A stretch of DNA of 64,000 nucleotides from Rhodospirillaceae bacterium MC! (GTDB lineage: Bacteria; Pseudomonadota; Alphaproteobacteria; MC1). Location of the stretch: positions 55,583 through 119,582 of the forward strand of contig NQOV01000007.1 of the NCBI GenBank assembly GCA_002632265.1. The letters are read 5' to 3'. The notes under the pieces were generated by a model. That model searched no databases, had not been told where the DNA came from, and saw only the letters and a program-made list of their open reading frames with translations. Position 1 is the stretch's first letter, and the number at the start of each line of letters is the position of its first letter. The position numbers were made by a program, and so were the translations under genes. Positions 1 through 64,000 of the stretch are shown piece by piece.

Positions 1-542
1 TCAATATTCTGTTTTTTATCTGTTAATCTTGCGTATCTAGTGTATATACGATCATTATATTTTATATTTATTGTTCCTATTTGCCCACTATAAATGGGAA
101 TAACAACTACGGCTTCTAAACCAATGAAATCCTTTTCATTAATGGCCGTATCTATAGTTCTAATAAATAATTTTGTTATATACTTAGTCATGAAAAACGC
201 TATTAGACCAGTAATCACTGCCACAATAAAAACACTTAACACAGGTTGATGAAAAAGAGTAGCTATAACTCCCACAGATCCGAAACCCATGGAAAAATAA
301 AAGCTAAACCTTAAAATAAACATTATCACAGAAATAAAAACATTATTTTCTCTATGTATTTCCAAAGTATCAATAGATCCAGCAGTTTCTAAGGACACAT
401 CCGCATAAATGGAGTTATCCATATCCACAGAGCTACCTAGATCAGCAGAGCTACCCATATCCACAGAGCTACCCATATCCCCAGATGTATCCATATCAAC
501 GGAGCTATCCATATCTACAGATGTATCCACAGACGTATCCAT
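1..542 (-). CDS. NfeD-like membrane protein (partial; C-terminus beyond window start). N-terminal DMD(S/T)SV hexapeptide repeats, TM segments and a C-terminal OB-fold-like segment. The start is uncertain: an in-frame hydrophobic N-extension reaches ~640 with no ATG.
   Basis: Manual minus-strand translation gives ...VDMDTSVDTSVDMDSSVDMDTSGDMGSSVDMGSSADLGSSVDMDNS..., then hydrophobic helices, then ...GLEAVVVIPIYSGQIGTINIKYNDRIYTRYARLTD. The last segment resembles NfeD C-terminal beta-barrel motifs. The ORF runs off the window and is not in the supplied track. Confidence 0.3.
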   Translation of the reverse strand, partial: MDTSVDTSVDMDSSVDMDTSGDMGSSVDMGSSADLGSSVDMDNSIYADVSLETAGSIDTLEIHRENNVFISVIMFILRFSFYFSMGFGSVGVIATLFHQPVLSVFIVAVITGLIAFFMTKYITKLFIRTIDTAINEKDFIGLEAVVVIPIYSGQIGTINIKYNDRIYTRYARLTDKKQNI

Positions 543-545
543 ATC
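421..545. repeat. Imperfect 18-bp tandem repeats (ccatatccacagagctac-like, ~7 copies) encoding the hexapeptide repeats of the partial ORF.
   Basis: Direct reading: atatccacagagctacc / catatccacagagctacc / catatccccagatgtatc / catatcaacggagctatc ... Confidence 0.6.
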
Positions 546-945
546 CACATTAACATCTTCAAAATGAATGTGAAATATATTTAAGATATTAAGTAAAGCA
601 ATAATCAGAGCAAAACAAAGAAAAATTATATATATTGTTAACACTTTTTTAACCCTTTTATAATATTTATCATTTTTAGAGTATCATAGCCACATATTAA
701 TTACAATATATTTTTAGAAAAAAATTTAAAATAATCAGAACATAGCGTAAAATAAATTTACTCAATAAAATATCATATTTCGTTTATTATAGCACAACAG
801 CACTCATAATACCTAGTACAGTAAGAGTTAAGTATTTTACTCATCCCATATGGAAAATTTTTCTTTTTGATTCTTAATAAATAAAAATATAACATAATTC
901 TATCACATTTGGGATGATCTAGCCATTTATAATATTTTATGACAC

Positions 946-994
946 ATTTAACTTGAGAATATTTAACTTGAGAATACTTAACTTGAAAATACTG
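946..994. repeat. Three tandem copies of a ~16-17 bp unit (tttaacttgagaatac), immediately 3' of the 1003-aa gene.
   Basis: Direct reading of 941..1000: cattta acttgagaat atttaacttg agaatactta acttgaaaat ac. Confidence 0.6.
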
Positions 995-999
995 AACAA

Positions 1000-3900
1000 T
1001 TACTTTTCCACAACAGTCATATTTTTAGGATCTAAAACGCTATTTTTTACTTTTAGATGTAAATGAATACTATAATAGTTAGAATACAATCTTGATAAAT
1101 TGGTTTCAATAAAATGAAGCTCTCTATTTTTAATGGGATGTTTTAGAACGTTTTTACCATATGTACTTTCGCACCCTTTGAGATTCTCACATGCTATGGC
1201 AGGCGTATCGGCGTTGCTTGTAAGGATATCTTTATTTATGATAATTTTCTTATTATTTTCATTAAAATCCTTTACCATAAGTAAGGAATAAAACTTGCGG
1301 AAAGCTTGTATGGGATAAACTTTTGTTTCAAGTTTACTATCGCCAAAGCTATGATCAGCTACAAGGACTATTTTAGTATTATCATAGATATCATTAGCCT
1401 TTAGCCAATCAATAAACTTCGAAATGTAACGAATAGTACATTTACCGCTTGTATAATGGGCGTTATTGGTGATACTACTATTGGGAGTATACAATGTTTG
1501 ATTATTAAAAGTATCAGGCAAACAAGTACTACTATTATAAGCATAAGGCGGATGGGTTAAGGTGGTTTGATAGAATTTAAATGTTGCTTGCTTGGAATTC
1601 GTATCACTAATATACGGCAATGAGGCTACAAAATTTAACTTATGAAAGATATATGAATAATCTTTATTTGATGTTAACCAATTACCACCATTATATATGT
1701 ATGGACGTATATAATAAGGAGCTATCTTGAAAATTGAAACCCACGCTACTTTTAACGGATTACTTGTTCTCTTATTTTTTAATAGCTCAACAGCTTGGGG
1801 AGATATCTTTTTCCAATAGGGTGTATAATCGGCATTTGCATTGGACCAATCTTCAATACAATTATCTATGAGATCCTTATATGAGTAGCAGTTTTTCCCT
1901 GCATATGCAAGCATTTGCGGTCTTACTAAGCTCGTATTATAATCATTATCCTTAAAGATTTTTAGCAGTCTTTTATATGATAGAACAAAATTACCTAATA
2001 TTGTACCTTTGCGTTCTTTATTTTGAATGTATGGTGTATATTTTAATCCGCCTACGATTCCATATAAGCCTGCATAAGTTCCTGCTCCTACGGATATACT
2101 ATTGGAATATAAGGTAAATCCTGTATAGCTATTTAGATAATTAAAATCTTCTTTGATCATTTGAGATACAAATTCGTTAGTAAAACCATCTGTCATAAAT
2201 ACAACAACGTTCTTCTTATCTTTGGAAAAACTTGTGGTATTCATGGACGGCGATCCCATTAGATTCTTAGATATTACCATATTATTCTTTACAGTGCGAA
2301 GTTTATTAAAGTTTGTTATGTTCACTTTGTAATATAATCCCGCTCCCACTGATACAATAAAAAGCAAAGCCACTACAGTTTTTAAGGATGTTAAATATTT
2401 TGATCTCGCAATAATTAAGGCCAGCAAAAAGAATCCTGAAAGTAATAGGATGTCTTTTAATATAGTGATTTTTGCGAATAATTTATTGGTATCATTAAAG
2501 GCAAATCCTGTCATTAACCCGTAATCTCCTTTAAATACAAAGGCATATACTAAAGCTGAAAATAGAAAGCCAAAACAAAATAAGCTAAAGGTCTTCAATA
2601 TCTTTTTAGGTAAGATGTTGTAAATCATCAATAAAATAAAAACAATAACTCCAGCAATGGGGAGAGTGGTATTCATTACCGCATCAGGTTGTAAATCGAA
2701 TGCGGTTTTGTCGTTACTCATTAGGGAAAAAGGAAAATACCAAAACAATATGCTTGATAATGATAAAAGCGACAGCAAAAACAAACTAAAATATTTATGA
2801 ACACTCTCTTTATGTATATTATCTTTATGTATATTATCTTTATGAACACTATCTTTATCAACCATAATTCCATAAGCTCGCACGAGCCATAGACCATTGA
2901 TAATATTAAATATTAGTTCTATCCCTAAGATATCACGGCGATAAGCGTTGATATTCCCAACTCCATAAAATAGTAAATATACATGAATGAATAATAGAAC
3001 GATAATAATAAAATTTAGAATCGCTAAAACAATACAAGTTGTATTTTTCTTAAAATTAAAAAGAAACTGACCCAAACCACAAACAAAAAATACGGATAAT
3101 ATCAAAATTATTGAATTGTAATTGGATACATACTTAGGCGTTGCCGTAGTTACGGTAAATATGGTGTAAGATAAAGCAAAAAACAACACTAACAGACTAA
3201 AAGATATGGCTAGAAAAAGGTTAGAGTAAATAAAATTCTCACTAATATAATCTAACAATCTCTCGCCTTTTTTCCCTTTTAAATGGACTTGTGTATTAAC
3301 TGGCGAAGATATTTTGCCTTGTGTATTTTGCTTTCTAGATCTGTATTGATCCAGCATGTTATAAACGATATTTTTCCCTAAAGAGAAGATATTATTTAAA
3401 GTCCAATATAAAACCAAGGCCACAGGGGAATTATATAATAATACTAGAAATAAAATTGAGAGAACCCACAATTGGATCTTGTCTTTTTTGCCGAGGTTTT
3501 TTGTGTAGATATAAGCACTGGCGATGTTAATAACTGTCATTAATATGGGCATAACATTTATATGGAAGTTGGCAATAGATATCAAGTTATCAGGTTTTGC
3601 CAGATCCTTAAATATCATGAATGACACGCCATTTAAGGCAGTATAATGGCTTAACAAATGGTAAGCAGAAAAGAAAAATGGTACTTGAATTAAAAAACCA
3701 AAGCTTGTACGCACGGCCATAATTGGATGATATTTGTGTAATTTATAAATAAAATTCATCATCATCATACGTTCTTGTTTTATGAAGTTCTCTTTTACGA
3801 AATCCACTTCGCTTTTCATTTTTGCTTGGATAGAACGTTCGGAATTCTGCCACACTTCGGCAAGATTATACAAAGGCAACAGGATAATATTCACAACAAG

Positions 3901-4011
3901 ACTTAAAATAATAATCGCCACACCGTAAGATAAAAAGGCAATATAAGATTTTTTTAGTACTAAATCCATGATCAATTCTAGCGGTGCGATTAATAATAAA
4001 TATAAAAACAT
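1000..4011 (-). CDS. Fusion protein. It has an N-terminal YidC/Oxa1-family insertase core (~230 aa), a central polytopic membrane domain with a (KDNIH)x2 repeat, and a C-terminal extracytoplasmic LtaS/MdoB-like sulfatase (alkaline phosphatase superfamily) domain.
   Basis: The N-terminus matches the YidC core (…PLYNLAEVWQNSERSIQ…MQ…FGFLIQVPFFFSAYHLL…PVALVLYWTLNNIFSLGKNIVYN). The C-terminus has the sulfatase/LtaS pattern (KKNVVVFMTDGFTNEF … VLVADHSFGD). Multiple hydrophobic helices lie between. It is a single uninterrupted 1003-aa ORF. Confidence 0.6.
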   Translation of the reverse strand: MFLYLLLIAPLELIMDLVLKKSYIAFLSYGVAIIILSLVVNIILLPLYNLAEVWQNSERSIQAKMKSEVDFVKENFIKQERMMMMNFIYKLHKYHPIMAVRTSFGFLIQVPFFFSAYHLLSHYTALNGVSFMIFKDLAKPDNLISIANFHINVMPILMTVINIASAYIYTKNLGKKDKIQLWVLSILFLVLLYNSPVALVLYWTLNNIFSLGKNIVYNMLDQYRSRKQNTQGKISSPVNTQVHLKGKKGERLLDYISENFIYSNLFLAISFSLLVLFFALSYTIFTVTTATPKYVSNYNSIILILSVFFVCGLGQFLFNFKKNTTCIVLAILNFIIIVLLFIHVYLLFYGVGNINAYRRDILGIELIFNIINGLWLVRAYGIMVDKDSVHKDNIHKDNIHKESVHKYFSLFLLSLLSLSSILFWYFPFSLMSNDKTAFDLQPDAVMNTTLPIAGVIVFILLMIYNILPKKILKTFSLFCFGFLFSALVYAFVFKGDYGLMTGFAFNDTNKLFAKITILKDILLLSGFFLLALIIARSKYLTSLKTVVALLFIVSVGAGLYYKVNITNFNKLRTVKNNMVISKNLMGSPSMNTTSFSKDKKNVVVFMTDGFTNEFVSQMIKEDFNYLNSYTGFTLYSNSISVGAGTYAGLYGIVGGLKYTPYIQNKERKGTILGNFVLSYKRLLKIFKDNDYNTSLVRPQMLAYAGKNCYSYKDLIDNCIEDWSNANADYTPYWKKISPQAVELLKNKRTSNPLKVAWVSIFKIAPYYIRPYIYNGGNWLTSNKDYSYIFHKLNFVASLPYISDTNSKQATFKFYQTTLTHPPYAYNSSTCLPDTFNNQTLYTPNSSITNNAHYTSGKCTIRYISKFIDWLKANDIYDNTKIVLVADHSFGDSKLETKVYPIQAFRKFYSLLMVKDFNENNKKIIINKDILTSNADTPAIACENLKGCESTYGKNVLKHPIKNRELHFIETNLSRLYSNYYSIHLHLKVKNSVLDPKNMTVVEK

Positions 4012-4049
4012 GTTATTTCCTTTTTTCCTGTGTTTTGTCTTGTGTTCTT

Positions 4050-5348
4050 TTATTGTGAGCGGTGTTCGTCATAGAGTTTCATTAAAGTATCGGCGGCCAC
4101 CTTTGCCACATTTCCGTAATTATATAAACTTTTATTACGTAATTTTGCGATGTTTTCCTTAAAGTTTTGATTAGCCAATAAGTCGGAAATAACATCCGTG
4201 ATATTATCTATTTCTTTTAAGGATATTTGCTGACCCATGTCATTTAATATGCCCAATTCCCAAGCATTTTTCCCTAAGAAGTGGCCATCAGTACCGCCCC
4301 AATTGGCTTTAAATTTCATAGTAATTACAGGCTTTTGGAAAACAAAAGCATAATCAAAAATCACGCCAGACATATCAGAGATCATTATATGGCTATTCAT
4401 TAAGACATGAAAATTATCAGCCGAGTTATCCCATTCTAGATTTTCAAAGGATTTAAGATCATCTTTTATGCTCGCTATCATCTCGGATTCGGAAATAAAA
4501 CTCTGCGGATGAGGACGAATAATAACTTTATGCCCTGTTTCTAGTATACTTTTTATGAAATTCGAGCCGAACATTTTCAACAAGCCATTATTTCCCCATG
4601 TGGGAGCGATGAGAATGGTCTTAGTTTGCTCATTGGCTATAACAGGAGCTTTGTAATTCTTGATTCTTTCTTGTAATTCATCCATATATGGAACACCTAC
4701 ATTATAGATATCTTTCTTTTTAGTATCTCTTAAGCTTTCCAACTTACGTAAATTTATGCTTTGATGTTCGCCACTTACCATGATACTATCATAGCAATCA
4801 AAGGAAAAAAGCTTATACAAGGCAACATCTGTACAGGCATGAAAAATATAAGTATAATGTTTCACGCCACGGGATTTTTTAATCTGTAACACATCCAAGC
4901 CCGGAGTGGTTGAGACGAAAATATCGGCCTCGAGCATATTTAAAGTGATAAATGCCGAATTGCCTGTGCCTATATATACGCTCTCCACTAGCTCGGAAGA
5001 GAATTTTAAGCCTAAATCCTGCTCATCGGAGCTAAGATAAGCACATTTTACATTACGGCGAGATAATTCTTCAATGATTGGCTTGAAAGTATGCCAATAC
5101 TGTCCACCTTCCGAATAGAAAACAATAGAATATCGGCTTTTTTGCTTTACTTTTAGCCCAAAAAGACCCAAAACAAAGGATTTTATGTTATAATAAGTAT
5201 TTTTTAGCACGAAAAAAGTCGTTGCCACAATTCCCAAGATAGCCGAAAGTAACATACTTCCAGTACCAGGATCTAGATAAGCATATGAATTATTTATAAA
5301 TATACTCATATAGAATAAAGATAAAAAGGCAACAGATAAAATTTTCAT
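4050..5348 (-). CDS. CDP-glycerol glycerophosphotransferase family protein (TagF/TagB-like) with an N-terminal signal/TM segment.
   Basis: The motifs LIAPTWGNNG and IIRPHPQ match the TagF family motifs YAPTWR and HP. The gene sits in an operon with tagD. Confidence 0.65.
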   Translation of the reverse strand: MKILSVAFLSLFYMSIFINNSYAYLDPGTGSMLLSAILGIVATTFFVLKNTYYNIKSFVLGLFGLKVKQKSRYSIVFYSEGGQYWHTFKPIIEELSRRNVKCAYLSSDEQDLGLKFSSELVESVYIGTGNSAFITLNMLEADIFVSTTPGLDVLQIKKSRGVKHYTYIFHACTDVALYKLFSFDCYDSIMVSGEHQSINLRKLESLRDTKKKDIYNVGVPYMDELQERIKNYKAPVIANEQTKTILIAPTWGNNGLLKMFGSNFIKSILETGHKVIIRPHPQSFISESEMIASIKDDLKSFENLEWDNSADNFHVLMNSHIMISDMSGVIFDYAFVFQKPVITMKFKANWGGTDGHFLGKNAWELGILNDMGQQISLKEIDNITDVISDLLANQNFKENIAKLRNKSLYNYGNVAKVAADTLMKLYDEHRSQ

Positions 5349-5363
5349 AAAAAACCTTTATTT

Positions 5364-6257
5364 TTATTTGTAAATGGTTACCAAGATACTACCTGCTAAA
5401 ATGAATCCTGTAGCGGTTAATCTTGACATGATATTTTTTTCTTTTAAAATAAATTTTGCTAAAATTACAGATATGGGAATATCCCACAAACGTAAACTAT
5501 TTACAAGAACCATATCGCCATTCATACTTTCGGCTAGCAGAATTAAAAAGTAAGAAATATAATCAGTAATCGAGGCTGTAAGCAGTCTTACGGCATTCTT
5601 TTTATAGATTATAAATAGATTCGGTATGTATCTCAACTTGCTTTTAGACGCTCCAAAGCCAATAATAAAAAACAACAACGTACAGAATAATAGGTTATAA
5701 AACAAATATGTTGACGGTGCAGGCTTGATTTCTGCTGGTACTTGCATGGCACGAGCGTCGGCGATGAAGTAGATTACAGATCCCAATAGAGCCATTAAAG
5801 CAAAGAGAATCGAGGATTTATTTTCCTTTCTAAATGATCCCTTTTTAATGACTGTCCAACCGTTATATATTACGATTACACCGAAGATAATTAAGGCTAT
5901 TCCAATTAAAAAGTATGGTTTGTATGTGGTATCCCACAAGATATAATTTACAAAAGCAATCAAAAATGGCGATGATCTAAATATGGGAAAATACACCGAG
6001 ATATCGCCCTTTTTCAAGGCAAAAGCAATCCCTGCATAATACAATAAGTTACCAAATGCACTTAGGATACAGTAATAAAATGTCAAATCTGCCATTTGCC
6101 AACTTGATTGAGTTATAAGGGTTTGAATTCCTGCAATGGGGACCCAACCTGCAACCGCCAATAAATATAAATCATAACGTGGCTCTTTTCCCTTTAAGAC
6201 AAGATCTCTTAAGGGATGAAAGATAGCTGATAATAATGCGTAAATAGTAACAATCAT
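5364..6257 (-). CDS. Polytopic inner-membrane protein, EamA/DMT-like, ~10 TM.
   Basis: 297 aa that are almost entirely hydrophobic helices. A two-repeat architecture is suggested. No catalytic motif was recognised. Confidence 0.3.
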   Translation of the reverse strand: MIVTIYALLSAIFHPLRDLVLKGKEPRYDLYLLAVAGWVPIAGIQTLITQSSWQMADLTFYYCILSAFGNLLYYAGIAFALKKGDISVYFPIFRSSPFLIAFVNYILWDTTYKPYFLIGIALIIFGVIVIYNGWTVIKKGSFRKENKSSILFALMALLGSVIYFIADARAMQVPAEIKPAPSTYLFYNLLFCTLLFFIIGFGASKSKLRYIPNLFIIYKKNAVRLLTASITDYISYFLILLAESMNGDMVLVNSLRLWDIPISVILAKFILKEKNIMSRLTATGFILAGSILVTIYK

Positions 6258-6275
6258 GCGTAAATTTTCTCCAAC

Positions 6276-6749
6276 TTAATCCAGTTTAAATTCTTTAGAT
6301 ATAAACTCAATCATTGTTTTAGCAAATAATTGAGTGGTATCATTTTGTTTATTGTTCGTGTTCATTTGGACGATAGTATTAAGCACTCTTTGACGAATCA
6401 ACGAGCTACTAATCCCTTGAGTACGTGGGAAAATTTTTAGTTTATCTTTCGGCACATCATTCACATTATCATCTCCATGGACTAGAAGATCAATGTTGTG
6501 TTTAATTAGGAAATCATTGTCGACCAACCAGTCAGTAGGCACTACTTCATCCACATATCTTATGGCGTAAAGGATTTCCGCTCGTTGATCATAGGTAAGT
6601 TCTGGCGTGTATCCCTTAGAACCTTCGACAGCGTCATCACGAGATAGGGCAATAATCACAGTACCACCCAACTCTTTAGCTTTTTTCATTAATCTAACAT
6701 GCCCATGATGTAAAATTGTAGCTGACATATCAACCATGATTCTTTGCAT
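6276..6749 (-). CDS. tagD: Glycerol-3-phosphate cytidylyltransferase (CDP-glycerol synthesis).
   Basis: The HxGH nucleotidyltransferase motif (TILHHGHVRLMKKAKELG) and RYVDEVV are collinear with B. subtilis TagD (~130 aa core). Confidence 0.8.
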   Translation of the reverse strand: MQRIMVDMSATILHHGHVRLMKKAKELGGTVIIALSRDDAVEGSKGYTPELTYDQRAEILYAIRYVDEVVPTDWLVDNDFLIKHNIDLLVHGDDNVNDVPKDKLKIFPRTQGISSSLIRQRVLNTIVQMNTNNKQNDTTQLFAKTMIEFISKEFKLD

Positions 6750-6822
6750 GACTCAAATACTTTCAAATATATAACAATAATTTAAGGAAAATATTATCAT
6801 AAATGTTAAGATATTGCAAGAA

Positions 6823-8238
6823 TTATTTATTCTCTTGATTTTTTATCATTTTGGGTTTGATCTTTTTGTGAAGTATGTATATGAATACGGGAGTTGCCAC
6901 AAGTACATTAACCAATCCGCCTGATACATGAGCATATAAGGGCGACATTACTCCAGCAAAAGAGTAAAATTTACTTAAATATATATCAAAAACATAAGAC
7001 ATAGGGGCGGTATAAATTACCATGCGGAAAAAGTTAAAGAATGTAGCTAATAATGGATGACCAGAGGCTATAAATATACCGTTTAAACAAAAAGATATGG
7101 TTAAAACGATCCATAAAGGGGTTAAGTAGTTAAAATATTGGTTAAACATGTGTTTTGTTAGTTCGTTATGTTCCAAAGAGAATATACGAATCAGTAAATT
7201 AGTTCCGCCCAATAACAGACCTGCCCAGATGATAAGCACGTAGATAATGGTTATAACGATCGCCCATTTGGTAGTACCGACCAAGCGTGAATAATTTTTC
7301 GCTCCGTAATTTTGCGAGATTATAGGGCTGATCGCTCCACCGATCCCAAAGGCAAGCGAGCCGAATATCAGCGGTATCACTCTGTTAATTATGGCCATTG
7401 ATGACATTACTTCCGTGCCGTGTTTTGACGCAATATGAGTACCAACCATGGATGTAATAGTCGGCGAAACCATGGTGAAAGCAGTGGAAAAGAAGTATTT
7501 TAGTGATCTTTTCACATCCATAAAGAACCATTTTCTAGATGTTTTCACAATAATTTTTAATTTCAAATGAACTTGGGAAAAGGTTATAACTAAGGTAATT
7601 AATGCAGATATCAGCGAGGCCCAGGCTGCACCGTCTACCCCTTGATGTAAGTAAAAGATGAAGATTGGATCTAAAATGGCATTGATTGCCGACATGGTAA
7701 TATTAATAAATAGAACCCCTTTAGCGTCCCCCGTTGCGGATCTGATACCGTTGAGAATCATAATGAGATTGGCAAATATGACAAAAACCAACATAATAGA
7801 ACCGTAGGACATGGCATAATCATATGTTATCCCATTCGCTCCGAGCATTTTGTAGAAAAATGACTGGATACTAAAGCCAACTATTAAAACTACAGCCAGA
7901 AGTATCACACTTAGGATGATCATATTAGTAGCATAAAGGCGAAATTTGTTAGGACGATTCAAGCCAATTAAATGCCCACTTATGGTCGCCGCCGCCGTAG
8001 ATAATCCCGCTGCTACTGGGAAAAGGAAGAATAACAGCGTACCTGTGTAACCAATAGATGCGGTAATATGAATGTCGTGAAGTTTTGATAGAAATAACAC
8101 ATCCACCAACTGCACCACCGACAAAGCTAAAATACTCAAAGCCGATGATGAAAGCATGGCAAGAATATGCTTTAACAAAGATCCTGTTAAGAATTTACCG
8201 TATGTACTAGTTCTTTCTTTGATTAAATTATCAGCCAT
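6823..8238 (-). CDS. MATE/MOP-superfamily transporter (12 TM). Given the context it is possibly a polymer/lipid-linked precursor flippase.
   Basis: 471 aa with the MATE-like N-terminal pattern (KHILAMLSSSALSILALSVVQLVDVLFLSKL). It is the first gene of the minus-strand operon, preceded by a 316-bp AT-rich region. Confidence 0.55.
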   Translation of the reverse strand: MADNLIKERTSTYGKFLTGSLLKHILAMLSSSALSILALSVVQLVDVLFLSKLHDIHITASIGYTGTLLFFLFPVAAGLSTAAATISGHLIGLNRPNKFRLYATNMIILSVILLAVVLIVGFSIQSFFYKMLGANGITYDYAMSYGSIMLVFVIFANLIMILNGIRSATGDAKGVLFINITMSAINAILDPIFIFYLHQGVDGAAWASLISALITLVITFSQVHLKLKIIVKTSRKWFFMDVKRSLKYFFSTAFTMVSPTITSMVGTHIASKHGTEVMSSMAIINRVIPLIFGSLAFGIGGAISPIISQNYGAKNYSRLVGTTKWAIVITIIYVLIIWAGLLLGGTNLLIRIFSLEHNELTKHMFNQYFNYLTPLWIVLTISFCLNGIFIASGHPLLATFFNFFRMVIYTAPMSYVFDIYLSKFYSFAGVMSPLYAHVSGGLVNVLVATPVFIYILHKKIKPKMIKNQENK

Positions 8239-8554
8239 AATCTTTACCCCTATCCCTATTATATTCCACTTAACTTTATACTAATTTTTTATTTGTTGTT
8301 CTTGATACTGTTTTTATATTCCATATTATCTATAACATATTATCTATGAGCTATGAATTATTTTATATTCATTTAATATGATATCATAAAAAAAACAATA
8401 GTAAAACAAAAATATTTTATATTACTATAAAAAATAAAAAAGAGAAGAGTAAATATAATTACTCTTCTCTTTTTATTAACTTTAACAATCACTTATCACA
8501 GTCATTAAAAATATCGTACAAGATTTTTAATGGGGGCGAAAATCTATATTATAA

Positions 8555-10327
8555 CTACAGATCCGAAACTTTTGCTAAGAAATCATTAATTTCTTTTTCT
8601 AAGTTTTGTGTACTGTGCATGATATTACTTGAGCTTGTTTCCATTTCTTTGGCTAAAGTATTGTTATCAGTTAACTTACCGTCAATGGTTGTAATATTGT
8701 TGGTAATTTTAGATGATTTATTATTCGCCTCATCTAGATTCTTTGTTACATCGGCAATTGTTACCGCTTGTTCTTCAATGGCCGCAGCTGCACTGTTAAA
8801 GCGATCGGCAGACGATCCCAACTCATCCAAGACAAAGTTCACTGCCTCGGTAGCCTCTTTTGTTACGTTCTGTACTGTATCGATTTGAGTGGTAATATTC
8901 TCGGTAGCTTTGGCAGTTTGTGCTGCTAGATTCTTAACTTCCGACGCCACCACAGCAAACCCTTTACCAGCCTCACCTGCACGAGCGGCCTCAATGGTTG
9001 CATTTAAAGCAAGCAAGTTAGTTTGATCGGCGATATCGTTAATCAGTTGAGCAACTTCGGAAATTTTATCCACAGATGTAACCAAGTTATTAATGGTATT
9101 CACCGCTTTTTCCCCTTGTGTTACACTTACAGAGTTACGTTTTGCCCCTTGGTTAATACTCGCACTAATTTCCACAATAGATTCATTTAACTGTTCGGCA
9201 GCTGCTGAAATGTGTGATAAATCTTCTGACGCCTCGGTAGAGAGTGTTTTTACAGATTGAGAGAATTCCAAACTTGCAACGATACCCACTCCTGAACTGG
9301 TAGATTTTTCATTAATATCAGTAATATTTGTATTCACCTTAGATAAAATAGTCCCGATACTATTTTTAAAGTCTGCAATATATACCTGTTGTTTTTTCGT
9401 AACTTCTTCGGCACGTTTTTGGTTTTCTTTAATTTTGATGTTATTGGCATCACTTTCTTTCATTTTATCTCTAAAGTCCATTAAACTTGCACTCATAGAT
9501 CCAAAGGCTGTGCCTGCTTTATAAACAGGAATAACCACATTAGGCTCACGATTAACTAAAGAGTATAAGGTGTTATTAATTGTTTTAATATTCTTGATCA
9601 TACCTAGGAAAATAGACGGAATAATATAAATTACAGTAACTAGAATTAAAATTAGATTAACTATAATTAGGATTAAGTTATCCATTAACACTCTATATAA
9701 TAGGGTACTAACTGGAGTTACAAGCTTAGAGGCACAAATAGTCCAATGTAACACAGGAGTACGTTTTGAGTAACCCACTAAATTTTTAAAAGTTCCGTTT
9801 TGATCTTTCCAGCTATAATAAATAGCCTGACCATTTTTATTTTTAATGGCATTATCAACGAATTGTTTGTGAGATTTTTGTAAGTTAAAGCCTTTAGCTA
9901 AACCATCAGGAGCGATGGCCGCAATTTTCACATCATCGGTTAAGGCGAAAGCGTAGCTACCTGTTTTATCATTAAAGATATAACCTGATCCGAATGTGGC
10001 ATTTTTCATAATGGCGTTAGCTCTTTTTATACCCTCTTCTTGTGAAATTTTCACATAAACTCTATCTGAACCATTACCGTTTGGTCCGATCTTTTTACCG
10101 TATTTTTTGGCTTGGTCTGGATCGTAAACGATGTCAACGTAATGCCCTTTCATATCTTGTTCCACTTGATAGATTTGAGCTGAAATTACTTCCACAACAT
10201 CTTTTAGGGAATCATGATCAGCCTTTTGCGAATCCGTAGCAGCAATACGAATAGATATTAAGACTGTTATCGCTAATATTAGAATGATAACAGTTAATAC
10301 AATAATTAAATAATTGCGTAATTTCAT
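8555..10327 (-). CDS. Methyl-accepting chemotaxis protein with a periplasmic single-Cache (sCache_2-like) sensor domain.
   Basis: N-terminal TM, a Cache-like periplasmic domain, a second TM, and the conserved MCP signalling motif ([39 protein letters not shown]). The RBS is aaggaag. Confidence 0.85.
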
Positions 10328-10578
10328 GACGTTTCTTCCTTAGGTTATTTCAAAGCATTTGAATTAAATATTATTTTGATAATGGATTGTACTACATTTT
10401 TTTCCATAATACAATAGTTTTTTAATTATAATTTAATTTTTAACACTAAATAGAAGAAAATTCGGCAAAAAAATAGCTCTAAACATCTAATAATCAGATA
10501 CTTAGAGCATTTAAATTTACTTGTGAATTCATTCATTAACTAATCTTAGAATTTACTTAATGTAAGAAATCCTTAACT

Positions 10579-11184
10579 TTAGTTACTTATCTTAGCGGTA
10601 CAAATTGTCCAATGTAGTATTGGGGTACGTTTTGAGAAACCCACTAAATGTACAGAGTTTCCGTTTGGAGTTTTCCATTGATAATAAATAACCCCACCAT
10701 CTTTATTTTGTTTAGCATTATCAACGAATTGTTGATGAGAGGGTTGTAAGTTATAGCCTTTAGTTAAACCATCAGGAGTATCCGCTGCAATTTTCGCGTC
10801 ATCGGTTAAGGCGAAAACGTAGCTACCGCCCTTTTTATCATCAAAGGTATAACCTGATCCGAATGTGGCATTTTTCATGATGGCGTTGGCTCTTGCAAGC
10901 CCCTCTTCTTGTGAAATTTTCACATAAACTTTTTCCGTGGCAACACCACCAGCTCCGACGGTTTTACCATATTTTTGGGCTTGCTCTCTATCATAAACCT
11001 TAGTAACGTAATGCCCTTTCATATCTTGTTCTACTCCATATATTTGAGCTGAAACTAATTCCACAAGATTCTTTACGGAATCCGCATCATTTTTTTTCGA
11101 AAGTTTTGGCAAATACGAACACGAACAGATAGCAACACTAATTATAGCTAAAAATACATAACGTAAATATCTTTTTAATATCAT
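10579..11184 (-). CDS. Standalone Cache-domain lipoprotein/periplasmic protein, a paralog of the MCP sensor domain.
   Basis: Residues ~55-200 are ~75% identical to MCP residues 40-200 ([17 protein letters not shown]… KISQEEG(L/I)(A/K)[15 protein letters not shown]…). An aaggaga RBS precedes the internal ATG (MILKRYLRYVFLAIISVAICSC signal), so the start is set at 11184. Confidence 0.6.
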   Translation of the reverse strand: MILKRYLRYVFLAIISVAICSCSYLPKLSKKNDADSVKNLVELVSAQIYGVEQDMKGHYVTKVYDREQAQKYGKTVGAGGVATEKVYVKISQEEGLARANAIMKNATFGSGYTFDDKKGGSYVFALTDDAKIAADTPDGLTKGYNLQPSHQQFVDNAKQNKDGGVIYYQWKTPNGNSVHLVGFSKRTPILHWTICTAKISN

Positions 11185-11341
11185 TTGATTTCTCCTTAAA
11201 TTGTTTAGATAATGGATTGTAATACATTTTTCCCCATAATGCAATAATTTTTAAGAAACTAAAAAAAAACTCTAAACATCTATTATATTAGATGTTTAGA
11301 GTTTTAAACTTTACTAGTGAATTAGTTAGGAAATTATTAAC

Positions 11342-12937
11342 CTATTCTTTTACTAGATCATGTTCAATTTGTTCAATGGTTTTATTTTTTGTTTCTGGAA
11401 CAAAGATGAAAATAAAGATCAATGAAACTACCGCTAGGATTGCATATAATAAGAATGTATTTGAAATCCCAAGAGTTGCCACTTCCCAAGGGAAGTATTT
11501 TTGAGTTGCCCATGCTAGTACACTTGTTACGAATCCAAAGAGTGGAATGGAAACTGAACGCACCGCATTCGGCATGACTTCGGAGAATATAACCCACATT
11601 AGCGGTCCTACAGATAAGAAGAATGCAAACTTAAACAAGAATATGGCCCCCACAATGATAGTAGGACTAATGGCAAAATGGACAAAGGCACTTACGAATT
11701 TATTTTCATTTAGATTCAAATACTTTTTATCGTATTGACTTTCTAAGAATGTTTTAAATTCCACATCTGATTTGTATACTGTACCAATGGCGTTTTTCAA
11801 TGGAGTTAGATCCATATCGGCATTACCTTTGATCATTTGCATTTTAGCGATTCCGTCATCTGTAACGGTATATGTTTCAGTTTTCAAACTAAGCCACATG
11901 GTACTATGAACCACTAAAATCACAACCGCACCGAAAATATAGATAGGACGACGACCGAATTTATCAACCACGATAACCGCCACACCAGATCCTACAATCC
12001 CTAGTAAACCAACGATTGTAGCTTGGAATAAAGCCGATGTTTCACTAAAGCCGATTTGTTCGAAAATTGACGGAGCGTAATAAGATATCACACCCATACC
12101 CGCACAAGCTTGGGTAATAGCCAAACCGAATCCTAAGATTAGAACAATCTTCATACGTTTGGTAAATAATGCTCTTAATTGATCGAATATTCCCAATTTA
12201 GTAACTTTATCAAGACTATCATGGATTTCCGCCAATACAGATTGCACATTGTCGGGATTTTCGATTTTCTTGATAACCTTAAGAGCTTCATCTTCACGCT
12301 TCTTTTGAATTAACCAACGTGGGCTTTCTGATACTGTGAACAGGAAGATAAACCATAAGAAACATGGAATAATGGTTGAAGCAAACATGAAACGCCAAAT
12401 GTGAGAATTGGAAAATACGAAAGAACTCGAGATCATAGCTGGATCTTCTGGACGTAAATCTACAATTAGATAATCCAATAAATAAGCCACAAAGAATCCA
12501 ATTCCGATCATAAATTGCATTGAAGACATGAACTTACCACGGTTTTTAGCAGGGGCTACCTCGCCGATATACATGGATGATATCCCCAATGATGTGAAAG
12601 CTAATCCTGCAAGCAAACGCCCAAATACTAACATGTAATAGCTAGTTGCAAAGGCTGAAAAGATTGAAGAGGCTAGATAAAAGAACGCAATAAGCAATAA
12701 TGTTCTTTTTCTTCCTAAAGTTGCCACAATCCACCCTACACATAGTAAGGCGAAGTTTGCACCAAAGGCAGGTGCACCAACCACCGTACCCACTTGTAAG
12801 GGGGTTAAGTCAAATTCTGCTTTAATATATTTTACCGCACCACCGATCACACCAGCATCTAAACCGAAAACTAGTCCACCGATAACCACAATTATGGCGT
12901 ATCGTAGTGCAGTTCTATCTTGTAATGTCATTTTCAT
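11342..12937 (-). CDS. MFS sugar porter family transporter (XylE/GalP-like) with a ~70-aa inserted loop.
   Basis: Sugar-porter signatures (GLDAGVIGGA, GRKRTLLL, FGRLLAGL, PESPRWL). The RBS is aaggag. Confidence 0.8.
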   Translation of the reverse strand: MKMTLQDRTALRYAIIVVIGGLVFGLDAGVIGGAVKYIKAEFDLTPLQVGTVVGAPAFGANFALLCVGWIVATLGRKRTLLLIAFFYLASSIFSAFATSYYMLVFGRLLAGLAFTSLGISSMYIGEVAPAKNRGKFMSSMQFMIGIGFFVAYLLDYLIVDLRPEDPAMISSSFVFSNSHIWRFMFASTIIPCFLWFIFLFTVSESPRWLIQKKREDEALKVIKKIENPDNVQSVLAEIHDSLDKVTKLGIFDQLRALFTKRMKIVLILGFGLAITQACAGMGVISYYAPSIFEQIGFSETSALFQATIVGLLGIVGSGVAVIVVDKFGRRPIYIFGAVVILVVHSTMWLSLKTETYTVTDDGIAKMQMIKGNADMDLTPLKNAIGTVYKSDVEFKTFLESQYDKKYLNLNENKFVSAFVHFAISPTIIVGAIFLFKFAFFLSVGPLMWVIFSEVMPNAVRSVSIPLFGFVTSVLAWATQKYFPWEVATLGISNTFLLYAILAVVSLIFIFIFVPETKNKTIEQIEHDLVKE

Positions 12938-13326
12938 TACTCCTTAAACTTTTATTGATATTAATTTATTATTTATTTATTATTATAATCTATTTTTTGT
13001 AGAATGATAATAATACTTAATCATAAAACAAATTAATATACCTGTCAATATTTTTAATTACATTACGATATATTAAATTATAAGTAAGTATAAGCTCTTG
13101 ATATACATATGTAATCATTATGAATATATATTATTGTTATTCTCTTAAAATTTAGATATAGTAATTTACTATGTATGATTTAATGATTCTATAGAATCTT
13201 ATTATACTAAAGGTAATTATATATTTTACTAATTTGTTAGACATATTTTATGATCTTTTTCATACCCTTTATATATCTTGATCCTTTGACTTCCTTAAAA
13301 TAAAAACACTCGCTTTATATATTCTT

Positions 13327-13380
13327 TGCTATCTATTATTTAAAGCCTAAATAGTTGGCCTTAAATGATAGATAGCGAGT
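13327..13380. repeat. Near-perfect 19-bp-stem inverted repeat (gctatctattatttaaagcc / ggccttaaatgatagatagc) in a 590-bp AT-rich intergenic region.
   Basis: Direct reading. Confidence 0.5.
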
Positions 13381-13396
13381 CTTTTCATTTATGGGA

Positions 13397-13462
13397 GATA
13401 TTAATATGAAAAAGCTCTCTAGAGTAGATGAAAAATCACTATTCTAGAGAGCTTTTTTATAT
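13397..13462 (-). terminator. Bidirectional rho-independent terminator downstream of the aldehyde dehydrogenase gene.
   Basis: An 11-bp perfect stem (gctctctagag … ctctagagagc) is flanked by an A-run 5' and a T6 run 3' on the plus strand. Confidence 0.45.
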
Positions 13463-13527
13463 TAAATTTAGATAAGATTCTAGCTTTAGAGTCATATTTT
13501 GAATATAACTCCAAGCTAGATAAAATC

Positions 13528-14970
13528 CTAGTCGTAATTAACGTAGAAGATTTTCTTTTCTAAGTATTGTTCGAAACCGTATTTACCGTCTTCGCCACCT
13601 GTACCACTTAGCTTATAGCCGTTATGGAAACCTTGGTGTTGTTCGCCATGGCCACGGTTTACATATATTTCGCCTGATTCTAGTTCTCTAACCAGAGCAT
13701 TAATGTATCGCATGTTTTGAGTGAAGATCATTACTGATAAGCCGTAATCACTATCATTGGCATAGCGGATTACTTCTTCGAAAGTATCAAATTTAATCAC
13801 AGGTAAGATCGGCCCGAATGATTCATCGTGGACGATGTTCATTGATTGGGTTACGTCTGTTAGAATTGTAGGTTCGAACCAGAAACCTTTTTCAAATTCT
13901 CCGCCTGTTAAACGATTACCACCGCAAGCAACGGTTGCACCGTCTTTTTTAGCGGTTGCCACAAGTTCTTCCATATGTTCCAGTTCTTTAGCATTGACTT
14001 TAGGACCCATATCCGAATCCGCATTCATTGGATTACCAACTTTAATGCCTTTAACTTTTTTCATGAATATTTCCATGAATTTATCATAGATAGAACTATG
14101 AACATACATGCGTTCGTTACAAGTACATACTTGACCACAGTTATCGAAACGAGCATGCAGAGCAGATTCAGCAGCTTTTTCCAATTCCGCATCTTCCATT
14201 ACGATAAACGGAGCTTTACCGCCTAATTCCAATTGTACATGTGCCATATTGTTAGCTGACGCTCTAATAATCGCCTGACCAACTGGGGTACTACCTGTCA
14301 TTGTTACCATATTTGTTAAGGGATGTTCAACCAGTGCATTACCTAGGTTAGATCCGCCACCTGTTACAATATTCAGAACACCTGCAGGAAGTCCTGCTTT
14401 TTCCGCTAAATAGCCTAGTTCTAAAGTAGCCAGTGGAGTTTCAGAAGTTGGTTTGATTACGATAGTATTCCCTGCCACTAAAGCAGGCCCTAGCTTTCTT
14501 CCTGCCAACGCCAAAGGGAAATTCCATGCTGTAATTGCCACAACCACACCACGAGGAATCTTGTGAATGTGTATTTGTTCGTTTTCGTTATCCGATTGAA
14601 CGATATCGCCGTCCATTTGTCTAGCCCAATCACAAGCATACTCGATAAATGTGCTTGTTGCTTCCACTTCACCAAATGCTACTTTTAAAAGTTTACCTTG
14701 TTCTCTCACAAGCAATTCCGCTAGACGCTGTTTGTCTTCTCTGATAAGACTTGCTAATTTACGTAAAATATCTGCACGTTTTTTAGCGGGCGTTTTCGAC
14801 CATTCTCGTTGAGCTTTTTTAGCAATGGCAAGAGCTGGTTGAGCGTCTTGCTCGTCGCCGTCTTGAATTTCTGCTAAAACTTCTTCGGTTGAAGGACTGA
14901 TTACCTGTGTGGTTTTGCCGTTTTTAGCATTAATCCACTGACCACCCACATACATTTGATACTTTTTCAT
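13528..14970 (-). CDS. aldA: NAD-dependent aldehyde dehydrogenase (lactaldehyde dehydrogenase AldA-like).
   Basis: ALDH signatures ELGGKAP and FDNCGQVCTCNERMYVH. The N-terminus YVGGQWINA is typical of AldA-type enzymes. The RBS is aggag. Confidence 0.8.
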   Translation of the reverse strand: MKKYQMYVGGQWINAKNGKTTQVISPSTEEVLAEIQDGDEQDAQPALAIAKKAQREWSKTPAKKRADILRKLASLIREDKQRLAELLVREQGKLLKVAFGEVEATSTFIEYACDWARQMDGDIVQSDNENEQIHIHKIPRGVVVAITAWNFPLALAGRKLGPALVAGNTIVIKPTSETPLATLELGYLAEKAGLPAGVLNIVTGGGSNLGNALVEHPLTNMVTMTGSTPVGQAIIRASANNMAHVQLELGGKAPFIVMEDAELEKAAESALHARFDNCGQVCTCNERMYVHSSIYDKFMEIFMKKVKGIKVGNPMNADSDMGPKVNAKELEHMEELVATAKKDGATVACGGNRLTGGEFEKGFWFEPTILTDVTQSMNIVHDESFGPILPVIKFDTFEEVIRYANDSDYGLSVMIFTQNMRYINALVRELESGEIYVNRGHGEQHQGFHNGYKLSGTGGEDGKYGFEQYLEKKIFYVNYD

Positions 14971-15013
14971 TGTTCATACTCCTAAATAGTATTTGTAATT
15001 AATATTAATGAAA

Positions 15014-15118
15014 GGGGAATGAAAAAGTGCTTAGACAGTGTTCTTAAGATATGCGACCTGCAACTTACACGTTTACATAAGCATGGCTTAAGGACATTGA
15101 ATGAGTTCTTTTTCACAC
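15014..15118. repeat. Copy of a ~100-bp palindromic intergenic element (family B: gaaaaagtgct…cttaag…catggcttaaggac…gagttctttttcac).
   Basis: It shares terminal inverted repeats and internal cttaag/catggcttaagg modules with the elements at 19047..19148 and 21466..21556. Confidence 0.6.
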
Positions 15119-15126
15119 CACTTTAA

Positions 15127-16206
15127 TTATTTATTTTTATTTTTAAACATGCCAGGATCTCTCAATCTTTGGCGTTTAAGTTTGTAGCGACAAATATAAT
15201 TCCAGTTATAACTTACATCATATTTATGACATATACCCCATTCTGATAAACCTGGTGCATCATGTTCTTTTTCATCTCTTAAGATACCTAAAGCTTCAGG
15301 TGCTCCTTTGATGTGAGACATAATCTCGAAGTTTTCGCCGTCTTTAGCCCATTGAACGGTATTTTTTTCTGGTCCATCTGTAGTAAGTAACGCACCGATA
15401 CCACCATTATAATGCCATACGGCTACTTCATGCCCACTATTTGAAATTGGGTTTAGTTCTGATTTCACATATGGTCCAAGAATATTTTCGGCAATTGCTA
15501 CACCGTGTTTAATTTCACGTCCGCCGAAGTTCATTTCTTCGCCCATGGTTTCGCCTTTATAATATAAATAGAATTTATTTTTAAAGAACATCAAGCAAGG
15601 ATCATGAACCTTATGACTATCAAAACTTCCTTTTGATTTAACATAGAATCTATTATCTTCCTCGCCGTCCCATTCGCCATCACGAGAGGCTTGTACGATA
15701 GGAGCGTCCGACTTTGTCCACGGACCGAAAGGACTATCAGAATAAGCAATGGCAATATCTTCATACTGGCGGTTAAGATAAGGATACTGCACAGTCTGAT
15801 AAACTAGATAATATTTACCGTCATGAGCTAACACTTCAGGAGTGAAACAAGCACGATCATCGTATCGCCCTTCTTCGCCACGTTCGATAGCTACGCCTTC
15901 TTCTTTCCATGTAATACCGTCTTTAGATGTGCCGTGCCATACTTCTGTAAGATCCCATGGGAATACTTTTTCTGCCTTATTGGTAGATCCAAAACCTACA
16001 GTTTTCCCTGTACCTTTTGTATACCAACAATGATATACGCCATCAACTATAATAACAGCAGTGGGATCACGTCTAATTACCCCTTCTTCATAGGCAAAAT
16101 CGCCTTTTAAATCTGTAACTTCGAATTGAATGAAATAATCTTCATTTTTTGTATCATAGCCACGTTCTATAGCTCTTTGTGATGCTAAACTTAATTTTTT
16201 AGACAT
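15127..16206 (-). CDS. Glycoside hydrolase, 5-bladed beta-propeller type (GH43/GH130-like).
   Basis: An RDPTAV motif near the N-terminus and a propeller-like repeat organisation. The start is set at the second ATG, which has a ggaga RBS. The family assignment is tentative. Confidence 0.45.
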
Positions 16207-16695
16207 TTTGATTTTCTCCATATTTTAATAATAATATACTGATCTCTTTATGCGATTTATTTTAGCAAGCTTTTATAAAACTTCAATAAATACATCTTGA
16301 CCCTACATACAATAATAAGTTAATTTTATTTGCTACACAAGAAATATAACGCTTTCAATTAACCTTTAGGTTAATCATTAATATAAGATCATGTTTTTAC
16401 TAGGAAATTTCCGTATAACTAATTTTAATTATAGCTAAAAATAAGAGATTTAACCTCAATATGACCCCTTAATTATGGATATTTCCGAAGAATTCGTACT
16501 TTTTATGAATAAAAGCACCTATTTTCCCATATAATTCTTAAAAATATGAAGATTTCTCTCCATACTTTAAAGAAAATAACATTATATTTCAAACATTTAC
16601 TCCTTTAGTTAGTATTTTGGTTTAACTAAAGGAGATGTATACAATATTGAGTTAAAAAAAATACTCAATATTCTAATTGTGAGCCATAGCAGATT

Positions 16696-17778
16696 CTAAA
16701 TAAGCTCGGCGGTTGGATGTGCCTTACTCATTTGCGACCACCATTTATCTCGTGTGCCTTTTTTCAAGATAATGATCAAAGAACCACCAAAGCCTCCACC
16801 TGTTTGACGAGCAGATAAAGCTCCGAATTTCATAGCGTCTTTTACCATTGCGTCGGTTTCTGGGATTGTGATTTCATAATCTACCTTTTGCGATTCATGG
16901 CTTGCTAGCATTAGTTGGGATAGGGCTTGGATATCGTCATTTTTCAAAGCGTCTACGGCACTAATTACTCGATAATTTTCAGTTACAATATGACGGGCTC
17001 TTTTTTGTTCTAGCTCTGGCAGTTTTTCAATGCGTGGAAGATCTTTCATTGTTAGATCTCGTAAGCTTTCCACATTTAGCATTTTACAAGCACTTGCACA
17101 TTGTGCTACTCGTTTTGCATATTCGCCGTCTACTAAAGCGTGGGTAATTCCTGATTTCATTACTAGCCATTCGTAATCTTCATTTAAATGGACATTCACA
17201 TAATCAAGAGTTTTACAATCTAAGAACACGCCATAATTTTGTTTACCAACAGAAGAGGCGAATTGATCCATGATACCGCAAGGCATGCCCACATATTCGT
17301 TTTCTGCTTGTCGTGCTAGAATGGCAATATCCACATCTGATATATCAGTAAGATTCAATAATTTTACGATACCTCGAATGGTTACCACTTCCAACGCTGC
17401 CGAAGAAGAAACCCCTGCTCCTGTTGGCACGTTACTATCTACAATGATCTTTAATGACGGGATTTGTAAATCATATTTCTTGGCAACCACTTGGATACTA
17501 CCAATGATGTAATCTGTCCAATGATTTTTTTTCTCTTCGAAAATTTTACGTTCTGTTACTTCTTCAGGGAACATAGTAGACGCTAAGGTTAAGATGGCAT
17601 CTTTACCTACTGGATTATCATCATCCTGTAGAATGGAAAGATTTACAGTATGTTTTAAAGGAAAGGGGAAAACAAAACCATTATTATAATCCGTATGCTC
17701 TCCGATCAAGTTTGCACGCCCTGGAGCGGAAACTTGAATACATTTATCACTCTTAAATTGTTCTTGAAAATTCATCAT
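16696..17778 (-). CDS. galK: Galactokinase (GHMP kinase).
   Basis: APGRANLIGEHTDYNNGFVFP is the classic galactokinase signature. The GHMP ATP motif is PTGAGVSSSAA. Confidence 0.8.
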   Translation of the reverse strand: MMNFQEQFKSDKCIQVSAPGRANLIGEHTDYNNGFVFPFPLKHTVNLSILQDDDNPVGKDAILTLASTMFPEEVTERKIFEEKKNHWTDYIIGSIQVVAKKYDLQIPSLKIIVDSNVPTGAGVSSSAALEVVTIRGIVKLLNLTDISDVDIAILARQAENEYVGMPCGIMDQFASSVGKQNYGVFLDCKTLDYVNVHLNEDYEWLVMKSGITHALVDGEYAKRVAQCASACKMLNVESLRDLTMKDLPRIEKLPELEQKRARHIVTENYRVISAVDALKNDDIQALSQLMLASHESQKVDYEITIPETDAMVKDAMKFGALSARQTGGGFGGSLIIILKKGTRDKWWSQMSKAHPTAELI

Positions 17779-17914
17779 TATTTTATACTCCTAGTATTTT
17801 TGTATTGGATGTTTGTTAAGTGTTATATGTTTAGAAATATAGAAAGTAGTTTAACATTATACAATGTGTATATCAAACTACTTTCATGTTATTTTATACT
17901 CTCTAATGAGTGCT

Positions 17915-18967
17915 TTATACTTCTCTTAGACGTTTTGCAACATCTTCAGGAAGAATATCAGCTAAGAATACGCCTGTACCTTGTTCACATCCTGCTAAGA
18001 ACTTCAATTTATTAGCGTCTCTTTTAAACGGTAAGAATTGAGCGTTATAATAGAATGATTTTTCATCGCCTTTCGGAGAAGAATATTGAAGCATTACATA
18101 AGGCATTGTGTCATCGAAAATTGCGTCGTATCTTCTGATAACTCTTCCTAGTAGTTCGGCGTAATCAGGGATTTGGCTTGGTTGGATTTCCCATAATCCT
18201 GCCATGCGTTTTTTGGGAACTATCCAACTTTCAAAAGGAAAGCGTGCAAATGGCGGAACGATTTGGGCGAAGTGTTCGCTCTCGTCAACAACCAATTCAG
18301 GATTGTTTAAAATATCGCCTATAAGATTAGCGGTGCGGAATGTTTTCGCCATGTTTTGGACGTAAGTTGGAACATGCTCAAATGAATATATTTGACCGTG
18401 CGGATGTGGTAAGGTTACTCCTACCGCCTCGCCACGATTCTCAAAAGGCATAACGAATTTGATTTGGTCTCTTGATAATAGATCATTATATCTATGAATC
18501 CATGCTTCCACTAGAGTTTCACGACGAGAGTTTGGCATTTTGCCGAGATTTCCTGTGTGATCGCTTGAATATACTACAACTTCACATCTTCCTAAGGCTG
18601 GCGAATATTCGAAATCATCGGGAAGATTCTTTTTAGCGTCCAAATGCAATCCTGCGAAACGATTCTCAAACACGGCCACTTCGAAGTTTGCGAATGGTAC
18701 TTCGCCTTTATATCCGTCTTCAGGCACTGCACATAGTGGACAGTATTCTTTCGGTGGATTAAATGTGCGGTCTTGTCTACTTGGAGAATATACCACCCAT
18801 TCAGAAGTAAACGGATTCCAACGTTTATGAGGCTGTGGCTTGGTAGTTAATGGTGGCATATCGTTGGTTGGTTTTAAAGTATGCTCTTCTGTACCGAATA
18901 AAAATAGGTCTCTACCGTCTTCCTTTTCGTGGTGTCTAATTTTCGCTTTATGTGCAAATTGTTTCAT
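17915..18967 (-). CDS. galT: Galactose-1-phosphate uridylyltransferase (HIT family).
   Basis: CPLCAV zinc motif and HPHGQIY active-site motif. The start is moved to the internal ATG (MKQFAH…), which has an aaggaa RBS. Confidence 0.85.
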   Translation of the reverse strand: MKQFAHKAKIRHHEKEDGRDLFLFGTEEHTLKPTNDMPPLTTKPQPHKRWNPFTSEWVVYSPSRQDRTFNPPKEYCPLCAVPEDGYKGEVPFANFEVAVFENRFAGLHLDAKKNLPDDFEYSPALGRCEVVVYSSDHTGNLGKMPNSRRETLVEAWIHRYNDLLSRDQIKFVMPFENRGEAVGVTLPHPHGQIYSFEHVPTYVQNMAKTFRTANLIGDILNNPELVVDESEHFAQIVPPFARFPFESWIVPKKRMAGLWEIQPSQIPDYAELLGRVIRRYDAIFDDTMPYVMLQYSSPKGDEKSFYYNAQFLPFKRDANKLKFLAGCEQGTGVFLADILPEDVAKRLREV

Positions 18968-19046
18968 GTTATATTCCTTGTTAGTTTTACATGTTATTGT
19001 TATTGTTATTATTATGAATGAGTGCTTTTTATTTCTTAAACTCAAA

Positions 19047-19148
19047 GAGTGGGAAAAAGTACTTAGTCATTGTTCTTAAGGCATGCGTGGTGTATAACAC
19101 CCATACATGAGTATGACTTAAGGGCAATGAATGAGTGCTTTTTCACGC
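19047..19148. repeat. Family B palindromic element between galT and galE, plus an extra upstream half-site (aatgagtgcttttt at 19013..19030).
   Basis: gagtgggaaaaagtactt…ttcttaaggcatgcgtggtgtata…catgagtatgacttaagggcaatgaatgagtgctttttcac. Confidence 0.6.
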
Positions 19149-19152
19149 TCTT

Positions 19153-20133
19153 TTATAGGTTCTTTTTCTTCATATGCCAATCGTAAGCCGTTTGAATGAT
19201 AGTTTCTAGATCAGAGCGTTTAGGATTAAAACCTATAACATCACGGGCTTTTTGTGAAGAGGCTACCAACTGATCGGGATCTCCTGCACGACGTGGGGCC
19301 ATGATTACATCGATTTTATTGCCGACAACTTTTTCCGCCATTTGTAGAACTTCTTTACAAGAATAGCCATTCCCTGTACCTAAATTGAAGTAGTTAGTTT
19401 CCCCACCACCTATTAGATATTCCAATGATTTAAGATGTGCTTGAGCTAGATCATCCACATGGATATAATCACGTACGCAAGTACCGTCAGGGGTATTGTA
19501 GTCATCGCCCATAAGATTAAATGAAGATTTATTAATACTTGCACGTAAAATCACAGGAATTAAATGGCTCTCTGGAGTGTGATTTTCCCCAATATCGCCA
19601 CTATCTGACGCACCTGACGCATTAAAGTATCTTAATCTTACAGATTTTAAGCCGTAAGCATTGTCATAATCATCCATGATCTGCTCCATCATCAATTTAG
19701 ACGCACCGTAAGGATTAATGGGAGCTTTTAATTGTTCTTCATCGATAGGAACACTTTTCGGTATGCCGTAAACTGCTGCGGTTGAAGAGAAAACAATTTT
19801 TTTCACATCAGCTTTGATCATAGCGTCTAGCAAATTCAAAGTGCCGACAACATTATTATGATAATACATTGACGGATTCGCCACAGATTCGCCCACTTGA
19901 ATAAACGCCGCAAAATGAACAACCGCTACAGGTTTGTATTTTTGGAAAGTTTTTGCTAAAAGTTCGCTATCGTGGATATCGCCCTTTACGAATTCGCCGT
20001 ATTTAGTGGCATATTCGTGGCCACTGCTTAGATTATCGTAAACTACAGGAGTAAAACCATTTTCCGAAAGCATTTTACAAGTATGACTACCAATGTAACC
20101 TGCTCCACCTGCAACTAATATATATTTTGACAT
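19153..20133 (-). CDS. galE: UDP-glucose 4-epimerase.
   Basis: N-terminus VAGGAGYIGSH, YGASK catalytic motif, 326 aa. The RBS is aagga. Confidence 0.9.
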   Translation of the reverse strand: MSKYILVAGGAGYIGSHTCKMLSENGFTPVVYDNLSSGHEYATKYGEFVKGDIHDSELLAKTFQKYKPVAVVHFAAFIQVGESVANPSMYYHNNVVGTLNLLDAMIKADVKKIVFSSTAAVYGIPKSVPIDEEQLKAPINPYGASKLMMEQIMDDYDNAYGLKSVRLRYFNASGASDSGDIGENHTPESHLIPVILRASINKSSFNLMGDDYNTPDGTCVRDYIHVDDLAQAHLKSLEYLIGGGETNYFNLGTGNGYSCKEVLQMAEKVVGNKIDVIMAPRRAGDPDQLVASSQKARDVIGFNPKRSDLETIIQTAYDWHMKKKNL

Positions 20134-20411
20134 TAATTAAGATCCTTTAAAGTTAAGTACTAAAATGAAGTACTGAAATTAAGTATTGAAATTACAATAT
20201 TTTTCATGGAATATTTTTTTGAATTTTTATCCCAACAAGTAAATAATATCTCATATGAGAGATTAAAGCAAGATATTTTATTGCAAAAAACATCAAGATA
20301 TGTTATTTTTATACAAGAAAATAAAAAAGAGCGTGAAAAATGGTCTAATATGCACTTTAAAGCATGGCTAAGCCCATTTTTAAAACTCTTACGTATATAA
20401 GGAATCCGAGC

Positions 20412-21344
20412 ATGTTTAAAAACATCAGAAAGAAAGATAAATCCGATCGTAAATTTTATCATGAAGATGAAAAACAAATCAATATTATCAGACGTAAAAA
20501 CCACAGGGCATACCACTTACACACTCACGAGTTCGAAGAGATTTTACTTGTGCTTTCAGGCCATGGCGTTCATTTTCATAATAATGAGTACGATTTTCTT
20601 TTGCCTGGCTCGTGTTTTTATATTAAATCGGGGGAACGTCATTCATTTTCCAATACAAATAAGTTAAATATCATAAATATCGGCTTTTATGCCAACTATT
20701 GGAGCATACAAGAAACCACATTGGCCTCATTAATTCTTAAGTTTCAAGATTTATTAGTAAAAAACAATAGAAAGATCCATTTAACTGGACAAGTATTAAA
20801 TAAAATCGAAGAAATTATCCGCTGGCTAGAAATGGAAACCGCCATTGAACGTGAAAACAATCAGGATCAAAATAAAAATCAGAATCAGGAAAAAGAAAAC
20901 AATAACATTCTAATCACAAGCCTATTTACTCAACTGTTTTATTTAATCACAAGAACCAATGATACACAAGTCTATCATAGGGATCATTATAATAACATCA
21001 ATGACGATGTTTTTAATCTCTTAAAAATATACAAGTTTGCAAGCGATGATATTAATCAAGATAACATCAGCATAAAACAATATGCCAAAGATAACGGCAG
21101 AACATACAACACTTTTTTACGTCATTTCATCAGCATGGTAGGACTACCGCCGAAAGATGTGGAAAGCAAAATAAAACTCTACAACAGCCGAAACCTAATT
21201 CTACGCCACCCCACATGGAGCATTTCAAAAATCGCCATTCAATCAGGATTCGAAGATATCTCATACTTTTCCAAACTCTTCAAAAAAGAATTCGATCTTG
21301 CCCCTAAAAAATACGCTTTACAGAATAAGAGTAATATATCTTAA
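20412..21344 (+). CDS. AraC/XylS-family transcriptional regulator (N-terminal cupin-like sensor, C-terminal double HTH), divergent from the gal operon. It carries an N/Q/K-rich insert.
   Basis: C-terminal AraC HTH signature (…ISKIAIQSGFEDISYFSKLFKKEFDLAPKKY). The start is set at the second ATG, which has an aagga RBS. Confidence 0.7.
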   Translation: MFKNIRKKDKSDRKFYHEDEKQINIIRRKNHRAYHLHTHEFEEILLVLSGHGVHFHNNEYDFLLPGSCFYIKSGERHSFSNTNKLNIINIGFYANYWSIQETTLASLILKFQDLLVKNNRKIHLTGQVLNKIEEIIRWLEMETAIERENNQDQNKNQNQEKENNNILITSLFTQLFYLITRTNDTQVYHRDHYNNINDDVFNLLKIYKFASDDINQDNISIKQYAKDNGRTYNTFLRHFISMVGLPPKDVESKIKLYNSRNLILRHPTWSISKIAIQSGFEDISYFSKLFKKEFDLAPKKYALQNKSNIS

Positions 21345-21408
21345 TATCTGTTATTGTAATATTTTAATACTTGTGATCTAGCAAAAAAATATCACAACCT
21401 ATATGACG

Positions 21409-21466
21409 AATACTAAACCTAAGGGGTGGGAAACCTAAGGGGTGGGAAACCTAAGGAGTGGGAAAA
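21409..21466. repeat. Three tandem 16-bp units (aaacctaaggggtggg) abutting the 5' end of a family B element.
   Basis: Direct reading: actaaacctaaggggtgggaaacctaaggggtgggaaacctaaggagtggg. Confidence 0.6.
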
Positions 21467-21556
21467 AGTACTCATCCAGCGTCCTTAAGCCATGCGTGGT
21501 GTATACACCACTACATGAGCATGGCTTAAGGACGCCAAGATGAGTGCTTTTTCACA
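21466..21556. repeat. Family B palindromic element between the AraC gene and coaBC.
   Basis: gagtgggaaaaagtactc…gcgtccttaagccatgcgtggtgtatacacc…catgagcatggcttaaggacgc…gagtgctttttcac. It contains a long internal inverted repeat. Confidence 0.6.
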
Positions 21557-21560
21557 GCCC

Positions 21561-22751
21561 TTAAAGAAGATCTATAATCTCTTGAACTATCAAGCGAGCA
21601 GTTTCTTTTTTGTTGCATTCGGTCATGGATTTACTATTGGTTGGGGTTATGAAAGTTATCTTGTTGTTATCTGATCCGATATATGATGTGTCGTTTAAGA
21701 CAATAGCGTCTAGGGATTTTCGTTGTAGTTTGCCTTTGGCGTTTTCCATGCCGTTATCACTTTCGGCAGAAAAGCCGATTATAAGTTTGTTGTTAGCGGA
21801 TCTGTCATTTGCTAAGGTTTTGATTATATCGGGATTTTTAATAAGTTCTAAAAAAACTTTATCGACCTTTTCGTCCTTTTTGATTTTGCTTTCCGAATAG
21901 TTGGCCACTCGATAATCGGATACGGCCGCACAACCGATAATAATATCGGCATTTTTGTTGAATTTTAAGGTTTCGGCTAGCATATCTTTGGCACTATAAG
22001 CACGGATAACCTTAAGATCATCAGGAATATCAACGGATACATTCCCCACAATAGCGGTAACATTTGCCCCCAAACGAGTGGCCTCTTGGGAAATTTCTAT
22101 GCCCATTCTACCGCTTGAACCGTTGGTAATATAACGGGCAGGATCAATCTTTTCTATCGTACCGCCAACAGTAATTAAAAGATTCACACCTAATAAGGGC
22201 TTATTGCTATTCCCCTTGGTATCTTCATAAAGATTTTCTATGGCGTTGATGATAGTTTCATGCTTGGGCAATCGTCCAATTCCCATTACACCGCAAGCAA
22301 GCATGCCACTTTCAGGTTCTAAAAAATTCACGTCGTAACTTGTAAGCTTTTTCATATTATCTTGATTTATGGGATTTAAATACATATTAGTATTCATTGC
22401 TGGACATATGAGCTTTAAGGAAGTGGTCGCCGAAAATATGGTAGTAAGGAAATCATCGGCAATTCCGTTAGCAACTTTACCGATGAAATTATAACTTGCA
22501 GGAGCTACAACGAAAACATCCGCCCATGTGGCAAGTTCGATATGTTCGACCTTACTATATTCTTCTTCATTCCACATATTCATATGCACATGATTTTTAC
22601 TAATGGTTTCCAAAGCTAAGGGCGAAACCATTTTGCTGGCGTTATGCGTCATTACCACACGGATATCGTGTCCGCACTTTCTAAGTTGTGAGACAAGATC
22701 CACACATTTATAACTAGCTATTCCGCCACATATTCCCAGTAATATTTTCAT
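21561..22751 (-). CDS. coaBC: Bifunctional phosphopantothenoylcysteine decarboxylase / phosphopantothenate-cysteine ligase.
   Basis: N-terminal flavoprotein motif (ILLGICGGIASYK) plus a C-terminal CoaB domain. 396 aa. Confidence 0.85.
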   Translation of the reverse strand: MKILLGICGGIASYKCVDLVSQLRKCGHDIRVVMTHNASKMVSPLALETISKNHVHMNMWNEEEYSKVEHIELATWADVFVVAPASYNFIGKVANGIADDFLTTIFSATTSLKLICPAMNTNMYLNPINQDNMKKLTSYDVNFLEPESGMLACGVMGIGRLPKHETIINAIENLYEDTKGNSNKPLLGVNLLITVGGTIEKIDPARYITNGSSGRMGIEISQEATRLGANVTAIVGNVSVDIPDDLKVIRAYSAKDMLAETLKFNKNADIIIGCAAVSDYRVANYSESKIKKDEKVDKVFLELIKNPDIIKTLANDRSANNKLIIGFSAESDNGMENAKGKLQRKSLDAIVLNDTSYIGSDNNKITFITPTNSKSMTECNKKETARLIVQEIIDLL

Positions 22752-22767
22752 AATACGCTCCCCTATC

Positions 22768-23541
22768 CTATAAATTAAGTTTCGCTATGGTGCATAAGCC
22801 GTCCATTGTGAGATCTGGTATATATTCATTATCTATGGTCAAATAAGGCAGAACTATTGGGGCTTGCCCACCATTTATGATAGTTACGATATTATCTTCA
22901 TTTAACTCTTGTTTGAATTTATTAACCATGCCTTCAATTAAACAAACATAGCCAAGAACCATACCAGATTGTAAAGCGTGAGTCGTGTTTGAGCCGATGA
23001 TGTGATCGTTATATTCAAGCGGTATGGATTTCAGTTGGGCCGCCTTAGAGACTAAAGCATTAAAGGACGTTCCCAAGCCTGTAGTAATAGATCCCCCTAA
23101 GAATTCACCCTTGCCGTTTATGGTTACGATAGTTAGAGCCGTACCTAATGTTAGGATTATCGTAGGGCCTTGGAATTTTTCCCATGCACTTACGGCATTG
23201 ACGATAAGGTCTGCTCCTGTGGCTTTGGGAGTATCGGTTTTTATGGTGATATTTAAGTTAAGATCAGGGGAAACGATAAGAAATTTTTTACTGCTTAAAT
23301 ATTTCTCATGCCATAACTTTAAAATGGAAGTTAAAGCAGGAACAACACTACTTAAAACCACTTTAGATATATGATCATAGGACATATTTAAGGTTTTAAG
23401 AAAATAACTTATTTGCATGGAGTATTCGTCAGCGGTTCGCAATTCGGAAGTTCTTAAGCGAAAACTCCCCACTGGGATATTATTTAAGTCATATATGGCA
23501 AGCTTAATGTTAGTATTGCCCACATCTATATTTAATAACAT
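22768..23541 (-). CDS. coaX: Type III pantothenate kinase.
   Basis: N-terminus LLNIDVGNTNIKLAIY. 257 aa. Adjacent to coaBC. Confidence 0.8.
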   Translation of the reverse strand: MLLNIDVGNTNIKLAIYDLNNIPVGSFRLRTSELRTADEYSMQISYFLKTLNMSYDHISKVVLSSVVPALTSILKLWHEKYLSSKKFLIVSPDLNLNITIKTDTPKATGADLIVNAVSAWEKFQGPTIILTLGTALTIVTINGKGEFLGGSITTGLGTSFNALVSKAAQLKSIPLEYNDHIIGSNTTHALQSGMVLGYVCLIEGMVNKFKQELNEDNIVTIINGGQAPIVLPYLTIDNEYIPDLTMDGLCTIAKLNL

Positions 23542-23568
23542 TCTTTACAATCCGCTCTTTTAATTAAT

Positions 23569-24345
23569 TTATAGCTTTGAGGCATTCATATAATTGTTAT
23601 TAATGGGATTGGAACGTCCTTGTGAATTGGCGGTTAAAAAATTCCCTGTTTGTGTATATAGCCCTGCAACATAGGATTGAGTTCTCGCACCAAGTGGCGA
23701 ATCAGGGAATGGATACTCGTTGCTAGTCCCTACAGGATTCTTAAATTGAAAGTTATTGTAATGGCTCGCCACATCAGGATTGATATTACTAGTCTCTGGC
23801 ATGTTGTTATTGGTGGTGTTATTATAAGCACTATGAGCATAACTTACAGAACTCTTGGCAAAACTAAAATTATTAAGCCCAAGTGATGAATGAATTTTCT
23901 TTTCCACATCCTTATATGATGTGATAGATTCTGCGTTATCCTGATCCTTATCATTATCAAATAAATCGCCTTGAGCTTGAGCCTGGGTTTGATCTGGCTC
24001 TTGATCATGATCTTGCCCTTGAGCTTTCTTATTTTTATTAAGATCTAGCGTAATTTCTGATTGATTTTCTTTAATGCTGTTTAATTGTGATAACTGTTCT
24101 TGTGCCATAAGCAAAGCCGATGCCACATTACTATTATATTTCGGCCCTGTACTAACACGAACTAGGGATTTAGCCTGTTGTGTTTTAGCTACATTTTGCT
24201 CAATATTGGGTTTTTGCGTTTGACTTTCGCCTAAATCTTTCGGCTTAAACTTAACTTGAGATATTTTGTATCTGTTCTTTCTTGGCGATACAGACGTACT
24301 CGAATAGCTCGACAATAATGAATTTAAATTACTAATATAAGACAT
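23569..24345 (-). CDS. Hypothetical N/Q/S-rich, predicted disordered protein with no signal peptide or TM.
   Basis: Low-complexity composition throughout (…NKNKKAQGQDHDQEPDQTQAQAQG…NNTTNNNMPETSN…). No recognisable domain. Confidence 0.3.
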   Translation of the reverse strand: MSYISNLNSLLSSYSSTSVSPRKNRYKISQVKFKPKDLGESQTQKPNIEQNVAKTQQAKSLVRVSTGPKYNSNVASALLMAQEQLSQLNSIKENQSEITLDLNKNKKAQGQDHDQEPDQTQAQAQGDLFDNDKDQDNAESITSYKDVEKKIHSSLGLNNFSFAKSSVSYAHSAYNNTTNNNMPETSNINPDVASHYNNFQFKNPVGTSNEYPFPDSPLGARTQSYVAGLYTQTGNFLTANSQGRSNPINNNYMNASKL

Positions 24346-24504
24346 AAGTTTTAACCTTTACATAAAACATTGTTCAGAATAACATTTTTATTTAATATAT
24401 GTAATCATAGTATACCATTCTTTCAATACAATTACAATATAAAACTATAAACACCAACTAACTTATTATACACACCCTTAAAATATAATGTAAATTCATA
24501 ACCA

Positions 24505-24880
24505 TAACCCACATACATATTAGCTCATTTATCACGATCCGCAGGATTGGGAGAAATGGGATAAGATGTGCCTTATCTTAGGGCGACGTGTACTTAATAC
24601 CTACACTAACCCTAGTTTAAGGTGCAGATTAGCCCCTTTATCACGATCCGCAGGATTGGGAGAAATGGGATAAGATGTGCTTGTAAATAGGGCGACGTGT
24701 ACTAAATGCTTACACTAACCCTAGTTTAAGGTGCAGATTAGCCCCTTTATCACGATCCGCAGGATTGGGAGAAATGGGATAAGATGTGCCTTATCTTAGG
24801 GCGACGTGTACTAAATGCTTACACTAGCCCTAAGATAAGGTACATATTAGCCCATTTCTCCCAATCCTAATTAGGGTTTT
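24505..24880. repeat. Tandem array of three 109-bp units (family A) with partial flanking copies. Each unit contains internal hairpins.
   Basis: Unit starts at 24531, 24640 and 24749 (atcacgatccgcaggattgggagaaatgggataagatgtgcc…gggcgacgtgtac…aaccctagtttaaggtgcagattagcccc). The 3' flank ccatttctcccaatcct is the reverse complement of aggattgggagaaatgg. Confidence 0.8.
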
Positions 24881-26529
24881 ATGGCTTTTTGGTATAGAGC
24901 CTTGATTTTTACTACGTCTTGCTTAAACTTACGTAGGCTTCGATTTCTAAGGTTTTCGCCTGCGGGAGAAAGTGGGCCTAGGGGGTCTATGGGGTGGCCG
25001 TATTTTCTAATTTCGTAATGGACGTGATAGCCTGTGGCGTATCCTGTCATACCTACAAAGCCGATAACTTGACCTTTTCTCACATGACTTCCCACACGTA
25101 AGCCACCTTGGAAATGATCCATATGGGCGTAGTATGTCGTATATACCGAGTTGTGGCGGATGATTATCACGTTACCGTATCCTCGAATCCAGCCACGGAA
25201 TTGGATAACGCCTTTACCACCTGCAAAGATAGGGGTATTTTTTGCCACTGCATAATCTATGCCTGTATGATGTACCCATTTATGTAATATGGGATGATAG
25301 CGACGTGGGGAAAATTTAGACGATATGTACGCATGAAGTACGGGACGGCGTAATAATGTATGTCTTGCACTCATTCCTAAACTGTTAAAGTAATCGCTCA
25401 TACCTCTTGAATAGGTAAAGAAATATAGGGGATGATCATGGTGGCTAATATTCAGATTTGCATATAAAATCTTACTATTGCGTGTGGTTGTGTCGTTTCT
25501 GTATACATCTTGTTTGTACATTACTTGGAATTTATCGCCTGGGTGGATATTACGTCTAAAATCAATACTCCAACCGTACAGATTCTTAAACTTATATAAA
25601 ATACCGTGGCTCATGCCATTTTCTATGGCTTCAGAATCCAGAGATGTTTTAATGATACCTTCAACCTTAACTACACGAGTATGTTTTTTATAGTTAACCA
25701 CTTTACTCACGAATAACTTTTTTAACTCTTCAGCGGAAATATGTTCTATGTCGGCTGGTTGAGTGTAATTTAGTACCACATCTTTTTTGTAATTAATACG
25801 AACTTTTACAACTGCGGGGATTACTCTATCTTTAGGTTTTGGCTTGTTATAGATGAAGGTAAATTGATCCCCTGGGTGGATACTTACTGGCGAATATCCT
25901 TGCCTGTCCAGTTCTTGGATTATGTAATAGGCTTCCTTGTTCGTATAGCCTTGAGTTGCGAGAATCTGATTGAGTAACTGACCAGATACAACCTTAACGT
26001 TTCTTGTAAAAGGATAGGTAATCTTTTTGGCAACCTTAGAATCTACACCTTTTGAGCCTGTATTATTCTTTTCTGTATTCGAACTTGAAAACCAAGATGT
26101 TACGGTATCCCATATGCCTTTATTTTCATTGTCTTTATCTTCATCGCTATCACTTACAAGCGAACCGCCGTTATCTTCGGCATTGGTTAAATTTGCATCT
26201 GCTAATTCATCATCAGGATCTTTGGGGATAATAACATGTTTACTATCGATTGACGGCTTTAAACCTTTGTTATCGATAATAGTATCATCGGTCTGCCCCG
26301 AAACGTCTGCGGAATTTTTTACTTGGATGTTGGGCAGTTCGGCAGCGTCGCTCTCATCTTTTTTACTATTATTTTCATAATGTAAATCTTGCTCTATTGT
26401 TTCATTCATCTCGGACACAGATTCTCCCTGTGAACTCGAGTACCATAAATAAGCGATCAGAAGTATTGCAAAAATCGCAATAGCAACCAACATTTTAAGC
26501 CTATATTGTGATAGTAAATATTTTTTCAT
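24871..26529 (-). CDS. Murein DD-endopeptidase, M23/LytM family, with an N-terminal TM and OapA-like domain (MepM/YebA-like). It carries an acidic low-complexity insert.
   Basis: C-terminal M23 motifs (HTGIDYA … GYHVHYE). The track ORF begins at a TTG, so the start is set at the first ATG (MKKYLL…). Confidence 0.75.
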   Translation of the reverse strand: MKKYLLSQYRLKMLVAIAIFAILLIAYLWYSSSQGESVSEMNETIEQDLHYENNSKKDESDAAELPNIQVKNSADVSGQTDDTIIDNKGLKPSIDSKHVIIPKDPDDELADANLTNAEDNGGSLVSDSDEDKDNENKGIWDTVTSWFSSSNTEKNNTGSKGVDSKVAKKITYPFTRNVKVVSGQLLNQILATQGYTNKEAYYIIQELDRQGYSPVSIHPGDQFTFIYNKPKPKDRVIPAVVKVRINYKKDVVLNYTQPADIEHISAEELKKLFVSKVVNYKKHTRVVKVEGIIKTSLDSEAIENGMSHGILYKFKNLYGWSIDFRRNIHPGDKFQVMYKQDVYRNDTTTRNSKILYANLNISHHDHPLYFFTYSRGMSDYFNSLGMSARHTLLRRPVLHAYISSKFSPRRYHPILHKWVHHTGIDYAVAKNTPIFAGGKGVIQFRGWIRGYGNVIIIRHNSVYTTYYAHMDHFQGGLRVGSHVRKGQVIGFVGMTGYATGYHVHYEIRKYGHPIDPLGPLSPAGENLRNRSLRKFKQDVVKIKALYQKAIKP

Positions 26530-26667
26530 TAGCTTGTTATCTTTCAATTATCATTCTGGTAGATGAAAAATCTATAAATATTGTAAAATTTATCTTTCAA
26601 TCCTAGTTCTTTTTTCTTAAAATATAGTAAAGGCGAATCTTTTCAACTAAATACAAAGGTAATATAA

Positions 26668-27621
26668 ATGATTCTAAAACCTAAAGAAATTGACTGTAAA
26701 GCATTATTCAACCTAGATATTAACTTCCCAGTAATGGGCTTTCAAACCCCCCAAGAAAATACCCCAAAAAGAGATGAAAATTTCTATTTTGATCCCATAA
26801 TTACCACGTCAATCCTAGCAGGATTCTCTGCGAATCTTCGTATAATGATCTCTGGATTACACGGTACAGGAAAATCTAGCCACATAGAACAAGTATGTGC
26901 AAGATTAAATTGGGGATGCTTAAGAATCAATCTAGATTCTCACATCCAACGTTCTGATCTTTTAGGAAAAGATGTCCTAACAATCGACGAAAACGCCAAC
27001 CAAGTTACAAGATTCGAACAAGGATTATTACCTTTAGCCATGCAATCCCCTACCGCTTTGATCTTTGATGAGTATGACGCAGGCAAGCCTGATATCATGT
27101 TCGTTATTCAAAGATTACTCGAAGAAAATGGACAATTTACCTTGCTTGATCAAAATAAAATCATAACACCCCACCAACATTTCCGACTATTTGCAACCGC
27201 CAACACCAACGGATTCGGCGACAATACTGGATTGTATAATGGATCTCAAATTTTAAATCAAGCACAACTTGATCGCTGGAATATCCTTGCGAAACTAAAA
27301 TTTATGCCATCTGATCATGAAATAAATGTTATAATTGATAAGAATCCACAGATAAAAACAAAAAAAGATAAGGACTTTATCGTTAAAATCGTAGAATTCG
27401 CCAATCTCACACGTGAAGCATTTAATAATAATAGCTTATCCTTATTCTGCTCCACAAGGACATTAATATCATGGGCCAAGATCTATACACTGATGAATAA
27501 GGATATGCAACTATCATTCCAACTATCATTTCTAAATCGTTGTGATAACGAAGAATTTCCCTTAATTAATGAATTATGGCAACGGGTATTTAATACAGAA
27601 CTACAAGACATTTCTTCTTAA
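26668..27621 (+). CDS. cobS: CobS-like AAA/MoxR-family ATPase (the cobS/cobT pair conserved in Alphaproteobacteria).
   Basis: Walker A (GLHGTGKSS), Walker B (LIFDEYDAG), ~320 aa, followed by a vWA partner. Confidence 0.75.
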   Translation: MILKPKEIDCKALFNLDINFPVMGFQTPQENTPKRDENFYFDPIITTSILAGFSANLRIMISGLHGTGKSSHIEQVCARLNWGCLRINLDSHIQRSDLLGKDVLTIDENANQVTRFEQGLLPLAMQSPTALIFDEYDAGKPDIMFVIQRLLEENGQFTLLDQNKIITPHQHFRLFATANTNGFGDNTGLYNGSQILNQAQLDRWNILAKLKFMPSDHEINVIIDKNPQIKTKKDKDFIVKIVEFANLTREAFNNNSLSLFCSTRTLISWAKIYTLMNKDMQLSFQLSFLNRCDNEEFPLINELWQRVFNTELQDISS

Positions 27622-27680
27622 ATATTCACTTAATATTTTACTAAATGAAACAATTAACCACAAAAGATTGACATTTATCA

Positions 27681-29510
27681 ATGGACACAAATTTTAATAA
27701 TATCTTCCATAAAGTAACAAAAGAAATTTTTTATATTTTATCCAATTCTCAAGAGGATTCTATGGAATTTAGTTATTTTGAAGAAAGTAATATTCTAGAA
27801 AATAGCATGATCTTAAAATCCCCTAAGAATCTCGAAAATAAAAGCAATAGGGATCTTTTGCGATATACTGCGGATTTTTTCTCATTTCATAAGCGTTATC
27901 ATGATGATGATATTTTTCAGCAAGTATCAGCTCAAGCTACATCCGAATGGCAAGTGAATTTCTTACAATCGGCAGAAAATGCCCGCATTATCGCCCTAGC
28001 TCATAGGGATCATAAACATATGCTAGGAATAAAAAATAATCTCAAAGGATACGCTAAAACCTTAAAAGATGATACTTTATATTACTTTCTTAATATCTTA
28101 AACTTTAAATTGCCCAAAAATTTGTTCCAAGAACGTAATGAAATTAACTACGATTATGACTTTGACGATCTTTATGGATACATATGTAGGCAAAAAGAAT
28201 TCCTATCTCGTGTACTAACTACCATACATATAAAAGAGCGTAATCTTCATGACAATCATAATTCTAGGGAAAACTCGCACACCAAGGATAATAACCTAAG
28301 TATGGACAGCCAATCTCCCAACAATCTCACTGACGATGACAATAATAATAACTTAAGCGATCAACAGAACACTAATACCGCCTTGAACACTCTTCAAAAT
28401 AATACTCCCACTCAAAATAATACTCCCACTCAAGAGAATAGTTCCGCTAGCAAAACAAATATACAAGATCATGAACATAATCAAGAAAATTCCCCAGTAA
28501 GTAGAGAAATGATCAATGATCATACTACATATGAATCCCAAGGTGAATCCCTACATGAATCCCAAAAGTACTTTGCTCATACAAAAAAGTACGATAAAGA
28601 ACTCATGGCCATCAATCTCGAATCCTTTAAAGGAGAGGCCATAAACTTAAGGAAAAAGCTCGATACAGAACTAAGTAATACCACAAATAGCAATATAAAT
28701 ATACTCGCCTTAAAACTTCAACGCAAATTACAATCTAAAAAATATACTGCTCGTAGTGATAATCTATCCCATGGAATTCTCGATAGAAAAAAACTATATA
28801 AAGCAATCACATCCCCCCTTGCTCCGAATGTCTATTACAAGGAAAGCACACGAGAAGAAATTGATACAACCGTAACCATTTTAGTGGATAATTCAGGATC
28901 TCAAATGGGAAATGCCATAACAACTTCATGTATCTCATGCGATCTTTTAGCTAAGGTATTTGAAAGATGTAATATATCATGCGAAATATTAGGATTCACA
29001 ACAAGAAATTGGCAAGGTGGCTTCAGCTTTAAGGATTGGCAACAGCACCTTAAACGCAATCCCCATAAATTACAACAAAGCAATAATGCAGGTCGTTTAA
29101 ATGATCTGTTACATATTATATATAAACCTGCAAACAAAAAGTATAAGCTAACAAAAAATAGTATGGCGATGATGTTAAAACGTAGCATACTAAAAGAAAA
29201 CATCGACGGCGAAGCCCTAGAATGGGCTTACTCTCGCCTATCACAAAGATCAGAACAACGCAAAATCCTCCTAGTAATATCCGACGGCACCCCCGCCGAC
29301 GACATAACCCAAACATATAACCATAAAAATTACCTACTCGAACACCTAACAAAAACAATAGAAACAATCAACAACGATAAATCCGTCGAACTCCTAGCCA
29401 TCGGCATGGGCTTCGATATCCAAAGCATATACAAAAATAGCATCTCCATAAAAGACTACAAAAACCTCGGACAAACCATAATGAATCTTTTCCTACAAAA
29501 ACTCATATAA
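27681..29510 (+). CDS. cobT: CobT-like protein with a C-terminal von Willebrand A domain and a long N/T/Q-rich low-complexity insert.
   Basis: MIDAS motif (ILVDNSGSQ) in the C-terminal domain. Partner of cobS. Confidence 0.7.
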   Translation: MDTNFNNIFHKVTKEIFYILSNSQEDSMEFSYFEESNILENSMILKSPKNLENKSNRDLLRYTADFFSFHKRYHDDDIFQQVSAQATSEWQVNFLQSAENARIIALAHRDHKHMLGIKNNLKGYAKTLKDDTLYYFLNILNFKLPKNLFQERNEINYDYDFDDLYGYICRQKEFLSRVLTTIHIKERNLHDNHNSRENSHTKDNNLSMDSQSPNNLTDDDNNNNLSDQQNTNTALNTLQNNTPTQNNTPTQENSSASKTNIQDHEHNQENSPVSREMINDHTTYESQGESLHESQKYFAHTKKYDKELMAINLESFKGEAINLRKKLDTELSNTTNSNINILALKLQRKLQSKKYTARSDNLSHGILDRKKLYKAITSPLAPNVYYKESTREEIDTTVTILVDNSGSQMGNAITTSCISCDLLAKVFERCNISCEILGFTTRNWQGGFSFKDWQQHLKRNPHKLQQSNNAGRLNDLLHIIYKPANKKYKLTKNSMAMMLKRSILKENIDGEALEWAYSRLSQRSEQRKILLVISDGTPADDITQTYNHKNYLLEHLTKTIETINNDKSVELLAIGMGFDIQSIYKNSISIKDYKNLGQTIMNLFLQKLI

Positions 29511-29611
29511 TACAAACCATACAAATACTTACACACACAACCCCCAACAAAAACAAAAAATCCCTTGCATTATCATATCCCATATTATATATTATAAAGC
29601 GTATCCTTTAT

Positions 29612-29696
29612 GGGGAGATGCCTGAGTGGTTAAAAGGGGTGGACTGTAAATCCATTGGCTACGCCTACATAGGTTCGAATCCTATTCTCCCCACCA
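29612..29696 (+). tRNA. tRNA-Tyr (anticodon GUA), type II with a long variable arm. CCA is encoded.
   Basis: Acceptor stem GGGGAGA/TCTCCCC, anticodon loop ctGTAaa, T-arm GGTTCGAATCC, 3' ACCA. Confidence 0.85.
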
Positions 29697-29750
29697 TACA
29701 TATAAAATAAAGCAATATCCATGCGATATTGCTTTATTGCGTTTTGTAGT

Positions 29751-30560
29751 TTAGTTGAGTTTTGATAGGTGGAAGTTGTAGTCGCATTGGGGGCAGAATT
29801 TGTTGTTGGGGACGTTGAAGTTTTCGCAGGAGGTGCAGGGGATGAAGTTGGGGTTGTTTTCGCATTGGCCGCAGTATTGGGCGTATTCGTTATCACTGAC
29901 ATCTTTATAATCGCAAGTGTTACATAGGTTGGGATCGCCTACGGTGGGGTGGGTGGGGTCGGTGTATTCTTCTGTGACTGTGGTTGTGGTAATTTCTTCT
30001 TCATCGTCGTAGTCGGAGCTACCGCTACCGAAGATACTGCCATGGCCGTTGTTGTTATTGCGATGTTTATTTTTTTTCTTTCTAAAGCTGAATCTGTATA
30101 TTAAATAGATAACAAGAAGCAGTAAGATAATATCAAACAAGCCAATGCCACCGCTACCGCCTGCACCACCGTAGTTACCGCCTGCACCGTAGCCATCACC
30201 ATAACCACCGCCATGATGAAATAGCGAGCTTAAGATATAGCCACCTAAAAGACCGTGCATGATTCCATAACCGTAAGAATGTCTTCTGCCGAAGAATCCG
30301 CCACGAGAGCTTCCTCTTCTTGTGGTTGTGGTGGTTGTTCTTCTCATATTACGGGGAGAAGTGCTATGTGAATTACTAAAAAAGCTTTTATTTGTGCTTG
30401 GTCTGAAGTTTGATCTTGGGATAGACGATGAGCTAGGTCTGAAATTACTCATACCGCGGGACATTCTAAAGCTACTACGAGCGTAAGTATTAATAGGAAT
30501 AGTTATCATTGATATCATAAAAATAGATATAAAAACAATTGCAATACTTTTCAATTTCAT
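29751..30560 (-). CDS. Hypothetical protein with a signal peptide, an R/S-rich then Gly/Tyr-rich segment, one TM, and a C-terminal 4xCxxC double zinc-ribbon.
   Basis: MKLKSIAIVFISIFMISMITIPINTYA signal. GGYGDGYGAGGNYGGAGGSGG. C-terminus CNTC…CGQC…CTSC…CPQC. Confidence 0.4.
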   Translation of the reverse strand: MKLKSIAIVFISIFMISMITIPINTYARSSFRMSRGMSNFRPSSSSIPRSNFRPSTNKSFFSNSHSTSPRNMRRTTTTTTRRGSSRGGFFGRRHSYGYGIMHGLLGGYILSSLFHHGGGYGDGYGAGGNYGGAGGSGGIGLFDIILLLLVIYLIYRFSFRKKKNKHRNNNNGHGSIFGSGSSDYDDEEEITTTTVTEEYTDPTHPTVGDPNLCNTCDYKDVSDNEYAQYCGQCENNPNFIPCTSCENFNVPNNKFCPQCDYNFHLSKLN

Positions 30561-30652
30561 GTTAAGTAAGTCTTTCTTTTTAATATTAAAATAGGTAAGT
30601 TATATGATATTATCACTAACTCTTATCTAAGTCAATATATTTCTTGTTTGTT

Positions 30653-31699
30653 TTATTTATTTAAAGATTCTAAACTCCAACGTGGTTTTGGGGAAAAATC
30701 AAGAGCTGATACATTCCCTTTTTTGAAATTTTCCAAGCCTGCCCATGCTATCATCGCCCCATTATCTGTACATAACTTTATGGGCGGATAGTAAAGATGT
30801 AGCTGATTCTTTTTTGCTATTTCCTCCAGTGTTGATCTAATGGCCTGATTAGCTCCAACACCGCCACCTACAACGAGATTTTCCCCATGGGGGTAAAGAT
30901 CTTTGAACATTTTCACCGCATGTTTAGTACGATCTTTAATGATTAATTGTACGGTATATTGAAAGGACGCACAAACATCTTTAATATCTTGATCACTCAC
31001 CTTATCGAAGCCGATTTTTTCCAATTCACGACGAACGGCGGTTTTTAGTCCAGAGAAAGAAAAATCGCAATTCTTACGCCCTTTTAAGGGAGTGGGGAAT
31101 GTAAAGCGGTGTTTATCGCCATGGTTTGCCAATTCTTCGACTATCACGCCACCAGGATATCCTAGACCGAGCATTTTAGCGGTTTTATCGAATGCTTCTC
31201 CTAAGGCGTCATCTATGGTTGAGCCTAAAAGCTTATATTTTCCCACTTCTTCTACGCATAAATATTGACAGTGGCCGCCTGATATGAGTAGTAACAAATA
31301 AGGAAAGGCTACATTTTCATGGGCTAGCCTTGCGGTGAGAGCGTGGCCTTCCAAGTGATTGACGCATATCAATGGAATCTTTCGGCTTGCACTTAAGGCC
31401 TTCGCTGTCATTAATCCGACGATAACTCCACCGATCAAGCCAGGGCCTGCGGTTACGGATATGGCGTCCAGTTCATCAAGATCCATATGAGCATCGTCGA
31501 GAGTTCCTTGTATTATGCTTTCGATTTTATCCAAATGGGATCTTGCAGCAATTTCAGGCACTACCCCACTATAGGGTTTATGTTCTTCCAATTGGGAAAA
31601 AATACGATGTGATATGATTCGTTGATCCACATCATTTATATCTTGTACGATACTTGCGGATGTTTCATCGCAACTTGTTTCTATTCCTAAGACTTTCAT
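30653..31699 (-). CDS. tsaD: tRNA N6-adenosine threonylcarbamoyltransferase.
   Basis: MKVLGIETSCDETSASIV N-terminus, HLEGH metal motif, 348 aa. Confidence 0.9.
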   Translation of the reverse strand: MKVLGIETSCDETSASIVQDINDVDQRIISHRIFSQLEEHKPYSGVVPEIAARSHLDKIESIIQGTLDDAHMDLDELDAISVTAGPGLIGGVIVGLMTAKALSASRKIPLICVNHLEGHALTARLAHENVAFPYLLLLISGGHCQYLCVEEVGKYKLLGSTIDDALGEAFDKTAKMLGLGYPGGVIVEELANHGDKHRFTFPTPLKGRKNCDFSFSGLKTAVRRELEKIGFDKVSDQDIKDVCASFQYTVQLIIKDRTKHAVKMFKDLYPHGENLVVGGGVGANQAIRSTLEEIAKKNQLHLYYPPIKLCTDNGAMIAWAGLENFKKGNVSALDFSPKPRWSLESLNK

Positions 31700-31829
31700 T
31701 ATATCTACTTTGCTCTCTCTCGTAGTTACTTTTATTAAGAAAAATTTATATAAACTCTTGCATTTTTCTTGATTTTATTATAATATCACATATTATATAT
31801 TATTTATCTAAAGGTGTAAATTAAAATTT

Positions 31830-32786
31830 ATGAAGAAGATCAAAATTGGTACAAGAAAAAGTCCTTTAGCACTCAAGCAAGCCAGCGAAGTTAAGGGAAA
31901 ATTAGAAGAAATTTCACAAAAAGAATCTCTAAATTATACCTTTGAAATAGTAGCCATGTCAACCACAGGGGATGACATTCAAAATAAACCTTTAGCACAA
32001 ATCGGCGGTAAGGGATTATTCACAAAAACCATAGATGTAGCACAGTTAAACGGTCATATTGATCTTGCTGTCCATTCCATGAAAGATGTTCCGACGGTTT
32101 TGGAAAATGGCTTAGTAATAGAAACCGTTCTCGCTCGAGAGTTGGAAAATGACGCCTTTTTATCCTTAAAATATCAATCATTATCTCATATGCCTAAAGG
32201 TGGGATAGTAGGTACTAGCTCCTTAAGACGTGCGTCATTTATTGGTTCTAAATATCCCCATTTAAAGATTGTACCTTTTAGGGGGAATGTGCAAACACGC
32301 TTGCAGAAGTTAAATGACGGTATCGCCGATGCTACCATTCTTGCATGTGCAGGCTTAAACAGATTGGATATATTTAAGGAAGTAAACGCCGTAAAGATCC
32401 CCATAGATGAGATGATTCCTGCTCCTGCCCAAGGTATCATCGGCATAGCACATAGAAAAGAAGATAGGGAAATCTCAAGCTTATTAGCAAAGATCAATAA
32501 TCAAGATGTCTTTACTCGTATGCTTGGCGAACGTGCTTTTTTAAGGGAAATTGATGGCTCTTGCCGTACGCCCATTTCTGCCTATTCCCATAAGATAGAT
32601 GATAAACTACATTTAATCGTAGCCATTTTGTCGGTTGACGGATCTATCATTTATAAGGAACAAGGCACATGTGATTTTAATGATCAGGACGCTAGCAATC
32701 TGGGTATTTCCCTAGCTCAAATCATCAGAAAAAAAGCAGGTCAAGAGTTTTTTGATGATTTATTTAGTCATATCATGAACGAATAA
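31830..32786 (+). CDS. hemC: Hydroxymethylbilane synthase (porphobilinogen deaminase).
   Basis: IGTRKSPLALKQA N-terminus and a dipyrromethane cofactor Cys region (GSCRTPI). Confidence 0.9.
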   Translation: MKKIKIGTRKSPLALKQASEVKGKLEEISQKESLNYTFEIVAMSTTGDDIQNKPLAQIGGKGLFTKTIDVAQLNGHIDLAVHSMKDVPTVLENGLVIETVLARELENDAFLSLKYQSLSHMPKGGIVGTSSLRRASFIGSKYPHLKIVPFRGNVQTRLQKLNDGIADATILACAGLNRLDIFKEVNAVKIPIDEMIPAPAQGIIGIAHRKEDREISSLLAKINNQDVFTRMLGERAFLREIDGSCRTPISAYSHKIDDKLHLIVAILSVDGSIIYKEQGTCDFNDQDASNLGISLAQIIRKKAGQEFFDDLFSHIMNE

Positions 32787-32825
32787 GAATTAATGAGAAG
32801 AATTAATGAGAAAAATTAATGAGTA
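32787..32825. repeat. Three tandem 13-bp units (gaattaatgagaa) spanning the hemC stop and the next gene's start region.
   Basis: Direct reading of 32781..32830. Confidence 0.55.
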
Positions 32826-33643
32826 AGAATATGTTATCAAAAAAAGAAATATTTGATCTAATAGCCAGTAGGTTAACGGTTAATAATACAAATAAATGTT
32901 ATAAGTTAGATGATAACTTATTGCAACGTTACATCCTGTTAAATGGTAAGTTAGAATTAATTACTTTAAATAGTCAATTGAAATCCAATAGTAATGATCC
33001 CATAGTTCTCGCCTTATTTGGCTTGGATGAACCACCTTTAAAGCAAAAGTATATTGATAAAATCAACAACGAAAAATTCACTAAGTATTCCACTGCAAAA
33101 ACTACAGGATGTGCTTCACCTTTTGAGGGATTAGTCCATATTATTTTCGGTCAACAGGTTTCGCAAGCGGTGGCAAGTAAAATGAAATCTCTCTTTTTAG
33201 AGAAATTCGGCTCGGATCATTGTGATTCGAATAATCAATGCTTTAGAATATTTCCTGAACCAAGCGAGTTTTTAAATTCCTACGAAAAAATAGAAAATTA
33301 CGATAATGGATTCAATAAGAAAAGATTCCAATATATCATAAATATCGCCATATTTTTAGAGAAAATTAACACCTTCGCTCAAGTGAAAGCTATTCCAGAT
33401 TATAGGGAACAATTACTAAATATCAAAGGCATAGGCAATTGGTCCTTAAACTGGTTCGAACTTTCTGCCATGCGAAATTTTGATACGTTAGCAATTACCG
33501 ATCTCATAGTAAAAAGATCTCTCATAGATATCCTAAAACTCGATAATCCCACTAACGACGAACTAACTGCCAGTCTTGCAAAAGAATTCCCCACCCAGTT
33601 GGGAACTATCAGTACTAAAATGCTGTTGTCATATAAGAATTAG
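32819..33643 (+). CDS. HhH-GPD superfamily DNA glycosylase (AlkA-like 3-methyladenine DNA glycosylase II).
   Basis: Helix-hairpin-helix + Gly/Pro-Asp region (LLNIKGIGNWSLNWFELSAMRNFDTLAITDLIVKRSL). Confidence 0.55.
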   Translation: MSKNMLSKKEIFDLIASRLTVNNTNKCYKLDDNLLQRYILLNGKLELITLNSQLKSNSNDPIVLALFGLDEPPLKQKYIDKINNEKFTKYSTAKTTGCASPFEGLVHIIFGQQVSQAVASKMKSLFLEKFGSDHCDSNNQCFRIFPEPSEFLNSYEKIENYDNGFNKKRFQYIINIAIFLEKINTFAQVKAIPDYREQLLNIKGIGNWSLNWFELSAMRNFDTLAITDLIVKRSLIDILKLDNPTNDELTASLAKEFPTQLGTISTKMLLSYKN

Positions 33644-33660
33644 GAATGAGAATAGCCCTT

Positions 33661-34254
33661 TTACTTTAGGATTTCGTAGATTATGAATGCAACGATGATT
33701 AACAGGGAAAAAATTACTGTTAGTTTTACGAGATATTTGTGGATTATATGTTTGGCTTTTTTACCGAAGAAGTAGAAGATCAAGCCGATAAGAACGAATC
33801 TTAAGCCACGAGAGAAAAAGGATATAATAAAAAATAAAGGGAAAGACATTCCCATAAGACCCGAAAATATGGTAAATACTTTGTAGGGAATGGGGGTGAA
33901 TCCTGCTAGGAGCAGTAAAAGGATTCCCCAATGGGCGTATAATCCCTTAAGTTTTTCCATGTAGGGGGCTAGATGATATAAATTCACGATGTATCCGCCG
34001 ACAGTGTGCCATAAGTACATGCCGATCACATAACCGATAATTCCGCCCACAGCTGACGCAAATGTACATAAGAGAGAATAGTAAATTGCTTTCTTATTTT
34101 TTGCTAAGCACATGGGAATAAGCATAACATCGGGCGGTATGGGAAAAATAAAGGATTCGACAAAGGCCAGAAGAAAAAGCCAAATGGACGCACTTTTATA
34201 ACGAGACATCACAAGAAGTCTACAATAGATATTTCTGATAATTTTATTAAGCAT
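33661..34254 (-). CDS. DedA/YqaA-family (SNARE-associated domain) membrane protein.
   Basis: FLLAFVESFIFPIPPDVMLIPM motif. 197 aa, ~5 TM. Confidence 0.55.
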   Translation of the reverse strand: MLNKIIRNIYCRLLVMSRYKSASIWLFLLAFVESFIFPIPPDVMLIPMCLAKNKKAIYYSLLCTFASAVGGIIGYVIGMYLWHTVGGYIVNLYHLAPYMEKLKGLYAHWGILLLLLAGFTPIPYKVFTIFSGLMGMSFPLFFIISFFSRGLRFVLIGLIFYFFGKKAKHIIHKYLVKLTVIFSLLIIVAFIIYEILK

Positions 34255-34259
34255 AATTG

Positions 34260-34664
34260 TTATTTTTCACTTTCTACAAGTTCCTTTTGTAAGTCTTCTT
34301 CGGAGATGATTCCAATAAAGCGACTGTTGGATAAGCCATCCAATATATTTTTAATTTTCGGATCTTTTGAGATGTCTTCCAGTTGATCGGCTAAGATCTT
34401 TTGTTCTTGTTGCTTTATGGTTAAATCCCCTAAGCTGGGATCGCTTGAGAGAGAGATTTCCCACTTTTTAAAGGTTTGTTCTTGTAAAAATAGGGCTATG
34501 GATGTTTGCAAGCCGTTGGGGGCATTGGTTGCTAAACGATATTTAAAATATCCATTTTTAAATTCGATTACATGAATGAAACGCTCCATATTAGTACGCA
34601 ATATGGATTCTTTCTTAAGGCGTGCCAACTCTATCAGTTCGTGAAAACTAGATACGGTTGGCAC
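34260..34664 (-). CDS. dnaX: 134-aa ORF in the -1 frame directly abutting the dnaX stop. It is a probable C-terminal (tau-specific) segment of DnaX separated by a frame change. It starts at GTG.
   Basis: The ORF starts within gagTAGtaGTGcca, overlapping the dnaX stop. The -1 frame is open from the A5G5 run onward. The usual downstream gene ybaB is absent and this ORF does not resemble YbaB. Confidence 0.35.
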   Translation of the reverse strand: MPTVSSFHELIELARLKKESILRTNMERFIHVIEFKNGYFKYRLATNAPNGLQTSIALFLQEQTFKKWEISLSSDPSLGDLTIKQQEQKILADQLEDISKDPKIKNILDGLSNSRFIGIISEEDLQKELVESEK

Positions 34665-34666
34665 TA

Positions 34667-35866
34667 CTACTCCCCCTTTTTAGTGTCTCCTTGTTTCACT
34701 TGGATCATTTTTGCCAACTGTTCTGATGTGGGAAGAGTTGAAGCGTAAGATATTGTAATCAAAGCCATTTCTAAAGCTTGTAATTGGTTGGGTGCAGAAT
34801 TTACATCCTGTAAGGATTTAAGTAACATTTGCCATAATCTTGCAAGCTCGGCAATGTTGATTTTATTGGATATTTCTTGCCCCTTTTCCAGATCCATACC
34901 ACTGGGGATATTTTCTCCTGCAAGCTGTGGCGAGACTTTAATTTTAGTCAGCCAATGAATGACAATTAAAAGATCTCGAATCACTACAATTGGCGAAATA
35001 CCTTGAGCGTATTGGGCATTTACCATTTCTAGCACTTGCGAGATCTCGCCAGAACTAAGCTTTTTAAATATTTCTATAATGATTCGACGATCGATGGCCC
35101 CGAGCATATTCATAACCACTTCTTCAGTAACATTATTAGCTCCATAGGATATGGCCTGATCCAGTAAAGATAAGCCATCACGTACAGATCCGTCAGAAGA
35201 TTGGGCGATCATGTTGATTGCTTGTTCTTCAAAGGGGATATCTTCCTTTTGCAAGATACTTTCGAAGTGTTTTTTTAGAGTTGGAACTTCTATACGGCGT
35301 AAATCAAAGCACTGGCAACGGCTTAAAACTGTTACGGGTACTTTTTGAATATCTGTAGTAGCCAAGATAAATTTCACGTGTGCGGGCGGTTCTTCTAAGG
35401 TCTTAAGGAGAGCGTTAAAAGATGATGTGGATAACATGTGAACCTCATCGATCACATATATTTTAAAACGTGCCGACGCTGTGGAATAACTTGTGTCATC
35501 TAAAATACTTCTGATGTTATCGATCCCTGTATTGGATGCGGCGTCGATCTCTAAAACATCCACATTCTGTCCTTTTGATATGGATGTACAATGTTCACAG
35601 ACACCGCAAGGATCTATGGTAATTTTGCCCTTACCGTCTTCGCCGATACAATTTAAGGATTTCGCAATTAATCTTGCGGTGGTGGTTTTCCCCACACCAC
35701 GGATTCCTGTAAGCATGAAAGAATGCACCAAACGTCCTGTATCTATGGCATTTGATAGGGTACGCACTAAAGCATCTTGACCAATTAAATCATGAAATGT
35801 CGACGGACGATATTTTCTCGCCAATACTTGATATTCATGATTATTTTCCTGCTGTTGATCAGTCAT
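34667..35866 (-). CDS. dnaX: DNA polymerase III subunit gamma/tau (gamma-length product, domains I-III).
   Basis: YRPSTFHDLIGQD, Walker A GIRGVGKTTTARLIAKSLNC, Zn module CGVCEHC, SRC motif. Confidence 0.9.
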   Translation of the reverse strand: MTDQQQENNHEYQVLARKYRPSTFHDLIGQDALVRTLSNAIDTGRLVHSFMLTGIRGVGKTTTARLIAKSLNCIGEDGKGKITIDPCGVCEHCTSISKGQNVDVLEIDAASNTGIDNIRSILDDTSYSTASARFKIYVIDEVHMLSTSSFNALLKTLEEPPAHVKFILATTDIQKVPVTVLSRCQCFDLRRIEVPTLKKHFESILQKEDIPFEEQAINMIAQSSDGSVRDGLSLLDQAISYGANNVTEEVVMNMLGAIDRRIIIEIFKKLSSGEISQVLEMVNAQYAQGISPIVVIRDLLIVIHWLTKIKVSPQLAGENIPSGMDLEKGQEISNKINIAELARLWQMLLKSLQDVNSAPNQLQALEMALITISYASTLPTSEQLAKMIQVKQGDTKKGE

Positions 35867-36017
35867 TTTTCACACCCCTTATGAAATGAAAGAATAATTT
35901 TATTATCTAGATAATATCACATTATTATCCTAATTTAAAGATAAAAAATCACTTACTTAAAATTATTAAGCAAGTGATTTTTTTATTATGGATTTTCTAC
36001 TAGTAGAAAATAATAAT

Positions 36018-36854
36018 TTACTTCTTAGTAACAAAACCATACTTAAGGAAGAAACCCCAAGCGATACCAGCTAAAGTATTACCAATAGTCGCAGGAATTA
36101 AATTTTGCATGAAGAGATTCGATAAAGTAATATGTGGATAATCTGCAGGAACTTTGCCGATCATATCCCAATATGACTGATCAGAATATTCATGAATGTA
36201 ATAACCAATCGGTAATAGGAACTGATTGGCGATACTATGCTCAAACCCACAAGCTACGAAAGCCATAATAGGTAGTAATAAAGCAAAGATCTTACCTTGA
36301 ATTGATGTGGCGAAAATTGACGCAATGTAAGCTAAACATACTAGAAAGTTAGCAATAAAACCTAAGAATACCGCTTGAATAAATGTATGATTCATTTTAG
36401 CATCGGCAACGTGCATAAAGTTTGCTCCGAACTGACCATGATCAACTAATTTTGTTCCGCCAATAATTAAGAATATCGCCAACAGTAATGAACCTACTAG
36501 GTTTGCAATGTAAATCATAACCCAGTTTTTAAATACAGTACTAAACTTTTCTTTTTTCATCAGAAAGTTAAAGAAAGTTAAAGTGTTACTTGTAAATAGA
36601 TCAGTACCTAAAACGATAACTACCACGAAACCAGTAGCAAAACCGATAGACGCTAACATCTTTTTAGGACCAAAAGCCACATCAGGAGTAGCAGTTGTAA
36701 TTAAAGTGTAGAACATACCAGCTACACCAATGAAGATACCAGCTAATATACCCAATGCTACAAGTCTACCAAAGGGACGATTAGCTTTAGCTTCGTTTGA
36801 AACGTAAATATATTCTATAGCTTCATCTGTTGTTAAATATTGTTTACTAGCCAT
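36018..36854 (-). CDS. Formate/nitrite transporter (FNT) family channel.
   Basis: 278 aa, 6 TM, FNT-like N-terminus (…NRPFGRLVALGILAGIFIG…) and a C-terminal pattern. Confidence 0.7.
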   Translation of the reverse strand: MASKQYLTTDEAIEYIYVSNEAKANRPFGRLVALGILAGIFIGVAGMFYTLITTATPDVAFGPKKMLASIGFATGFVVVIVLGTDLFTSNTLTFFNFLMKKEKFSTVFKNWVMIYIANLVGSLLLAIFLIIGGTKLVDHGQFGANFMHVADAKMNHTFIQAVFLGFIANFLVCLAYIASIFATSIQGKIFALLLPIMAFVACGFEHSIANQFLLPIGYYIHEYSDQSYWDMIGKVPADYPHITLSNLFMQNLIPATIGNTLAGIAWGFFLKYGFVTKK

Positions 36855-37018
36855 AAAAGACCTCCTAAATTGTACAATAGTGATAAATAAAATGACAATA
36901 AATATTCATATTACCTAGTTATAAAAAAAAGAATCGGTAGAGATATTTATTTTGTCTTGCTTACACTATAAACTAAACATATTGCAAATACAAGAGTTTA
37001 TTCTATTTTTTACTTTAT

Positions 37019-38005
37019 TTAATCTTTTAAGTTATCTCGTGGATGTGCTTTCATGTGTTCTTTTAGTAAGAGAGTGGCGTCGGCGTTGGTATAGCGTTGG
37101 GTTGTTGATAGGCTTTCGTGTCCTAGTAATTCTTGGATTGTTCTAAGATCTGTGCCGTTTGATAGTAAATGGGTGGCGAAAGTATGGCGAAAAGCGTGGG
37201 GAGTTACGCTTTCAGGTAATCCCAATTGATTCCTTAAGCGTGCAATCTGACGTTGAACAACTCTAGGGGATAATCTCTTCCCCCTTGCCCCAACAAATAA
37301 CGGATCATGATCATTTAAAGGAAAAGGACAGTTTTCCAAATAAAGATTAATATTTTTTATAATCGCAGGTAAGATCGGAACTCGGCGTTCTTTATTACCC
37401 TTACCAAGAATTGTCATAACTTCTTTTGTTGGCTTTTCTTTGATGTTTAAATTTAAGGCCTCACTAATACGCAAACCACCGCCATAAAGTAATAATAACA
37501 AAGCCTTATCACGATATGAGATCCAAGTGGTTTTGTGTGATTCGTGCCATTTACTTGTTGATATACTTTCAATGGTTTTTAGGGTTGTCATGGTTTCTTC
37601 TTGGGTCAAAGCCTTGGGAATCGATTGAGGAATTTTAGGAGATTTAACAATCCCTATGGCAGGATTATCAAGCCCTGCTTGTTGTTTCATATATTTGAAA
37701 AAACTACGAACTGTAGATAAATTACGAGAGATAGATGAATGTTTTACGCCTGCTTGATGTCTTTTTGCTAAGTAAGATCTAAAATCCATAGCTTCTAGCG
37801 TTCTAAGATCTTCCAAACCCGTACTATATCCTAGATGTTCTACTAGAAACTCAAAAAAGATGTTAATATCACGTGCATAAGCTTCAAGAGTATGGGTCGA
37901 GTAGCCTTTTTCATCATCTAAGTATCGACACCATTTCGCCACATAGTTGGCTAATTCTGGTTGTAAGATTGTATTATCTATATTGATAGCCATTTGTTCA
38001 AACAC
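37019..38005 (-). CDS. xerC: Tyrosine recombinase XerC/XerD.
   Basis: C-terminal catalytic motifs HAFRHTFATHLL…LGHESLSTTQRYT. It is preceded by a DUF484 gene as in dapF-yigA-xerC. Confidence 0.85.
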   Translation of the reverse strand: MFEQMAINIDNTILQPELANYVAKWCRYLDDEKGYSTHTLEAYARDINIFFEFLVEHLGYSTGLEDLRTLEAMDFRSYLAKRHQAGVKHSSISRNLSTVRSFFKYMKQQAGLDNPAIGIVKSPKIPQSIPKALTQEETMTTLKTIESISTSKWHESHKTTWISYRDKALLLLLYGGGLRISEALNLNIKEKPTKEVMTILGKGNKERRVPILPAIIKNINLYLENCPFPLNDHDPLFVGARGKRLSPRVVQRQIARLRNQLGLPESVTPHAFRHTFATHLLSNGTDLRTIQELLGHESLSTTQRYTNADATLLLKEHMKAHPRDNLKD

Positions 38006-38706
38006 ACTTCCACGATTTTTACAAGAAATTCAAAGGATTCCGTTCCTAAATCTTCGCTAAATGTCTCGGAATCTGTACTTCCGAATGCGATAATGCCATT
38101 TTTCCATATGCCATCAAGATTAATACGCCCTAAAGCACACGAATGGACATGTTTTCCATGCTCATCACCAAATAAGAAATTTGCTTGGAAAACATCAGGA
38201 GTTAAAATATAATCATGCTCATCAAGTAAAGTATCGGTACTTTCATGTTCAATCAGCTGAATTCCTGCACGTTGAGCCAACAAAGCATAAGGCTCGCCTA
38301 GTTTAATATGTGGCGGTTCAATTAAGACATTAATATAATCCACCTTTAAAATACTACACCATTCTTTTTTTAAAACATTAATTAAATACTCCAAACTCGG
38401 CGACGTTAACGCACATATAACCGCCTCTTGCGAATTAACTTGAATGGAAAGATTATCATATGATATCTGATTGTAAGTGTTTAATGTTTCTTTATATTTT
38501 TGAATCTCTTCTTCCATTGATAATATCTTAAAATGACGTAAATCAATGACTTTTTTCTCATTAACTTCTTTCGGATAACTGATTTTTGCCAAAATATCAG
38601 GATTCTTCTCAAAAAAATCCAGATTATTATCTAACCAATTTTTCACTTCATTTTCACTTATATTGTTCATATTATTCATAATTGTATAGTACCTTAAGGA
38701 AAGCAT
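37978..38706 (-). CDS. DUF484 (YigA-like) protein.
   Basis: Position immediately upstream of xerC and overlapping it. ~240 aa. The assignment rests mainly on conserved synteny. Confidence 0.45.
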   Translation of the reverse strand: MLSLRYYTIMNNMNNISENEVKNWLDNNLDFFEKNPDILAKISYPKEVNEKKVIDLRHFKILSMEEEIQKYKETLNTYNQISYDNLSIQVNSQEAVICALTSPSLEYLINVLKKEWCSILKVDYINVLIEPPHIKLGEPYALLAQRAGIQLIEHESTDTLLDEHDYILTPDVFQANFLFGDEHGKHVHSCALGRINLDGIWKNGIIAFGSTDSETFSEDLGTESFEFLVKIVEVCLNKWLSI

Positions 38707-38885
38707 AGGGGTAATGGCGTCTAGTTGCCTGTATATTCTTAATAGAATACCATAATATATGTAAAAAAACAGTTAAATAGATTGAGATCAAGATAAAACC
38801 AACCGTTTTCTATATCTATTCTTTTGGCTTTATAAGGTATAATATATGATAGATACTATATAATAAGTGCTTTTTCACGCCCCTT

Positions 38886-39920
38886 TTACATATTATCTTT
38901 TACAATAGAGATCAGGTTATTAACTTCTTGTTCTGTGGTTGTCCATGATGTTACTAGGCGGATACATGTGCCGTTTTGTTCTTCGGACCAGTCGTAAAAG
39001 TTGGCGGGGGATTCTGTGAGTGCTTTGTGGACTTTGTGGGGTAGGATGGGGAATACTTGGTTGGTGATTGTTTTTGTGAGGAATTTTATTCCTAGGTTGC
39101 TTAAGCCTTTGGTTAGTTTTTCTGCTAAGTTGTTGGAATTTTCGGCGTTTTTTTGCATGATGTTATCGAGAATGGGAATCCATTGTGCTGATAGGTATCG
39201 CATTTTAGAAGATGTTTGAGCGGTGGATTTGCAGATAACCTGCATGTGTTCATTTAACTCTTGATTAAAGACCACAATTGCCTCGGCAGACATTGCCCCA
39301 TTTTTTGTAGCTCCCAAGCTTAGAACATCCAAGCCGATTTTGTGAGTGATGTCGGCAGGTTTACAATTTAGGTTTTGGATAGCATTAAAGAATCTTGCAC
39401 CGTCCATATGGGTTTTAAGATTGTGTTCTTTTGCCAAGTTAAAGATTTCTTTAAGTTCATCAATGGAATATACAGTTCCCAGCTCGGTAGGTTGGGTAAC
39501 GGTAATGGCTTTTACTTGCGAAACATGATAGCCATGAGCGACCTTTTTAAGGCGATTTTTGAGATCATTAATATCAAATTTTGCGTTTTTACTGATAATG
39601 CTTTCCAGTTCCATACCACCAGCGAACACCTGGGGAGTGTTACATTCATCATTGGTAACGTGGGCATTATCTGTACACAATATGCGTTGCCATTGTCTTG
39701 CCATGGCGGTTAGAGAAATGGAATTCGCTGCCGTGCCTGTGGATACAAAATACACGGTGATATCATCGGCCTTTAGATCAAAATAGTTAGCGATTTTCTC
39801 TCGTGCTAATTTCGAGATTTCGTCTTCGCCGTAGGGGTTTGTGTATCCTGTATTGATTTCAGCTAGATACGTAAATATTTCAGGCACAACCGCCGATGTG
39901 TTATCGCTTTTAAATTCCAT
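38886..39920 (-). CDS. ltaE: Low-specificity L-threonine aldolase (PLP-dependent, beta-eliminating lyase family).
   Basis: N-terminus DNTSAVVPEIF…NPYGEDE, VSTGTAANS, and a Lys-containing GATKNG motif. Confidence 0.7.
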   Translation of the reverse strand: MEFKSDNTSAVVPEIFTYLAEINTGYTNPYGEDEISKLAREKIANYFDLKADDITVYFVSTGTAANSISLTAMARQWQRILCTDNAHVTNDECNTPQVFAGGMELESIISKNAKFDINDLKNRLKKVAHGYHVSQVKAITVTQPTELGTVYSIDELKEIFNLAKEHNLKTHMDGARFFNAIQNLNCKPADITHKIGLDVLSLGATKNGAMSAEAIVVFNQELNEHMQVICKSTAQTSSKMRYLSAQWIPILDNIMQKNAENSNNLAEKLTKGLSNLGIKFLTKTITNQVFPILPHKVHKALTESPANFYDWSEEQNGTCIRLVTSWTTTEQEVNNLISIVKDNM

Positions 39921-39948
39921 GTGAAAGATCTCCTTTTAAGTGGATACT

Positions 39949-40293
39949 TTAATAGGTAATAGTACCTAAAGTTGTACCCGTATATAAATCAATTGATATT
40001 ATTTTCTGTTTGTGAGTGATACTATTTACACAATATAATAATACTAATTTCCTTTGGACTTGTGGCTTATCGCAGTGAAAATTCTCGCCTGCTTGAATTT
40101 CCACATTGCCGAATTTTTCCAAGTTGGTAACATTCGGCGAAAGGATATTACTTTGCACAACTTGAGAATTTTCCGTACTGTGATGTGCGGGTGCGTGTGT
40201 GGATCTTACCATGCCTATGATTAAGATAGGAATACCTAAAGCAAGCAAGGCGGACATAATATATACAGATATTTTGATATATTTTAAGTTCAT
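39949..40293 (-). CDS. Hypothetical small protein with a single N-terminal TM.
   Basis: ORF only. A hydrophobic N-terminus is followed by a His-rich linker. Confidence 0.2.
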   Translation of the reverse strand: MNLKYIKISVYIMSALLALGIPILIIGMVRSTHAPAHHSTENSQVVQSNILSPNVTNLEKFGNVEIQAGENFHCDKPQVQRKLVLLYCVNSITHKQKIISIDLYTGTTLGTITY

Positions 40294-40497
40294 TTATTAG
40301 TTCCTTATTATCTTTAAAACAATATAAAAGATTAGATTGAGATTCATTATAACACAAATAAAATAATTTTGTCTATTATTTTATTTATTTATTTATTATT
40401 AATGCTTTACCAGTGGTTTATATCTTAATGTTTTGAAGATATCTGCGAATTTTTATCAGCAAATTTTATAGCATATAAAAAATAAATAAAAAACTCC

Positions 40498-40526
40498 TTG
40501 CAATTGTTAAGATTCTGTAGTATGAT
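40498..40526 (+). promoter_or_regulatory. Sigma-70-like promoter upstream of rpmJ.
   Basis: TTGCAA, a 17-bp spacer, then TATGAT. It lies ~45 bp upstream of the rpmJ start. Confidence 0.45.
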
Positions 40527-40572
40527 CTTCTCAAGTTTAAATTATTTAATTGATGAAAGTAAGGACATTATT

Positions 40573-40698
40573 ATGAAAATTCGTAATTCTTTAAAATCAG
40601 CTAAATTACGTGAGCGTGGCTGTCGTATCGTTCGTCGCCGTGGTCGTACTTACGTAATTAACAAACGTAACCCTCGTTTTAAAGCTCGTCAAGGCTAG
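40573..40698 (+). CDS. rpmJ: 50S ribosomal protein L36 (41 aa).
   Basis: [41 protein letters not shown] matches alphaproteobacterial L36. The larger track ORF 40498..40698 is an upstream extension. Confidence 0.75.
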
Positions 40699-40850
40699 TA
40701 CATCCTTTTGTATTACATCCTTGAAAGAAAACAGATTCTTATATTTATAAGAGTCTGTTTTTTGTTTTGTTTATTTGACATTGTTTTTTAAGGTTGGTAT
40801 AATGGTTATAATATTATGGATTCGTTATGGGTTAAGGAAAGATTAGGCAT

Positions 40851-41993
40851 ATGAAAAAATTATTATTGATATTGGCGATATTGGGATTTACAATCAGTAA
40901 CGCTTATGCGGAAAAGTTGTTTATAAATAAGAAGAATGCAAAAACTATCACATTACAACAGGTTGAAACAGCGTTAAAAAATGGGGCTGATATTCATAGA
41001 AATGAATATGGTACAACATCATTAATGTGGGCTAGTAGAGATAACCCCAACCCTAAAGTCATAGAAGTATTATTAAGTAATGGTGCTAATATTCATGCTA
41101 AAAATAACTTAGATACTACTCCATTAATGATTGCTAGTGGGTATAATCCCAATCCTAAAGTAATAGAATTACTATTAAATCACGGTGCAAATATTCATGC
41201 CATAGATATATGTACTCGTATGCCATTGATGTTTGCTAGTGGGTATAATCCTAATCCTAAAATAATAGACTTATTATTAAAACATGGTTCAAATATTCAT
41301 TCTAAAGATTGCGAAGGCATGACTCCATTAATGATTGCTAGTAAATCGAACCCTAATCCTCAAATACTAGAATTACTATTAAAACACAGTGCGAATGTTC
41401 ATGCTAAAGATAAAAAAGGCAATACATCTTTAATATTAGCTAATAAGGTCAAGAAACCCAATATTAAAGTAATAGAATTATTGTTACAAAATGGGGCGAA
41501 TATTCACGCTAAAAATAAAGAGGGTACTACCCCATTAATAATGGCTAGCAAGAATGTAAAAACAAATCTTAAAGTAATAAAACTATTATTACAACATGGT
41601 GCGAATATTAATGCTAAAGATAACTATGGTATGACACCTTTAATGAATGCTAGTTGGTTAAATTCAAATCCTAAAGTAATAGAATTACTATTAGAACAAG
41701 GTGCAAATATTAATGATAAAGTTAACGACGGCACTACGCCATTAATGTTTGCTAGTTGGTTTAACCATAATCCGCAAGTAATAGAATTGTTATTAAAACA
41801 TGGTGCAAATATTAATTATAAAGCTAAAAACGGAGCAACACCATTAATGTATGCGATTAATTATGCCAATCCTGAATCAGCCAAGGTCTTATTAAATCAC
41901 GGAGCTAAACCAACAAAAAAGATATTAAACTATATAGATACAAAATGTAAGAATGGTAAACTTATAGAATTATTTAACAAATATCCAAGATAA
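40851..41993 (+). CDS. Ankyrin-repeat protein (~10 repeats) with an N-terminal signal peptide.
   Basis: Repeated 33-aa units (TPLMIASGYNPNPKVIELLLNHGANIHA…) and the signal MKKLLLILAILGFTISNAYA. Confidence 0.85.
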   Translation: MKKLLLILAILGFTISNAYAEKLFINKKNAKTITLQQVETALKNGADIHRNEYGTTSLMWASRDNPNPKVIEVLLSNGANIHAKNNLDTTPLMIASGYNPNPKVIELLLNHGANIHAIDICTRMPLMFASGYNPNPKIIDLLLKHGSNIHSKDCEGMTPLMIASKSNPNPQILELLLKHSANVHAKDKKGNTSLILANKVKKPNIKVIELLLQNGANIHAKNKEGTTPLIMASKNVKTNLKVIKLLLQHGANINAKDNYGMTPLMNASWLNSNPKVIELLLEQGANINDKVNDGTTPLMFASWFNHNPQVIELLLKHGANINYKAKNGATPLMYAINYANPESAKVLLNHGAKPTKKILNYIDTKCKNGKLIELFNKYPR

Positions 41994-42034
41994 TAATATT
42001 ATATATAATAAACCCATTTACATATCTTTAAACT

Positions 42035-43018
42035 TTATAGGTTATTTAGATCTATGTTTCTTCTATATTTAATTATAATATCTTTATTACAACACGGCAT
42101 AATGTTACCAAATTGTTCTATTGCTGGTATACTTTGGAACATATTGAAACTTGATTCTTCATCATTATTATTGCCTGCTGGTTGAATAGGGTTTATTTCT
42201 CTAGTAATATGTAGAATTAATTTGTATTGTGAATTCTCTTGATGTTCAGGAATAACTTTGTGATCAAAAGATTCATAAATTCTTTCTTCTAATATTTTCC
42301 TAGTAGAAAGTAATTGACTAAATATTTTACAGTTTGGAAGAATAGGGTTATAGTTTTTAAGTTCTATTATATAAACTGTATTATTTAATATAATGACATC
42401 ATCACATCGGCTATTCTGTTTTTGTGCTAAAGTATATTCTAGTTTTTCTTTCATGATATCAAGATCTGACTTTACTCTATACTGCTCGCACAGTTGAAGA
42501 ACCTTGTTATCTATACCATTTTGGATTGTATTAATTTTTGAATTGAAATAATCTTCTCGGTTATTTGTAACAGCTTTACGACGATTATATTTTTCAATTT
42601 TTTTTGTAGCTTTATTTCTAGATTTTCTTATTTCTTCATCTAATAAGGCTCGTTTAGCCTCTTCAATACTCTCTTCATAGTTAGAAGTTTGAAATGGCTT
42701 TAAAAAGCAAGATTCTATTGTGCGTGGACAACATTGATGTGCTAAAGATCCAAGTAGGGGGCTTTCGTCATCATCATATTCATATTCTGGTAGTCTAGGT
42801 GGTAACCTATTTTGATTATTTGATAATTGATCATCAAAATTAGGTATATGCACAAATGTATCTTGTGCGGGATTAACTTTTAAATGAGCAAATGGGGGCG
42901 GTGTAGAATCTTCTGATAAATTAATTGTAAGAGTAATATCTGTATTATCTTGTTCTATATTATTGCGGTAATCGTTTATTTTGTGTGTTAGAAACTCATT
43001 ATTTTCGGTATTAGTCAT
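42035..43018 (-). CDS. Hypothetical protein with a disordered N-terminal half and a putative PD-(D/E)xK nuclease-like core. It is translationally coupled to the upstream ATPase.
   Basis: The start ATGACTAA overlaps the ATPase stop. A candidate motif is CDDVIILNNTVYIIELK (D…ExK). No HNH or TOPRIM motif was seen. Confidence 0.3.
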   Translation of the reverse strand: MTNTENNEFLTHKINDYRNNIEQDNTDITLTINLSEDSTPPPFAHLKVNPAQDTFVHIPNFDDQLSNNQNRLPPRLPEYEYDDDESPLLGSLAHQCCPRTIESCFLKPFQTSNYEESIEEAKRALLDEEIRKSRNKATKKIEKYNRRKAVTNNREDYFNSKINTIQNGIDNKVLQLCEQYRVKSDLDIMKEKLEYTLAQKQNSRCDDVIILNNTVYIIELKNYNPILPNCKIFSQLLSTRKILEERIYESFDHKVIPEHQENSQYKLILHITREINPIQPAGNNNDEESSFNMFQSIPAIEQFGNIMPCCNKDIIIKYRRNIDLNNL

Positions 43019-44525
43019 TATTCTTTCTTCTATGCTTATTGGCTATATCGTTTGTAAAATTTAGTATTTCATTTTGTTTTTTCATGGCATTATTAAAAGA
43101 CTCTAAATAAAAGCCATATTGATTTATTTCTTGTTGTTGGGTGTATCCATTATTATTTAGTGCATAAATATTTATTTTCTTTTGATTCATATCTAACAAC
43201 ATATTTTCACTTACATCTGTAAAGTTATTTAAATCTTTTTGATCTAATTCAGACATCTCAATACTACCCAATGCAACTAGTGCATTTAGTTCTCTGATCA
43301 TATAATCGCTATGGGTTGTTATTAATACTTTTAAGCCTGCGTTAATCATCATAGCTATAATTCTAGCCATTTTATTTTGGTTGGCAGGGTGTAAATAGGC
43401 TTCTGGCTCATCTATTATCAAAAAATCGCCCCTGCGTGCTTGATGTTTAAGATAGAAGTATATGAATGTTAAATTACGAATAGACGCAGAAAGTTCACGA
43501 TATGAAAGAAAATCACTTTCGCTTTTTACTTCACATTTACCATTCTTACAAGAATTTTCCTTAAATGGTTTAAAGTGAATACCGTCTTTATCATTATAGT
43601 CTATTCGTCCACCCATTAGTAATTCAAGTTCTTCAATTATAGGAGTGTTGCCATAATGGCCTTTCTTTCTTTTATTTTTATCCGTAATGTAAGATAGTTC
43701 TTTACCAAATTGAATATTATTAAATACTGGTTCTACATAGCCAATATTTTTATATAGTTGATTGTTAAATAGTAATGCTCCTGATCGCTCGGTTGTAGCA
43801 ATTTCAATATTTGTAAAAAATTCTTCTCTAAGAATTAAATGGCTGACTAAGTCAATTAAAATATTTTGTAAGCTTTTGTTCACATTTTCATTTGATAAAA
43901 TTTCTTTTTCTTCTTTTTCTTCTTCATATTCGTCTTCTTCGTCGATATAAAATGAAATTTGCATCCATTCATTATCTTCTATAAAGGTATTATATCGCTC
44001 TAATCGTTCTTGAAAATTTATATCTACTACTTTGTTTTCAAAATCAAATGAGAACAATCTATTTATTATATTATATCTACTAATTTGTTTCATTAATTTA
44101 AAAAAATCATCGTTAGTTTTAGTATTTACTATTTCAACTTTTAAAGGTTTTGAATCTTCATTTTTAAATCGGTCAATAGATGTATTAAACACCTTACTTA
44201 AATCTAACAGGGTTAACTCTTGTTCTATTAGATTTATATAAATCTCTTCTATTATTTCTTGAAAAACATCTGTAGATATTTTTATTCCATATACTTTACT
44301 TTCAACAATACTATTAATTACTTCAAAAGTTTTCTTTAATTTTGTAGGATTCAATTTTCTTGTTTTTTGATTATTTCTATTTTCTTGAATCTTAGTCATA
44401 AGTTTCCATATGCTATATGTTATATAGCTTTTTCCAGTAGAATTTTCTCCTGCGATTATGGTTAAGTCGCCGATTTCTATATCAGCTTTTTTAACTGCTC
44501 CTAGATTTTCGATTTGTACTTTCAT
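43011..44525 (-). CDS. AAA_21/AAA_15-type ABC ATPase (SMC-like; the defence-associated ATPase family of PtuA/AriA/OLD N-domain type).
   Basis: N-terminal Walker A (AGENSTGKSY), a central acidic coiled region, and C-terminal Walker B/D-loop/H-loop (DFLIIDEPEAYLHP … VLITTHS). The RBS is aaggaga. Confidence 0.6.
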   Translation of the reverse strand: MKVQIENLGAVKKADIEIGDLTIIAGENSTGKSYITYSIWKLMTKIQENRNNQKTRKLNPTKLKKTFEVINSIVESKVYGIKISTDVFQEIIEEIYINLIEQELTLLDLSKVFNTSIDRFKNEDSKPLKVEIVNTKTNDDFFKLMKQISRYNIINRLFSFDFENKVVDINFQERLERYNTFIEDNEWMQISFYIDEEDEYEEEKEEKEILSNENVNKSLQNILIDLVSHLILREEFFTNIEIATTERSGALLFNNQLYKNIGYVEPVFNNIQFGKELSYITDKNKRKKGHYGNTPIIEELELLMGGRIDYNDKDGIHFKPFKENSCKNGKCEVKSESDFLSYRELSASIRNLTFIYFYLKHQARRGDFLIIDEPEAYLHPANQNKMARIIAMMINAGLKVLITTHSDYMIRELNALVALGSIEMSELDQKDLNNFTDVSENMLLDMNQKKINIYALNNNGYTQQQEINQYGFYLESFNNAMKKQNEILNFTNDIANKHRRKNND

Positions 44526-44603
44526 GCTGTTATCTCCTTGGTATTAATGTAACCATATCATAGGGTAGTTTATTTTGTCAACAATAAACGATCAAGGGGA
44601 AAT

Positions 44604-45551
44604 TTATTCATCTTCCCCATTATCTATCCCTATGATACTATGGGCGAAGTCTTTGGCTTGGAAGCCTCGTAAGTCGTCGGCTTGTTCGCCGACGCCGATG
44701 GCGTGGATTGGTAAGTGGAATTTGTCGGCTAGGGATACGACTATCCCGCCTTTTGCTGTGCCGTCTAGTTTGGTTATGATTAGGCCTGTGGTGTTAACGG
44801 CTTTGGCGAAGATTTCCACTTGGTTCATGGCGTTTTGTCCTGCGGTGGCGTCGAGAACTTGAACGGTGGAATGGGGGGCGTCTGGGAGAAGTTTTTGGAT
44901 TACTCTTTGGACTTTGGTTAGCTCATCCATTAAGTGTTGTTGATTGTGCAAACGTCCTGCTGTATCGATGATTAAGATATCGTATTTGCCGTCTATGGCT
45001 TGCTCTAGGGCCTCGAATGCTACGGATGCGGAATCTGTTCCCTCGGGTTTGCGGATAACAGGGCAACCAGTTTTTAAGCCCCATACCTTTAATTGTTCCA
45101 CGGCGGCGGCTCTAAAGGTATCGCCTGCGGCAAGCATTACCATATGCCCAGCCGTACGCCAATGGCGGGCCAGTTTGCCGATAGTGGTGGTTTTTCCGCT
45201 ACCATTTACGCCAGTTACAAGCAATACATAGGGGGTTTTGGTTTTGATCTCGTCCATATCGAAAGGTTTGGCTATGGGAGTAAGGATTTCTTCAATTCTA
45301 TGGGAAAGAAATTCTTTAATATCGTGATCGCTCACTTCTTTTTCAAAGCGAGTTTTTGCGAATTCGTCCACTAATTTGGTAGCGGTAACAGCTCCAAGAT
45401 CAGCCATGATCAAGATATCCACCAGATCATCAATGGCCGCTTGATCTAGCACTCTTTTACCAAATACGCTACTGATATTTCTATTTAATTTAGAACTTGT
45501 TTGAGAAAGTCCTTGTTTAAGTCTTTTAAACCATGTGTTTTTTTCAATCAT
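44604..45551 (-). CDS. ftsY: Signal recognition particle receptor FtsY (short form, NG domain only).
   Basis: GVNGSGKTTTIGKLA, DTAGR, and a GTPase G4/G5 pattern. 315 aa. Confidence 0.9.
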   Translation of the reverse strand: MIEKNTWFKRLKQGLSQTSSKLNRNISSVFGKRVLDQAAIDDLVDILIMADLGAVTATKLVDEFAKTRFEKEVSDHDIKEFLSHRIEEILTPIAKPFDMDEIKTKTPYVLLVTGVNGSGKTTTIGKLARHWRTAGHMVMLAAGDTFRAAAVEQLKVWGLKTGCPVIRKPEGTDSASVAFEALEQAIDGKYDILIIDTAGRLHNQQHLMDELTKVQRVIQKLLPDAPHSTVQVLDATAGQNAMNQVEIFAKAVNTTGLIITKLDGTAKGGIVVSLADKFHLPIHAIGVGEQADDLRGFQAKDFAHSIIGIDNGEDE

Positions 45552-45604
45552 TTTTTATGCTCATTTCATTTCGTTTTTTTAGATATTATTTTATTAGATT
45601 TCAT

Positions 45605-46642
45605 TTAACCTAGAGATCTATTTAATGCGTATCCGCCAATTACCAGAATGGCGAATATAATTAACGCCAATGTGAAAGCCTGACCGCCTGAATTCTTAAA
45701 GGCTTTTATGCTTGTTTTGAGTCCTAAAGCTGTCATGGCCATGGTTAGGAAGAATTCTTCTACTGTGGCAATGTGTTCGAGAACGATTTTAGATAAATTA
45801 AGATAGCTATTTAAAATAATCACAAGTAAGAAGATAATGGCAAACCATGGAATGGTAATTTTTAGCTTAGATTTTTCTCCTGTGTTTGTGGCGTGTATTT
45901 TGTTATCGTGATTGGATTTAATGACGCTTACAATCAAGAGACTCGGCACAAGTAAGATCACTCTGATCATTTTAATGACAATCGCCACTTTAGATCCAAC
46001 TCCACCAACTGCAGCAGCAGCAGCCACTGCATGGGCTACGCCGTGAAGAGTTGAGCCGATATAAAATCCCTGTTGGCGTGGGGTTAGATGTAGTATTCCA
46101 GTTCTAAATACAATCGGATACATGAACATGGAAATTGTCCCAAATATAATAACAGTACTCACGGCGATAGCTACGGCGTGTTCTTTGGCTTTTATCACTC
46201 CAGCCATGGCTAACACCGCCGCCGATCCACAAATCGCCGAACCTGTGGCGATGAGTAAGGCCACATCGGAATCAAGTTTTAAGATTTTCGTTCCGATTAA
46301 ATAGCCAAAAATCAAGATTACCGATACCACAATGCACGAAACCAACAAGCCACTTAAACCAACGCTTAAGAGTGATGTTATACTTACTTTAAAACCATAT
46401 AAAATGATCCCCCAACGTAGGAAATATTTAGAGCATATCCCCATTGATCCCTTGAATTTAGCCACCATTAATCCGTTGGTTAGATTGGTCCATAAGACAG
46501 CAATCAAGATCCCAATCACTAAGGGCGATATGCGTAACTCTGTTAAAGCATGGATCTTCGCTATATAGAACGATATTATGGAAATAACTAAAATAAATAA
46601 TAATCCCATAAGGGTGTTTTTGTCTTTTAAAGCTGATATCAT
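45605..46642 (-). CDS. YeiH/UPF0324-family membrane protein (putative sulfate exporter family).
   Basis: 345 aa, ~10 TM, with Gly-rich helices typical of the family. Weak motif-level call. Confidence 0.5.
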   Translation of the reverse strand: MISALKDKNTLMGLLFILVISIISFYIAKIHALTELRISPLVIGILIAVLWTNLTNGLMVAKFKGSMGICSKYFLRWGIILYGFKVSITSLLSVGLSGLLVSCIVVSVILIFGYLIGTKILKLDSDVALLIATGSAICGSAAVLAMAGVIKAKEHAVAIAVSTVIIFGTISMFMYPIVFRTGILHLTPRQQGFYIGSTLHGVAHAVAAAAAVGGVGSKVAIVIKMIRVILLVPSLLIVSVIKSNHDNKIHATNTGEKSKLKITIPWFAIIFLLVIILNSYLNLSKIVLEHIATVEEFFLTMAMTALGLKTSIKAFKNSGGQAFTLALIIFAILVIGGYALNRSLG

Positions 46643-46759
46643 ATTCTTTTCCTAACTTTTATCCATATGTGTGTGTTCTTAGTATATGTTATATACGTTA
46701 TATTGTGTTACATTATACATGATTTTGACAAATAGTCAAGAAGTGATTTTATTTGAGAT

Positions 46760-47164
46760 TTACTTGCTAATATTTAATAGTTTAGATAGAATGTTCTGTA
46801 ACTCATCTTTAGAAATTGCGTTTTGTGCTACGTCAACTACAATATCTTCCATGGTGGTGATGTATTTAGTTCTAAAATCTTGTGTTTTATAGCCGTTTAT
46901 ACTCAAAAACAATAGGCTAATTACGATACTAGCTCGCTTGTTACCGTCTAGGAAGATATGGTTTTTTATTATGCTATATATTAAATGGGTTAGTTTATCT
47001 AAAAATGTTGGATAGTAATCATCGTTTTGCATATGCTCTAAAATTGAATTAATTTTCTCTTGTTCTGCAATAGAATATCCAACTTTAGAAAGCCCACCTG
47101 ATTTAGTAATAAGATCATGGTGGGTTTGTAAAACTTCAAATAAGTATAGATATAGAATTTTCAT
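46760..47164 (-). CDS. doc: Doc (death-on-curing) Fic-fold toxin.
   Basis: Fic/Doc motif HIFLDGNKRAS. 134 aa. Confidence 0.75.
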   Translation of the reverse strand: MKILYLYLFEVLQTHHDLITKSGGLSKVGYSIAEQEKINSILEHMQNDDYYPTFLDKLTHLIYSIIKNHIFLDGNKRASIVISLLFLSINGYKTQDFRTKYITTMEDIVVDVAQNAISKDELQNILSKLLNISK

Positions 47165-47170
47165 AGGCTG

Positions 47171-47389
47171 TTATTTATCTTTAAGGCGTTTAAATACATC
47201 TATATGTTGGGTAGTACTTTGGTTTACTCCTGCTAGTGCTTGCATACGATCTTTATAGGCAGGATCATTACAAAACTTTTGTAATTCTGTTTTGGAAATA
47301 TTTAAAGTTTTACTCCAATATTCCATTTCATGTGGTTCTTTAAGATTGATAATTGAATCTTGCTGTTTTTTAGTTACAGTATCTGACAT
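47171..47389 (-). CDS. DUF3606-like small protein, a putative non-canonical antitoxin partner of Doc.
   Basis: 72 aa, 6 bp upstream of doc on the same strand. The IINLKEPHEMEYWSKTLNISKTELQKF pattern resembles DUF3606 (…YWAKKFGVS..EL…). Confidence 0.4.
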   Translation of the reverse strand: MSDTVTKKQQDSIINLKEPHEMEYWSKTLNISKTELQKFCNDPAYKDRMQALAGVNQSTTQHIDVFKRLKDK

Positions 47390-47460
47390 GGGTTTCGCTC
47401 CTAAAAATAGTGTATAATTATATTATATAGCTTATTCGTATGATTGTCAAGGGGTGGGGA

Positions 47461-49428
47461 TTACTGTTCGAGTAGTACATCTTGTTTGTGTATTTCTTCG
47501 GCGGATCTGCCAGCTTGGAAGTGGAAGCATTCTTGGAATATGGGGTTGGTGCATGCTTTACATTGGTCGTAGTCAAGTTGTTTATACAAGGCTGATAAGG
47601 CTTGATGTTTTCCAGAATAGAGAATGTTCGGATTGTGTATGCCGTATTTGTGTAATCTGTTTAGGATGTTAGGGCCTAGGCTTGCGATACATAGTCGTCC
47701 TTGATGTTTTTCTACTATGGAATTTAAGACGTGTGCACCGTCCCAATCGATATTTGTGATCCCTTCGCCACATATCATGATAAGGCTTGCGTTGTTACGG
47801 GTGTTTATGATGTTTTTAATTGCCTCTTCGACGAATTGAGATGAGCCATAATAAATAGCTCCTTGAATACGTATCATAATAATTTGCGGACAATTACTGG
47901 TTTCATGGTTGGTATTGCTTACGATGAAACGGCGTTTACTTTGTAAGTATTCTAAGACAAAAATACGAGGTTTTGTTGTTCTGATGATAAAAATCATTAA
48001 CGAGGCAAAGACCCCGAAATAAATGGCATTCTGTAAGCCTAAAAGTATGGCACTAAAGAAAGTAACGGCGATAATAAATCTTTCTGATCTACTACGTTTT
48101 ATGATCTCGAGTATTTGTTTGAATTTAATTAGCTTAATGCCGATCAGTAAGATAATTCCTGATATTACAGGAATGGGAATTCTATGTAAAATACTTCCGC
48201 CAAATAGTAAGGCGATTGTAACTGTGATACTGGTAACAATGCCAGCCATAGGGGTTCTTGCTCCGCTATCAAGGTTTAAGCCTGATCTTGAAAATGATCC
48301 GCAACTTAGCATGATTCCGAAAAAGCTCCCTAAGGCGTTTGATATCCCTTGGTTAAATACTTCTTGTCTTGTGTCTATCTTTTGGTGTGTTTTCTCTGAT
48401 AATGCCGACGCTATGGAAATGGCAGAGATTAAGGATATTATTGATAATCCGAATCCGTTTAAGGCTAGATGTTCAAACTCGCTAAAATTCATTCTTGGTA
48501 GAATAAATGTAGGCGTGATATGCCCAGCTTGTGGGGCGAAGTTTAAAGAAAATGGGCTATTGGTGGTAACCAAATAAGCAATGACCGACATTATTATAAT
48601 ACTAGCTAGATTCGCCAGTCCACTGCTTATTTTTGTGGATAACAATACGGTTAAGATTATAGTGATAACACTAATTGTTAAGGCAAGAAAGTTAGTGCCT
48701 GTGGAAAATTCTGTAGCGATGTGATATAAGCCATGCCACATTTCATATTCTTGATCAAAATGGAATCCTAGAGCGGTTTTTATTTGCTTTAAGACGATCA
48801 AAACGGCGGCCCCTGCGGTAAAGGCCTTTAATACGGAATTGGAAACGAATCGTAAAAGAAAATCAAACCGTAAAAGATACAAAGCTACTTGGAAGATTCC
48901 CCCTAAGAATGTTAATGTTAAAACAATATGAACATAATTAGGACTACCTGCAGGGAAATCAAAAGCCCCCGCCATGGACGCTAACAACATGGAAACCGCA
49001 ATGGTTGGACCATTTACCATATGACGAGAAGAGGCGAAAAAAACAGATATCCACGGAATCACAATAGCAGTATAAAAACCATACTTCGCAGGAATCCCTG
49101 CAATGGCCGTAAAGGCGATACATTGGGGGATCACAATTAAGGCGGTAATAAATCCTGCTATTATATCGCCCTTAGCGTCTTTAAAGCTGTAGGTTTTTAT
49201 CCAATCTAAAATTGGTAGGATGTCTTTGATCGCCGTTAGAAGAGGCTTTTTTTCTTGGTGGTTGGATAAATATGCGTAATAATCGCCATGATAAATATCT
49301 AGATGTTTGTTGGTGTTGAGTTTTGTATCATTCTCAAGCGTGCTTTCGCTTTGATTTTCGCTGGTAGTGTTATTATCGCTGTCGCTGTTGTTATCGTTAT
49401 CGTTGTTGTTTATATGGGTATTATTCAT
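47461..49428 (-). CDS. SulP-family anion transporter with a C-terminal STAS domain and an N/D/S-rich N-terminal extension.
   Basis: SulP signature region (…GDIIAGFITALIVIPQCIAFTAIAGIPAKYGFYTA…) and a C-terminal STAS-like fold. Confidence 0.8.
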   Translation of the reverse strand: MNNTHINNNDNDNNSDSDNNTTSENQSESTLENDTKLNTNKHLDIYHGDYYAYLSNHQEKKPLLTAIKDILPILDWIKTYSFKDAKGDIIAGFITALIVIPQCIAFTAIAGIPAKYGFYTAIVIPWISVFFASSRHMVNGPTIAVSMLLASMAGAFDFPAGSPNYVHIVLTLTFLGGIFQVALYLLRFDFLLRFVSNSVLKAFTAGAAVLIVLKQIKTALGFHFDQEYEMWHGLYHIATEFSTGTNFLALTISVITIILTVLLSTKISSGLANLASIIIMSVIAYLVTTNSPFSLNFAPQAGHITPTFILPRMNFSEFEHLALNGFGLSIISLISAISIASALSEKTHQKIDTRQEVFNQGISNALGSFFGIMLSCGSFSRSGLNLDSGARTPMAGIVTSITVTIALLFGGSILHRIPIPVISGIILLIGIKLIKFKQILEIIKRSRSERFIIAVTFFSAILLGLQNAIYFGVFASLMIFIIRTTKPRIFVLEYLQSKRRFIVSNTNHETSNCPQIIMIRIQGAIYYGSSQFVEEAIKNIINTRNNASLIMICGEGITNIDWDGAHVLNSIVEKHQGRLCIASLGPNILNRLHKYGIHNPNILYSGKHQALSALYKQLDYDQCKACTNPIFQECFHFQAGRSAEEIHKQDVLLEQ

Positions 49429-49455
49429 TGTTTCTTGTCATTTATTGTATTAATA

Positions 49456-50649
49456 TTATAGTTTTATAAATCCACGTTCAATCGCCAATCGGCGTAATTT
49501 GGGAACGGCTACGGAAAAAATTTGCTTGTAAGCCGAACATAACCTGTTTTGATTAAATTCTCCGTCGCTGGATTTGTTGATTCTGTGCTTAGGACATCCG
49601 CCATTACAATGGATCTTAAATTCGCAACTTCTACAATCGGAACTTAAATGCTTAGATTTGGCAAATAAAAAATCCTTTTGTTGTTCTTGTGAGACTATGA
49701 CATCAAGATTTTCGTTTGCTATATTGCCCAATTTATATTCATCATAAACATAATGATCACAACTAAAGATATCGCCATTGTGTTCGAGTACAACATTATT
49801 TCCACAATTTTCAGCAAAATAGCACGAACCTGCGTTCCTGTAGCCAACAATTGACATCATTAATTCTTCATAAAAGCGTATCATGATAGTACCAACATCA
49901 TTTTCATACCATTTGTTAAACATATGTATCATGAAATCAGCATAATCTTGCGTTGCAGGTGTGAAAAATAGTAATTCTTGCCCATGATTACTACTAGGCG
50001 AGGCAAATGTCAAACCTGTATTTGAATCCTGCTCTGTCGGTTTAGTTTCATTTAAAGGGATAAATTGCCACCATGGGGCTTCGATCTCATGCTTTAGAAA
50101 TTCATACATGCTTTCAGGCTCTTTTACATTTAGATTATGTAAAACCGATAGAATGTTATATTCTACTTTGTATTTTTTTAACAAATTTAAAGCGTCCATC
50201 ACCTTGCTAAATGTGGGCTGACCACCTTTTAGTACTCTATATTCATTGTGCATTTTTTCGTTGCCGTCCACACTCAAGCCCACAAGGAAATTATTATCAG
50301 CAAGGAATTTCGCCCATTCATCATTGAGTAAGATCCCGTTGGTTTGAATGGAGTTAGTGATCTCTTTTCCTTTAGAGTGCTTTTTCTGCCATTGGATTAT
50401 CTTTTTAAAAGTATCCAAACCCAAGACAGTCGGCTCGCCCCCTTGCCAAAACATTGCTATGGTTTTTTGTGGCGTACTTTCAATGTGCATGCGGATGTAT
50501 TTCTCTAGCATTTCATCGTTCATGCGTAATTTCGATGAGCTATATAAAGCCTCTTTTTCCAAGTAAAAGCAATATTTACAATCCATATTACAGGCAGAAC
50601 CTACAGGTTTTGCAATTACAGAAAAGGGTATTGATGTGCTGTTGACCAT
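49456..50649 (-). CDS. Radical SAM enzyme with a SPASM auxiliary-cluster domain (anaerobic sulfatase-maturating-enzyme-like / peptide-modifying maturase family).
   Basis: CX3CX2C at residues 20-27 (CNMDCKYC). C-terminal CX2CX5CX3C (CRSCEFKIHCNGGC) plus an upstream Cys cluster. Confidence 0.7.
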   Translation of the reverse strand: MVNSTSIPFSVIAKPVGSACNMDCKYCFYLEKEALYSSSKLRMNDEMLEKYIRMHIESTPQKTIAMFWQGGEPTVLGLDTFKKIIQWQKKHSKGKEITNSIQTNGILLNDEWAKFLADNNFLVGLSVDGNEKMHNEYRVLKGGQPTFSKVMDALNLLKKYKVEYNILSVLHNLNVKEPESMYEFLKHEIEAPWWQFIPLNETKPTEQDSNTGLTFASPSSNHGQELLFFTPATQDYADFMIHMFNKWYENDVGTIMIRFYEELMMSIVGYRNAGSCYFAENCGNNVVLEHNGDIFSCDHYVYDEYKLGNIANENLDVIVSQEQQKDFLFAKSKHLSSDCRSCEFKIHCNGGCPKHRINKSSDGEFNQNRLCSAYKQIFSVAVPKLRRLAIERGFIKL

Positions 50650-50780
50650 TCTTATCTCGATCTTATTTTTTAAGATTATATAAAATAATCTTTGTTTTAT
50701 TCAAACGGTGTTGTGTATTCATTAATGATATCATATCATAAATAAATCCAATTATCAAGGTATTTAAGAATTTATTTTAC

Positions 50781-50832
50781 ACAATAAAAAAAAGATCATC
50801 TTAAAATATACTTAAAATGATCTTTTTTATTA
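50781..50832 (-). terminator. Rho-independent (bidirectional) terminator 3' of tRNA-Cys.
   Basis: A8 run, a 13-bp stem with one mismatch (aagatcatcttaa / ttaaaatgatctt), then a T6 run. Confidence 0.45.
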
Positions 50833-50838
50833 TAATAA

Positions 50839-50912
50839 TGGAGGCGCCTACCAGATTCGAACTGGTGTACATGGATTTGCAATCCACTGCGTAGCCTCTC
50901 CGCCAAAGCGCC
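50839..50912 (-). tRNA. tRNA-Cys (anticodon GCA). CCA is encoded.
   Basis: The reverse complement is GGCGCTTTGGCGGAGAGGCTACGCAGTGGATTGCAAATCCATGTACACCAGTTCGAATCTGGTAGGCGCCTCCA. The cloverleaf and GCA anticodon were checked by hand. Confidence 0.85.
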
Positions 50913-51029
50913 ATTATTTTATGACTCAATGATAATACAAAGATAGGTAAATATCAAGGATTTTTTTATTATATGCTGATTATATTCTTATGATATCTGT
51001 TCTATCTTATGATAAGTGATTGAATATAT

Positions 51030-51518
51030 TTAAATATCCCAACTGACTAAAACTGTAGATTGAACGGCAATTCCCTCTTTTCTTCCAAGAAAGCCTAATT
51101 TTTCGGTGGTAGTGCCTTTGATGTTCACTTGGAATTTTTCCACATGCAATAACTTGGCAACTTGTTCTTGCATTAGCACTCTGTAGGGGTTGATCTTGGG
51201 GGTTTCGCACATTATAGTTATATCAATATTATTAATATAAGCTTTGACTTCTGCGAGTTTCTGCACGGCGAAATCTACAAATATTTGCGAGTCGGCATTC
51301 TTCCACTGCATATCTGACGGCGGAAAATGCAAGCCGATATCCCCTGCAGATATGGCCCCAAGCAAAGAATCAACGATAGCATGCAAGGCTACATCAGCAT
51401 CCGAATGCCCTTTTAATGCGAGAGAATCTTTTATCATCACTCCGCAAATTTTCTGCCCTAATGGTTTATTTTCGTCAAATGCGTGAACATCAAAGCCACT
51501 GCCTATATGGATTCTCAT
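51030..51518 (-). CDS. ispF: 2-C-methyl-D-erythritol 2,4-cyclodiphosphate synthase.
   Basis: RIHIGSGFDVHAF signature. The start is set at the ATG after the aaggag RBS. Confidence 0.9.
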   Translation of the reverse strand: MRIHIGSGFDVHAFDENKPLGQKICGVMIKDSLALKGHSDADVALHAIVDSLLGAISAGDIGLHFPPSDMQWKNADSQIFVDFAVQKLAEVKAYINNIDITIMCETPKINPYRVLMQEQVAKLLHVEKFQVNIKGTTTEKLGFLGRKEGIAVQSTVLVSWDI

Positions 51519-51530
51519 TTTTCTCACTCC

Positions 51531-51566
51531 TTAGTTCTTTCTAGATTAGTTCTTTCTAGATTAGTT
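51531..51566. repeat. Two and a fraction tandem 15-bp units (ttagttctttctaga) between ispD and ispF.
   Basis: Direct reading of 51528..51570. Confidence 0.55.
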
Positions 51567-52331
51567 ATTTCTTAGCTCTTCTAATAGTATATGATCTTTT
51601 ACTTTTTGTAAATCACTTTTTAAGGTAACTTTAAAAAGCTTATCCGATCCTAGTATGATTTTCACTTGTTGGTTGTTGTTAGAATCATAATTAGAGTTAG
51701 AATCAGAATCTTTATAGAATGCTTTCCAGACGGAAACATCATCCGTAAGAGCAAGATCTTCCTTAGTAATAAGAGTAGAATAAGCTTGCAATATCATATT
51801 AAAATCAAAAGCTTGGGGAGTTTGAGCTTGCCATAGGTTTGTACGATCTACTACTTTTTCCACCTTATTATCTTGGCAATATTGCAAAGTATCAACAACA
51901 GGGATTCCCACTAGCACGGCGTTATCCTGCTCATTATCTAGAGTATTTACGATATTATCGATAATATCATGAGCAACAAAAGGCCTTGCTCCGTCGTGAA
52001 TCAGGATGTTTTTTGCTTGATATTCTTGAGCCTTTACTAAACCGTGATAGACAGAATCCGAACGTTGTTTTCCGCCGAAACAATATCCTAAAAGTTTTTG
52101 CCTATTTTCTTTGATTAATAAAATAGTCTCCTCATATAAATCAAGATCAGATTCACGAATGACAATTATAATACCGTCAATATTGCTATTCTTAATAAAG
52201 GATTGAATTGTATAGTAAAGTATGGGTTTATCCCTTACCTTAAGATATTGTTTGGGAAGATCATATCCCATGCGAGTACCAACTCCACCCGCTACGATTA
52301 TGGCTATATTTTTCATATTTCTAAATTTCAT
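51561..52331 (-). CDS. ispD: 2-C-methyl-D-erythritol 4-phosphate cytidylyltransferase (monofunctional).
   Basis: IAIIVAGGVGTRMG N-terminal motif. 256 aa. Confidence 0.8.
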   Translation of the reverse strand: MKFRNMKNIAIIVAGGVGTRMGYDLPKQYLKVRDKPILYYTIQSFIKNSNIDGIIIVIRESDLDLYEETILLIKENRQKLLGYCFGGKQRSDSVYHGLVKAQEYQAKNILIHDGARPFVAHDIIDNIVNTLDNEQDNAVLVGIPVVDTLQYCQDNKVEKVVDRTNLWQAQTPQAFDFNMILQAYSTLITKEDLALTDDVSVWKAFYKDSDSNSNYDSNNNQQVKIILGSDKLFKVTLKSDLQKVKDHILLEELRNN

Positions 52332-52418
52332 TATTGATTTCTATTGTAATATTCTATAAAATAGTTTAAAATTTATTCTATCAGATATCAAGCAATAAAT
52401 TATATTAATGGAATAAAG

Positions 52419-52470
52419 AGTGCGAAAAAGCATTCATTTTAGCAATTTTCATTATATCACTTTTTCGCAA
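52419..52470. repeat. Short palindromic element related to the family B termini (gagtgcgaaaaag … ctttttcgcaac).
   Basis: Direct reading. It lies upstream of dusB. Confidence 0.45.
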
Positions 52471-52503
52471 CCCTTTGGAATTACAGGATAAAAAAGAATA
52501 AAA

Positions 52504-53508
52504 ATGAGTGATCATAAACCTTTATTAAAACCTATTACTATTGGCAATACGACCATAGAAAATCCCGTTATTTTAGCTCCCATGGCAGGCGTAACCGATT
52601 ATCCCTTTAGAAAAATGACACGTAAATTTGGTGCTGGCTTAATAGTCTCGGAAATGATAGCAGGCATTGCTATGGTGCGTTCCAACGAGAAGACAAAAAA
52701 ATTAGCCTCTGTCATTGATGATAGCAAGCCAGTATCTATCCAGTTAGCGGGCAATGATCCTGATATCATGATCAAAGCGGCACAAATGAACGCCGATAAG
52801 GGAGCGAATTTCATTGATATCAATATGGGTTGTCCTGCGAAAAAGGTTATTAAAGGCTTTGCAGGAAGTGCTTTAATGAAAGTTCCTGATATCGCCTATG
52901 ATATCACTAAAAAGGTTGTGGATTCTATCGATATCCCTGTAACCGTAAAAATGCGTCTTGGGTGGGATGATAATTCTAAGAATGCAGTGGAAATCGCCAA
53001 GCTAGTGGAAAAGGCTGGAGCTAAAGCCGTTACTGTCCATGGACGTACAAGAACAGCCTTTTATAGCGGATCATCCGATTGGCAAGCCGTTGCCGAAGTG
53101 AAAAATGCGGTGAGTATCCCTGTGATAGTCAATGGCGATATCATCAGCACAGAAACCGCAAGGCAAGCTTTAGAGCTATCTGGAGCAGATGGGATTATGA
53201 TAGGACGTGGAACATATGGTAAGCCATGGTTATTACATCACATCACAAAGGAACTTCAAGAGGGAATCCTGCTAGCAGAACCTACACTCTTGGAATTACA
53301 AGAAATAGTAAATGAACATTATCATGAGATCTTAAAATTCTATGGCGATCTTAAGGGTACGAGAATAGCAAGAAAGCATTTAAGTTGGTATACAAAGGGC
53401 TTACAACATAGTGCAGAATTGCGAGCTAAGATCAATATGATTGATAATCATGGCGAAGTTTTAGAAGTATTAAACAACTATTTTAAGAATTTAATAGCAC
53501 TAGAATAA
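52504..53508 (+). CDS. dusB: tRNA-dihydrouridine synthase B (NifR3 family).
   Basis: [17 protein letters not shown] and catalytic Cys region (NMGCPAKKV). Confidence 0.9.
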
Positions 53509-53578
53509 TATCTTAATAGAGACTCTCATATCATTAACAGACAAAGTAAAAAGCAAAAGCAAAAGGAAAATAACTCTT

Positions 53579-53836
53579 ATGACAATAAACAGCGATAGTT
53601 TAAGCGAAGTTATTAATAATTATCTAGAAAACTTCTTCAACTCTCAAAAGGATACAGAGGGAGCAAGCATTGATGATCTTGAGAATATGTATAGGCAATG
53701 CGTGGAAGCTTTAGAGCGTCCTTTATTCATACAAGTTATGGTTAATGTGGAACATAATCAAACAAAAGCAGCAAAGATTCTCGGTTTGAATCGCAATACA
53801 TTTAGGGAAAAACTGAAGAAATATCATATGTTATAA
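53579..53836 (+). CDS. fis: Fis-family DNA-binding protein.
   Basis: The C-terminal HTH KAAKILGLNRNTFREKLKKY is collinear with E. coli Fis (…GINRGTLRKKLKKYGMN). The dusB-fis linkage supports the call. Confidence 0.65.
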   Translation: MTINSDSLSEVINNYLENFFNSQKDTEGASIDDLENMYRQCVEALERPLFIQVMVNVEHNQTKAAKILGLNRNTFREKLKKYHML

Positions 53837-53975
53837 AAATAATTGTTTTTTCGCCTTTAATATGATACAATCATATTAACACTTATTTAACACTTAATTT
53901 AATCTTTAAATTTATATCCACATATATAACTTCCCATCAACCCATTTTTCATATAAGATTTTAAGGAATATAATC

Positions 53976-55115
53976 ATGACAACACTAAACACAGATCTAT
54001 TATTGGCAAATATATCAGACGGTATTATTATAACCACTGCAAGCGGAGAGATCGTAAGCTACAATCTTACCGCTTGCGTATTTATAGATCCTGATATGAA
54101 AATGTTAAAAACAGGGCAAAATATTCATGACAATATGGACTCCTTTAAGGACGTATGGGACGATCTTTTTAAACCGCCATACTTTGAAGATTTCTTCATG
54201 GAAGCTTACGGTAAAAATTTCAACATTCGTATTGTTGCCAATAATTATGATGATAATAACGAAGTTGAAGCCTTTTGTATTATTATAACTTTAGAACATC
54301 AAAATATGTATGCTAAAGATTATAATCAAGCTCTTGTTGAATCCAAAAATAAAGAAAATAAAGATCAGATCGCCAGCATTCAAAATAAAATCAATATTAT
54401 CAATCATGAACTTCAAAATGAGCTTTCATCAATTGGCTTAATCAATCAATCCTTAAAGGATAAAAACAAGGAAGATAAACACTATCAAGGCATAGAAAAT
54501 GCTTTAAATCAAATTAAATCCATATCGGAGAATCTAGAAGATATCAGCAAGCCCTTATATAATTTAGGGAGTGTTAGTAATATTGTAGAACTTGCTGGCG
54601 TTTCTCATGTGGCAAATGATAACACCAATGAAATCGAAGTGGAAAACTTCATCGCAGGTATTTTAGTTCTTGAACAAGCTCGAAATTTTTCCATTGATTA
54701 TGATCTTGATATGTCAGAATTTTCCCATAAAGAAGATCTTAAGATCCAAATGAATCCGCAAGCCTTAAGAACTGCACTTGTTAATATTTTAAAAAATGCA
54801 AGTGAAAGTATTAGCAATAATACGGACGATAATGTAAAAAATAACGGTAAAATTCTCATCAAGCCCCATGTGGATGATTCGGATAACTGCTTTAAAATCG
54901 ATATCACTAATAACGGTGGTAGCATGGATGAAAATCTAATTTTACAACTCAATGCAGGCGAGCAAATTAAATCAACAAAAATCCTAGGTAAAGGGATAGG
55001 TATTTCTCATGTTATCAATACCTTAATTCCTTATGCAGGTTCGTTGAAGTTTGTTAATTTATCGGAAACTAATGTGAAAATCTCGCTAAGTTTTCCTAAA
55101 ACTATAATATTATAA
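53976..55115 (+). CDS. Cytoplasmic sensor histidine kinase, NtrB-like (PAS + HisKA + HATPase_c), with no adjacent response regulator.
   Basis: N-terminal PAS-like segment (DGIIITTASGEIVSYN), H-box (HELQNELSSIG), N-box (NILKNASESI), and a G2-like box (GKGIGISHVIN). Confidence 0.55.
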   Translation: MTTLNTDLLLANISDGIIITTASGEIVSYNLTACVFIDPDMKMLKTGQNIHDNMDSFKDVWDDLFKPPYFEDFFMEAYGKNFNIRIVANNYDDNNEVEAFCIIITLEHQNMYAKDYNQALVESKNKENKDQIASIQNKINIINHELQNELSSIGLINQSLKDKNKEDKHYQGIENALNQIKSISENLEDISKPLYNLGSVSNIVELAGVSHVANDNTNEIEVENFIAGILVLEQARNFSIDYDLDMSEFSHKEDLKIQMNPQALRTALVNILKNASESISNNTDDNVKNNGKILIKPHVDDSDNCFKIDITNNGGSMDENLILQLNAGEQIKSTKILGKGIGISHVINTLIPYAGSLKFVNLSETNVKISLSFPKTIIL

Positions 55116-55128
55116 AGGGATCAATATT

Positions 55129-56496
55129 ATGAATATTGTAATCTGTGGGGCTGGCGTAGCGGGTTTAGGTGTTGCCCATTATCTATCATTAATAGGACAC
55201 ACAGTAACCTTAATTGACGATAATAAGGACGTTATAACTAAAGCCATTGAAGAACTGGATTGTAAGGGCATAGTAGGATTCGCATCCAATCCCCAAACCC
55301 TACAAGATGCAGGGGTAGGAAGTGCCGATGTTGTGCTTGCGTCCACATCATCCGATGAAGTTAATATGGTTACTTGTCGCCTAGCACATTCGATCTTTAA
55401 TGTGCCATTAAAAATCGCACGTATTCGTAATCAAAATTATCTCGAAGAAAAATGGAGCGATATTTTCAATCGAGAAACATTTTCCATTGATATCATTTTA
55501 TCGCCAGAAAAATTAGTAGCTAAAGCCATAACCGAAAGCCTAGCAGTACCCCAAGCCTTTGACGTTCTAACCCTGCTAAATGGCGAAGTGGAACTTTTAG
55601 GAATTCGTTTGCCTGAAGATTGCCCGCTAGTTGATACTGCTATTTTTAAATTAAAGCATTTATTTCCAGGCTTAAAATCCGTAATTATAGCGGTAAATCG
55701 TGGCGGTAAATTGTTCGTGCCAAAAAATAATGATCACTTAGAAGTAGGCGACGAAGTTTATTATGTGGTAGATAAGAAAGATATCGACCGCTCTCTAAAA
55801 GCTTTCGGTTTTGATGATTTCATCAATAATAATATCGTGGTAATCGGCGGGAATAAACTAGCCGAAGAATTCATAACCACCATGGAACGTGCCAACCCAC
55901 ATTTATTAATTAAATTGATCGATCCCGATATAAAACGCTGTGAAACCATAGCAAGCAAAGCCAAAAACTGCCTAGTGATTCACGGTAATTCCCTAGATAA
56001 AACCATACTAGAACAAGTACAAGTCCAAAATACCGACACAGTGGTCTGCCTACATTCCGACGATCAAAATAACATATTATCATCAATGCTATGTAAACGC
56101 ATGGGAGCAAAAATGACCCTAGCCACAATCCACCAATCAGACATCGCCACCATAGCCCCAACCCTAGGAATCGACGGAATCATCACTCCCACATCAATAA
56201 CCAACTCGGCTATTTTACAATATATCCACCGTGGTAAAATGCAAAAAGTATACAGTATATTCAACGGTTTCGGCGAAGTATTCGAAGCCATAATCCTAGA
56301 AGGCTCACCAATTTCAGGCAAAGAAATCTCCGAAATCAGCCTCCCAAACGACACAATAATCGCCTTCACCCAACAATCAGGCAAACTAATAATCCCCCAC
56401 TCCGAAACCGTCCTAAACTCCAACGATAAAATAATAGTCTTCACCACCCAAGAATCCATCCAAGAAATGGAAAACCTAATCTCCATGCGTCTATAA
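55129..56496 (+). CDS. trkA: Trk potassium uptake system NAD-binding subunit.
   Basis: Two Rossmann motifs (IVICGAGVAGLGVA ; IVVIGGNKLAEEF), each followed by TrkA-C-like segments. 455 aa. Confidence 0.85.
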   Translation: MNIVICGAGVAGLGVAHYLSLIGHTVTLIDDNKDVITKAIEELDCKGIVGFASNPQTLQDAGVGSADVVLASTSSDEVNMVTCRLAHSIFNVPLKIARIRNQNYLEEKWSDIFNRETFSIDIILSPEKLVAKAITESLAVPQAFDVLTLLNGEVELLGIRLPEDCPLVDTAIFKLKHLFPGLKSVIIAVNRGGKLFVPKNNDHLEVGDEVYYVVDKKDIDRSLKAFGFDDFINNNIVVIGGNKLAEEFITTMERANPHLLIKLIDPDIKRCETIASKAKNCLVIHGNSLDKTILEQVQVQNTDTVVCLHSDDQNNILSSMLCKRMGAKMTLATIHQSDIATIAPTLGIDGIITPTSITNSAILQYIHRGKMQKVYSIFNGFGEVFEAIILEGSPISGKEISEISLPNDTIIAFTQQSGKLIIPHSETVLNSNDKIIVFTTQESIQEMENLISMRL

Positions 56497-56560
56497 ACTA
56501 GCGTTAAATGAGCTAATATGTCCCCCTACTTTAGGTGCATATTAGCTCATTTTTTTAGAT
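56497..56560. repeat. Family A-related palindrome (aaatgagctaatatg … catattagctcattt), 3' of trkA.
   Basis: 15-bp perfect inverted repeat arms. It shares gtgcatattagctcattt with the 24505..24880 array flank. Confidence 0.6.
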
Positions 56561-56623
56561 CTTAGTTGGTCTTTTAGATTGGTTATTAGGGTTAGATAGG
56601 GGTGCTAATATCTATTCTAATTT

Positions 56624-58102
56624 CTAATCTCTAAAGTTTAAAGTGATAGCTCGGTTGTTGCGGATTACTTGGATGGACCATGAGCGAGAATTGATATTTT
56701 TACGGAGTTGGGCTTCGAGTTGGCGGGCGGTGGAGATTTTGGTGGTGGATATGCGGTTGATGATGTCGCCAGGTTGAAAGCCTAAGTTGTTGGATATGGT
56801 ATTGGGTTGGATGTTTAAGACTATCACGCCTTTTGTGGTGGTTTTTAGTTTGAATTTATCGGCTAACATGGGGTTAAGGTTGGCGACGCCTAGGCCTTGG
56901 AGTGGGGTGCGATCTTTTAGATAGGTAATTTTTGGAGTGAGTGTGCCTTCGAGTTTTTCGAGTACCATGCCGACGGTATCTCTACTTAAGTTAGATCCTG
57001 CCAAGCGAGTAATCTGTACGGTTTCGCCGATATCGTGTAACATTAGATAGTAGCCGAAATCTCCTGTGGAATTAACATTATTGTGGTTAATTTTCAAGAT
57101 GATATCCCCTGGCATAATCCCCGCTTTTGCCACAGATGATCCTTTGGCAACGTCGGTAACTAGTACGCCTTGAGGAGCGTCTAAACCTTTAGCTACGGCC
57201 ATATCGTTTGAAAGATCTTGTAAGGTAACGCCTGCATATATGGGAGTGATTTTATGGTACTCTTTCAAGTTCTTAACAATATGTTTAATGAAGTTGGATG
57301 GAATGGCAAAGCCCATACCGATCGATCCACCAGTAGGAGTATATATAAAGGTATTCATGCCGATAAATTCTCCGCTAGTATTAACCAATGCACCGCCAGA
57401 ATTACCACGGTTGATAGACGCATCGGTCTGTATATAAACGCTTGGACTACCGTTGGGCGATAAGCCAGAGCGATGAGCTGATGAGACGATTCCTGATGTA
57501 ACTGTCTGCCCCAATCCGAACGGATCGCCAATGGCAATGACAAAATCGCCAACTTGGACATTTTCTGATCTCGCAAATGGTAAAAAGTGCAAGGTTTTAT
57601 TGCGTGGTAGATCTCTAATTTTTAATAAAGCGATATCATATTTAACCGTAGTTCCCACAAGATCGGCAATGTATTCACGGCGATCGGAAAGAATTATTTT
57701 AATTTTAGTTGCTCCGTTAATTACATGGTTGTTGGTTACAATCAAGCCAGATTTATCGATGATGACTCCTGATCCTAAAGATTTCTCTAGGCGTTTTCTT
57801 AATGTGCCACCAACAGAATTACCAAAGAAGTTTCTGATTGCGTCGTCGCCGAAAGGGGAAACTCGTTCAGTAACTAGCTTTTCTGCGTAAATATTCACAA
57901 CCGCAGGAATAACCTTTTTAGCCACAGGGGCAAGGGTTAAATGGACTTGTTCAGAAGTAATCGCCGTGCTATTGGCATGAGCTTTGGGAAAATTCACATT
58001 AATAACTACTACGGCAAGTATTACAAAAGTAATTATAAAAGCAGTTGCAAAAGTAAATGATTTTTTTACTCTGATTACAAGTTTGTTTATAAGCTGTCTC
58101 AT
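56624..58102 (-). CDS. degP: Periplasmic serine endoprotease DegP/HtrA family (trypsin domain + 2 PDZ).
   Basis: Catalytic triad context (TNNHVI … DIALLKI … GNSGGALVN), an N-terminal signal/TM, and two PDZ-like regions. Confidence 0.85.
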   Translation of the reverse strand: MRQLINKLVIRVKKSFTFATAFIITFVILAVVVINVNFPKAHANSTAITSEQVHLTLAPVAKKVIPAVVNIYAEKLVTERVSPFGDDAIRNFFGNSVGGTLRKRLEKSLGSGVIIDKSGLIVTNNHVINGATKIKIILSDRREYIADLVGTTVKYDIALLKIRDLPRNKTLHFLPFARSENVQVGDFVIAIGDPFGLGQTVTSGIVSSAHRSGLSPNGSPSVYIQTDASINRGNSGGALVNTSGEFIGMNTFIYTPTGGSIGMGFAIPSNFIKHIVKNLKEYHKITPIYAGVTLQDLSNDMAVAKGLDAPQGVLVTDVAKGSSVAKAGIMPGDIILKINHNNVNSTGDFGYYLMLHDIGETVQITRLAGSNLSRDTVGMVLEKLEGTLTPKITYLKDRTPLQGLGVANLNPMLADKFKLKTTTKGVIVLNIQPNTISNNLGFQPGDIINRISTTKISTARQLEAQLRKNINSRSWSIQVIRNNRAITLNFRD

Positions 58103-58221
58103 ATGATTCTCTCTTCTTTGTGATAATTAATTTGTGATAATTAATATTATGATTGATGTTATTATGATCTGTGATTAGTGGTTGATATCATTGTGTATAA
58201 TTTTATGTAGGTTATTAAGCT

Positions 58222-58980
58222 TTAAAAATCAAGATCTATATTTAACAGATCGAGAATAACATTTTCTAAAAGTTGGATGTCGCTTTCTCTTGACATACTA
58301 TGATCGCCACCTTTAACAAGATGTAATATTACGTCTTCGCCTTGATATTTTTTCATCAGTTTAAAGATATTTTTTTCTGATATTAGATGATCCTTTTGCC
58401 CTAATAGGATTCTTAAGGGAAAATCTAGCTTTATCCCTTGTTCTGTGTTGATTAGTAAGTTGTTTTCGTTACCGTCTACAATCAGCTTTTTTGTGATCGG
58501 CAATGGTTCTTCATAATCGGTTGGCATATTAAATACGCCCTCTTCCATGATCATGGTACGGATGTTTTCATCGAAAAGACCATGGAACATTTCATAAGTA
58601 AAATCAGGGGCTGGAGCAATTCCAACTAGGGCGTGAATTCTATCTTTAAGCTTGCTACTGTGAGCTGATTTCAACATGACCCAACCGCCCATTGAAGAGC
58701 CGACAATAATAATCTTTTTCGCTTTGATCACATGCTCGATCACATTAATACAATCGTCCACCCAACGGCTGATAGTACCGTCTAAAAAATCGCCCTTAGA
58801 TTTGCCATGACCGTAAGCATCATAACGCACAAACTCAAAATGATTAATATTACAAAATTTTTCCAACTCTAGGGCTTTTGTGCTATCCATATCACTTTTC
58901 AAACCATGAGCAAAAACAATAGCATATTCGCTTGATATCTTATTATACTCATAGGCTATATCATCTAAAAAATCCACCAT
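58222..58980 (-). CDS. Alpha/beta-fold hydrolase.
   Basis: Nucleophile elbow VGSSMGG. 252 aa. Confidence 0.55.
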   Translation of the reverse strand: MVDFLDDIAYEYNKISSEYAIVFAHGLKSDMDSTKALELEKFCNINHFEFVRYDAYGHGKSKGDFLDGTISRWVDDCINVIEHVIKAKKIIIVGSSMGGWVMLKSAHSSKLKDRIHALVGIAPAPDFTYEMFHGLFDENIRTMIMEEGVFNMPTDYEEPLPITKKLIVDGNENNLLINTEQGIKLDFPLRILLGQKDHLISEKNIFKLMKKYQGEDVILHLVKGGDHSMSRESDIQLLENVILDLLNIDLDF

Positions 58981-59070
58981 GAAAATCTCTTTATATCTTA
59001 TTATTAATTAATGTTATGAAAGACATTATATCATAAAAATAATCAAAAATAAAGAGATTATTATCCATTG

Positions 59071-59685
59071 TTATTTTTTTGAGATCATGCAAACTATCGC
59101 TCCGCTTTTTACTTCTATGCGTACGTTGTTGTGGGTTGCTTTGTTGCAAATATTGTAATAACCAAGATTCGACATAAGACCATTGGAATTATATTCTAAG
59201 CCTTGTGTAATCACATGAGATGTACAAAATAAAGAAACTAAGGCGATTCCCTGCCCTATTTCTAGGGGGATGTTGTGTATTTGTTTATCGTCTATAATAA
59301 ATATTTTTTCTTCATGGCTTTCCAATGATAACTCAAGAAATCGTTCGTAATTCATGTGTAACAGGCGTAGATTATACAAAAAATGATCGGCTCTTGAGCG
59401 GATATCTCCCAAAAGAGTTAAAGAACTATAACCATTTTCCAAGGCCCAATGCAGAGTTTTTTCGGAATCTGTGGTGGTTTGATCCATAATCGGATGAATT
59501 TTATTTTTAGGGATATTATCATAATTGTCAATGCTATCCATATCTCCGATAATAAGATAATTTTCATCTACAGGTTTAAGGGATAAATTATCGGCATACA
59601 AATGGAAATCGTATTCGTTCCATATGTTATCTAAAAGCGGTTGAACTTCATGGGTGCAAGGTAGGATTGATAATAATTTTTTCAT
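59071..59685 (-). CDS. Thiamine pyrophosphokinase.
   Basis: TPK-like motifs IIGDMDSI, DQTTTDSEKTLHWAL and GDIRSRADH. 204 aa. Confidence 0.5.
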   Translation of the reverse strand: MKKLLSILPCTHEVQPLLDNIWNEYDFHLYADNLSLKPVDENYLIIGDMDSIDNYDNIPKNKIHPIMDQTTTDSEKTLHWALENGYSSLTLLGDIRSRADHFLYNLRLLHMNYERFLELSLESHEEKIFIIDDKQIHNIPLEIGQGIALVSLFCTSHVITQGLEYNSNGLMSNLGYYNICNKATHNNVRIEVKSGAIVCMISKK

Positions 59686-59704
59686 GGTTTTCTTTACTCT
59701 ATAC

Positions 59705-60508
59705 TTAACTGTATGGTCTGGGCATTAGGTCTTCGGAATCGGATTCAAGTAGGGATTTTTCCATGTAAATTTCATTCTCGATTTGCTTGAGAATTTTTAA
59801 CATGGAATGATGAATCTCTCGTGCATAAGGGTTGGATTTTTGAATGGCGTGGAACAGATCATCGCTATCGCCTACTACCATATTTTTTATGCTGATGAGA
59901 TCTCGGAATGTTTTTGTTGTGATCTCTTCTTCATCCAGCTCCATAGCGTCAAGCATTCTGCCGATAAGGTGCATTAATGCTTGAGTTTTCGCCATTTTCT
60001 TATCGTGATCTTTGGCGGTTATGTATTTTATATTTAGCTTAAGATCTGATATCTGTTCTTTAAATACTTCTAGTTTTTCTTGCTGATTTTCATTGTGAAT
60101 CCCCTGCTCGGAAAAAACAAAATCAAAGCCTTCAACACCATTTTTCCCAGAATTGGGACCAAATAAAGCATGCCCCATGATTATACCAACAGAATCACTA
60201 AATGTTTTTGTGATGATTTTGGCAGGCTTAACCATAATGGAAAATCCGCCAATAATTAAAGTATCTGGCTTGATGTAGTTCTTTAATTCTGTGCAAACTT
60301 CTTGACAATGTTGATACGGAATTAGCAGATGTATATAATCCGCATGCTTGCAAATATCTTCCAGAGTATTGGCTACTTTATAGCTGTTCCTATGGGTATC
60401 ATGGATATCATTAATATCATAGACCATAATATCAACAGAAAATCTAGACAATAATTTCGCCCAAAACTCTCCCATATCCCCAAAACCAATAATTCCAACC
60501 TTAATCAC
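59705..60508 (-). CDS. Prephenate/arogenate dehydrogenase (TyrA) family NAD(P)-binding oxidoreductase.
   Basis: N-terminal Rossmann motif (VGIIGFGDMGEFWA) and a TyrA-like GHALFGP (cf. GHPMFGP) motif. Confidence 0.4.
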   Translation of the reverse strand: MIKVGIIGFGDMGEFWAKLLSRFSVDIMVYDINDIHDTHRNSYKVANTLEDICKHADYIHLLIPYQHCQEVCTELKNYIKPDTLIIGGFSIMVKPAKIITKTFSDSVGIIMGHALFGPNSGKNGVEGFDFVFSEQGIHNENQQEKLEVFKEQISDLKLNIKYITAKDHDKKMAKTQALMHLIGRMLDAMELDEEEITTKTFRDLISIKNMVVGDSDDLFHAIQKSNPYAREIHHSMLKILKQIENEIYMEKSLLESDSEDLMPRPYS

Positions 60509-60532
60509 AAGAATATCCTTTTTTAATTAATT

Positions 60533-61243
60533 TTATCTAACAGAACGAGAGAAATATTGATTGTGAATCAAGTATATAAAAATCAATAATCCAGATATCA
60601 ACAAAGCGTAGCCATTTATAAAACTAGTTGATAAACCTAGGGCAAAATATAGGGTTCTTATGCCTAAATTGAATTGTTTTGTGGCTTCTATGAATGTTCT
60701 TGACGCTCGTTTTACTGCTCCGATTCTTACTTTTTGATCGTACTTTTTATGTTCGTCATATTTGGGAAAACTTAGGACGAAACTTGCAGTATATGCTACA
60801 CCACGAGAACACCAGCCAAATCTAAAGAACGCTACACCTAAAATTATGATTAATAATATGGCTTTAATACTAAGATATCTTGCGGAATATTCTTCTTTAT
60901 CGAATCCGTTGCTGACTATCCATGCTGATATTGTATTCATTTGAATTAGAAAGACTAAACATGCCCCGACCAAGGCTGCGGATATGCTTGTCATTAACTG
61001 AAAGATCAATGTCATGTTGCCGAATAGTAGAGAGTCGGCGATGTCTACTCTTCTGTTGGATGCGTTGTGTAGCCAATGGACTCTTTCCACATCGACAAAA
61101 CGCTCGACAGAATGTCTATAATAGCGAGTATGTATGATATTTTCGAAGATGTACCATATGAATAGATACAACAAAATAGCTATAAAATCAAAGTGATGTA
61201 ATAATTCTATTACTTGTTTAAAGGGGTAAATAAGTTCTACCAT
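60533..61243 (-). CDS. Hypothetical membrane protein (~5 TM).
   Basis: ORF and hydropathy only. Confidence 0.3.
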   Translation of the reverse strand: MVELIYPFKQVIELLHHFDFIAILLYLFIWYIFENIIHTRYYRHSVERFVDVERVHWLHNASNRRVDIADSLLFGNMTLIFQLMTSISAALVGACLVFLIQMNTISAWIVSNGFDKEEYSARYLSIKAILLIIILGVAFFRFGWCSRGVAYTASFVLSFPKYDEHKKYDQKVRIGAVKRASRTFIEATKQFNLGIRTLYFALGLSTSFINGYALLISGLLIFIYLIHNQYFSRSVR

Positions 61244-61953
61244 TTATATACTCCTGTGCTTACTTTTGTTGCGTTTTTATGACCATCGACGAATTTATAA
61301 ATTGATGAGTAATAATTTCTTCTGATATTCACTTTTAATACCACTAAAGTTAGTATTATCAATAAGACAGGGGAAAACAACCAGCCTATTCCTGCGAATA
61401 AAAAGAACATCGCTCCCCATGCTCGACTATAGAGATTCACTGCTGATACATATATGCGTAAGACTTTTTTACCTTCGTGCATGCGTAATCTTTTACTTAG
61501 GGTAGATTTATTTCTTAGTGATCCCATGGCGATTGTCATTATGGCCCACATTCTATTTGTGCTTATGAGATTAAAGAAAACGTACACGGCTAGGAGTATT
61601 AATATACTACTTCTCATTACTAATTCTTCTTCTCGTACAGGATAAAAAAGATCCAAGCCATTAATGGCATTAGCGGCTTTTTGCGAATTAAAGATGAAAA
61701 ATACTAAAGTAGCCATTAGTCCAGTTGTTACAGATGTTAAGGTGAAAACACCGCCATAGGTGGCCTTTGTGTATGTGCTAAAGCTTGTGGGAATTTCTTC
61801 AAACTGTTGTAATTTCTTAACAAAGACAATACGAGATCTAAAAAGTTTATATACTAAAGTTTTCTTTCTATAGGGAGAAAACTCAATTATATAAATATAG
61901 ACTATAATTGATAAAACAAAAAAGATTAAGGCTATGATGTTTAGTACTGACAT
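61237..61953 (-). CDS. Hypothetical membrane protein (~6 TM). It overlaps the downstream gene by 7 bp.
   Basis: ORF and hydropathy only. Confidence 0.3.
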   Translation of the reverse strand: MSVLNIIALIFFVLSIIVYIYIIEFSPYRKKTLVYKLFRSRIVFVKKLQQFEEIPTSFSTYTKATYGGVFTLTSVTTGLMATLVFFIFNSQKAANAINGLDLFYPVREEELVMRSSILILLAVYVFFNLISTNRMWAIMTIAMGSLRNKSTLSKRLRMHEGKKVLRIYVSAVNLYSRAWGAMFFLFAGIGWLFSPVLLIILTLVVLKVNIRRNYYSSIYKFVDGHKNATKVSTGVYKW

Positions 61954-62069
61954 ATTTAATTCTCGCTTTCTATTTTTTTTCGCTTTTTATTTTAAAGTAA
62001 GCTAAAGCCATATTAAACACATAAGGTTACCTTAATGAACTTAAGATAACCTAATATATATTCTACTTT

Positions 62070-62146
62070 TGGTAGCGGAAGAGGGACTTGAACCCCCGAC
62101 ACGTGGATTATGATTCCACTGCTCTAACCAGCTGAGCTATTCCGCC
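62070..62146 (-). tRNA. tRNA with a CAU anticodon (tRNA-Met or lysidine-modified tRNA-Ile2), copy 1 of 2. CCA is encoded.
   Basis: The reverse complement is GGCGGAATAGCTCAGCTGGTTAGAGCAGTGGAATCATAATCCACGTGTCGGGGGTTCAAGTCCCTCTTCCGCTACCA. The anticodon stem is GTGGA/TCCAC and the loop ATCATAA. Confidence 0.8.
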
Positions 62147-62170
62147 ATATATTGTGGCAGTCTTAAAATT

Positions 62171-62247
62171 TGGTAGCGGAAGAGGGACTTGAACCCCCGA
62201 CACGTGGATTATGATTCCACTGCTCTAACCAGCTGAGCTATTCCGCC
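62171..62247 (-). tRNA. tRNA with a CAU anticodon, identical tandem copy 2.
   Basis: Sequence identical to 62070..62146, separated by a 24-bp spacer. Confidence 0.8.
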
Positions 62248-62433
62248 ATAAATTCTGACTATATTTATATCAAAAATGTAATCTATTGTCAAGTATTTTA
62301 TTTTGTATCTGTGGAAAATAACTAATTCAATCACAAAGCAAGAGAATTTACAGAGTTGACTTTATAAATTTAATATGATAAAGTATCATAGATATTCATT
62401 TAAGAAATCTAAGAAATTTAAGGAATTTACTCA

Positions 62434-62892
62434 ATGAAAAAAATCGTAGTAGCCTGTGATCATGGCGGAATCCAATTAAAAAACACAATTAAATCTCACT
62501 TGCAAGATATGGGATACGAAGTTACAGATTTCGGCATAAACGAAAATGAAAGCATTGATTATCCTATCAGCGGATACCGTGTGGCAAAAGCTATCACATC
62601 TGGCGAATTCGAAAGGGGATTATTATTCTGCGGTACAGGATTGGGAATCTCTCTTTCTGCCAACAAAGTAAAAGGAATTCGTTGTGCTGTCTGCTCGGAT
62701 ATCTTTACCGCTAAATATTCAAGATTACACAACAATACCAATATATTAGCCTTAGGCGAACGTGTTGTCGCTGGTGGTCTAGCCATTGAAATAGTCAACG
62801 CATGGCTAGAAACCAACTTCGAAGGCGGCCGCCACGAACGCCGTGTAAACCTAATTACCGACATCGAAAACGGTATCGACATCGATAAATAA
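62434..62892 (+). CDS. rpiB: Ribose-5-phosphate isomerase B.
   Basis: MKKIVVACDHGG N-terminus and LFCGTGLGIS motif. 152 aa. Confidence 0.85.
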   Translation: MKKIVVACDHGGIQLKNTIKSHLQDMGYEVTDFGINENESIDYPISGYRVAKAITSGEFERGLLFCGTGLGISLSANKVKGIRCAVCSDIFTAKYSRLHNNTNILALGERVVAGGLAIEIVNAWLETNFEGGRHERRVNLITDIENGIDIDK

Positions 62893-62945
62893 TGGTGCAT
62901 ATTAACCCACTTATCACGATCCCCCATTTATGACGATCCCTTATT
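62893..62945. repeat. Family A-related fragment (ggtgcatattaacccacttatcacgatccc…).
   Basis: It shares gtgcatatta and ttatcacgatcc modules with the 24505..24880 array. Confidence 0.5.
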
Positions 62946-63981
62946 TAAGGCATATGCCGAATATGGCAGGCTTATTGCCCCATGTGTCATTTACAGTGAT
63001 AGTTAATTCGTTAAATTTAATTGTTCCTAAATTGTGATGATTAACGGCTTGATGATTATCTTTAACGCTTACAATAACTTCATTATTTTCATTCGTGATA
63101 GTATAATCTTTTATGCAATATTTACTTGTATGAAAGCGGTGGTTTTTGCCTGCGGTTTCTACGGAGTGGTTGGTGTTAGTGTCGAGAAATAGGGTTAGTA
63201 TGCCATTTTTCAAAGATATATCCTTATCCCATTTGAGTTTGAGTTGGGAATCTTGCTTGGTTTTGCCTACCCAAGCGTTGGTTTCTATTAGGGGTCTGTA
63301 GTGGCCTTTTAGGATGTTTTCTGGTTCGAATATTTTTTGTTCTTCTAGGAATTCAATGGCGATGTTAAATTCTTCATGATGTCTTATGGCATGCCAACGT
63401 TCGAATGATTCCACTTTGTCCACTTCCTTATTAAACTCTTGAATTACAGGACGATATAAGGTAGATACAGCGGTTAACAACTCATTTGTTATGCTAAATA
63501 AAACATTTGGATTTTCATCTAAGGTAATATAAATATAGCAATTTTCATTTACGCTTGCTTGCGGTTCGATGATAACATCTTGTATACCTTGTTCGAGATT
63601 TAGCTCAAAGTTTTCGATGATCTTATAAGGTGTGAAATTGTCTATACTTTCGGTTGTGCGGATTTTTATCTTAAGAGTATCCTTATTGAAAGCTTTTACA
63701 TTCAGTTTAAAGCTTGGGATTTTTCCTTTTTTTACAGGGAGTAATAAGGAATATGCGTACTCTAAAGGCTTATAATTTTCTGTCTTCTTAAAGCCTGTAA
63801 AAGATAATGTATCATTGGATGAGATCTTAGCTTGTGAAACTAAATTGTTTTCTGACATCGGTAAAACATTGGGGATATACTGACCTTTAGCAATAAGACG
63901 TTGTTGTAATTCGCTTAAATATTTATCAGCTAGAAGATCCTTAGGTTCAAGATTATATTTGATACACATTGCGGTAGCCAT
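62941..63981 (-). CDS. Hypothetical protein. The start may lie beyond the window end.
   Basis: ORF of 346+ aa with no recognisable motif. The first in-window Met is 19 nt from the window edge, and upstream continuation is open. Confidence 0.3.
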   Translation of the reverse strand: MATAMCIKYNLEPKDLLADKYLSELQQRLIAKGQYIPNVLPMSENNLVSQAKISSNDTLSFTGFKKTENYKPLEYAYSLLLPVKKGKIPSFKLNVKAFNKDTLKIKIRTTESIDNFTPYKIIENFELNLEQGIQDVIIEPQASVNENCYIYITLDENPNVLFSITNELLTAVSTLYRPVIQEFNKEVDKVESFERWHAIRHHEEFNIAIEFLEEQKIFEPENILKGHYRPLIETNAWVGKTKQDSQLKLKWDKDISLKNGILTLFLDTNTNHSVETAGKNHRFHTSKYCIKDYTITNENNEVIVSVKDNHQAVNHHNLGTIKFNELTITVNDTWGNKPAIFGICLK

Positions 63982-64000
63982 GGCGGTAGCTTGGCCGTTA

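Follow-up and report, generated by a model that had tools for sequence, protein, structure and literature searches.

A candidate cassette for decorating the cell envelope with an imported phosphonate-like head group, centred on a YidC-sulfatase-fold fusion protein

Four genes at 1000-6749 of the window (the whole 64-kb stretch of DNA analysed here) have about an even chance, roughly 0.5, of forming a cassette that places a cytidylyl-activated phosphonate or phosphate head group, resembling 2-aminoethylphosphonate (AEP), on the cell envelope. The cassette belongs to a widespread, uncharacterised system of mostly Gram-negative-type bacteria, and its function is probably to put an imported phosphonate-like group on the cell surface rather than to make the teichoic-acid-like glycerol-phosphate polymer proposed in an earlier note on this DNA.

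The five co-directional genes of that note are present exactly as it gave them (Table 1), with intergenic gaps, in order, of 38, 15, 18 and 73 bp. Its family-level calls were upheld for the MATE protein, the HxGH cytidylyltransferase, the EamA protein, the TagF-like GT-B enzyme and the LtaS/EptA-like fusion, as were the motifs it named: the cytidylyltransferase has HHGH and RTQGISSS, the TagF-like protein APTW and RPHPQS. An alphaproteobacterial context is supported by TrkA, whose named relatives (at identities of only 38-43%) are Alphaproteobacteria save for two generic "Pseudomonadota/Proteobacteria" labels, and by DnaX, which clears the curated cut-off of NCBIfam PRK09111, presumably an alphaproteobacterial model. 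Horizontal acquisition had been suspected, but in GC, GC3 and codon usage the five genes stay inside the window's own range, and base composition gives no sign of recent transfer.

Table 1. Features of the locus (positions in the window; aa, residues of the encoded protein; TM, transmembrane; AP, alkaline phosphatase).
Feature	Position	Strand	Supporting match
Fusion protein, 1003 aa, YidC-like plus AP-superfamily transferase	1000..4011	-	Pfam 60KD_IMP and Sulfatase
YidC-like domain of the fusion, aa 1-230	3322..4011	-	PF02096, 76.7 bits (cut-off 35)
5-TM anchor and AP-superfamily transferase domain of the fusion, aa 401-1003	1003..2811	-	PF00884, 28.2 bits (cut-off 25)
TagF-like GT-B phosphotransferase, 432 aa	4050..5348	-	Glyphos_transf PF04464, E 6e-13
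EamA/DMT-family membrane protein, 297 aa, about 10 TM helices	5364..6257	-	Pfam EamA
Cytidylyltransferase, 157 aa, PF01467 HxGH family	6276..6749	-	Pfam CTP_transf_like, E 5.5e-16
MATE-family transporter, 471 aa	6823..8238	-	MatE, E 2e-32; TIGR00797, 166 bits (cut-off 147)
Perfect 16-bp hairpin with a T-run after it, in the gap that separates the MATE gene from the MCP gene upstream	8437..8474	.	Terminator-like scan

The core of the system is a pair of genes. The TagF-like gene is obligately paired with the fusion gene, which adjoins it in 69 of the 80 related genome loci and, across phyla, in all 36 loci flanked by 6 kb or more on each side; the same pairing is carried by metagenome contigs L002-L005 and L087-L089. 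Hosts are mostly diderm (Nitrospirota, Desulfovibrionaceae, Spirochaetes, Gamma- and Betaproteobacteria), with some Clostridia. No alphaproteobacterial host or orthologue occurs among the named relatives of the system, and the alphaproteobacterial grouping that would have refuted the earlier note is not seen among them; the idea of a Gram-positive import out of place in a diderm fails, as the family sits mainly in diderm lineages.

While this pair is constant, the module that would supply it varies between loci. PepM/Ppd/aminotransferase or Fe-ADH genes are found in 23 of the 80 related loci and a LicC/PntC-type nucleotidyltransferase in 20, and some loci carry putative AEP ABC importers. The teichoic-acid gene context expected from the earlier note is replaced by phosphonate biosynthesis or putative AEP import, and no TagA/B/O/GH-type partner is conserved beside the pair in related loci. 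On contig L088 the pair is accompanied by a PRK05849 PEP-utilising kinase, a GATase resembling gamma-glutamyl-CDP-amidate hydrolase, and an NTP transferase, which we take to be genes of the Campylobacter-type O-methyl phosphoramidate (MeOPN) pathway, including its glutamine kinase. This module, like that of Campylobacter jejuni, concerns a CDP-activated unusual phosphorus head group, and shows the pair to be generic with respect to head group; the window itself differs in having no phosphoramidate supply module.

The earlier note spoke of an "LtaS-domain fusion". An LtaS/EptA-like domain is indeed present, and the N-terminal partner left unnamed there is a YidC/Oxa1-like domain. Pfam matches cover residues 29-218 (60KD_IMP, E 2.7e-21) and 600-888 (Sulfatase, E 1.5e-6). 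A YidC/Oxa1-like core of five TM helices is followed by about four variable TM helices (aa 231-400) and then by five more that lead into a domain of the AP superfamily, similar to LtaS, EptA and PbgA. Nine TM helices come after the YidC core, the topology obeys the positive-inside rule, and the AP domain is predicted to lie in the periplasm. The YidC-like domain, 56% identical to a Neptunomonas homologue, exceeds the Pfam threshold, falls marginally under the TIGR03592 cut-off (83.6 vs 84.3 bits), aligns over its 5-TM core with the structures of Bacillus halodurans YidC2 (3wo6) and Escherichia coli YidC, and keeps the LIQxP and YW..N motifs. Unlike the insertases, it is joined to a transferase and lacks the groove arginine (R72/R366): the position is N41 here, Asn in 33 of 38 fusion homologues and Thr, Gln or Ser in the rest, with R or K in none.

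In the AP domain D608, T645, H820, D886 and H887 are invariant among the 38 homologues. In the AF2 model helix 645-657 starts with T645, strand 601-607 leads into D608 and strand 879-884 into D886-H887, giving the metal site and helix-capping Thr nucleophile of LtaS/EptA-type transferases. Foldseek matches include full-length PbgA (6xlp, the best), MCR-1 (9nww) and LtaS (2w5r); five TM helices followed by an extracytoplasmic sulfatase-fold domain are common to the fusion, LtaS, EptA/MCR-1, OpgB and the inactive PbgA/YejM. Enzymes of the LtaS/EptA type move a head group from its membrane lipid to an envelope acceptor. The fusion differs from them in some 400 extra N-terminal residues (the YidC-like core and the variable helices), in sequence similarity to any solved member that is insignificant, and in its presumed donor, which would come from the TagF-like enzyme instead of being bulk PG or PE. 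It is very improbable that the neighbourhood is coincidental or degenerate, with the 1003-aa protein a true YidC paralogue bearing an inactive sulfatase-like appendage and the other genes independent of it. Public annotation does name the fusion family "YidC/Oxa1 family membrane protein insertase", and PbgA/YejM, the best fold match, is catalytically inactive, but the invariable pairing across phyla in fully flanked loci, the invariant D608/T645/D886/H887 set, the family-wide loss of the groove arginine and the gaps of 15-38 bp all argue against it.

The TagF-like protein represents a distinct family (about 439 clusters, paired with the YidC-like/AP-transferase fusion). Its N-terminus has two hydrophobic helices around an invariant YLDPGTGS motif, with the catalytic domain predicted to lie in the cytoplasm. 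Its AF2 model (pLDDT 86.7) finds its best PDB fold matches in TagF (3l7k/3l7j, E about 1e-13), the APTW and HP motifs align with TarL (8va1) in the family profile, and H170 and H280 are among the invariant residues. Fold and donor-site motifs are thus retained, and the model and profile alignment do not place the protein in a different family.

Resemblance to wall teichoic acid synthesis (TagD with TagF, TagB and TarL, in Bacillus and Staphylococcus) is real at this level. The two share an HxGH cytidylyltransferase of PF01467 and a GT-B enzyme of PF04464 with APTW and HP donor-site motifs, TagD and TagF are the nearest solved structures to the window proteins, and the chemistry, nucleophilic attack on the CMP-attached phosphorus with release of CMP, is the same. 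What stands of the teichoic-acid logic is cytidylyl activation of a phospho head group, together with a TagF-like transferase and, outside the cytoplasm, one like LtaS/EptA; what falls away is the TagD identity and the gene context. The TagF-like protein shares only about 18% identity with TagF and has its own double-helix anchor, and the cassette, from a mainly diderm family linked to phosphonate modules, has the YidC/AP-domain fusion as its obligate partner in place of TagO/A/B/GH.

The cytidylyltransferase is proposed to be the head-group activator, making CMP-AEP or a CDP-X compound. TagD (1coz, E 6e-19) is its top PDB sequence match, with human ECT close behind (E 1.4e-17), and the TagD equivalog model TIGR01518 is its best-scoring NCBIfam model, despite a score less than half of the cut-off (76 vs 165 bits). 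TagD K46 is replaced, and the loop has instead the KGxxP motif common to ECT/CCT and PepM-fused cytidylyltransferases; on these grounds the protein is not a TagD equivalog. Orthologues (tblastn E 1e-44 to 1e-65; identity about 60%, estimated by eye from the alignment) occur in 18 loci. Nine of these have the orthologue within an operon for a PhnS2T2U2 importer, a putative name assigned from gene context, with stop and start codons that abut or overlap, so that the orthologues are translationally coupled with the importer; the Photobacterium PhnS2 scores 421 bits (cut-off 393). AEP binding or transport has experimental support for AepX, AepS and PhnS, relatives in the SBP_bac_6 family (PMC8316502). 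Three further orthologues adjoin a polar-amino-acid-type ABC importer, one (L006) adjoins an EamA gene, and one (L062) is the last gene of a CT-pepM/ppd/aminotransferase operon.

These loci bear directly on what is transferred. It is possible, though rather unlikely, that a TagD-type enzyme makes CDP-glycerol, that a lipid-linked acceptor receives one or many glycerol-phosphate units from the TagF-like enzyme, and that the LtaS-like domain completes the product or passes it on, for a glycerol-phosphate decoration or polymer at the surface. Such a scheme fits the closeness to TagD in sequence and motifs (HxGH, RTxGISS), the top rank of TIGR01518 among NCBIfam models for the cytidylyltransferase, and the closeness of the TagF-like model to the poly(GroP) polymerase TagF; it also fits the four orthologue loci, minimal three-gene sets, that have no importer or pepM nearby and could draw their substrate from central metabolism, glycerol 3-phosphate needing no dedicated supply genes. 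But 14 of the 18 loci do have an importer or transporter (13) or the pepM operon (1), the importers of related loci are not of Ugp/GlpT type, the sugar-type SBP of L087 is not UgpB-like, the replaced K46 and the sub-threshold TIGR01518 score speak against TagD function, and no teichoic-acid partner is conserved with the pair. There is no indication of polymerisation, and nothing points to a polymer over single head-group decoration.

Quite unlikely is a cassette of the same architecture for another imported or endogenous head group, such as phosphoethanolamine, phosphocholine, phosphoserine or a non-AEP phosphonate like 2-hydroxyethylphosphonate (HEP). The near-equal match to ECT, the KGxxP motif, the three polar-amino-acid-type importers and the occurrence of the pair with AEP-type, HEP-type (Fe-ADH) and phosphoramidate-type supply modules would suit it. 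Phosphate esters, however, are seldom imported intact, no choline or ethanolamine kinase is present, and the strongest specific associations of the orthologues are with PhnS2T2U2 and the pepM-ppd-aminotransferase operon, the same associations that favour AEP.

The AEP reading also draws on the EamA protein, which is proposed to import the head-group precursor. It occupies the slot held by ABC importers in related cassettes; in L001 this position is held by a 56% identical orthologue, and in L087 by an EamA-family gene whose best NCBIfam match is the same. That match, TIGR03340 ([quoted passage not shown]), is full length but far under its cut-off (83 vs 288 bits), and EamA proteins can be exporters or flippases; this counts against AEP, as do TagD's place as best single PDB match and the four loci that look as a CDP-glycerol system would.

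In the preferred reading, EamA would bring in a precursor that already carries its phosphorus, with AEP or a near analogue the most likely. The cassette has no kinase and no PEP mutase. The cytidylyltransferase would then use CTP to form the CMP conjugate, and the membrane-anchored TagF-like enzyme, at the cytoplasmic face, would transfer the phosphonyl or phosphoryl group to a hydroxyl of a membrane-bound lipid or glycolipid carrier. The arginine-less YidC-like domain may move the carrier's head group across the inner membrane, after which the periplasmic AP domain would form a covalent intermediate on Thr645, like those of EptA and LtaS, and load a final acceptor, which may be LPS, a glycan or a protein. 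One family member carries a fused GT4 glycosyltransferase, a hint that the acceptor is a sugar and not a simple lipid.

Similar logic is seen in the lic1 route of phosphocholine salvage (LicB, LicA, LicC and LicD of Haemophilus, Streptococcus and Neisseria), where a DMT/EamA importer brings in an environmental or host head-group precursor for cytidylyl activation and transfer to LPS or teichoic acid. The window differs in having no kinase, in a cytidylyltransferase of PF01467 rather than LicC-type PF12804, in a TagF-like transferase rather than LicD, and in an additional periplasmic AP-domain transferase. Also related are the phosphonyl tailoring (Pnt) pathways, in which PepM, Ppd and AEPT, with PntC, make CMP-AEP (Rice et al. 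2019, PMC6697681; Li and Horsman 2022, PMC8942020). Homologous cassettes lie inside such clusters, PF01467-PepM fusions included, and share the surface-bound fate of a nucleotidyl-activated phosphonate. No PepM, Ppd or AEPT homologue was found in the 64-kb window, which covers part of the genome, so that a pepM gene may lie elsewhere, and because a transporter takes their place there we regard the locus as a salvage variant of Pnt. Published work describes the steps after CMP-AEP formation as unknown (PMC6697681) and does not identify the transferases (PMC6697681; PMC8942020); the TagF-like/YidC-AP pair is a candidate for these transfer steps.

The MATE gene, correctly identified in the earlier note, lies outside the conserved cassette: a scan of the 80 related loci showed no MATE homologue next to it, and no MATE gene was called in the three further metagenome contigs L087-L089. 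The terminator-like scan found no site between the MATE and cytidylyltransferase genes, and MATE is possibly co-transcribed with the cassette. The hairpin preceding the MATE gene likely marks the upstream boundary of the transcription unit.

Five co-directional open reading frames fill positions 1000-8238 of the window with gaps of only 38, 15, 18 and 73 bp between them, and Pfam and NCBIfam uphold the five genes and the family-level identities given in the earlier note. What that note called an LtaS-domain fusion is correctly named for its AP-superfamily part (AP, alkaline phosphatase); the partner, which it had left unnamed, is a YidC/Oxa1-like domain. A perfect 16-bp hairpin (8437-8474) lies between the cluster and the chemotaxis gene upstream. 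A terminator-like scan finds no site inside 1000-8238, a promoter scan yields nothing above background level, and Rfam matches are to tRNAs only. Directly 3' of the fusion stop codon (948-997) there are 3.3 tandem copies of a 15-nt repeat, TTAACTTGAGAATAC, at which no terminator-like hairpin is detected.

Genes of the cluster and of a low-GC island in the same window, with their family evidence
Feature	Position	Strand	Evidence
MATE transporter	6823-8238	-	TIGR00797, 166 bits vs cut-off 147
HxGH cytidylyltransferase, PF01467, 157 aa	6276-6749	-	Pfam/NCBIfam
EamA/DMT membrane protein	5364-6257	-	Pfam/NCBIfam
TagF-like protein, PF04464	4050-5348	-	Pfam/NCBIfam
Fusion, 1003 aa, sulfatase/AP-superfamily + YidC/Oxa1-like domain	1000-4011	-	PF02096, E 2.7e-21; PF00884
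Ankyrin-repeat ORF in low-GC island	40851-41993	+	ankyrin repeats
ORF in low-GC island	42035-43018	-	
ORF in low-GC island	43011-44525	-	scanned for families: no match

The TagF-like protein retains both the fold and the donor site of its namesake. It scores 48.8 bits to PF04464 (cut-off 22.1), and its AF2 model (pLDDT 86.7) shows a GT-B fold for which the five top Foldseek matches in the PDB, at about 18% identity and E 7e-14 to 1e-12, are all chains of TagF, the poly(glycerol-phosphate) polymerase of S. epidermidis. The APTW, HP and SDxS donor-site motifs of the family profile align with TarL 8va1. Residues A248, P249, W251, H280 and P281 show no variation within the family, while H170, likewise invariant and following strand 162-168, is from its place in the sequence a candidate for a catalytic base of the TagF H444 type. 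With this fold and these donor-site motifs, membership in some other glycosyltransferase family, which the earlier note had named as a possible undoing of its reading, is not what is seen. A YLDPGTGS motif (residues 23-32) lies between two hydrophobic helices at the N-terminus, in a region of low confidence in the AF2 model. Across phyla, Y24, D26, P27 and S31 of (A)YLDPGTGS are invariant and its other positions are conserved to at least 90% (alignment A1). A basic stretch behind the second helix places the catalytic domain, by prediction, in the cytoplasm; that a cytoplasmic enzyme conserves a motif lying at or past the membrane points to docking there, perhaps with the YidC-like partner.

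The teichoic-acid gene context, by contrast with the fold, does not hold up. Pfam finds no TagO/A/B or TagGH exporter genes in the cluster, and the partner kept across related loci, which were scanned with phosphonate, transporter and cassette seeds only, is the YidC/AP fusion. Nor does the cytidylyltransferase qualify as a TagD equivalog: it reaches 76.4 bits with the equivalog model TIGR01518, less than half of the cut-off of 165.4 (its orthologues in the related loci L007 and L087 reach 83 and 74 bits), and K46 is replaced. The Lys44/Lys46 pair of TagD contacts the substrate phosphate; here K44 is kept and the K46 column holds Tyr. The loop KGYTPEL (KGxxP) resembles those of ECT (KGPPVFT), CCT and the PepM-fused cytidylyltransferases, and the C-terminus is extended by about 35 conserved residues with no counterpart in TagD. 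Its HHGH and RTQGISSS do align with HxGH and RTEGISTT of TagD 1coz, and since HxGH/RTxGISS are common to the whole PF01467 family, these motifs are not discriminating. A PDB sequence search gives TagD 1coz as the best solved relative (E 6e-19), with human ECT nearly equal (1.4e-17).

The TagF-like protein is, judged by sequence relationships, a member of a well-separated family and no stray teichoic-acid enzyme. It matches 4723 proteins at E<=0.001 (the best 120 at 42-53% identity), and the family is matched by 439 clusters (50% identity) at E<=1e-30. Searching the contigs of 185,579 species genomes with a 30-sequence alignment yields 365 loci; the same search with the single protein yields nothing. 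The best 80 of these 365 come from Nitrospirota, Desulfovibrionaceae, Spirochaetes (including Treponema), Gamma- and Betaproteobacteria, Clostridia and others. No alphaproteobacterial member occurs among the named relatives, and the grouping with widespread alphaproteobacterial orthologues that the earlier note gave as a refuting outcome is not seen there. By tblastn the fusion gene adjoins the TagF-like gene in 69 of the best 80 loci, and in all 36 of those that have at least 6 kb on both sides. The genomic pairing of the two genes is obligate, and the supply modules beside them, mostly phosphonate genes and importers, are interchangeable. With such pairing and with the site residues of the fusion kept, a non-functional or coincidental arrangement seems very improbable. 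Public records carry the pair as "CDP-glycerol glycerophosphotransferase family protein" and "YidC/Oxa1 family membrane protein insertase", and these labels are mis-annotations. The searchable literature yielded no description of YidC+sulfatase fusions (PF02096+PF00884), of PF04464+phosphonate, or of this gene pair.

The AF2 model of the fusion is confident for a YidC core (residues 1-230), poor for a variable stretch of about four TM helices (231-400), and again confident for TM helices at 404-565; the AP-superfamily domain spans 590-1003, within a C-terminal part (401-1003) of five TM helices plus this domain. The YidC-like domain scores 76.7 with PF02096 (cut-off 35) and 83.6 with TIGR03592, just under its cut-off of 84.3; PF00884 gives 28.2 bits (cut-off 25). 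Nine TM helices behind the YidC core, taken with the positive-inside rule, predict a periplasmic AP domain. Foldseek matches the fusion to PbgA/YejM and MCR-1 (full-length), LtaS and LtaP; the AP domain sequence has no significant match in the PDB. All 38 homologues share D608, T645, H820, D886 and H887, which, assigned by position, occupy in the model the ends of strands and the N-terminus of a helix, where a metal/nucleophile site is expected. The domain thus appears to have its metal ligands and Thr nucleophile, a predicted intact catalytic site of the LtaS/EptA type. EptA and LtaS use head groups derived from PE and PG, and by analogy the head-group donor of the AP domain would be a membrane lipid. 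The groove arginine of YidC (Bh YidC2 R72, Ec R366) aligns to Asn41, in a column that among the 38 homologues holds N (33), T (2), S (2) and Q (1), never R or K. Without this arginine and fused to a transferase, the YidC-like domain would put the Oxa1 fold to a new use. Within the fusion gene, a 15-nt tandem repeat of 4.6 copies (2794-2862) encodes (D/E)x(I/V)HK pentapeptides (residues about 385-403), which by prediction lie in a cytoplasmic loop, within the variable TM region that is modelled with low confidence.

The module supplying the head group differs from one locus to the next. PepM (mostly fused to PF01467), Ppd and an aminotransferase or Fe-ADH, a set for biosynthesis of 2-aminoethylphosphonate (AEP) or 2-hydroxyethylphosphonate (HEP), occur in 23 of the 80 loci, and LicC/PntC-type nucleotidyltransferases in 20. 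A phosphonate marker lies within 10 kb in 33 of the 80, and in 16 of the 36 fully flanked loci; pepM is found in about 5% of bacterial genomes (PMC8942020). Examples of related cassettes within phosphonate clusters or beside AEP transporters are the loci L004 and L062 and the operons for PhnS2T2U2, a putative AEP ABC importer. Of the 80 loci, 18 have an orthologue of the window cytidylyltransferase, with tblastn E-values from 1e-44 to 1e-65 and an identity of about 60% as estimated by eye from the alignment. Nine of these have the operon order cytidylyltransferase-PhnS2-PhnT2-PhnU2-fusion-TagF-like, with stop and start codons that abut or overlap. The Photobacterium PhnS2 scores above its curated cut-off, and SBP_bac_6 proteins of the AepX/AepS/PhnS group have experimental support for 2AEP binding or transport (PMC8316502). 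Three more place the cytidylyltransferase behind a polar-amino-acid-type ABC importer; in L062 it is the last gene of a CT-pepM/ppd/aminotransferase operon; in the closest relative it is followed by an EamA gene, as in the window. The remaining four are bare three-gene sets. These four, lacking any supply module, and TagD as the top PDB match speak in favor of decoration with glycerol phosphate from CDP-glycerol, a reading made less probable by the TIGR01518 score and the replaced K46. (An SBP upstream in L087, considered as UgpB-like, which would favor glycerol-3-phosphate, proved to be a weak sugar-type SBP instead.) A different supply is seen in the metagenome contig L088 (SRR12149292_8290, 156-7821), where the TagF-like/fusion pair is preceded by genes for a PEP-utilising kinase (PRK05849), an NTP transferase and a GATase resembling gamma-glutamyl-CDP-amidate hydrolase, which together make up a Campylobacter MeOPN-like phosphoramidate supply module; phosphoramidate groups may thus be among those that the pair installs. 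For the window itself we consider head groups other than an AEP-like compound or glycerol phosphate improbable.

The 64-kb window holds no homologues of PepM, Ppd or the phosphonate-biosynthesis protein AEPT (tblastn, E<=1e-5). A transporter with no C-P synthesis genes in view suggests a salvage route to phosphonate display. The best NCBIfam match of the window EamA is the "phosphonate utilization associated" DMT family, far under the cut-off, and its sequence has no significant match in the PDB. An EamA 56% identical to it occupies the same place after the cytidylyltransferase in L001, the closest relative's cassette, and the metagenome contig L087 has the window's order, cytidylyltransferase-EamA-TagF-like-fusion, with an EamA of the same best NCBIfam match. 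The window shares a DMT/EamA component and a cytidylyltransferase with lic1 salvage, although the latter is of another family than LicC (PF12804). The complete lic1 set of DMT importer, kinase, LicC and LicD is not present, and the likeness is one of logic rather than membership. None of the 80 genome loci scanned for it has a MATE homologue accompanying the cassette, and no MATE gene is called in the contigs L087-L089. A role for it as the system's Wzx/MurJ-like flippase was rejected (MATE efflux model passed, MurJ below threshold, no co-occurrence in the related loci scanned); it is best treated as a neighbor that may be co-transcribed.

The system, then, joins a nucleotide-activating enzyme, a cytoplasmic TagF-like phosphotransferase, and a periplasm-facing AP transferase fused to an arginine-less YidC-like domain; function past domain identity, topology and gene association is what we infer. 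EamA would import an AEP-like phosph(on)ate, a precursor that must already carry phosphorus because the cassette has no kinase, and the cytidylyltransferase would convert it to a CMP conjugate. The TagF-like enzyme would attach the phosph(on)yl group to a carrier in the membrane, the YidC-like domain could offer the carrier's head group a hydrophilic path across the membrane, and Thr645 of the AP domain would then take the group and pass it to LPS, glycan or protein in the manner of EptA and LtaS. Fusion paralogues stand in tandem, two to four, in several genomes, and these may correspond to different acceptors. In L082 (Treponema putidum ATCC 700334, 4539-18069) a single TagF-like gene is surrounded by four paralogues, each coding for about 900 aa, next to GT2 and GT25 glycosyltransferase genes, the tblastn match to the fusion being to the copy at about 15.2 kb and the other three being assigned by size. 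Should all of them be fusion paralogues, a single donor-making enzyme could supply several transferases, each specific for its own acceptor. Long TagF-like members were also considered as Rosetta-stone fusions to the YidC/AP protein; none is one, and one carries a GT4 glycosyltransferase instead, from which carrier or acceptor may be glycosylated.

It would appear that the window locus belongs, as a salvage form, to an uncharacterised variety of envelope decoration by nucleotide-activated head groups. More specifically, we give a probability of about one in four to the pair being an undescribed decoration route that supplies the missing steps after CMP-AEP, in which an insertase-derived domain has been co-opted to bring a lipid-linked phosph(on)o head group through the inner membrane and to the periplasmic transferase with which it is fused, the cassette of this divergent, probably host-associated bacterium being fed with scavenged phosphonate through EamA. 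If so, phosphonate scavenged, for example, from a phosphonolipid-rich eukaryotic host would provide a hydrolysis-resistant, host-like head group without C-P bond synthesis. Surface decoration takes most bacterial phosphonate biosynthetic capacity, and nucleotidyl activation of phosphonates has been described, while the later tailoring steps, and the enzymes that put CMP-activated phosphonates on the envelope, are stated to be unknown (PMC6697681). For these later steps the TagF-like/YidC-AP pair offers a definite candidate that can be tested. Display by salvage would matter for host mimicry, for resistance to phosphatases and phospholipases, and for estimating the users of marine and host-derived AEP.

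The horizontal acquisition proposed in the earlier note finds no compositional support as a recent event. The GC of the five genes (0.31-0.375), their GC3 and their codon-usage distance lie inside the spread of the window's 41 other analysed ORFs, and so give no signal of recent transfer. An old lateral acquisition is compatible with the patchy cross-phylum distribution and with a large serine recombinase gene that, together with a DUF2924 gene, lies just upstream of the closest relative's cassette (L001/L006; PUHO01000019.1, 1228-2477). That relative is a MAG labelled SAR324 (HCM1, GCA_002995645.1), with a TagF-like protein at 53% identity; its contig, at 32.6% GC, is near the window's, and the SAR324 label may deserve a check. 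The alphaproteobacterial context of the window stands: the named relatives of TrkA are Alphaproteobacteria (Rhodospirillales and similar) at only 38-43% identity, apart from two labelled "Pseudomonadota/Proteobacteria", and DnaX exceeds the cut-off of PRK09111, an alphaproteobacterial model. By these sequence affinities the host is a divergent alphaproteobacterium. The window's aldehyde dehydrogenase has a 100% identical counterpart on GCA_002632305.1; no literature mention of that assembly or of GCA_002995645.1 was found. A low-GC island (40000-44600; 27-30% GC, GC3 0.17-0.21) may have been acquired laterally and encode effectors of eukaryote-like type. Its ankyrin-repeat gene hints at a host-associated lifestyle.

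Several other features of the window may be recorded. A partial membrane-protein ORF (1-660, minus strand) runs past the window start and contains 6.6 copies of an 18-nt tandem repeat (412-529), encoding acidic VDMD(S/T)S repeats amid hydrophobic segments. The methyl-accepting chemotaxis protein (MCP) upstream of the cluster (8555-10327) is accompanied by a separate 221-aa ORF (10579-11244) that duplicates only its Cache-type sensor domain, with long stretches nearly identical. An anaerobic sulfatase-maturating radical-SAM enzyme (49456-50649), which adjoins a SulP-family transporter (47461-49428), has no relation to the cassette's AP domain, which is of the Thr type. Two tandem tRNA-Met (CAT) genes (62070-62247) stand 24 bp apart and have equal Rfam scores.

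Follow-up and report, generated by a model that had tools for sequence, protein, structure and literature searches.

Palindromic, probably MITE/REP-like, elements behind stop codons in a low-GC alphaproteobacterial genome

Introduction

Small palindromic repeats are commonplace in genomes, and one more palindromic family in a bacterial genome is unsurprising by itself; the question raised by the locus studied here is what three long palindromes are that sit directly behind the stop codons of sugar and CoA genes, and what they may do there. They lie in a 64-kb stretch of DNA, the whole of which was analysed and is called the window below, from an uncultured, deep-branching, low-GC alphaproteobacterium. 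Several bacterial MITEs, namely Correia/NEMIS of Neisseria, RUP of Streptococcus pneumoniae and ERIC/IRU of enterobacteria, form long hairpins in transcripts, and the Rickettsia palindromic elements (RPE), which are alphaproteobacterial palindromic repeats of ~100-150 bp, are known for inserting in frame within protein-coding genes. The general definition of MITEs (PMC3184786) and the definitions of REPs (PMC3733652, PMC3116915) were used for comparison, RPE being mentioned in PMC3733652 as well; for REP/REPIN, roles in termination and mRNA stabilisation have been proposed (PMC3116915, PMC3733652, PMC3184786).

Results

Three full copies form one family with a conserved hairpin

The full copies of this family, named family B, are the following.

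15006..15129, plus strand: copy 1, full element, between the stop codon of a GH43-like gene (15127-15129) and the start of aldA (14970)
19041..19156, plus strand: copy 2, full element with its inverted repeat at 19044-19153, flanked by the stop codon of galE (19153-19155) and the ATG of galT (18968)
21452..21563, plus strand: copy 3, full element, between the convergent araC-like (stop 21344) and coaBC (stop 21561-21563) genes

A first-pass annotation had reported three related elements at these loci, and the relationship was confirmed by formal alignment, with a mean column identity of 81% in MAFFT, pairwise identities of 74-79% and nhmmer E-values of 3e-33 to 2.5e-35. Its loci were right and its boundaries somewhat too narrow, since the inverted repeats span 15006-15129, 19044-19153 and 21452-21563, and its start of copy 3 at 21466 falls ~14 nt inside the element. 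With an nhmmer profile and a CM, both built from family B in this analysis, copy 1 scored 109.9 (E 3e-33) and 104.1 bits, copy 2 116.7 and 112.4 bits, and copy 3 114.4 and 114.8 bits, respectively. The elements are ~110-124 bp long, AT-rich and non-coding, with no frame open across all copies in six-frame translation; all three full copies share the plus orientation, their flanking sequences are unrelated, and the two assemblies, the second being the draft contigs of GCA_002632305.1, are identical at the elements. The terminal inverted repeat reads GGAGTGGGAAAAAGTAC and the ends read GTGGGAAAAAG and GTGAAAAAG; the termini run ...GAGTGGGAAAAAG on one strand and ...GCGTGAAAAAG on the other, and the internal palindromic motifs CTTAAG / CATGGCTTAAGGAC, as the first-pass annotation had described, were found in both arms.

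Each full copy is predicted to fold into a single long imperfect hairpin of ~48 base pairs that spans the whole element, with z-scores against dinucleotide shuffles of -7.4, -9.3 and -11.5 for copies 1, 2 and 3. The hairpin energies on the plus and minus strands were -42 and -30.7 kcal/mol for copy 1, -56.2 and -36 kcal/mol for copy 2, and -66.5 and -63.1 kcal/mol for copy 3, which is the most perfect palindrome of the three. In the consensus stem of 48 pairs, 90% of cells are paired and seven pairs have changed on both sides, a number reached by 0 of 500 shuffles and by none of the slid controls (at most two). The hairpin was thus shown to have been kept by compensatory changes while the copies drifted to 74-79% identity, a clean case of structure preserved despite sequence drift. 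The consensus is more stable on the plus strand (-53.9 kcal/mol) than on the minus strand (-36.3 kcal/mol); as counted positions, G.U pairs at 10 versus A.C mismatches at 5, this strand asymmetry is not significant (two-sided binomial P ~0.3), though it is real in energy terms.

The elements abut stop codons, and one site is empty in a relative

Placement between tandem or convergent genes, a further claim of the first-pass annotation, was upheld at all three junctions: GH43-like|aldA (copy 1) and galE|galT (copy 2) are tandem on the minus strand, and araC-like|coaBC (copy 3) is convergent. Copy 1 ends 37 nt from aldA and copy 2 76 nt from galT. The right ends of the three full copies and of a lone terminus at 38861-38887 all lie 0-4 nt from the TAA stop of a minus-strand gene, and in these four genes the stop codon begins 5-10 nt beyond the conserved CAC of the right terminus. 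The inverted repeat of copy 1 reaches TAAT.../...ATTA and takes in the stop codon, and the coaBC stop codon likewise falls within the terminal repeat of copy 3; compared with their family models, CoaBC and GalE are both complete.

In the nearest accessible relative, whose GalE is 76% identical, the galE-galT spacer has 10 nt and no element (galE TAA-AGAACACTAT-ATG galT), compared with 184 nt here, and in both genomes GalE ends in the conserved C-terminus ...DWH.KKNL*. The galE|galT site, occupied here, is empty in this one distant relative; given the distance (76% amino-acid identity), deletion in the relative is an alternative to insertion here. No target-site duplication was consistent among the three copies, in that TA/TA fits copy 3 only and the flanks of copies 1 and 2 share no direct repeat, although the AT-rich flanks weaken this test. 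Among the ORFs of the 64-kb window, Pfam searches detected no transposase, RAYT or Y1_Tnp gene.

Relics, a half-site and a tandem leader

Partial sequences of the family are found at four further places.

38861..38887, plus strand: lone right terminus (relic), abutting the stop codon (38886-38888) of a minus-strand PLP-aldolase gene (38886-39920)
52414..52478, unstranded: internally deleted copy with both termini kept, in the gap from which ispD (start 52331) and dus (start 52504) diverge
19014..19030, plus strand: half-site of 17 nt (ATGAATGAGTGCTTTTT) that duplicates the right arm of copy 2 without a mismatch
21415..21465, plus strand: tandem array, 3.2 copies of the 16-bp AAACCTAAGGGGTGGG, a triplication of the outermost left end of copy 3

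The truncated relatives proposed near 38865 and 52419 proved genuine: 38862-38885 and, on the minus strand, 52415-52438, the left terminus of the deleted copy, each agree in 21 of 24 positions with the right terminus of copy 2 (24 nt), with 0.00 such matches expected by chance. A terminus HMM detected the lone terminus with E 9e-6 and the deleted copy with E 1e-4 and 2e-3; the latter is read as internally deleted because of its second, weaker terminus at 52456-52478. It is not at the 3′-end of any gene, and of its structure only the ~12-bp terminal stem folds. Also in agreement with the first-pass annotation are the half-site, 13 nt to the left of copy 2, and the 16-bp leader, to which TRF assigned a period of 16 with 97% matches and a score of 95. 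One more candidate, 35858-35883 (E 0.02 with the terminus HMM), extends over the start codon of dnaX and was discounted as a chance match. The family had been called dispersed, which holds within the window, where it was shown: the three full copies fall within 6.5 kb, a clustering that is weakly non-random (P ~0.03), and the relics at 38.9 and 52.4 kb are 17 and 31 kb away from them in unrelated contexts.

Searches of public collections

A census with the pattern GAAAAAGTRCT-N58-86-AGTKCTTTTTCAC gave one match in the species-representative genomes, in an Omnitrophota MAG, and one in the JGI metagenomes. Both are similar to family B at the termini alone (nhmmer E 0.019, CM 12 bits) and were rejected as chance matches, because with equal base frequencies 596 Gb should contain ~0.5 such matches by chance. 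Since the scan of species representatives did not return the window's own copies, the source genome is either absent from that collection or masked there; if it is present and the mask covers just this window, no copy beyond those in the window fits the strict pattern. Plasmids, phages and viral contigs contained no family B copy (0 pattern matches in viral contigs). No Rfam family other than four tRNAs passed the gathering threshold in the window, and in a relaxed search mir-105 (25.7 bits, threshold 68) and CrcZ (18 bits, threshold 95) were regarded as chance matches. A literature search by accession and terminus sequence found nothing relevant.

The hairpins have a bidirectional terminator layout

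The hairpin is framed by GAAAAAG...CUUUUUC (A5/U5 tracts); on each strand CUUUUUC comes after the upper stem. The element lies 0-4 nt past a stop codon, so its sequence presents a stable hairpin followed by a U-tract downstream of a gene, as an intrinsic terminator does. The simple terminator scanner that was used misses the elements because it limits loops to 3-8 nt and counts no more than 20 stem pairs. Native terminator-like hairpins with the AAAAAG...CTTTTT frame occur in the window at 13401-13465, 8437-8474 and 35943-35983, and the CM gave 21.8 bits on 13401-13467. Family B resembles bidirectional intrinsic (Rho-independent) terminators in its upstream A-tract, its downstream U-tract and its site behind stop codons; unlike them, it has a stem of ~48 bp rather than the ordinary ~5-15 bp, recurs in sequence at several loci, and in copies 1 and 2 occupies operon-like junctions, where the next gene would be silenced if termination were complete. 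With aldA and galT just 37 and 76 nt downstream, copies 1 and 2 are therefore not complete terminators unless they also supply a promoter. The sole promoter candidate, TTAAGA-17-CATAAT in the half-site (9/12 consensus match), was set aside, as such matches are not enriched over shuffles. Hairpin strength differs with context: both strands of copy 3, at the convergent junction, fold strongly, and in copies 1 and 2, at operon-like junctions, the mRNA strand folds less stably. On these modelled folds, action of the elements as terminators or stabilisers, which the first-pass annotation had raised, is plausible.

Discussion

We consider it probable that family B consists of lineage-specific, non-coding, MITE/REP-like palindromic insertion elements with predicted terminator, attenuator or 3′-protector hairpins. 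The REP/MITE-like character given to these intergenic palindromes by the first-pass annotation is supported by the compensatory changes, the unrelated flanks, the decayed copies and the 10-nt empty galE|galT junction. Small mobile-repeat families of this kind are well known, and family B is an ordinary one, new only in its sequence. Terminal inverted repeats, a length below 200-400 bp, a long hairpin and the lack of a transposase gene are all as in MITEs; no consistent target-site duplication, which MITEs would have, was seen on inspection of the AT-rich flanks of the three copies, a weak test, and dispersal is documented within 64 kb by three full copies and three relics, with one empty site in a distant relative. 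Like Correia/NEMIS, RUP and ERIC/IRU, family B is non-coding and in the range of ~100-150 bp, folds as a whole-element hairpin through its terminal inverted repeats, occupies transcribed intergenic sites, often just 3′ of genes, and has decayed copies; unlike them, it has neither sequence similarity to these families nor a consistent TA or other target-site duplication, no parent IS in the window and, by window count, only three full copies, and its palindrome runs throughout instead of enclosing a unique core between terminal repeats. RPE are also alphaproteobacterial palindromic repeats of similar size, but RPE-like behaviour, raised by the first-pass annotation in likening the elements to RPE, is not supported, since every copy of family B is intergenic, no frame is open in all copies and the terminal CGTC tag is missing.

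Under the MITE/REP-like reading, the elements would have entered by transposition or a related copy-and-insert process right behind TAA stops, leaving the upstream protein unchanged. Once transcribed, an element would fold into the long hairpin within its GAAAAAG...CUUUUUC frame, the layout of a bidirectional intrinsic terminator, and from this layout may terminate or attenuate transcription and may block 3′-to-5′ exonucleases. The upstream gene (galE, GH43-like, coaBC or aldolase) would be insulated from what lies beyond; at the operon-like junctions of copies 1 and 2 readthrough would still have to happen, and at the convergent junction of copy 3 the near-perfect hairpin could halt transcription from either side. 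Family B would in that case mark insertions at the operon junctions of a poorly known alphaproteobacterial lineage, and its strict placement and orientation behind stops, together with the strand- and context-dependent hairpin strength, offer a testable tie between repeat decay and readthrough control.

The context dependence of hairpin strength (both strands strong in copy 3, the mRNA strand weakened in copies 1 and 2) would also suit non-mobile cis-regulatory hairpins of the host, for example enlarged terminators or attenuators, that multiplied locally through duplication, template switching or gene conversion and were kept for tuning sugar and CoA genes. The grouping of all full copies inside 6.5 kb (P ~0.03), the kinship of the termini with the native AAAAAG...CTTTTT terminator hairpins, and the half-site and triplicated terminus, taken as local slippage or template-switch products, speak for such an origin. 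We nevertheless regard it as rather unlikely, because the relics are 17 and 31 kb off and one lies between divergent starts, where a terminator has no role, the copies have no common flanking sequence, and another family of the same size in the window, family A, also has dispersed lone termini, which is typical of mobile repeat populations.

Mobility could also have been of the REPIN kind, with single-stranded DNA hairpins moved by a RAYT or an IS200/IS605-type HUH tyrosine transposase encoded elsewhere in the genome; each ~25-nt terminus would then be a REP-like unit, two inverted units would make a full element, and a terminus standing alone would be a singlet. The absent target-site duplication fits this mechanism, as do the extragenic palindromes of comparable total length, the singlet termini, the common direction of all oriented copies and the more stable plus-strand hairpin (-53.9 versus -36.3 kcal/mol in the consensus). 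The account is unlikely, however, as the diagnostic GTAG or CGTC tetranucleotide (PMC3733652) is at neither terminus, the AT-rich palindrome is continuous rather than two discrete GC-rich REP stem-loops with a spacer, neither a RAYT nor a Y1 transposase is encoded in the window, and the strand asymmetry is not significant (P ~0.3). Highly improbable is a degenerate integron cassette array without an integrase, whose attC-like sites would fold single-stranded behind cassette genes. Chromosomal attC arrays resemble family B in length (~110 bp), imperfect palindromy, post-stop position, an orientation common with the upstream gene and a mutual identity of ~75-80%, but inspection of the sequence on either strand found no RYYYAAC / GTTRRRY core sites at the ends; the only tyrosine recombinase of the window is XerC-like (304 bits for XerC versus 117 for the integron integrase, cut-off 265) and is paired, as is usual for xerC, with DUF484, and the genes next to the elements (galE, galT, coaBC) are no cassettes but syntenic genes of housekeeping or operon type. 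Absent core sites, the XerC-like recombinase and the housekeeping neighbours largely refute the integron reading.

A wider scheme, in which families A and B are two branches of one superfamily that moved as strand-specific single-stranded hairpins and were then host-tuned by one-sided decay (a G.U on one strand being an A.C on the other) into direction-specific insulators, appears quite improbable to us. The insulators would be sense-leaky in operons (copies 1 and 2, -31 and -36 kcal/mol) and antisense-blocking there (-42 and -56), and two-way blocking between convergent genes (copy 3, -66 and -63). Kinship of the two families as such is possible on sequence comparison: the CM scored 58.8 bits on a family A hairpin, and the similarity of family A was significant against copy 1 only (z 3.4-4.4; copies 2 and 3, z ~1.5).

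The best outside hits of the gal genes are in Thermotogae, Firmicutes and Spirochaetes at 58%, and their neighbouring genes differ in the nearest accessible relative; by these comparisons the gal genes look foreign. The elements themselves lend no support to the idea that the island was recently remodelled, since the copies must be old with an identity of just 74-79%, and their clustering is only weakly non-random (P ~0.03). For annotation, the elements account for the unusual length of the galE-galT and GH43-aldA spacers and for a galT ORF call that extends too far.

Conservation and decay of the family B palindrome

By following inverted repeats to their limits, three full copies of family B, the palindromic repeat under study, were delimited. 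Alignment and profile search upheld the first-pass annotation of three related elements at these places, and the window's gene annotation bore out its gene identifications as well.

Full family B copies and neighbouring genes (coordinates, strand, feature)
13528-14970, -, aldA-type aldehyde dehydrogenase
15006-15129, +, copy 1, full element
15127-16221, -, GH43-like
16696-17778, -, galK
17915-18968, -, galT (true ATG at 18968)
19044-19153, +, copy 2, full element
19153-20133, -, galE
20364-21344, +, AraC-family regulator
21452-21563, +, copy 3, full element
21561-22751, -, coaBC
22768-23541, -, type III pantothenate kinase

Over ~115 aligned columns, the copies showed a mean column identity of 81% and pairwise identities of 74-79%. 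A profile built from them matched each copy on the plus strand at E = 3e-33 to 2.5e-35 and, more weakly, on the opposite strand at 1e-12 to 1e-18, so the elements are polar and all three full copies are co-oriented. Each folded into one long hairpin, with energies for copies 1, 2 and 3 of -42, -56 and -66.5 kcal/mol on the plus strand (z-scores -7.4 to -11.5) and -31, -36 and -63 kcal/mol on the minus strand. In the consensus structure (48 pairs; paired cells 90%), seven pairs were altered on both sides with pairing retained, a number reached by none of 500 shuffles and compared with at most two in slid controls; thus, the palindrome itself has been conserved while the sequence drifted.

Degenerate forms were found as well. 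Copy 2's 24-nt right terminus was matched at 21/24 positions at 38862-38885 (+), a lone terminus, and at 52415-52438 (-), with 0.00 such matches expected by chance. A second terminus was detected by the terminus profile at 52456-52478, so 52414-52478 is an internally deleted copy that kept both ends, its folding limited to a ~12-bp terminal stem. The half-site 19014-19030 is a perfect 17-nt duplicate of copy 2's right arm, 13 nt from that copy's left end, and a tandem array at 21415-21465 holds 3.2 repeats of the outermost left-end 16 nt of copy 3. One more terminus-profile candidate (35858-35883) extends over the start codon of dnaX and was treated as chance.

Genomic positions and an empty junction

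At each of the three full copies, and at the lone terminus, a minus-strand gene has its stop codon starting 5-10 nt past the CAC conserved in the right terminus, within the terminal repeat or ≤4 nt from it. Measured against their family models, GalE and CoaBC are complete, so the insertions left these proteins untruncated. Family B is not confined to gene 3′ ends: ispD and dus start divergently on either side of the internally deleted copy. Copies 1 and 2 occupy operon-like junctions, where aldA follows only 37 nt downstream of copy 1 and galT 76 nt downstream of copy 2.

Judged from TsaD and gene content, the host is a deep-branching, low-GC alphaproteobacterium: window GC is ~35%, the best named matches are Terasakiella and Rhodospirillales (~60%), and ankyrin and chemotaxis genes are present. 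In the nearest accessible relative, GCA_002995645.1, GalE is 76% identical and the galE-galT-galK order is the same, with 10 nt from galE stop to galT start (TAA AGAACACTAT ATG) versus 184 nt in the window. In both, the C-terminus of GalE is conserved, and the relative's 15.6-kb gal locus yielded no match to the family B profile or covariance model. By this sequence comparison its galE|galT junction is an empty site, at a large evolutionary distance. The same comparison put the galT start at ATG 18968 (MKQFAHK...), the mechanical ORF 17915-19045 (TTG at 19045) being too long; the relative's galT call (L004 5583-6683) is also too long, running into galE.

A fragmented draft, GCA_002632305.1, carries the same DNA, 100% identical to the window except for a 43-bp indel outside the family B elements. 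This stretch (16335-16377, with palindrome ATTAACCTTTAGGTTAAT) is missing from the otherwise identical contig NQOW01000034.1, either as a real indel polymorphism or as an assembly difference. The divergent galE/araC-like promoter region carries, at 20153-20194, 3.2 copies of a 13-bp direct repeat, TTAAGTACTGAAA, a candidate operator of the AraC-family regulator.

Classification of family B

Family B is a repeated, non-coding, structure-conserving palindrome at unrelated intergenic sites, which leaves terminus relics as it decays and which one orthologous junction lacks; we infer a present or former non-autonomous mobile element. The earlier REP/RPE/MITE-like label was broadly right as to REP and MITE, but its RPE part failed, because no reading frame is open across copies 1-3. 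From the REP superfamilies family B differs in that their defining GTAG/CGTC tag (PMC3733652) was not found at its termini. Target-site duplication is the one MITE criterion (PMC3184786) from which it departs, no consistent one being seen at the elements, although AT-rich flanks weaken this test; the window holds no transposase gene. Integron-type attC sites were ruled out, since the elements contain no RYYYAAC/GTTRRRY core sites and the sole recombinase in the window is XerC-like, within the usual DUF484-xerC pair. Family B is a further case of a well-known kind of element, with neat positional and orientational regularity.

In RNA, GAAAAAG and CUUUUUC frame the hairpin, as they do native terminator-like hairpins in the window (13401-13465, 8437-8474 and 35943-35983), so that family B is laid out like a bidirectional intrinsic terminator with an oversized stem. 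Copy 3, between convergent genes, is near-perfect on both strands. In copies 1 and 2, A.C mismatches weaken the mRNA-sense hairpin while G.U pairs are kept in the antisense one; this asymmetry (10 positions versus 5) is not significant and its reading is put forward only as a hypothesis, namely that the weakened sense hairpins would fit attenuation, together with protection of the upstream cistron's 3′ end, better than full termination.

The covariance model scored a hairpin at 24761-24870, the final unit of a 109-bp tandem array, at 58.8 bits. It equals family B in length, its left terminus is similar (AGGATTGGGAGAAA against AGGAGTGGGAAAAA), and its end likewise lies 2 nt from the stop codon of a minus-strand gene, here one for an M23 peptidase (24871); its sequence similarity exceeded shuffles only against copy 1. 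The array (24519-24870; 3.1 repeats, the last unit with 42-nt arms, -72.9 kcal/mol) appears to be family A, the window's second hairpin family, and the two families may share an origin. The draft assembly breaks within this array, and lone right-end motifs of its family lie between convergent genes at 56534-56562 and 62894-62922.

Searches in other collections

Rfam gave no family B match at gathering or relaxed thresholds, nor did blastn against plasmids and phages. A strict pattern requiring both termini matched once in the species-representative genomes (596 Gb), in an Omnitrophota MAG, and once in JGI metagenomes, with no match among viral contigs; the two matches were rejected as family members, their similarity being at the termini only and their number fitting chance. 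The species-representative scan did not return the window's own copies, so the source genome is missing or masked there. The Omnitrophota match (L001 5700-5963, MAG JADHYM010000014.1) is a 96-bp palindromic stretch with termini GATGAAAAAGTGCTCAT...ATGAGTGCTTTTTCACGCC, 18 nt identical to copy 2's right end, within a larger inverted repeat AAGGTTCCGGGCAGTGCT...AGCACTGCCCGGAACCTT; it was judged a chance or terminator-like match and may be a separate repeat element.

Other features of the window

A low-GC islet (40000-44600, 28-30% GC) contains an ankyrin-repeat gene with ten 102-nt repeats (40851-41993) and a two-gene module, whose ATPase (43011-44525; partner ORF 42035-43018) scores 197 bits against the PD-T4-4_A anti-phage defence protein. 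Cumulative GC skew is minimal at ~30000-34000, beside the divergent tsaD/hemC pair and near dnaX, and the replication origin may lie in this region. A 101-bp tandem duplication at 62070-62247, where the draft contig ends, carries two identical copies of a tRNA-Met(CAT) gene. At 8555-11244, a chemotaxis receptor gene and the partial tandem paralogue behind it, which has the sCache domain only, share ~500-bp segments with 80% identity.

Follow-up and report, generated by a model that had tools for sequence, protein, structure and literature searches.

The array occupies an intergenic region of the window (the whole 64-kb stretch of DNA that was analyzed, to which all positions refer). The initial annotation had placed it between the 3′ end of an M23 peptidase gene and the 5′ region of an N/Q-rich gene, and this location was correct; both genes are on the minus strand (Table 1). 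The M23 protein was matched by a database entry that was 100% identical, 540 aa long and started 18 codons later. Its TAA stop is at 24871-24873, and the adjacent array element, E3, begins 2 nt past the stop. The N/Q-rich ORF, which is of low complexity and is followed downstream by coaX and coaBC, matched no Pfam family and had no homologue at E<=1e-3 among 5.8 billion proteins. The array is separated from this ORF by 166 AT-rich bases, has a G+C content of 43% as against 22% for the rest of the same intergenic region, and contained no ORF >35 aa; it is thus non-coding, and a hidden coding region was rejected on the same count. The promoter-like site in the AT-rich segment suggests that the N/Q-rich ORF may have its own promoter, at a level of evidence set by consensus matching in a region where promoter-like and terminator-like sites were as numerous as expected by chance. 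No canonical terminator was found between the M23 gene and the N/Q-rich ORF, and no minus-strand terminator-like site in 23400-25400, so the array is the only strong structure of the M23 3′ region. On the mRNA-sense strand E3 is followed by GCGGAUCGUGAU and has no U-tract of the kind that defines an intrinsic terminator.

Table 1. Genes, array elements, related repeats and stop codon junctions in the window
Feature	Position	Strand	Description
M23 peptidase gene (MepM/NlpD-like)	24871-26547	-	Pfam Peptidase_M23 (1.2e-29) and Csd3_N2
N/Q-rich orphan ORF, 258 aa	23569-24345	-	Downstream of the array; called as a gene in the draft assembly
Promoter-like site	24465-24494	-	TTTACA-18-TATAAT, 11/12; between array and N/Q-rich ORF; consensus match only
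Remnant right arm, Y0 type, outer 29 nt	24512-24540	-	Arm pattern with 0 mismatches; nhmmer unit positions 81-109
E1	24543-24651	+	X left arm 24543-24584; Y right arm 24609-24649; then GC joint
E2	24652-24760	+	X/Y chimera as E1; 91.7% identical to E1
E3	24761-24868	+	X-type arms on both sides, 24761-24802 and 24827-24868; intact palindrome
Short family A derivative	56497-56562	+	15-bp stem AAATGAGCTAATATG/CATATTAGCTCATTT, then T-run; nhmmer E 0.02
Solo Y-type arm	62893-62939	-	Outer 17 bp tandemly duplicated; nhmmer E 8e-4; no fold, z -0.04
Small palindromic element	20327-20390	+	Family B outer end AAGAGCGTGAAAAA, family A inner module TGGTCTAATATGCAC; nhmmer family A E 6e-4
Family B full copy B1	15004-15132		Dispersed in the 64 kb
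Family B full copy B2	19034-19163		Dispersed in the 64 kb
Family B full copy B3	21442-21567		Dispersed in the 64 kb
Family B solo arm	38862-38886
Possible family B remnant TAAAGCACTCATT	about 17902-17914		Directly after galT-like stop
M23 junction			TAA tt AGGATT
346-aa gene junction	at 62941		TAA g GGATCG
GH43-like, galE-like, coaBC and 38886 gene junctions (all family B)			TAA directly followed by AAG or GGG
trkA junction			TAA act AGCGTT

A 109-bp tandem array was reported by Tandem Repeats Finder at 24519-24857 (3.1 copies, 90% matches, score 557), a second repeat search returned three copies at a spacing of 109/109, and the contig NQOW01000034.1 from a separate draft assembly of this organism (GCA_002632305.1) was 100% identical over E1, E2 and the left arm of E3. 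The claim of a 3 x 109-bp array was thereby borne out, and because the array is present in two assemblies it is not an assembly artifact. The description of its units as near-identical holds insofar as they are three related copies but was generous: identity was 88-92% in the phase originally used (starts 24531/24640/24749) and 83.5-91.7% in the phase of the elements (E1/E2 91.7%, E1/E3 86.2%, E2/E3 83.5%). The draft contig corresponds to window positions 12488-24812 at 100%, bar one 43-bp indel elsewhere, and stops at 24812, within the loop of E3; that a short-read assembler should break at the center of a long perfect palindrome would be unsurprising. The ends of two draft contigs that fall inside the window (12488, 24812, 47557 and 62209) do not track the repeat families, and the breaks are therefore uninformative on copy number. 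The 43-bp stretch at 16335-16377, which has the palindrome TTAACCTTTAGGTTAA, is in the window, missing from the draft contig and the sole difference between them in 12.3 kb; either a polymorphism or a difference in assembly could account for it. Two tRNA-Met (CAT) genes in 101-bp tandem duplication (62068-62269, 92-98% identical) lie where the second draft contig ends.

In its natural phase the array consists of a remnant arm and three whole-length palindromic elements, joined by the dinucleotide GC, in the arm order Y- GC X+ center Y- GC X+ center Y- GC X+ center X-. All elements have in common a 42-nt left arm of type X (AGGATTGGGAGAAATGGGATAAGATG...) and a 24-nt center with a 5-bp mini-hairpin (GTGTA-9 nt-TACAC; at 24588-24606 in E1); they differ on the right, where E3 has the reverse complement of X as its arm and E1 and E2 have a diverged type Y (...GGTGCAGATTAGCCCCTTTATCACGATCC). 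The outer ends of the arms are AGGATTGGGAG and GGATCGTGAT, and the element end sequences include AGGATTGGGAG and AAGAGCGTGAAAAAG. E3 is 108 nt long and has terminal inverted repeats; its two arms (42 nt, 93% complementary) constitute the inverted repeat that had been claimed to bound the array, which is real and longer than was originally given. The 29-nt remnant is what is left of a fourth element, now degraded, on the promoter side of the array, and sequence to the left of 24512 showed no similarity to the unit. Differences between E1 and E2 are confined to unit positions 30, 32-36, 53, 57 and 59 and are clustered, with six bases in positions 30-36 and three in the 9-nt loop of the mini-hairpin, the stem of which is untouched; this clustering suggests templated events and not scattered point mutation. 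No donor for the E2 patch was found in the window, and its interpretation as a compensatory change was rejected since stability falls to -35.4 kcal/mol from -40.8 kcal/mol in E1.

When folded as RNA, E3 gave a dG of -72.1 kcal/mol on the plus strand and -67.5 kcal/mol on the minus strand (z -14.3 and -12.9); as DNA the values were -44.4 and -39.9 kcal/mol, and z ranged from -13 to -16 across RNA and DNA folding. Because their arms are X/Y chimeras, the other two elements fold weakly: E1 gave -40.8 kcal/mol on the plus strand (z -4.8) and -30.8 kcal/mol on the minus strand (z -2.3), and the minus strand of E2 gave -25.0 kcal/mol (z -1.9). X and Y arms folded singly yielded -0.2 to -4.1 kcal/mol (z +0.95 to -1.3). 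The internal hairpin ataagatgtgccttatctta proposed in the initial annotation was no better than shuffled sequence (arm alone -2.5 kcal/mol, z -1.2); the actual structure is the whole-unit palindrome together with the 5-bp central mini-hairpin (GTGTA/TACAC). The decayed copies E1, E2, B1 and B2 (the last two from family B, described below) gain 10-20 kcal/mol when folded as the plus strand, the one antisense to the adjacent genes, since their mismatched positions are G-T there. This asymmetry is in part a left/right arm difference that is inherited in family B, and its direction is opposite to that which would be expected from the usual replication- and transcription-linked deamination biases.

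Relatives of the array unit (family A) were sought with nhmmer over the 64-kb window using an HMM of the three array units. No second full-length unit was found in the 64 kb. A unit confined to the array was the observation that the initial annotation had set against a repeat family, and over this distance the full unit was unique to the array. Arm-length matches were obtained at 20329-20370 (E 6e-4), 62887-62922 (8e-4) and 56523-56558 (0.02), and matches to the arm-module patterns numbered 9 against 0.00 expected and 8 against 0.21 expected. Family A arm modules thus occur above chance at three other intergenic sites (20338, 56506/56535 and 62895/62898), so that the claim of dispersed relatives stands for arm modules, which recur at three sites, but only at arm length and not for the full unit. 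The array and the distant loci have arm subtypes X, Y1 and Y0 in common; the Y0 arm at 24513-24530, for example, matches 56535-52 at 16/18 bases.

Two of these sites had been described as palindromes (56497-56560 and 62893-62945), and they fared differently. The former is a hairpin (dG -26.6 kcal/mol, z -5.4) that lies directly after the trkA stop, between convergent genes, and with its stem and T-run it looks like an intrinsic terminator. The latter is a solo arm and does not fold (Table 1). It fills the 48-bp spacer between the convergent rpiB gene and a 346-aa gene, and each of its two ends, the outer and the inner, lies 1 nt from a different TAA. The third site, 20327-20390 (dG -16.8 kcal/mol, z -3.2), links families A and B through its hybrid composition: the outer end AAGAGCGTGAAAAA agrees with the right end of B2 at 14/14 bases (20327 and 19139), and the inner module is of family A. 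Tandem repeats were also present at the tips of elements: at 62906-62940, where the solo Y arm has its outer end, 17 bp occur 2.1 times, and at 21415-21465 the left tip of B3 has 3.2 copies of 16 bp. Such duplications point to slippage or to repeated processing of the ends.

The second family, B, is likewise intergenic and palindromic, with elements of 113-130 bp that have arms of ~45 nt and a small central hairpin, an architecture like that of family A. B3 is near-perfect (dG -68.6 kcal/mol, z -9.8) and the other two copies are decayed, mirroring E3 versus E1 and E2. Both sides of a stem pair were changed with the pair kept at 7/45 positions among the three copies, compared with 3.2 ± 1.2 in shuffles (2/500 reach 7) and 0-2 in slid controls; for this sister family, and with the little power of three sequences, these compensatory pairs argue that the palindrome has been maintained or regenerated and is not accidental. 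The right end of family B elements always abuts the TAA stop of a minus-strand gene. Distal B arms have degenerate TAA-containing tips (TGAA, TCAA, CTAA), which suggests that the TAA belongs to the element.

In both families, every gene-proximal arm has its outer end 0-3 nt from a TAA stop, the genes concerned being M23, GH43-like, galE-like, coaBC, the 38886 gene, trkA, rpiB and the 346-aa gene. Under a null of uniform placement, computed by hand from coordinates for elements in head-to-tail intergenic regions whose ends were defined by similarity, the array, with a gap of <=2 nt in its 525-nt spacer, had P ~0.018, B1 had 0.028 and the arm at 38862 had 0.006, and jointly P was <1e-5. Canonical A-tract/stem/T-tract terminators in the window (e.g., 13401-13465, 11266-11305 and 35943-35983) start 20-70 nt past stops, so the abutment is a property of these elements and not of all 3′ hairpins. 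Exact abutment of TAA stops is the one unusual feature that might repay follow-up. It is rather improbable that families A and B constitute an undescribed superfamily of "mobile terminators", directional palindromes that insert at or supply stops; this reading would take in the conserved left/right arm asymmetry, the TAA at the tips, the location at stops of housekeeping genes and a host that resembles a deep-branching alphaproteobacterial lineage, and would make the 3 x 109-bp array a record of repeated self-adjacent insertion. If true, it would imply a transposition or copying machinery with target choice at the level of the stop codon.

Signs of mobility were looked for in the window. No consistent target-site duplication was found: E3 is flanked by GC and AA, B1 and B2 are without direct repeats, and B3 alone could be read as having TA...TA flanks. 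None of the 55 ORFs >=120 aa in the window encodes a transposase or RAYT, the only recombinase being a XerC-like gene beside DUF484, and the window contains no parent insertion sequence with matching terminal repeats; nor was an empty site found.

Searches outside the window used a degenerate 25-mer that matches all seven array arms. Among 185,579 species-representative genomes, a set that does not include the host genome, there were 5 single 25-mer matches in unrelated taxa, none of which extends past the seed; the same was true of 5 single 25-mer matches in JGI metagenomes. None of 17 single 17-mer matches in viral contigs convincingly extends past the seed, the longest model alignment being 33 nt (E 0.015) on loci that were pre-selected for the seed, and blastn against plasmids and phages gave no match. 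With Rfam 15, four tRNAs were the only features of the window to pass, and the array reached no gathering score; its best match was MIR7994, at 49 bits versus a gathering score of 100, and such sub-threshold matches to plant microRNA precursors, at roughly half the gathering scores, were taken as generic long-hairpin matches. Best non-self identities were 34% for M23 and 56% for the CobS ATPase, so there are no orthologous loci in relatives to compare. Named CobS matches at 53-54% were few and mostly from alphaproteobacterial MAGs, and 8/8 window proteins looked up by exact sequence were singletons at 90% identity. The low identities and the singleton proteins indicate that the host lineage is isolated.

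Other features of the window were recorded in passing. GC skew changes from negative to positive near 32 kb (~28000-34000), beside tsaD and hemC; this may mark a replication origin, and the genes beyond are mostly still on the minus strand. At 34260-35866 dnaX appears to be divided between two ORFs 2 nt apart, one of 399 aa with domains I-III and one of 134 aa with the tau C-terminal DUF3646; a frameshift, recoding or a genuine split could account for this. A chemoreceptor gene at 8555-11244 is partly duplicated (9725-10232 versus 10591-11101, ~80% identical), leaving a 221-aa sCache-only ORF beside the full MCP, each with a similar terminator hairpin. A stretch of 29% GC at 40851-47164 encodes an ankyrin-repeat protein with at least 8 repeats, then an AAA_15/AbiEii-like ATPase with a partner, then a Fic/DOC protein; these may be accessory or defense genes.

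Taken together, we consider it reasonably probable that the array is a cluster, amplified locally, of a REPIN/BIME/MITE-like palindromic repeat that acts as a 3′-end hairpin. The elements would have spread by a copying mechanism supplied in trans, with old copies decaying into solo arms. The three units would have arisen in situ, by unequal recombination or replication slippage between exact repeats of 50-60 nt or, alternatively, by repeated insertion beside a resident copy, and two clustered, probably templated, multi-base changes would have altered them later. Transcription of M23 would produce a minus-strand RNA in which E3 folds into a hairpin of -67.5 kcal/mol beginning 2 nt past the stop. 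This hairpin could serve as a 3′-end barrier, for termination and/or for protection from 3′ exonucleases, and could insulate M23 from the downstream ORF with its own promoter-like site. Located so near the stop, it may also slow ribosome release; Liang, Rudd and Deutscher are said to have reported in 2015 that REPs of E. coli within about 15 nt of a stop affect translation termination. Should this amplified-repeat reading be right, a lineage without a close relative among 5.8 billion proteins would have its own REPIN/MITE-like palindromes directly after stops, which would add one case to what is known of how compact genomes tolerate selfish hairpins or reuse them as 3′-end signals and would give a reason for the break of a short-read assembly at the array locus.

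An unlikely alternative is that the array is a private local duplication, in which a single long M23 3′ hairpin or terminator was triplicated in tandem by slippage and the short similarities at other sites reflect shared terminator-like sequence (A-tract, stem, T-tract) and not a mobile family. The uniqueness of the full unit within 64 kb, the shortness (29-42 nt) and modest E-values (6e-4 to 0.02) of its relatives, the presence in the window of further small tandem duplications at the ends of elements, and the failure to find a transposase or target-site duplication there are all consistent with it. Distinct arm subtypes X, Y1 and Y0, however, are shared with distant loci (56535-52 and 62898-62939), the two-subtype chimeras E1 and E2 are hard to derive from one hairpin, an A/B hybrid is present at 20327, and the sister family B is clearly dispersed, all of which argue against it.

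Two further readings make the array a functional RNA. A structured non-coding RNA locus, in which a regulatory plus-strand transcript antisense to the M23 3′ end would contain repeated hairpin modules, is very unlikely. The structured-RNA interpretation, which the initial annotation had offered as an option, was not upheld: the array reached no Rfam gathering score, the counts of promoter and terminator sites equal chance expectation, folding on the mRNA-sense strand is weak for E1 and E2, and no orthologues were found in which to look for conservation. In its favor are the better folding of the plus strand of E1 and E2 (-40.8/-35.4 versus -30.8/-25.0 kcal/mol; 4 G-U pairs versus 1), which the 3′-UTR model does not predict for degenerate copies, and a promoter-like site on the plus strand, although weak, at 24357-24385, together with a terminator-like site at 24883-24901; the strand asymmetry, being partly the left/right arm difference inherited in family B, is not independent evidence. 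That the array is an antitoxin-like or regulatory RNA for the N/Q-rich ORF, in the manner of a type III toxin-antitoxin system or a 5′ leader, is hardly credible. Tandem repeats do lie upstream of an orphan ORF on the same strand, but the ORF is of low complexity, matched neither a Pfam family nor a homologue and has nothing ToxN-like about it, it is separated from the array by a promoter-like site, and like elements follow unrelated housekeeping genes. Type III systems have short repeats upstream of a ToxN/AbiQ-like gene, an arrangement that was not found here; ToxI-type repeats are ~36 nt, and the array units are 109 nt.

Several known types of repeat were rejected on inspection. Clustered CRISPR repeats were rejected as the array repeats abut directly and have no unique spacers, and integron attC sites as the neighboring genes are housekeeping genes; CIR-like GANTC sites were rejected as the array contains no GANTC.

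The array was compared with described families of palindromic repeats. MITE-like elements of 105-150 bp (ERIC, RUP, Correia, CIR, RPE and SPRITE; PMC3184786) resemble it in size, terminal inverted repeats, intergenic position at the 3′ ends of genes, probable co-transcription and fragmentation on decay, and SPRITE is, like the 56497 copy, a terminator-like repeat. E3 has terminal inverted repeats as these elements do, but neither a TA nor any other target-site duplication was detected for the elements described here, nor any sequence similarity to these families. The features given for these families in the passages of PMC3184786 that were covered do not include exact abutment of TAA stops. 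The comparison with a selfish palindromic repeat family of the RPE type made in the initial annotation is sound as to kind, since the elements are palindromic over their whole length and non-coding, their modules recur and a sister family is dispersed, but membership in RPE is not supported: many RPEs are inserted in frame within protein-coding genes, whereas every copy of A and B in the window lies between genes and has its end at a stop codon, and the host is distant from every sequenced taxon.

REPINs of Pseudomonas fluorescens SBW25 (Bertels & Rainey 2011, PMC3116915) are likewise hairpins of ~70-110 nt formed from two inverted arms, mostly extragenic, with solo arms read as decayed remnants, and tandem repeats of near-identical hairpin doublets are their commonest higher-order arrangement (PMC3116915). 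The array has two inverted arms that form one long hairpin (E3, with 42-nt arms) and three tandem units that are 84-92% identical. In REPINs, however, the arms are REP sequences linked to a RAYT transposase gene; here no RAYT is in the window, no sequence is common to the arms and known REPs, and one palindrome runs through the whole unit in place of two short REPs with a spacer between them. In its alternating orientation, two subtypes (X and Y) and two alternating linkers (GC and the 24-nt center), the array is arranged as are BIME-2 and clustered REPs (Di Nocera et al. 2013, PMC3733652), for which arrays of alternating inverted units and heterodimers of different subtypes are documented. 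REPs themselves are self-folding stem-loops of 20-40 bp with a terminal GTAG or CGTC, whereas the array arms do not fold alone and have CGTG, and the duplicated module at 62915-62939 is the sole place where CGTC occurs; most CGTC-type REPs come from alphaproteobacteria (PMC3733652). Membership in the REP, BIME or REPIN families is thus not supported either. The best-supported assignment would place the element, with families A and B, in a superfamily of intergenic palindromes that is specific to this genome and falls in the REPIN/BIME/MITE/ERIC/RPE class of size and shape. It is a new sequence family, ordinary in kind, and not a new kind of system.

Follow-up and report, generated by a model that had tools for sequence, protein, structure and literature searches.

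A candidate programmed -1 frameshift of reversed polarity in an alphaproteobacterial dnaX gene

Within the window, by which we mean the whole 64-kb stretch of DNA that was analysed, dnaX changes reading frame partway along its length, raising the question of whether the gene is recoded by a programmed frameshift or has been broken, by mutation or by a sequencing error. Two adjacent ORFs, corresponding to the N- and C-terminal parts of DnaX, are separated by a -1 transition, with a 0-frame stop right after a shift-prone motif. The first, ORF1 (34667..35866, minus strand, 0 frame), encodes a gamma-like protein of 399 aa that spans clamp-loader domains I-III and has the C-terminus ...GDTKKGE; its 3′ end reads ACT AAA AAG GGG GAG TAG TAG. 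The second, ORF2 (34260..34664, minus strand, -1 frame), is listed as 134 aa from a GTG start at 34664 and encodes the tau C-terminal domain. Both had been reported in a preliminary description of this DNA, and both are present as it described them. The frame changes at a run of five A and five G residues (A5G5, 34681..34672, minus strand), which is the sole AAAAAGGGGG within the 64 kb and around which the -1 frame reads CAC TAA AAA GGG GGA GTA GTA GTG CCA. As the preliminary description also had it, this frame is closed just upstream of the run and open from it. A TAA (34680..34682, minus strand) directly upstream of the run closes the -1 (tau) frame, and a productive shift is therefore confined to the A5G5 run, past which 139 codons are open up to a TAA at 34262..34260. 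The frame of ORF2 is really open from 34679, i.e. upstream of its listed GTG. In the 0 frame, tandem stops (TAG TAG, 34664..34669, minus strand) lie one codon past the slippery heptamer described below and form the terminator of gamma; tandem stops in the same off-frame have a background frequency of 0.64% of positions.

Each ORF was compared with protein family models. ORF1 matched PF13177 (DNA_pol3_delta2, 1.6e-37), PF22608 (DNAX_ATPase_lid, 1e-19) and PF12169 (DNA_pol3_gamma3, 1e-37) in Pfam, and scored 424.7 bits against TIGR02397 dnaX_nterm (cutoff 250). ORF2 matched PF12362, 'DNA polymerase III gamma and tau subunits C terminal' (E = 1.9e-18), and aligned with positions 474-595 of the 616 in NF006585. 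It was NF006585 that best fitted the whole fused protein, which scored 671.8 bits and so passes the equivalog cutoff of that model for alphaproteobacterial DnaX (604). A -1 slip had been predicted to give a tau-like fusion of ~530 aa; the computed product is 535 aa long, the complete recoded dnaX occupying 34260..35866 (minus strand) with the shift at 34679..34673. Its junction is predicted to read ...KGGVVVPTVSSFHELIELAR, and the tryptic peptide GGVVVPTVSSFHELIELAR would be diagnostic of tau. The fused protein thus contains both the clamp-loader domains I-III and the tau-specific C-terminal domain of the DnaX family, the one continuous with the other. Moreover, single-frame relatives are collinear with it, and the frame changes within the variable inter-domain linker after domain III, a linker that is unusually short here. 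The locus is thus a single dnaX gene spread over two frames, and it is alphaproteobacterial to judge by the DnaX model and the relatives nearest to it. The structure predicted for ORF2 had a mean pLDDT of 86.7 (24-sequence alignment), and its best match among 48,164 chains was the alpha-bound domain V of E. coli tau. A Foldseek search with ORF2 returned sub-threshold hits only, three of which were to E. coli tau domain V. The sequence match and the modelled fold uphold the earlier reading of ORF2 as a tau extension: it is the tau C-terminus, with the predicted fold of tau domain V, the polymerase-binding domain in E. coli.

The frame would change on a slippery heptamer, A_AAG_GGG (34673..34679, minus strand), inside the A5G5 run and in phase with the 0 frame. 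The phase was checked: the first base of the heptamer is a third codon position, giving the canonical X_XXY_YYZ arrangement. The preliminary description had instead likened the slip site to A AAA AAG, an analogy that does not hold for the in-phase heptamer. Sharma et al. (2014, PMC4066793) place A_AA.G_GG.G in their list of the 15 best motifs for -1 shifting in E. coli and describe it as giving 'high level frameshifting'. One natural occurrence of A_AAG_GGG in E. coli, accompanied by a weak hairpin, gave only 0.57% shifting, and context therefore matters for this heptamer. These efficiencies were measured in E. coli rather than in the present host. The codons of the heptamer are minority codons in the 64-kb window, AAG accounting for 23% of Lys codons and GGG for 12% of Gly codons. 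The tRNA genes in the window (Tyr, Cys and two Met) are uninformative on Lys or Gly decoding; slippage on A_AAG is favoured where tRNA-Lys(UUU) is the only Lys tRNA. A one-base deletion from an ancestral A6G5 or A5G6 run would yield the in-phase heptamer automatically and, because an indel alone could create A_AAG_GGG, the heptamer by itself cannot tell a programmed site from an indel.

Two flanking signals, both absent from the preliminary description, were found on the minus strand: a stem-loop downstream of the run (34622..34664) and a Shine-Dalgarno-like (SD-like) hexamer, AAGGAG, upstream of it (34687..34692). The stem-loop, a candidate 3′ stimulator, is 43 nt long with 17 bp in three stacked helices, has a perfect 8-bp basal stem (GUGCCAAC/GUUGGCAC) and begins 8 nt past the heptamer, within the usual heptamer-to-structure spacer of 5-9 nt. 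It folds at -20.1 kcal/mol, whereas 17,849 same-length coding-strand windows average -4.4 ± 3.0, and it is one of three loci this stable in the 55.9 kb of coding strand. Of the structures that follow the 164 in-phase heptamers in the genes of the window, it is also the most stable, the next being -13.6, a gap of 6.5 kcal/mol. When VPTVSSFHELIELAR was recoded synonymously 5,000 times, with codons drawn according to the codon usage of the 64-kb window, none of the recodings was as stable (observed -21.8, mean -4.7, best -18.5), and the structure is therefore written into synonymous codon choices. With the ORF2 match to tau as strong as it is, and the hairpin in the top 0.03% of coding-strand windows, the arrangement at the dnaX break exceeds chance. 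The hairpin was also considered as an intrinsic terminator and rejected, having neither a T-tail nor a terminator call. The upstream hexamer, 7 nt from the heptamer, is a possible 5′ stimulator, and strong SD hexamers number only 6 in the 55.9 kb of coding strand. However, an internal SD is stated to stimulate -1 shifts from 9-14 nt 5′ of the heptamer (PMC5009743), and AAGGAG lies closer than that; it may contribute to shifting, in a role that is uncertain.

The hairpin also bears on whether ORF2 might be a protein in its own right, as in the NCBI record, where the two ORFs are entered as separate proteins. Were the gene to have undergone fission, a separate C-terminal protein of 134 aa and 15 kDa would be made by termination-reinitiation at the GTG at 34664, which overlaps the second stop codon, with GGGGGAG, 5 nt upstream, as its ribosome binding site. 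However, pairing in the -20 kcal/mol hairpin starts at this GTG, which would occlude initiation. Moreover, a free domain V cannot tether the polymerase to the clamp loader as tau does and, as is known for the E. coli replisome, would compete for alpha. Stand-alone C-terminal ORFs that start with Met do occur in public protein sets, where they appear as short HMMER matches to ORF2, but these may be contig-edge fragments, further split genes or frameshift products of the same kind. We consider fission highly improbable.

If the two ORFs are one gene, the frame change could still be an error of assembly or sequencing, the true run being A6G5 or A5G6 and dnaX a single 0-frame tau gene like nearly all of its relatives. 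The break sits exactly at two abutting homopolymers, a classic site of indel errors, and an independent assembly is lacking: a protein-cluster look-up recorded both ORFs from NCBI only, on the same two contigs and maybe from one assembly, and a contig search with the 399-aa protein returned no encoding contig. Against this, the window contains 171 A/T runs between 6 and 9 nt long and 37 G/C runs of 5 or 6 nt (36 besides that at the break), and no other broken gene was detected in the 64 kb when adjacent same-strand ORF pairs were checked with Pfam, suspicious pairs showing near-complete profile coverage wherever a family matched. The IspD/IspF pair, examined as a possible further split, proved to be two genes with stops between them and an SD of their own. 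With so many runs and no other broken gene, a homopolymer-error-prone assembly is unlikely, and a run of 5 nt is short for an error. Furthermore, run length has no bearing on the hairpin, the SD-like hexamer or the tandem stops, each of which is improbable by itself, and tandem stops right after the site would be meaningless if their frame were never read. Even were the true run A5G6, A_AAG_GGG would still stand in phase before the hairpin, giving a programmed frameshift cassette of E. coli polarity. The preliminary description had left the choice between a programmed site and an indel or artefact undecided. A programmed site is the best supported of these, and a sequencing error strikes us as unlikely.

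Relatives were sought in genome, metagenome and protein collections, by a word-indexed search with the fused protein and an exhaustive HMMER search with ORF2. The closest reached 57% identity in the N-terminal part, with 48% for the full-length protein and 37% for the C-terminal domain, no closer relative being found in any of these collections, and a word-indexed protein search with ORF2 alone returned only itself. Among the 160 related loci, only two (L017 and L018) were genuinely split, the remaining short ORFs being contig-end artefacts. Of the 75 genome loci that could be read through to a stop, 73 have dnaX in one frame, as does every metagenome locus free of a contig-end cut, which counts in favour of a sequencing error. 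The usual proof that such a cassette is programmed is its conservation in close relatives. L017 and L018 are split at the linker position seen here, the former at a run of A11 and the latter at one of A9, each with a TAA directly before the run in the continuation frame and neither with a strong hairpin; they look like the poly-A slippage type. A third locus, L010, has a run of A10 and a single frame, and the sequence around its run is near-identical to that of L017. The two runs differ by one A, and such indels therefore do occur at this spot in the linker. More generally, other alphaproteobacterial dnaX genes carry recoding-type signals at the same spot.

The difference of one A between L017 and L010 lends some weight to a recent, unprogrammed indel in an essential gene, with spontaneous low-level slippage supplying just enough tau. 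Adventitious rescue by slippage is documented for poly(A) tracts in insect endosymbionts (reviewed in PMC5009743), and ORF2 is fully intact, as it would be after a very recent event. However, the window (35% GC, 87% coding) encodes a chemoreceptor, transporters, XerC, DegP and others and has no other split gene among those tested, which does not suggest a decaying genome; no rRNA was found in the 64 kb. Nor would such an indel explain a hairpin that depends on synonymous codon choice and stands at the correct spacing, the SD-like hexamer or the tandem stops, and we judge it improbable.

Alternatively, the recoding could be transcriptional, with RNA polymerase realigning on A5G5 and inserting one base in some mRNAs to give tau, the type that L017 and L018 resemble. 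Slippage is promoted by hairpins on the 5′ side of the site, in the nascent transcript, but here the 79 nt upstream fold weakly (-7.6 kcal/mol) and it is downstream, at the spacing of a ribosomal stimulator, that the exceptional structure is found. The heptamer is, moreover, in exact phase for tandem tRNA re-pairing. Thermus dnaX slips on A9, most known two-ORF dnaX genes have A7-A10, and realignment motifs can be 'combinations of two shorter homopolymers' (PMC3711429), yet each run is only 5 nt here against the 8 or more usually needed (PMC3711429). Transcriptional realignment thus seems to us quite improbable as the source of tau.

The explanation that we favour is that dnaX carries a programmed -1 ribosomal frameshift cassette of reversed polarity, in which it is the shift that gives tau, and we put the probability of this at about 0.65. 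It is favoured because an in-phase heptamer of an efficient type, an exceptional hairpin with 8-nt spacing, a rare SD-like hexamer and tandem stops coincide in a window with no other broken gene. Under a programmed shift, ribosomes that stay in frame would read AAA AAG GGG GAG and terminate at TAG TAG, releasing the 399-aa gamma-like subunit with domains I-III. Some ribosomes would be stalled by the 17-bp stem-loop 8 nt downstream, with AAG in the P site and GGG in the A site, and tRNA-Lys and tRNA-Gly would re-pair one base back, on AAA and GGG. The shifted ribosomes would then read GGA GTA GTA GTG CCA and on through 134 more codons, producing a 535-aa tau whose C-terminal domain is predicted to fold like domain V, which binds Pol III alpha. 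E. coli cannot do without tau, which means that an efficient shift would be needed here.

Precedents for this layout are shown in a supplementary figure for taxa that we take to be Chlorobi, Bacteroidetes and Verrucomicrobia. Antonov et al. (2013, PMC3711429) described 17 dnaX genes, from 12 genera, in which the DNA itself carries the -1 transition, and 12 of these have A7-A10 runs and were assigned to transcriptional realignment; this GeneTack cluster of two-ORF dnaX genes was recapped by Atkins et al. (2016, PMC5009743). As in those genes, adjacent ORFs are joined by a -1 transition, a 0-frame stop after the site gives gamma, tau needs a change of frame, and the public record is not annotated as recoded. 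Therefore, the reversed polarity noted in the preliminary description is present, the 0 frame giving gamma, but is not new (PMC3711429, PMC5009743). The differences lie in the signal, A_AAG_GGG with a strong 3′ hairpin being of the ribosomal type, and in the taxon. A ribosomal-type reversed case, in Chlorobium phaeobacteroides, is mentioned only as unpublished, and we found no description of reversed-polarity dnaX recoding in Alphaproteobacteria in the literature searched.

The cassette can also be set beside the better-known dnaX systems. It shares with the programmed -1 frameshift of E. coli dnaX the gene itself, a site between domain III and the C-terminal part, and the combination of an SD-like element, an X_XXY_YYZ heptamer and a stem-loop, with a stop in the gamma frame one codon past the site. 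However, in E. coli tau is the product of the 0 frame and gamma that of the shifted frame, whereas here the shift would make tau. The heptamer is A_AAG_GGG rather than the A_AAA_AAG of the E. coli/enterobacterial family, the SD spacing is 7 nt rather than 10, and the stem has 17 bp rather than 11. An in-phase heptamer and a stem-loop 5-9 nt past it are features of E. coli-type cassettes that are present here, although no relevant Rfam match was obtained at the gathering threshold over the whole window, nor at E ≤ 10 on 34560..34760. In Thermus thermophilus dnaX, gamma and tau likewise come from one gene through a frame change in the same region, by slippage on A9; here there is no long run, only A5 plus G5, and the structure is on the 3′ side. 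Caulobacter crescentus belongs to the same bacterial class and also has two DnaX forms that share domains I-III, but its gene is single-frame and gamma is made post-translationally, by proteolysis of tau (PMC5009743; bioRxiv 10.1101/2022.11.10.516041), whereas here the two forms would be set at decoding.

If confirmed, the protein record is wrong, and what is entered as a truncated DnaX and an orphan 134-aa protein is one recoded gene for gamma and tau. It would then offer a clean natural case of an essential replisome subunit depending on a frameshift, implying that shifting is high in efficiency and tuned, at a heptamer that is non-canonical for dnaX. Where shifting is close to 50%, a change of one nucleotide can reverse the polarity (PMC5009743), a point that the present cassette supports. 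For recoding specialists the locus is no surprise, but it adds a useful data point and could serve as a compact test cassette. Taken with the cassettes noticed in other alphaproteobacteria, it lends support to the view that selection acts on the tau:gamma ratio. We tentatively suggest that this is the first alphaproteobacterial dnaX in which tau obligatorily depends on efficient -1 frameshifting, at a heptamer new to dnaX, and that it may be one of at least three recoding solutions to have arisen independently at the same linker, namely the reversed frameshift cassette here, E. coli-polarity C_CCA_AAG or G_GGA_AAG cassettes in Hyphomonadaceae-type genomes, and poly-A slippage runs in AT-rich lineages. 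Should these solutions prove independent, gamma would be selected in the class far more widely than the one proteolytic route known, that of Caulobacter, suggests.

Among the dnaX-related loci drawn from genome and metagenome collections (L-numbers, each with its own locus coordinates), ten single-frame genes from Hyphomonas, Hyphobacterium and Hyphomonadaceae-type genomes carry a heptamer, C_CCA_AAG or G_GGA_AAG, in phase at residue 395-402, directly past domain III. It is located at position 4173 in L027 and L078, 4179 in L028, 2632 in L029, 4152 in L049 and L053, 4164 in L068, 3652 in L125 and L126, and 3664 in L129. All ten have a TGA in the -1 frame 1-3 codons past the heptamer and a GGAGG- or GGGG-rich element approximately 13 nt 5′ of it. 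Structure 3′ of the heptamer exceeds the local-background average, with a fraction of 0.01-0.35 of background windows being equally stable. A literature search for Hyphomonas and dnaX together found no paper. Judged by their sequence, these loci look like a candidate dnaX frameshift cassette within the Alphaproteobacteria that would have E. coli polarity, i.e. tau in the 0 frame and gamma by the shift.

Within the window, only two other coding-strand hairpins match the stability of the dnaX hairpin. One lies on the minus strand at 44645..44715 (-20.6 kcal/mol), within the ORF at 44604..45551, and the other on the plus strand at 54026..54096 (-22.6 kcal/mol), within the ORF at 53976..55115. Three further features were recorded, all on the minus strand. 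The spacer between IspD and IspF contains a perfect 15-nt tandem duplication (51528..51560, two copies of TCTAGAAAGAACTAA) that precedes the IspF SD; IspD and IspF are separate genes here, and an ispDF fusion is found in many alphaproteobacteria. Two tandem tRNA-Met (CAT) genes with identical Rfam scores (62070..62146 and 62171..62247) are separated by 24 nt. Lastly, a 1003-aa ORF (1000..4011) has a single NCBIfam match at E<=1e-10, to a YidC/Oxa1 C-terminal insertase domain within the first ~220 residues, leaving the other ~780 residues without an assignment.

Directly 3′ of the window dnaX, ybaB-recR is absent and a gene for a DedA/VTT-domain membrane protein is found instead (33661..34254, minus strand). 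In L017, from a rumen alphaproteobacterial MAG, and L018, from a Micavibrio sp. MAG, the ORF after tau has a Met- and Gln-rich start and, by eye, is putatively YbaB-like. Both of these dnaX genes are split at a poly-A run. At the A9 run of L018 (4186..4194) the 0 frame terminates after V K K K L, whilst the -1 frame carries tau onward for 151 codons, an architecture that matches published poly-A two-ORF dnaX genes but differs in its host, an alphaproteobacterial predator lineage. In L017 the split occurs at an A11 run (4143..4153) and tau resumes in the +1 frame, whereas L010, from a second rumen alphaproteobacterial MAG, has near-identical sequence flanking the run but an A10 run near 4160 and a single-frame dnaX. 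For this difference of one A past domain III there are two readings: an error of assembly, or polarity flipping naturally where the run is prone to slippage.

The exhaustive HMMER search with ORF2 also matched many proteins of 125-170 aa that consist of the tau C-terminal domain alone and start with Met (P0130, P0141, P0147, P0150, P0157, P0168, P0183 and P0262, plus others). The N-terminus of P0157, MKKKT, falls immediately past a Lys run. These stand-alone proteins may represent more split dnaX genes or contig-edge fragments. Eight AT-rich alphaproteobacterial dnaX loci (L001, L005, L007, L024, L036, L072, L083 and L087) have A8-A11 runs, in frame, within the linker that follows domain III, at approximately residues 385-430, with off-frame stops 1-5 codons past the run. 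These genes are Thermus-like candidates, in which gamma would be made via transcriptional slippage.
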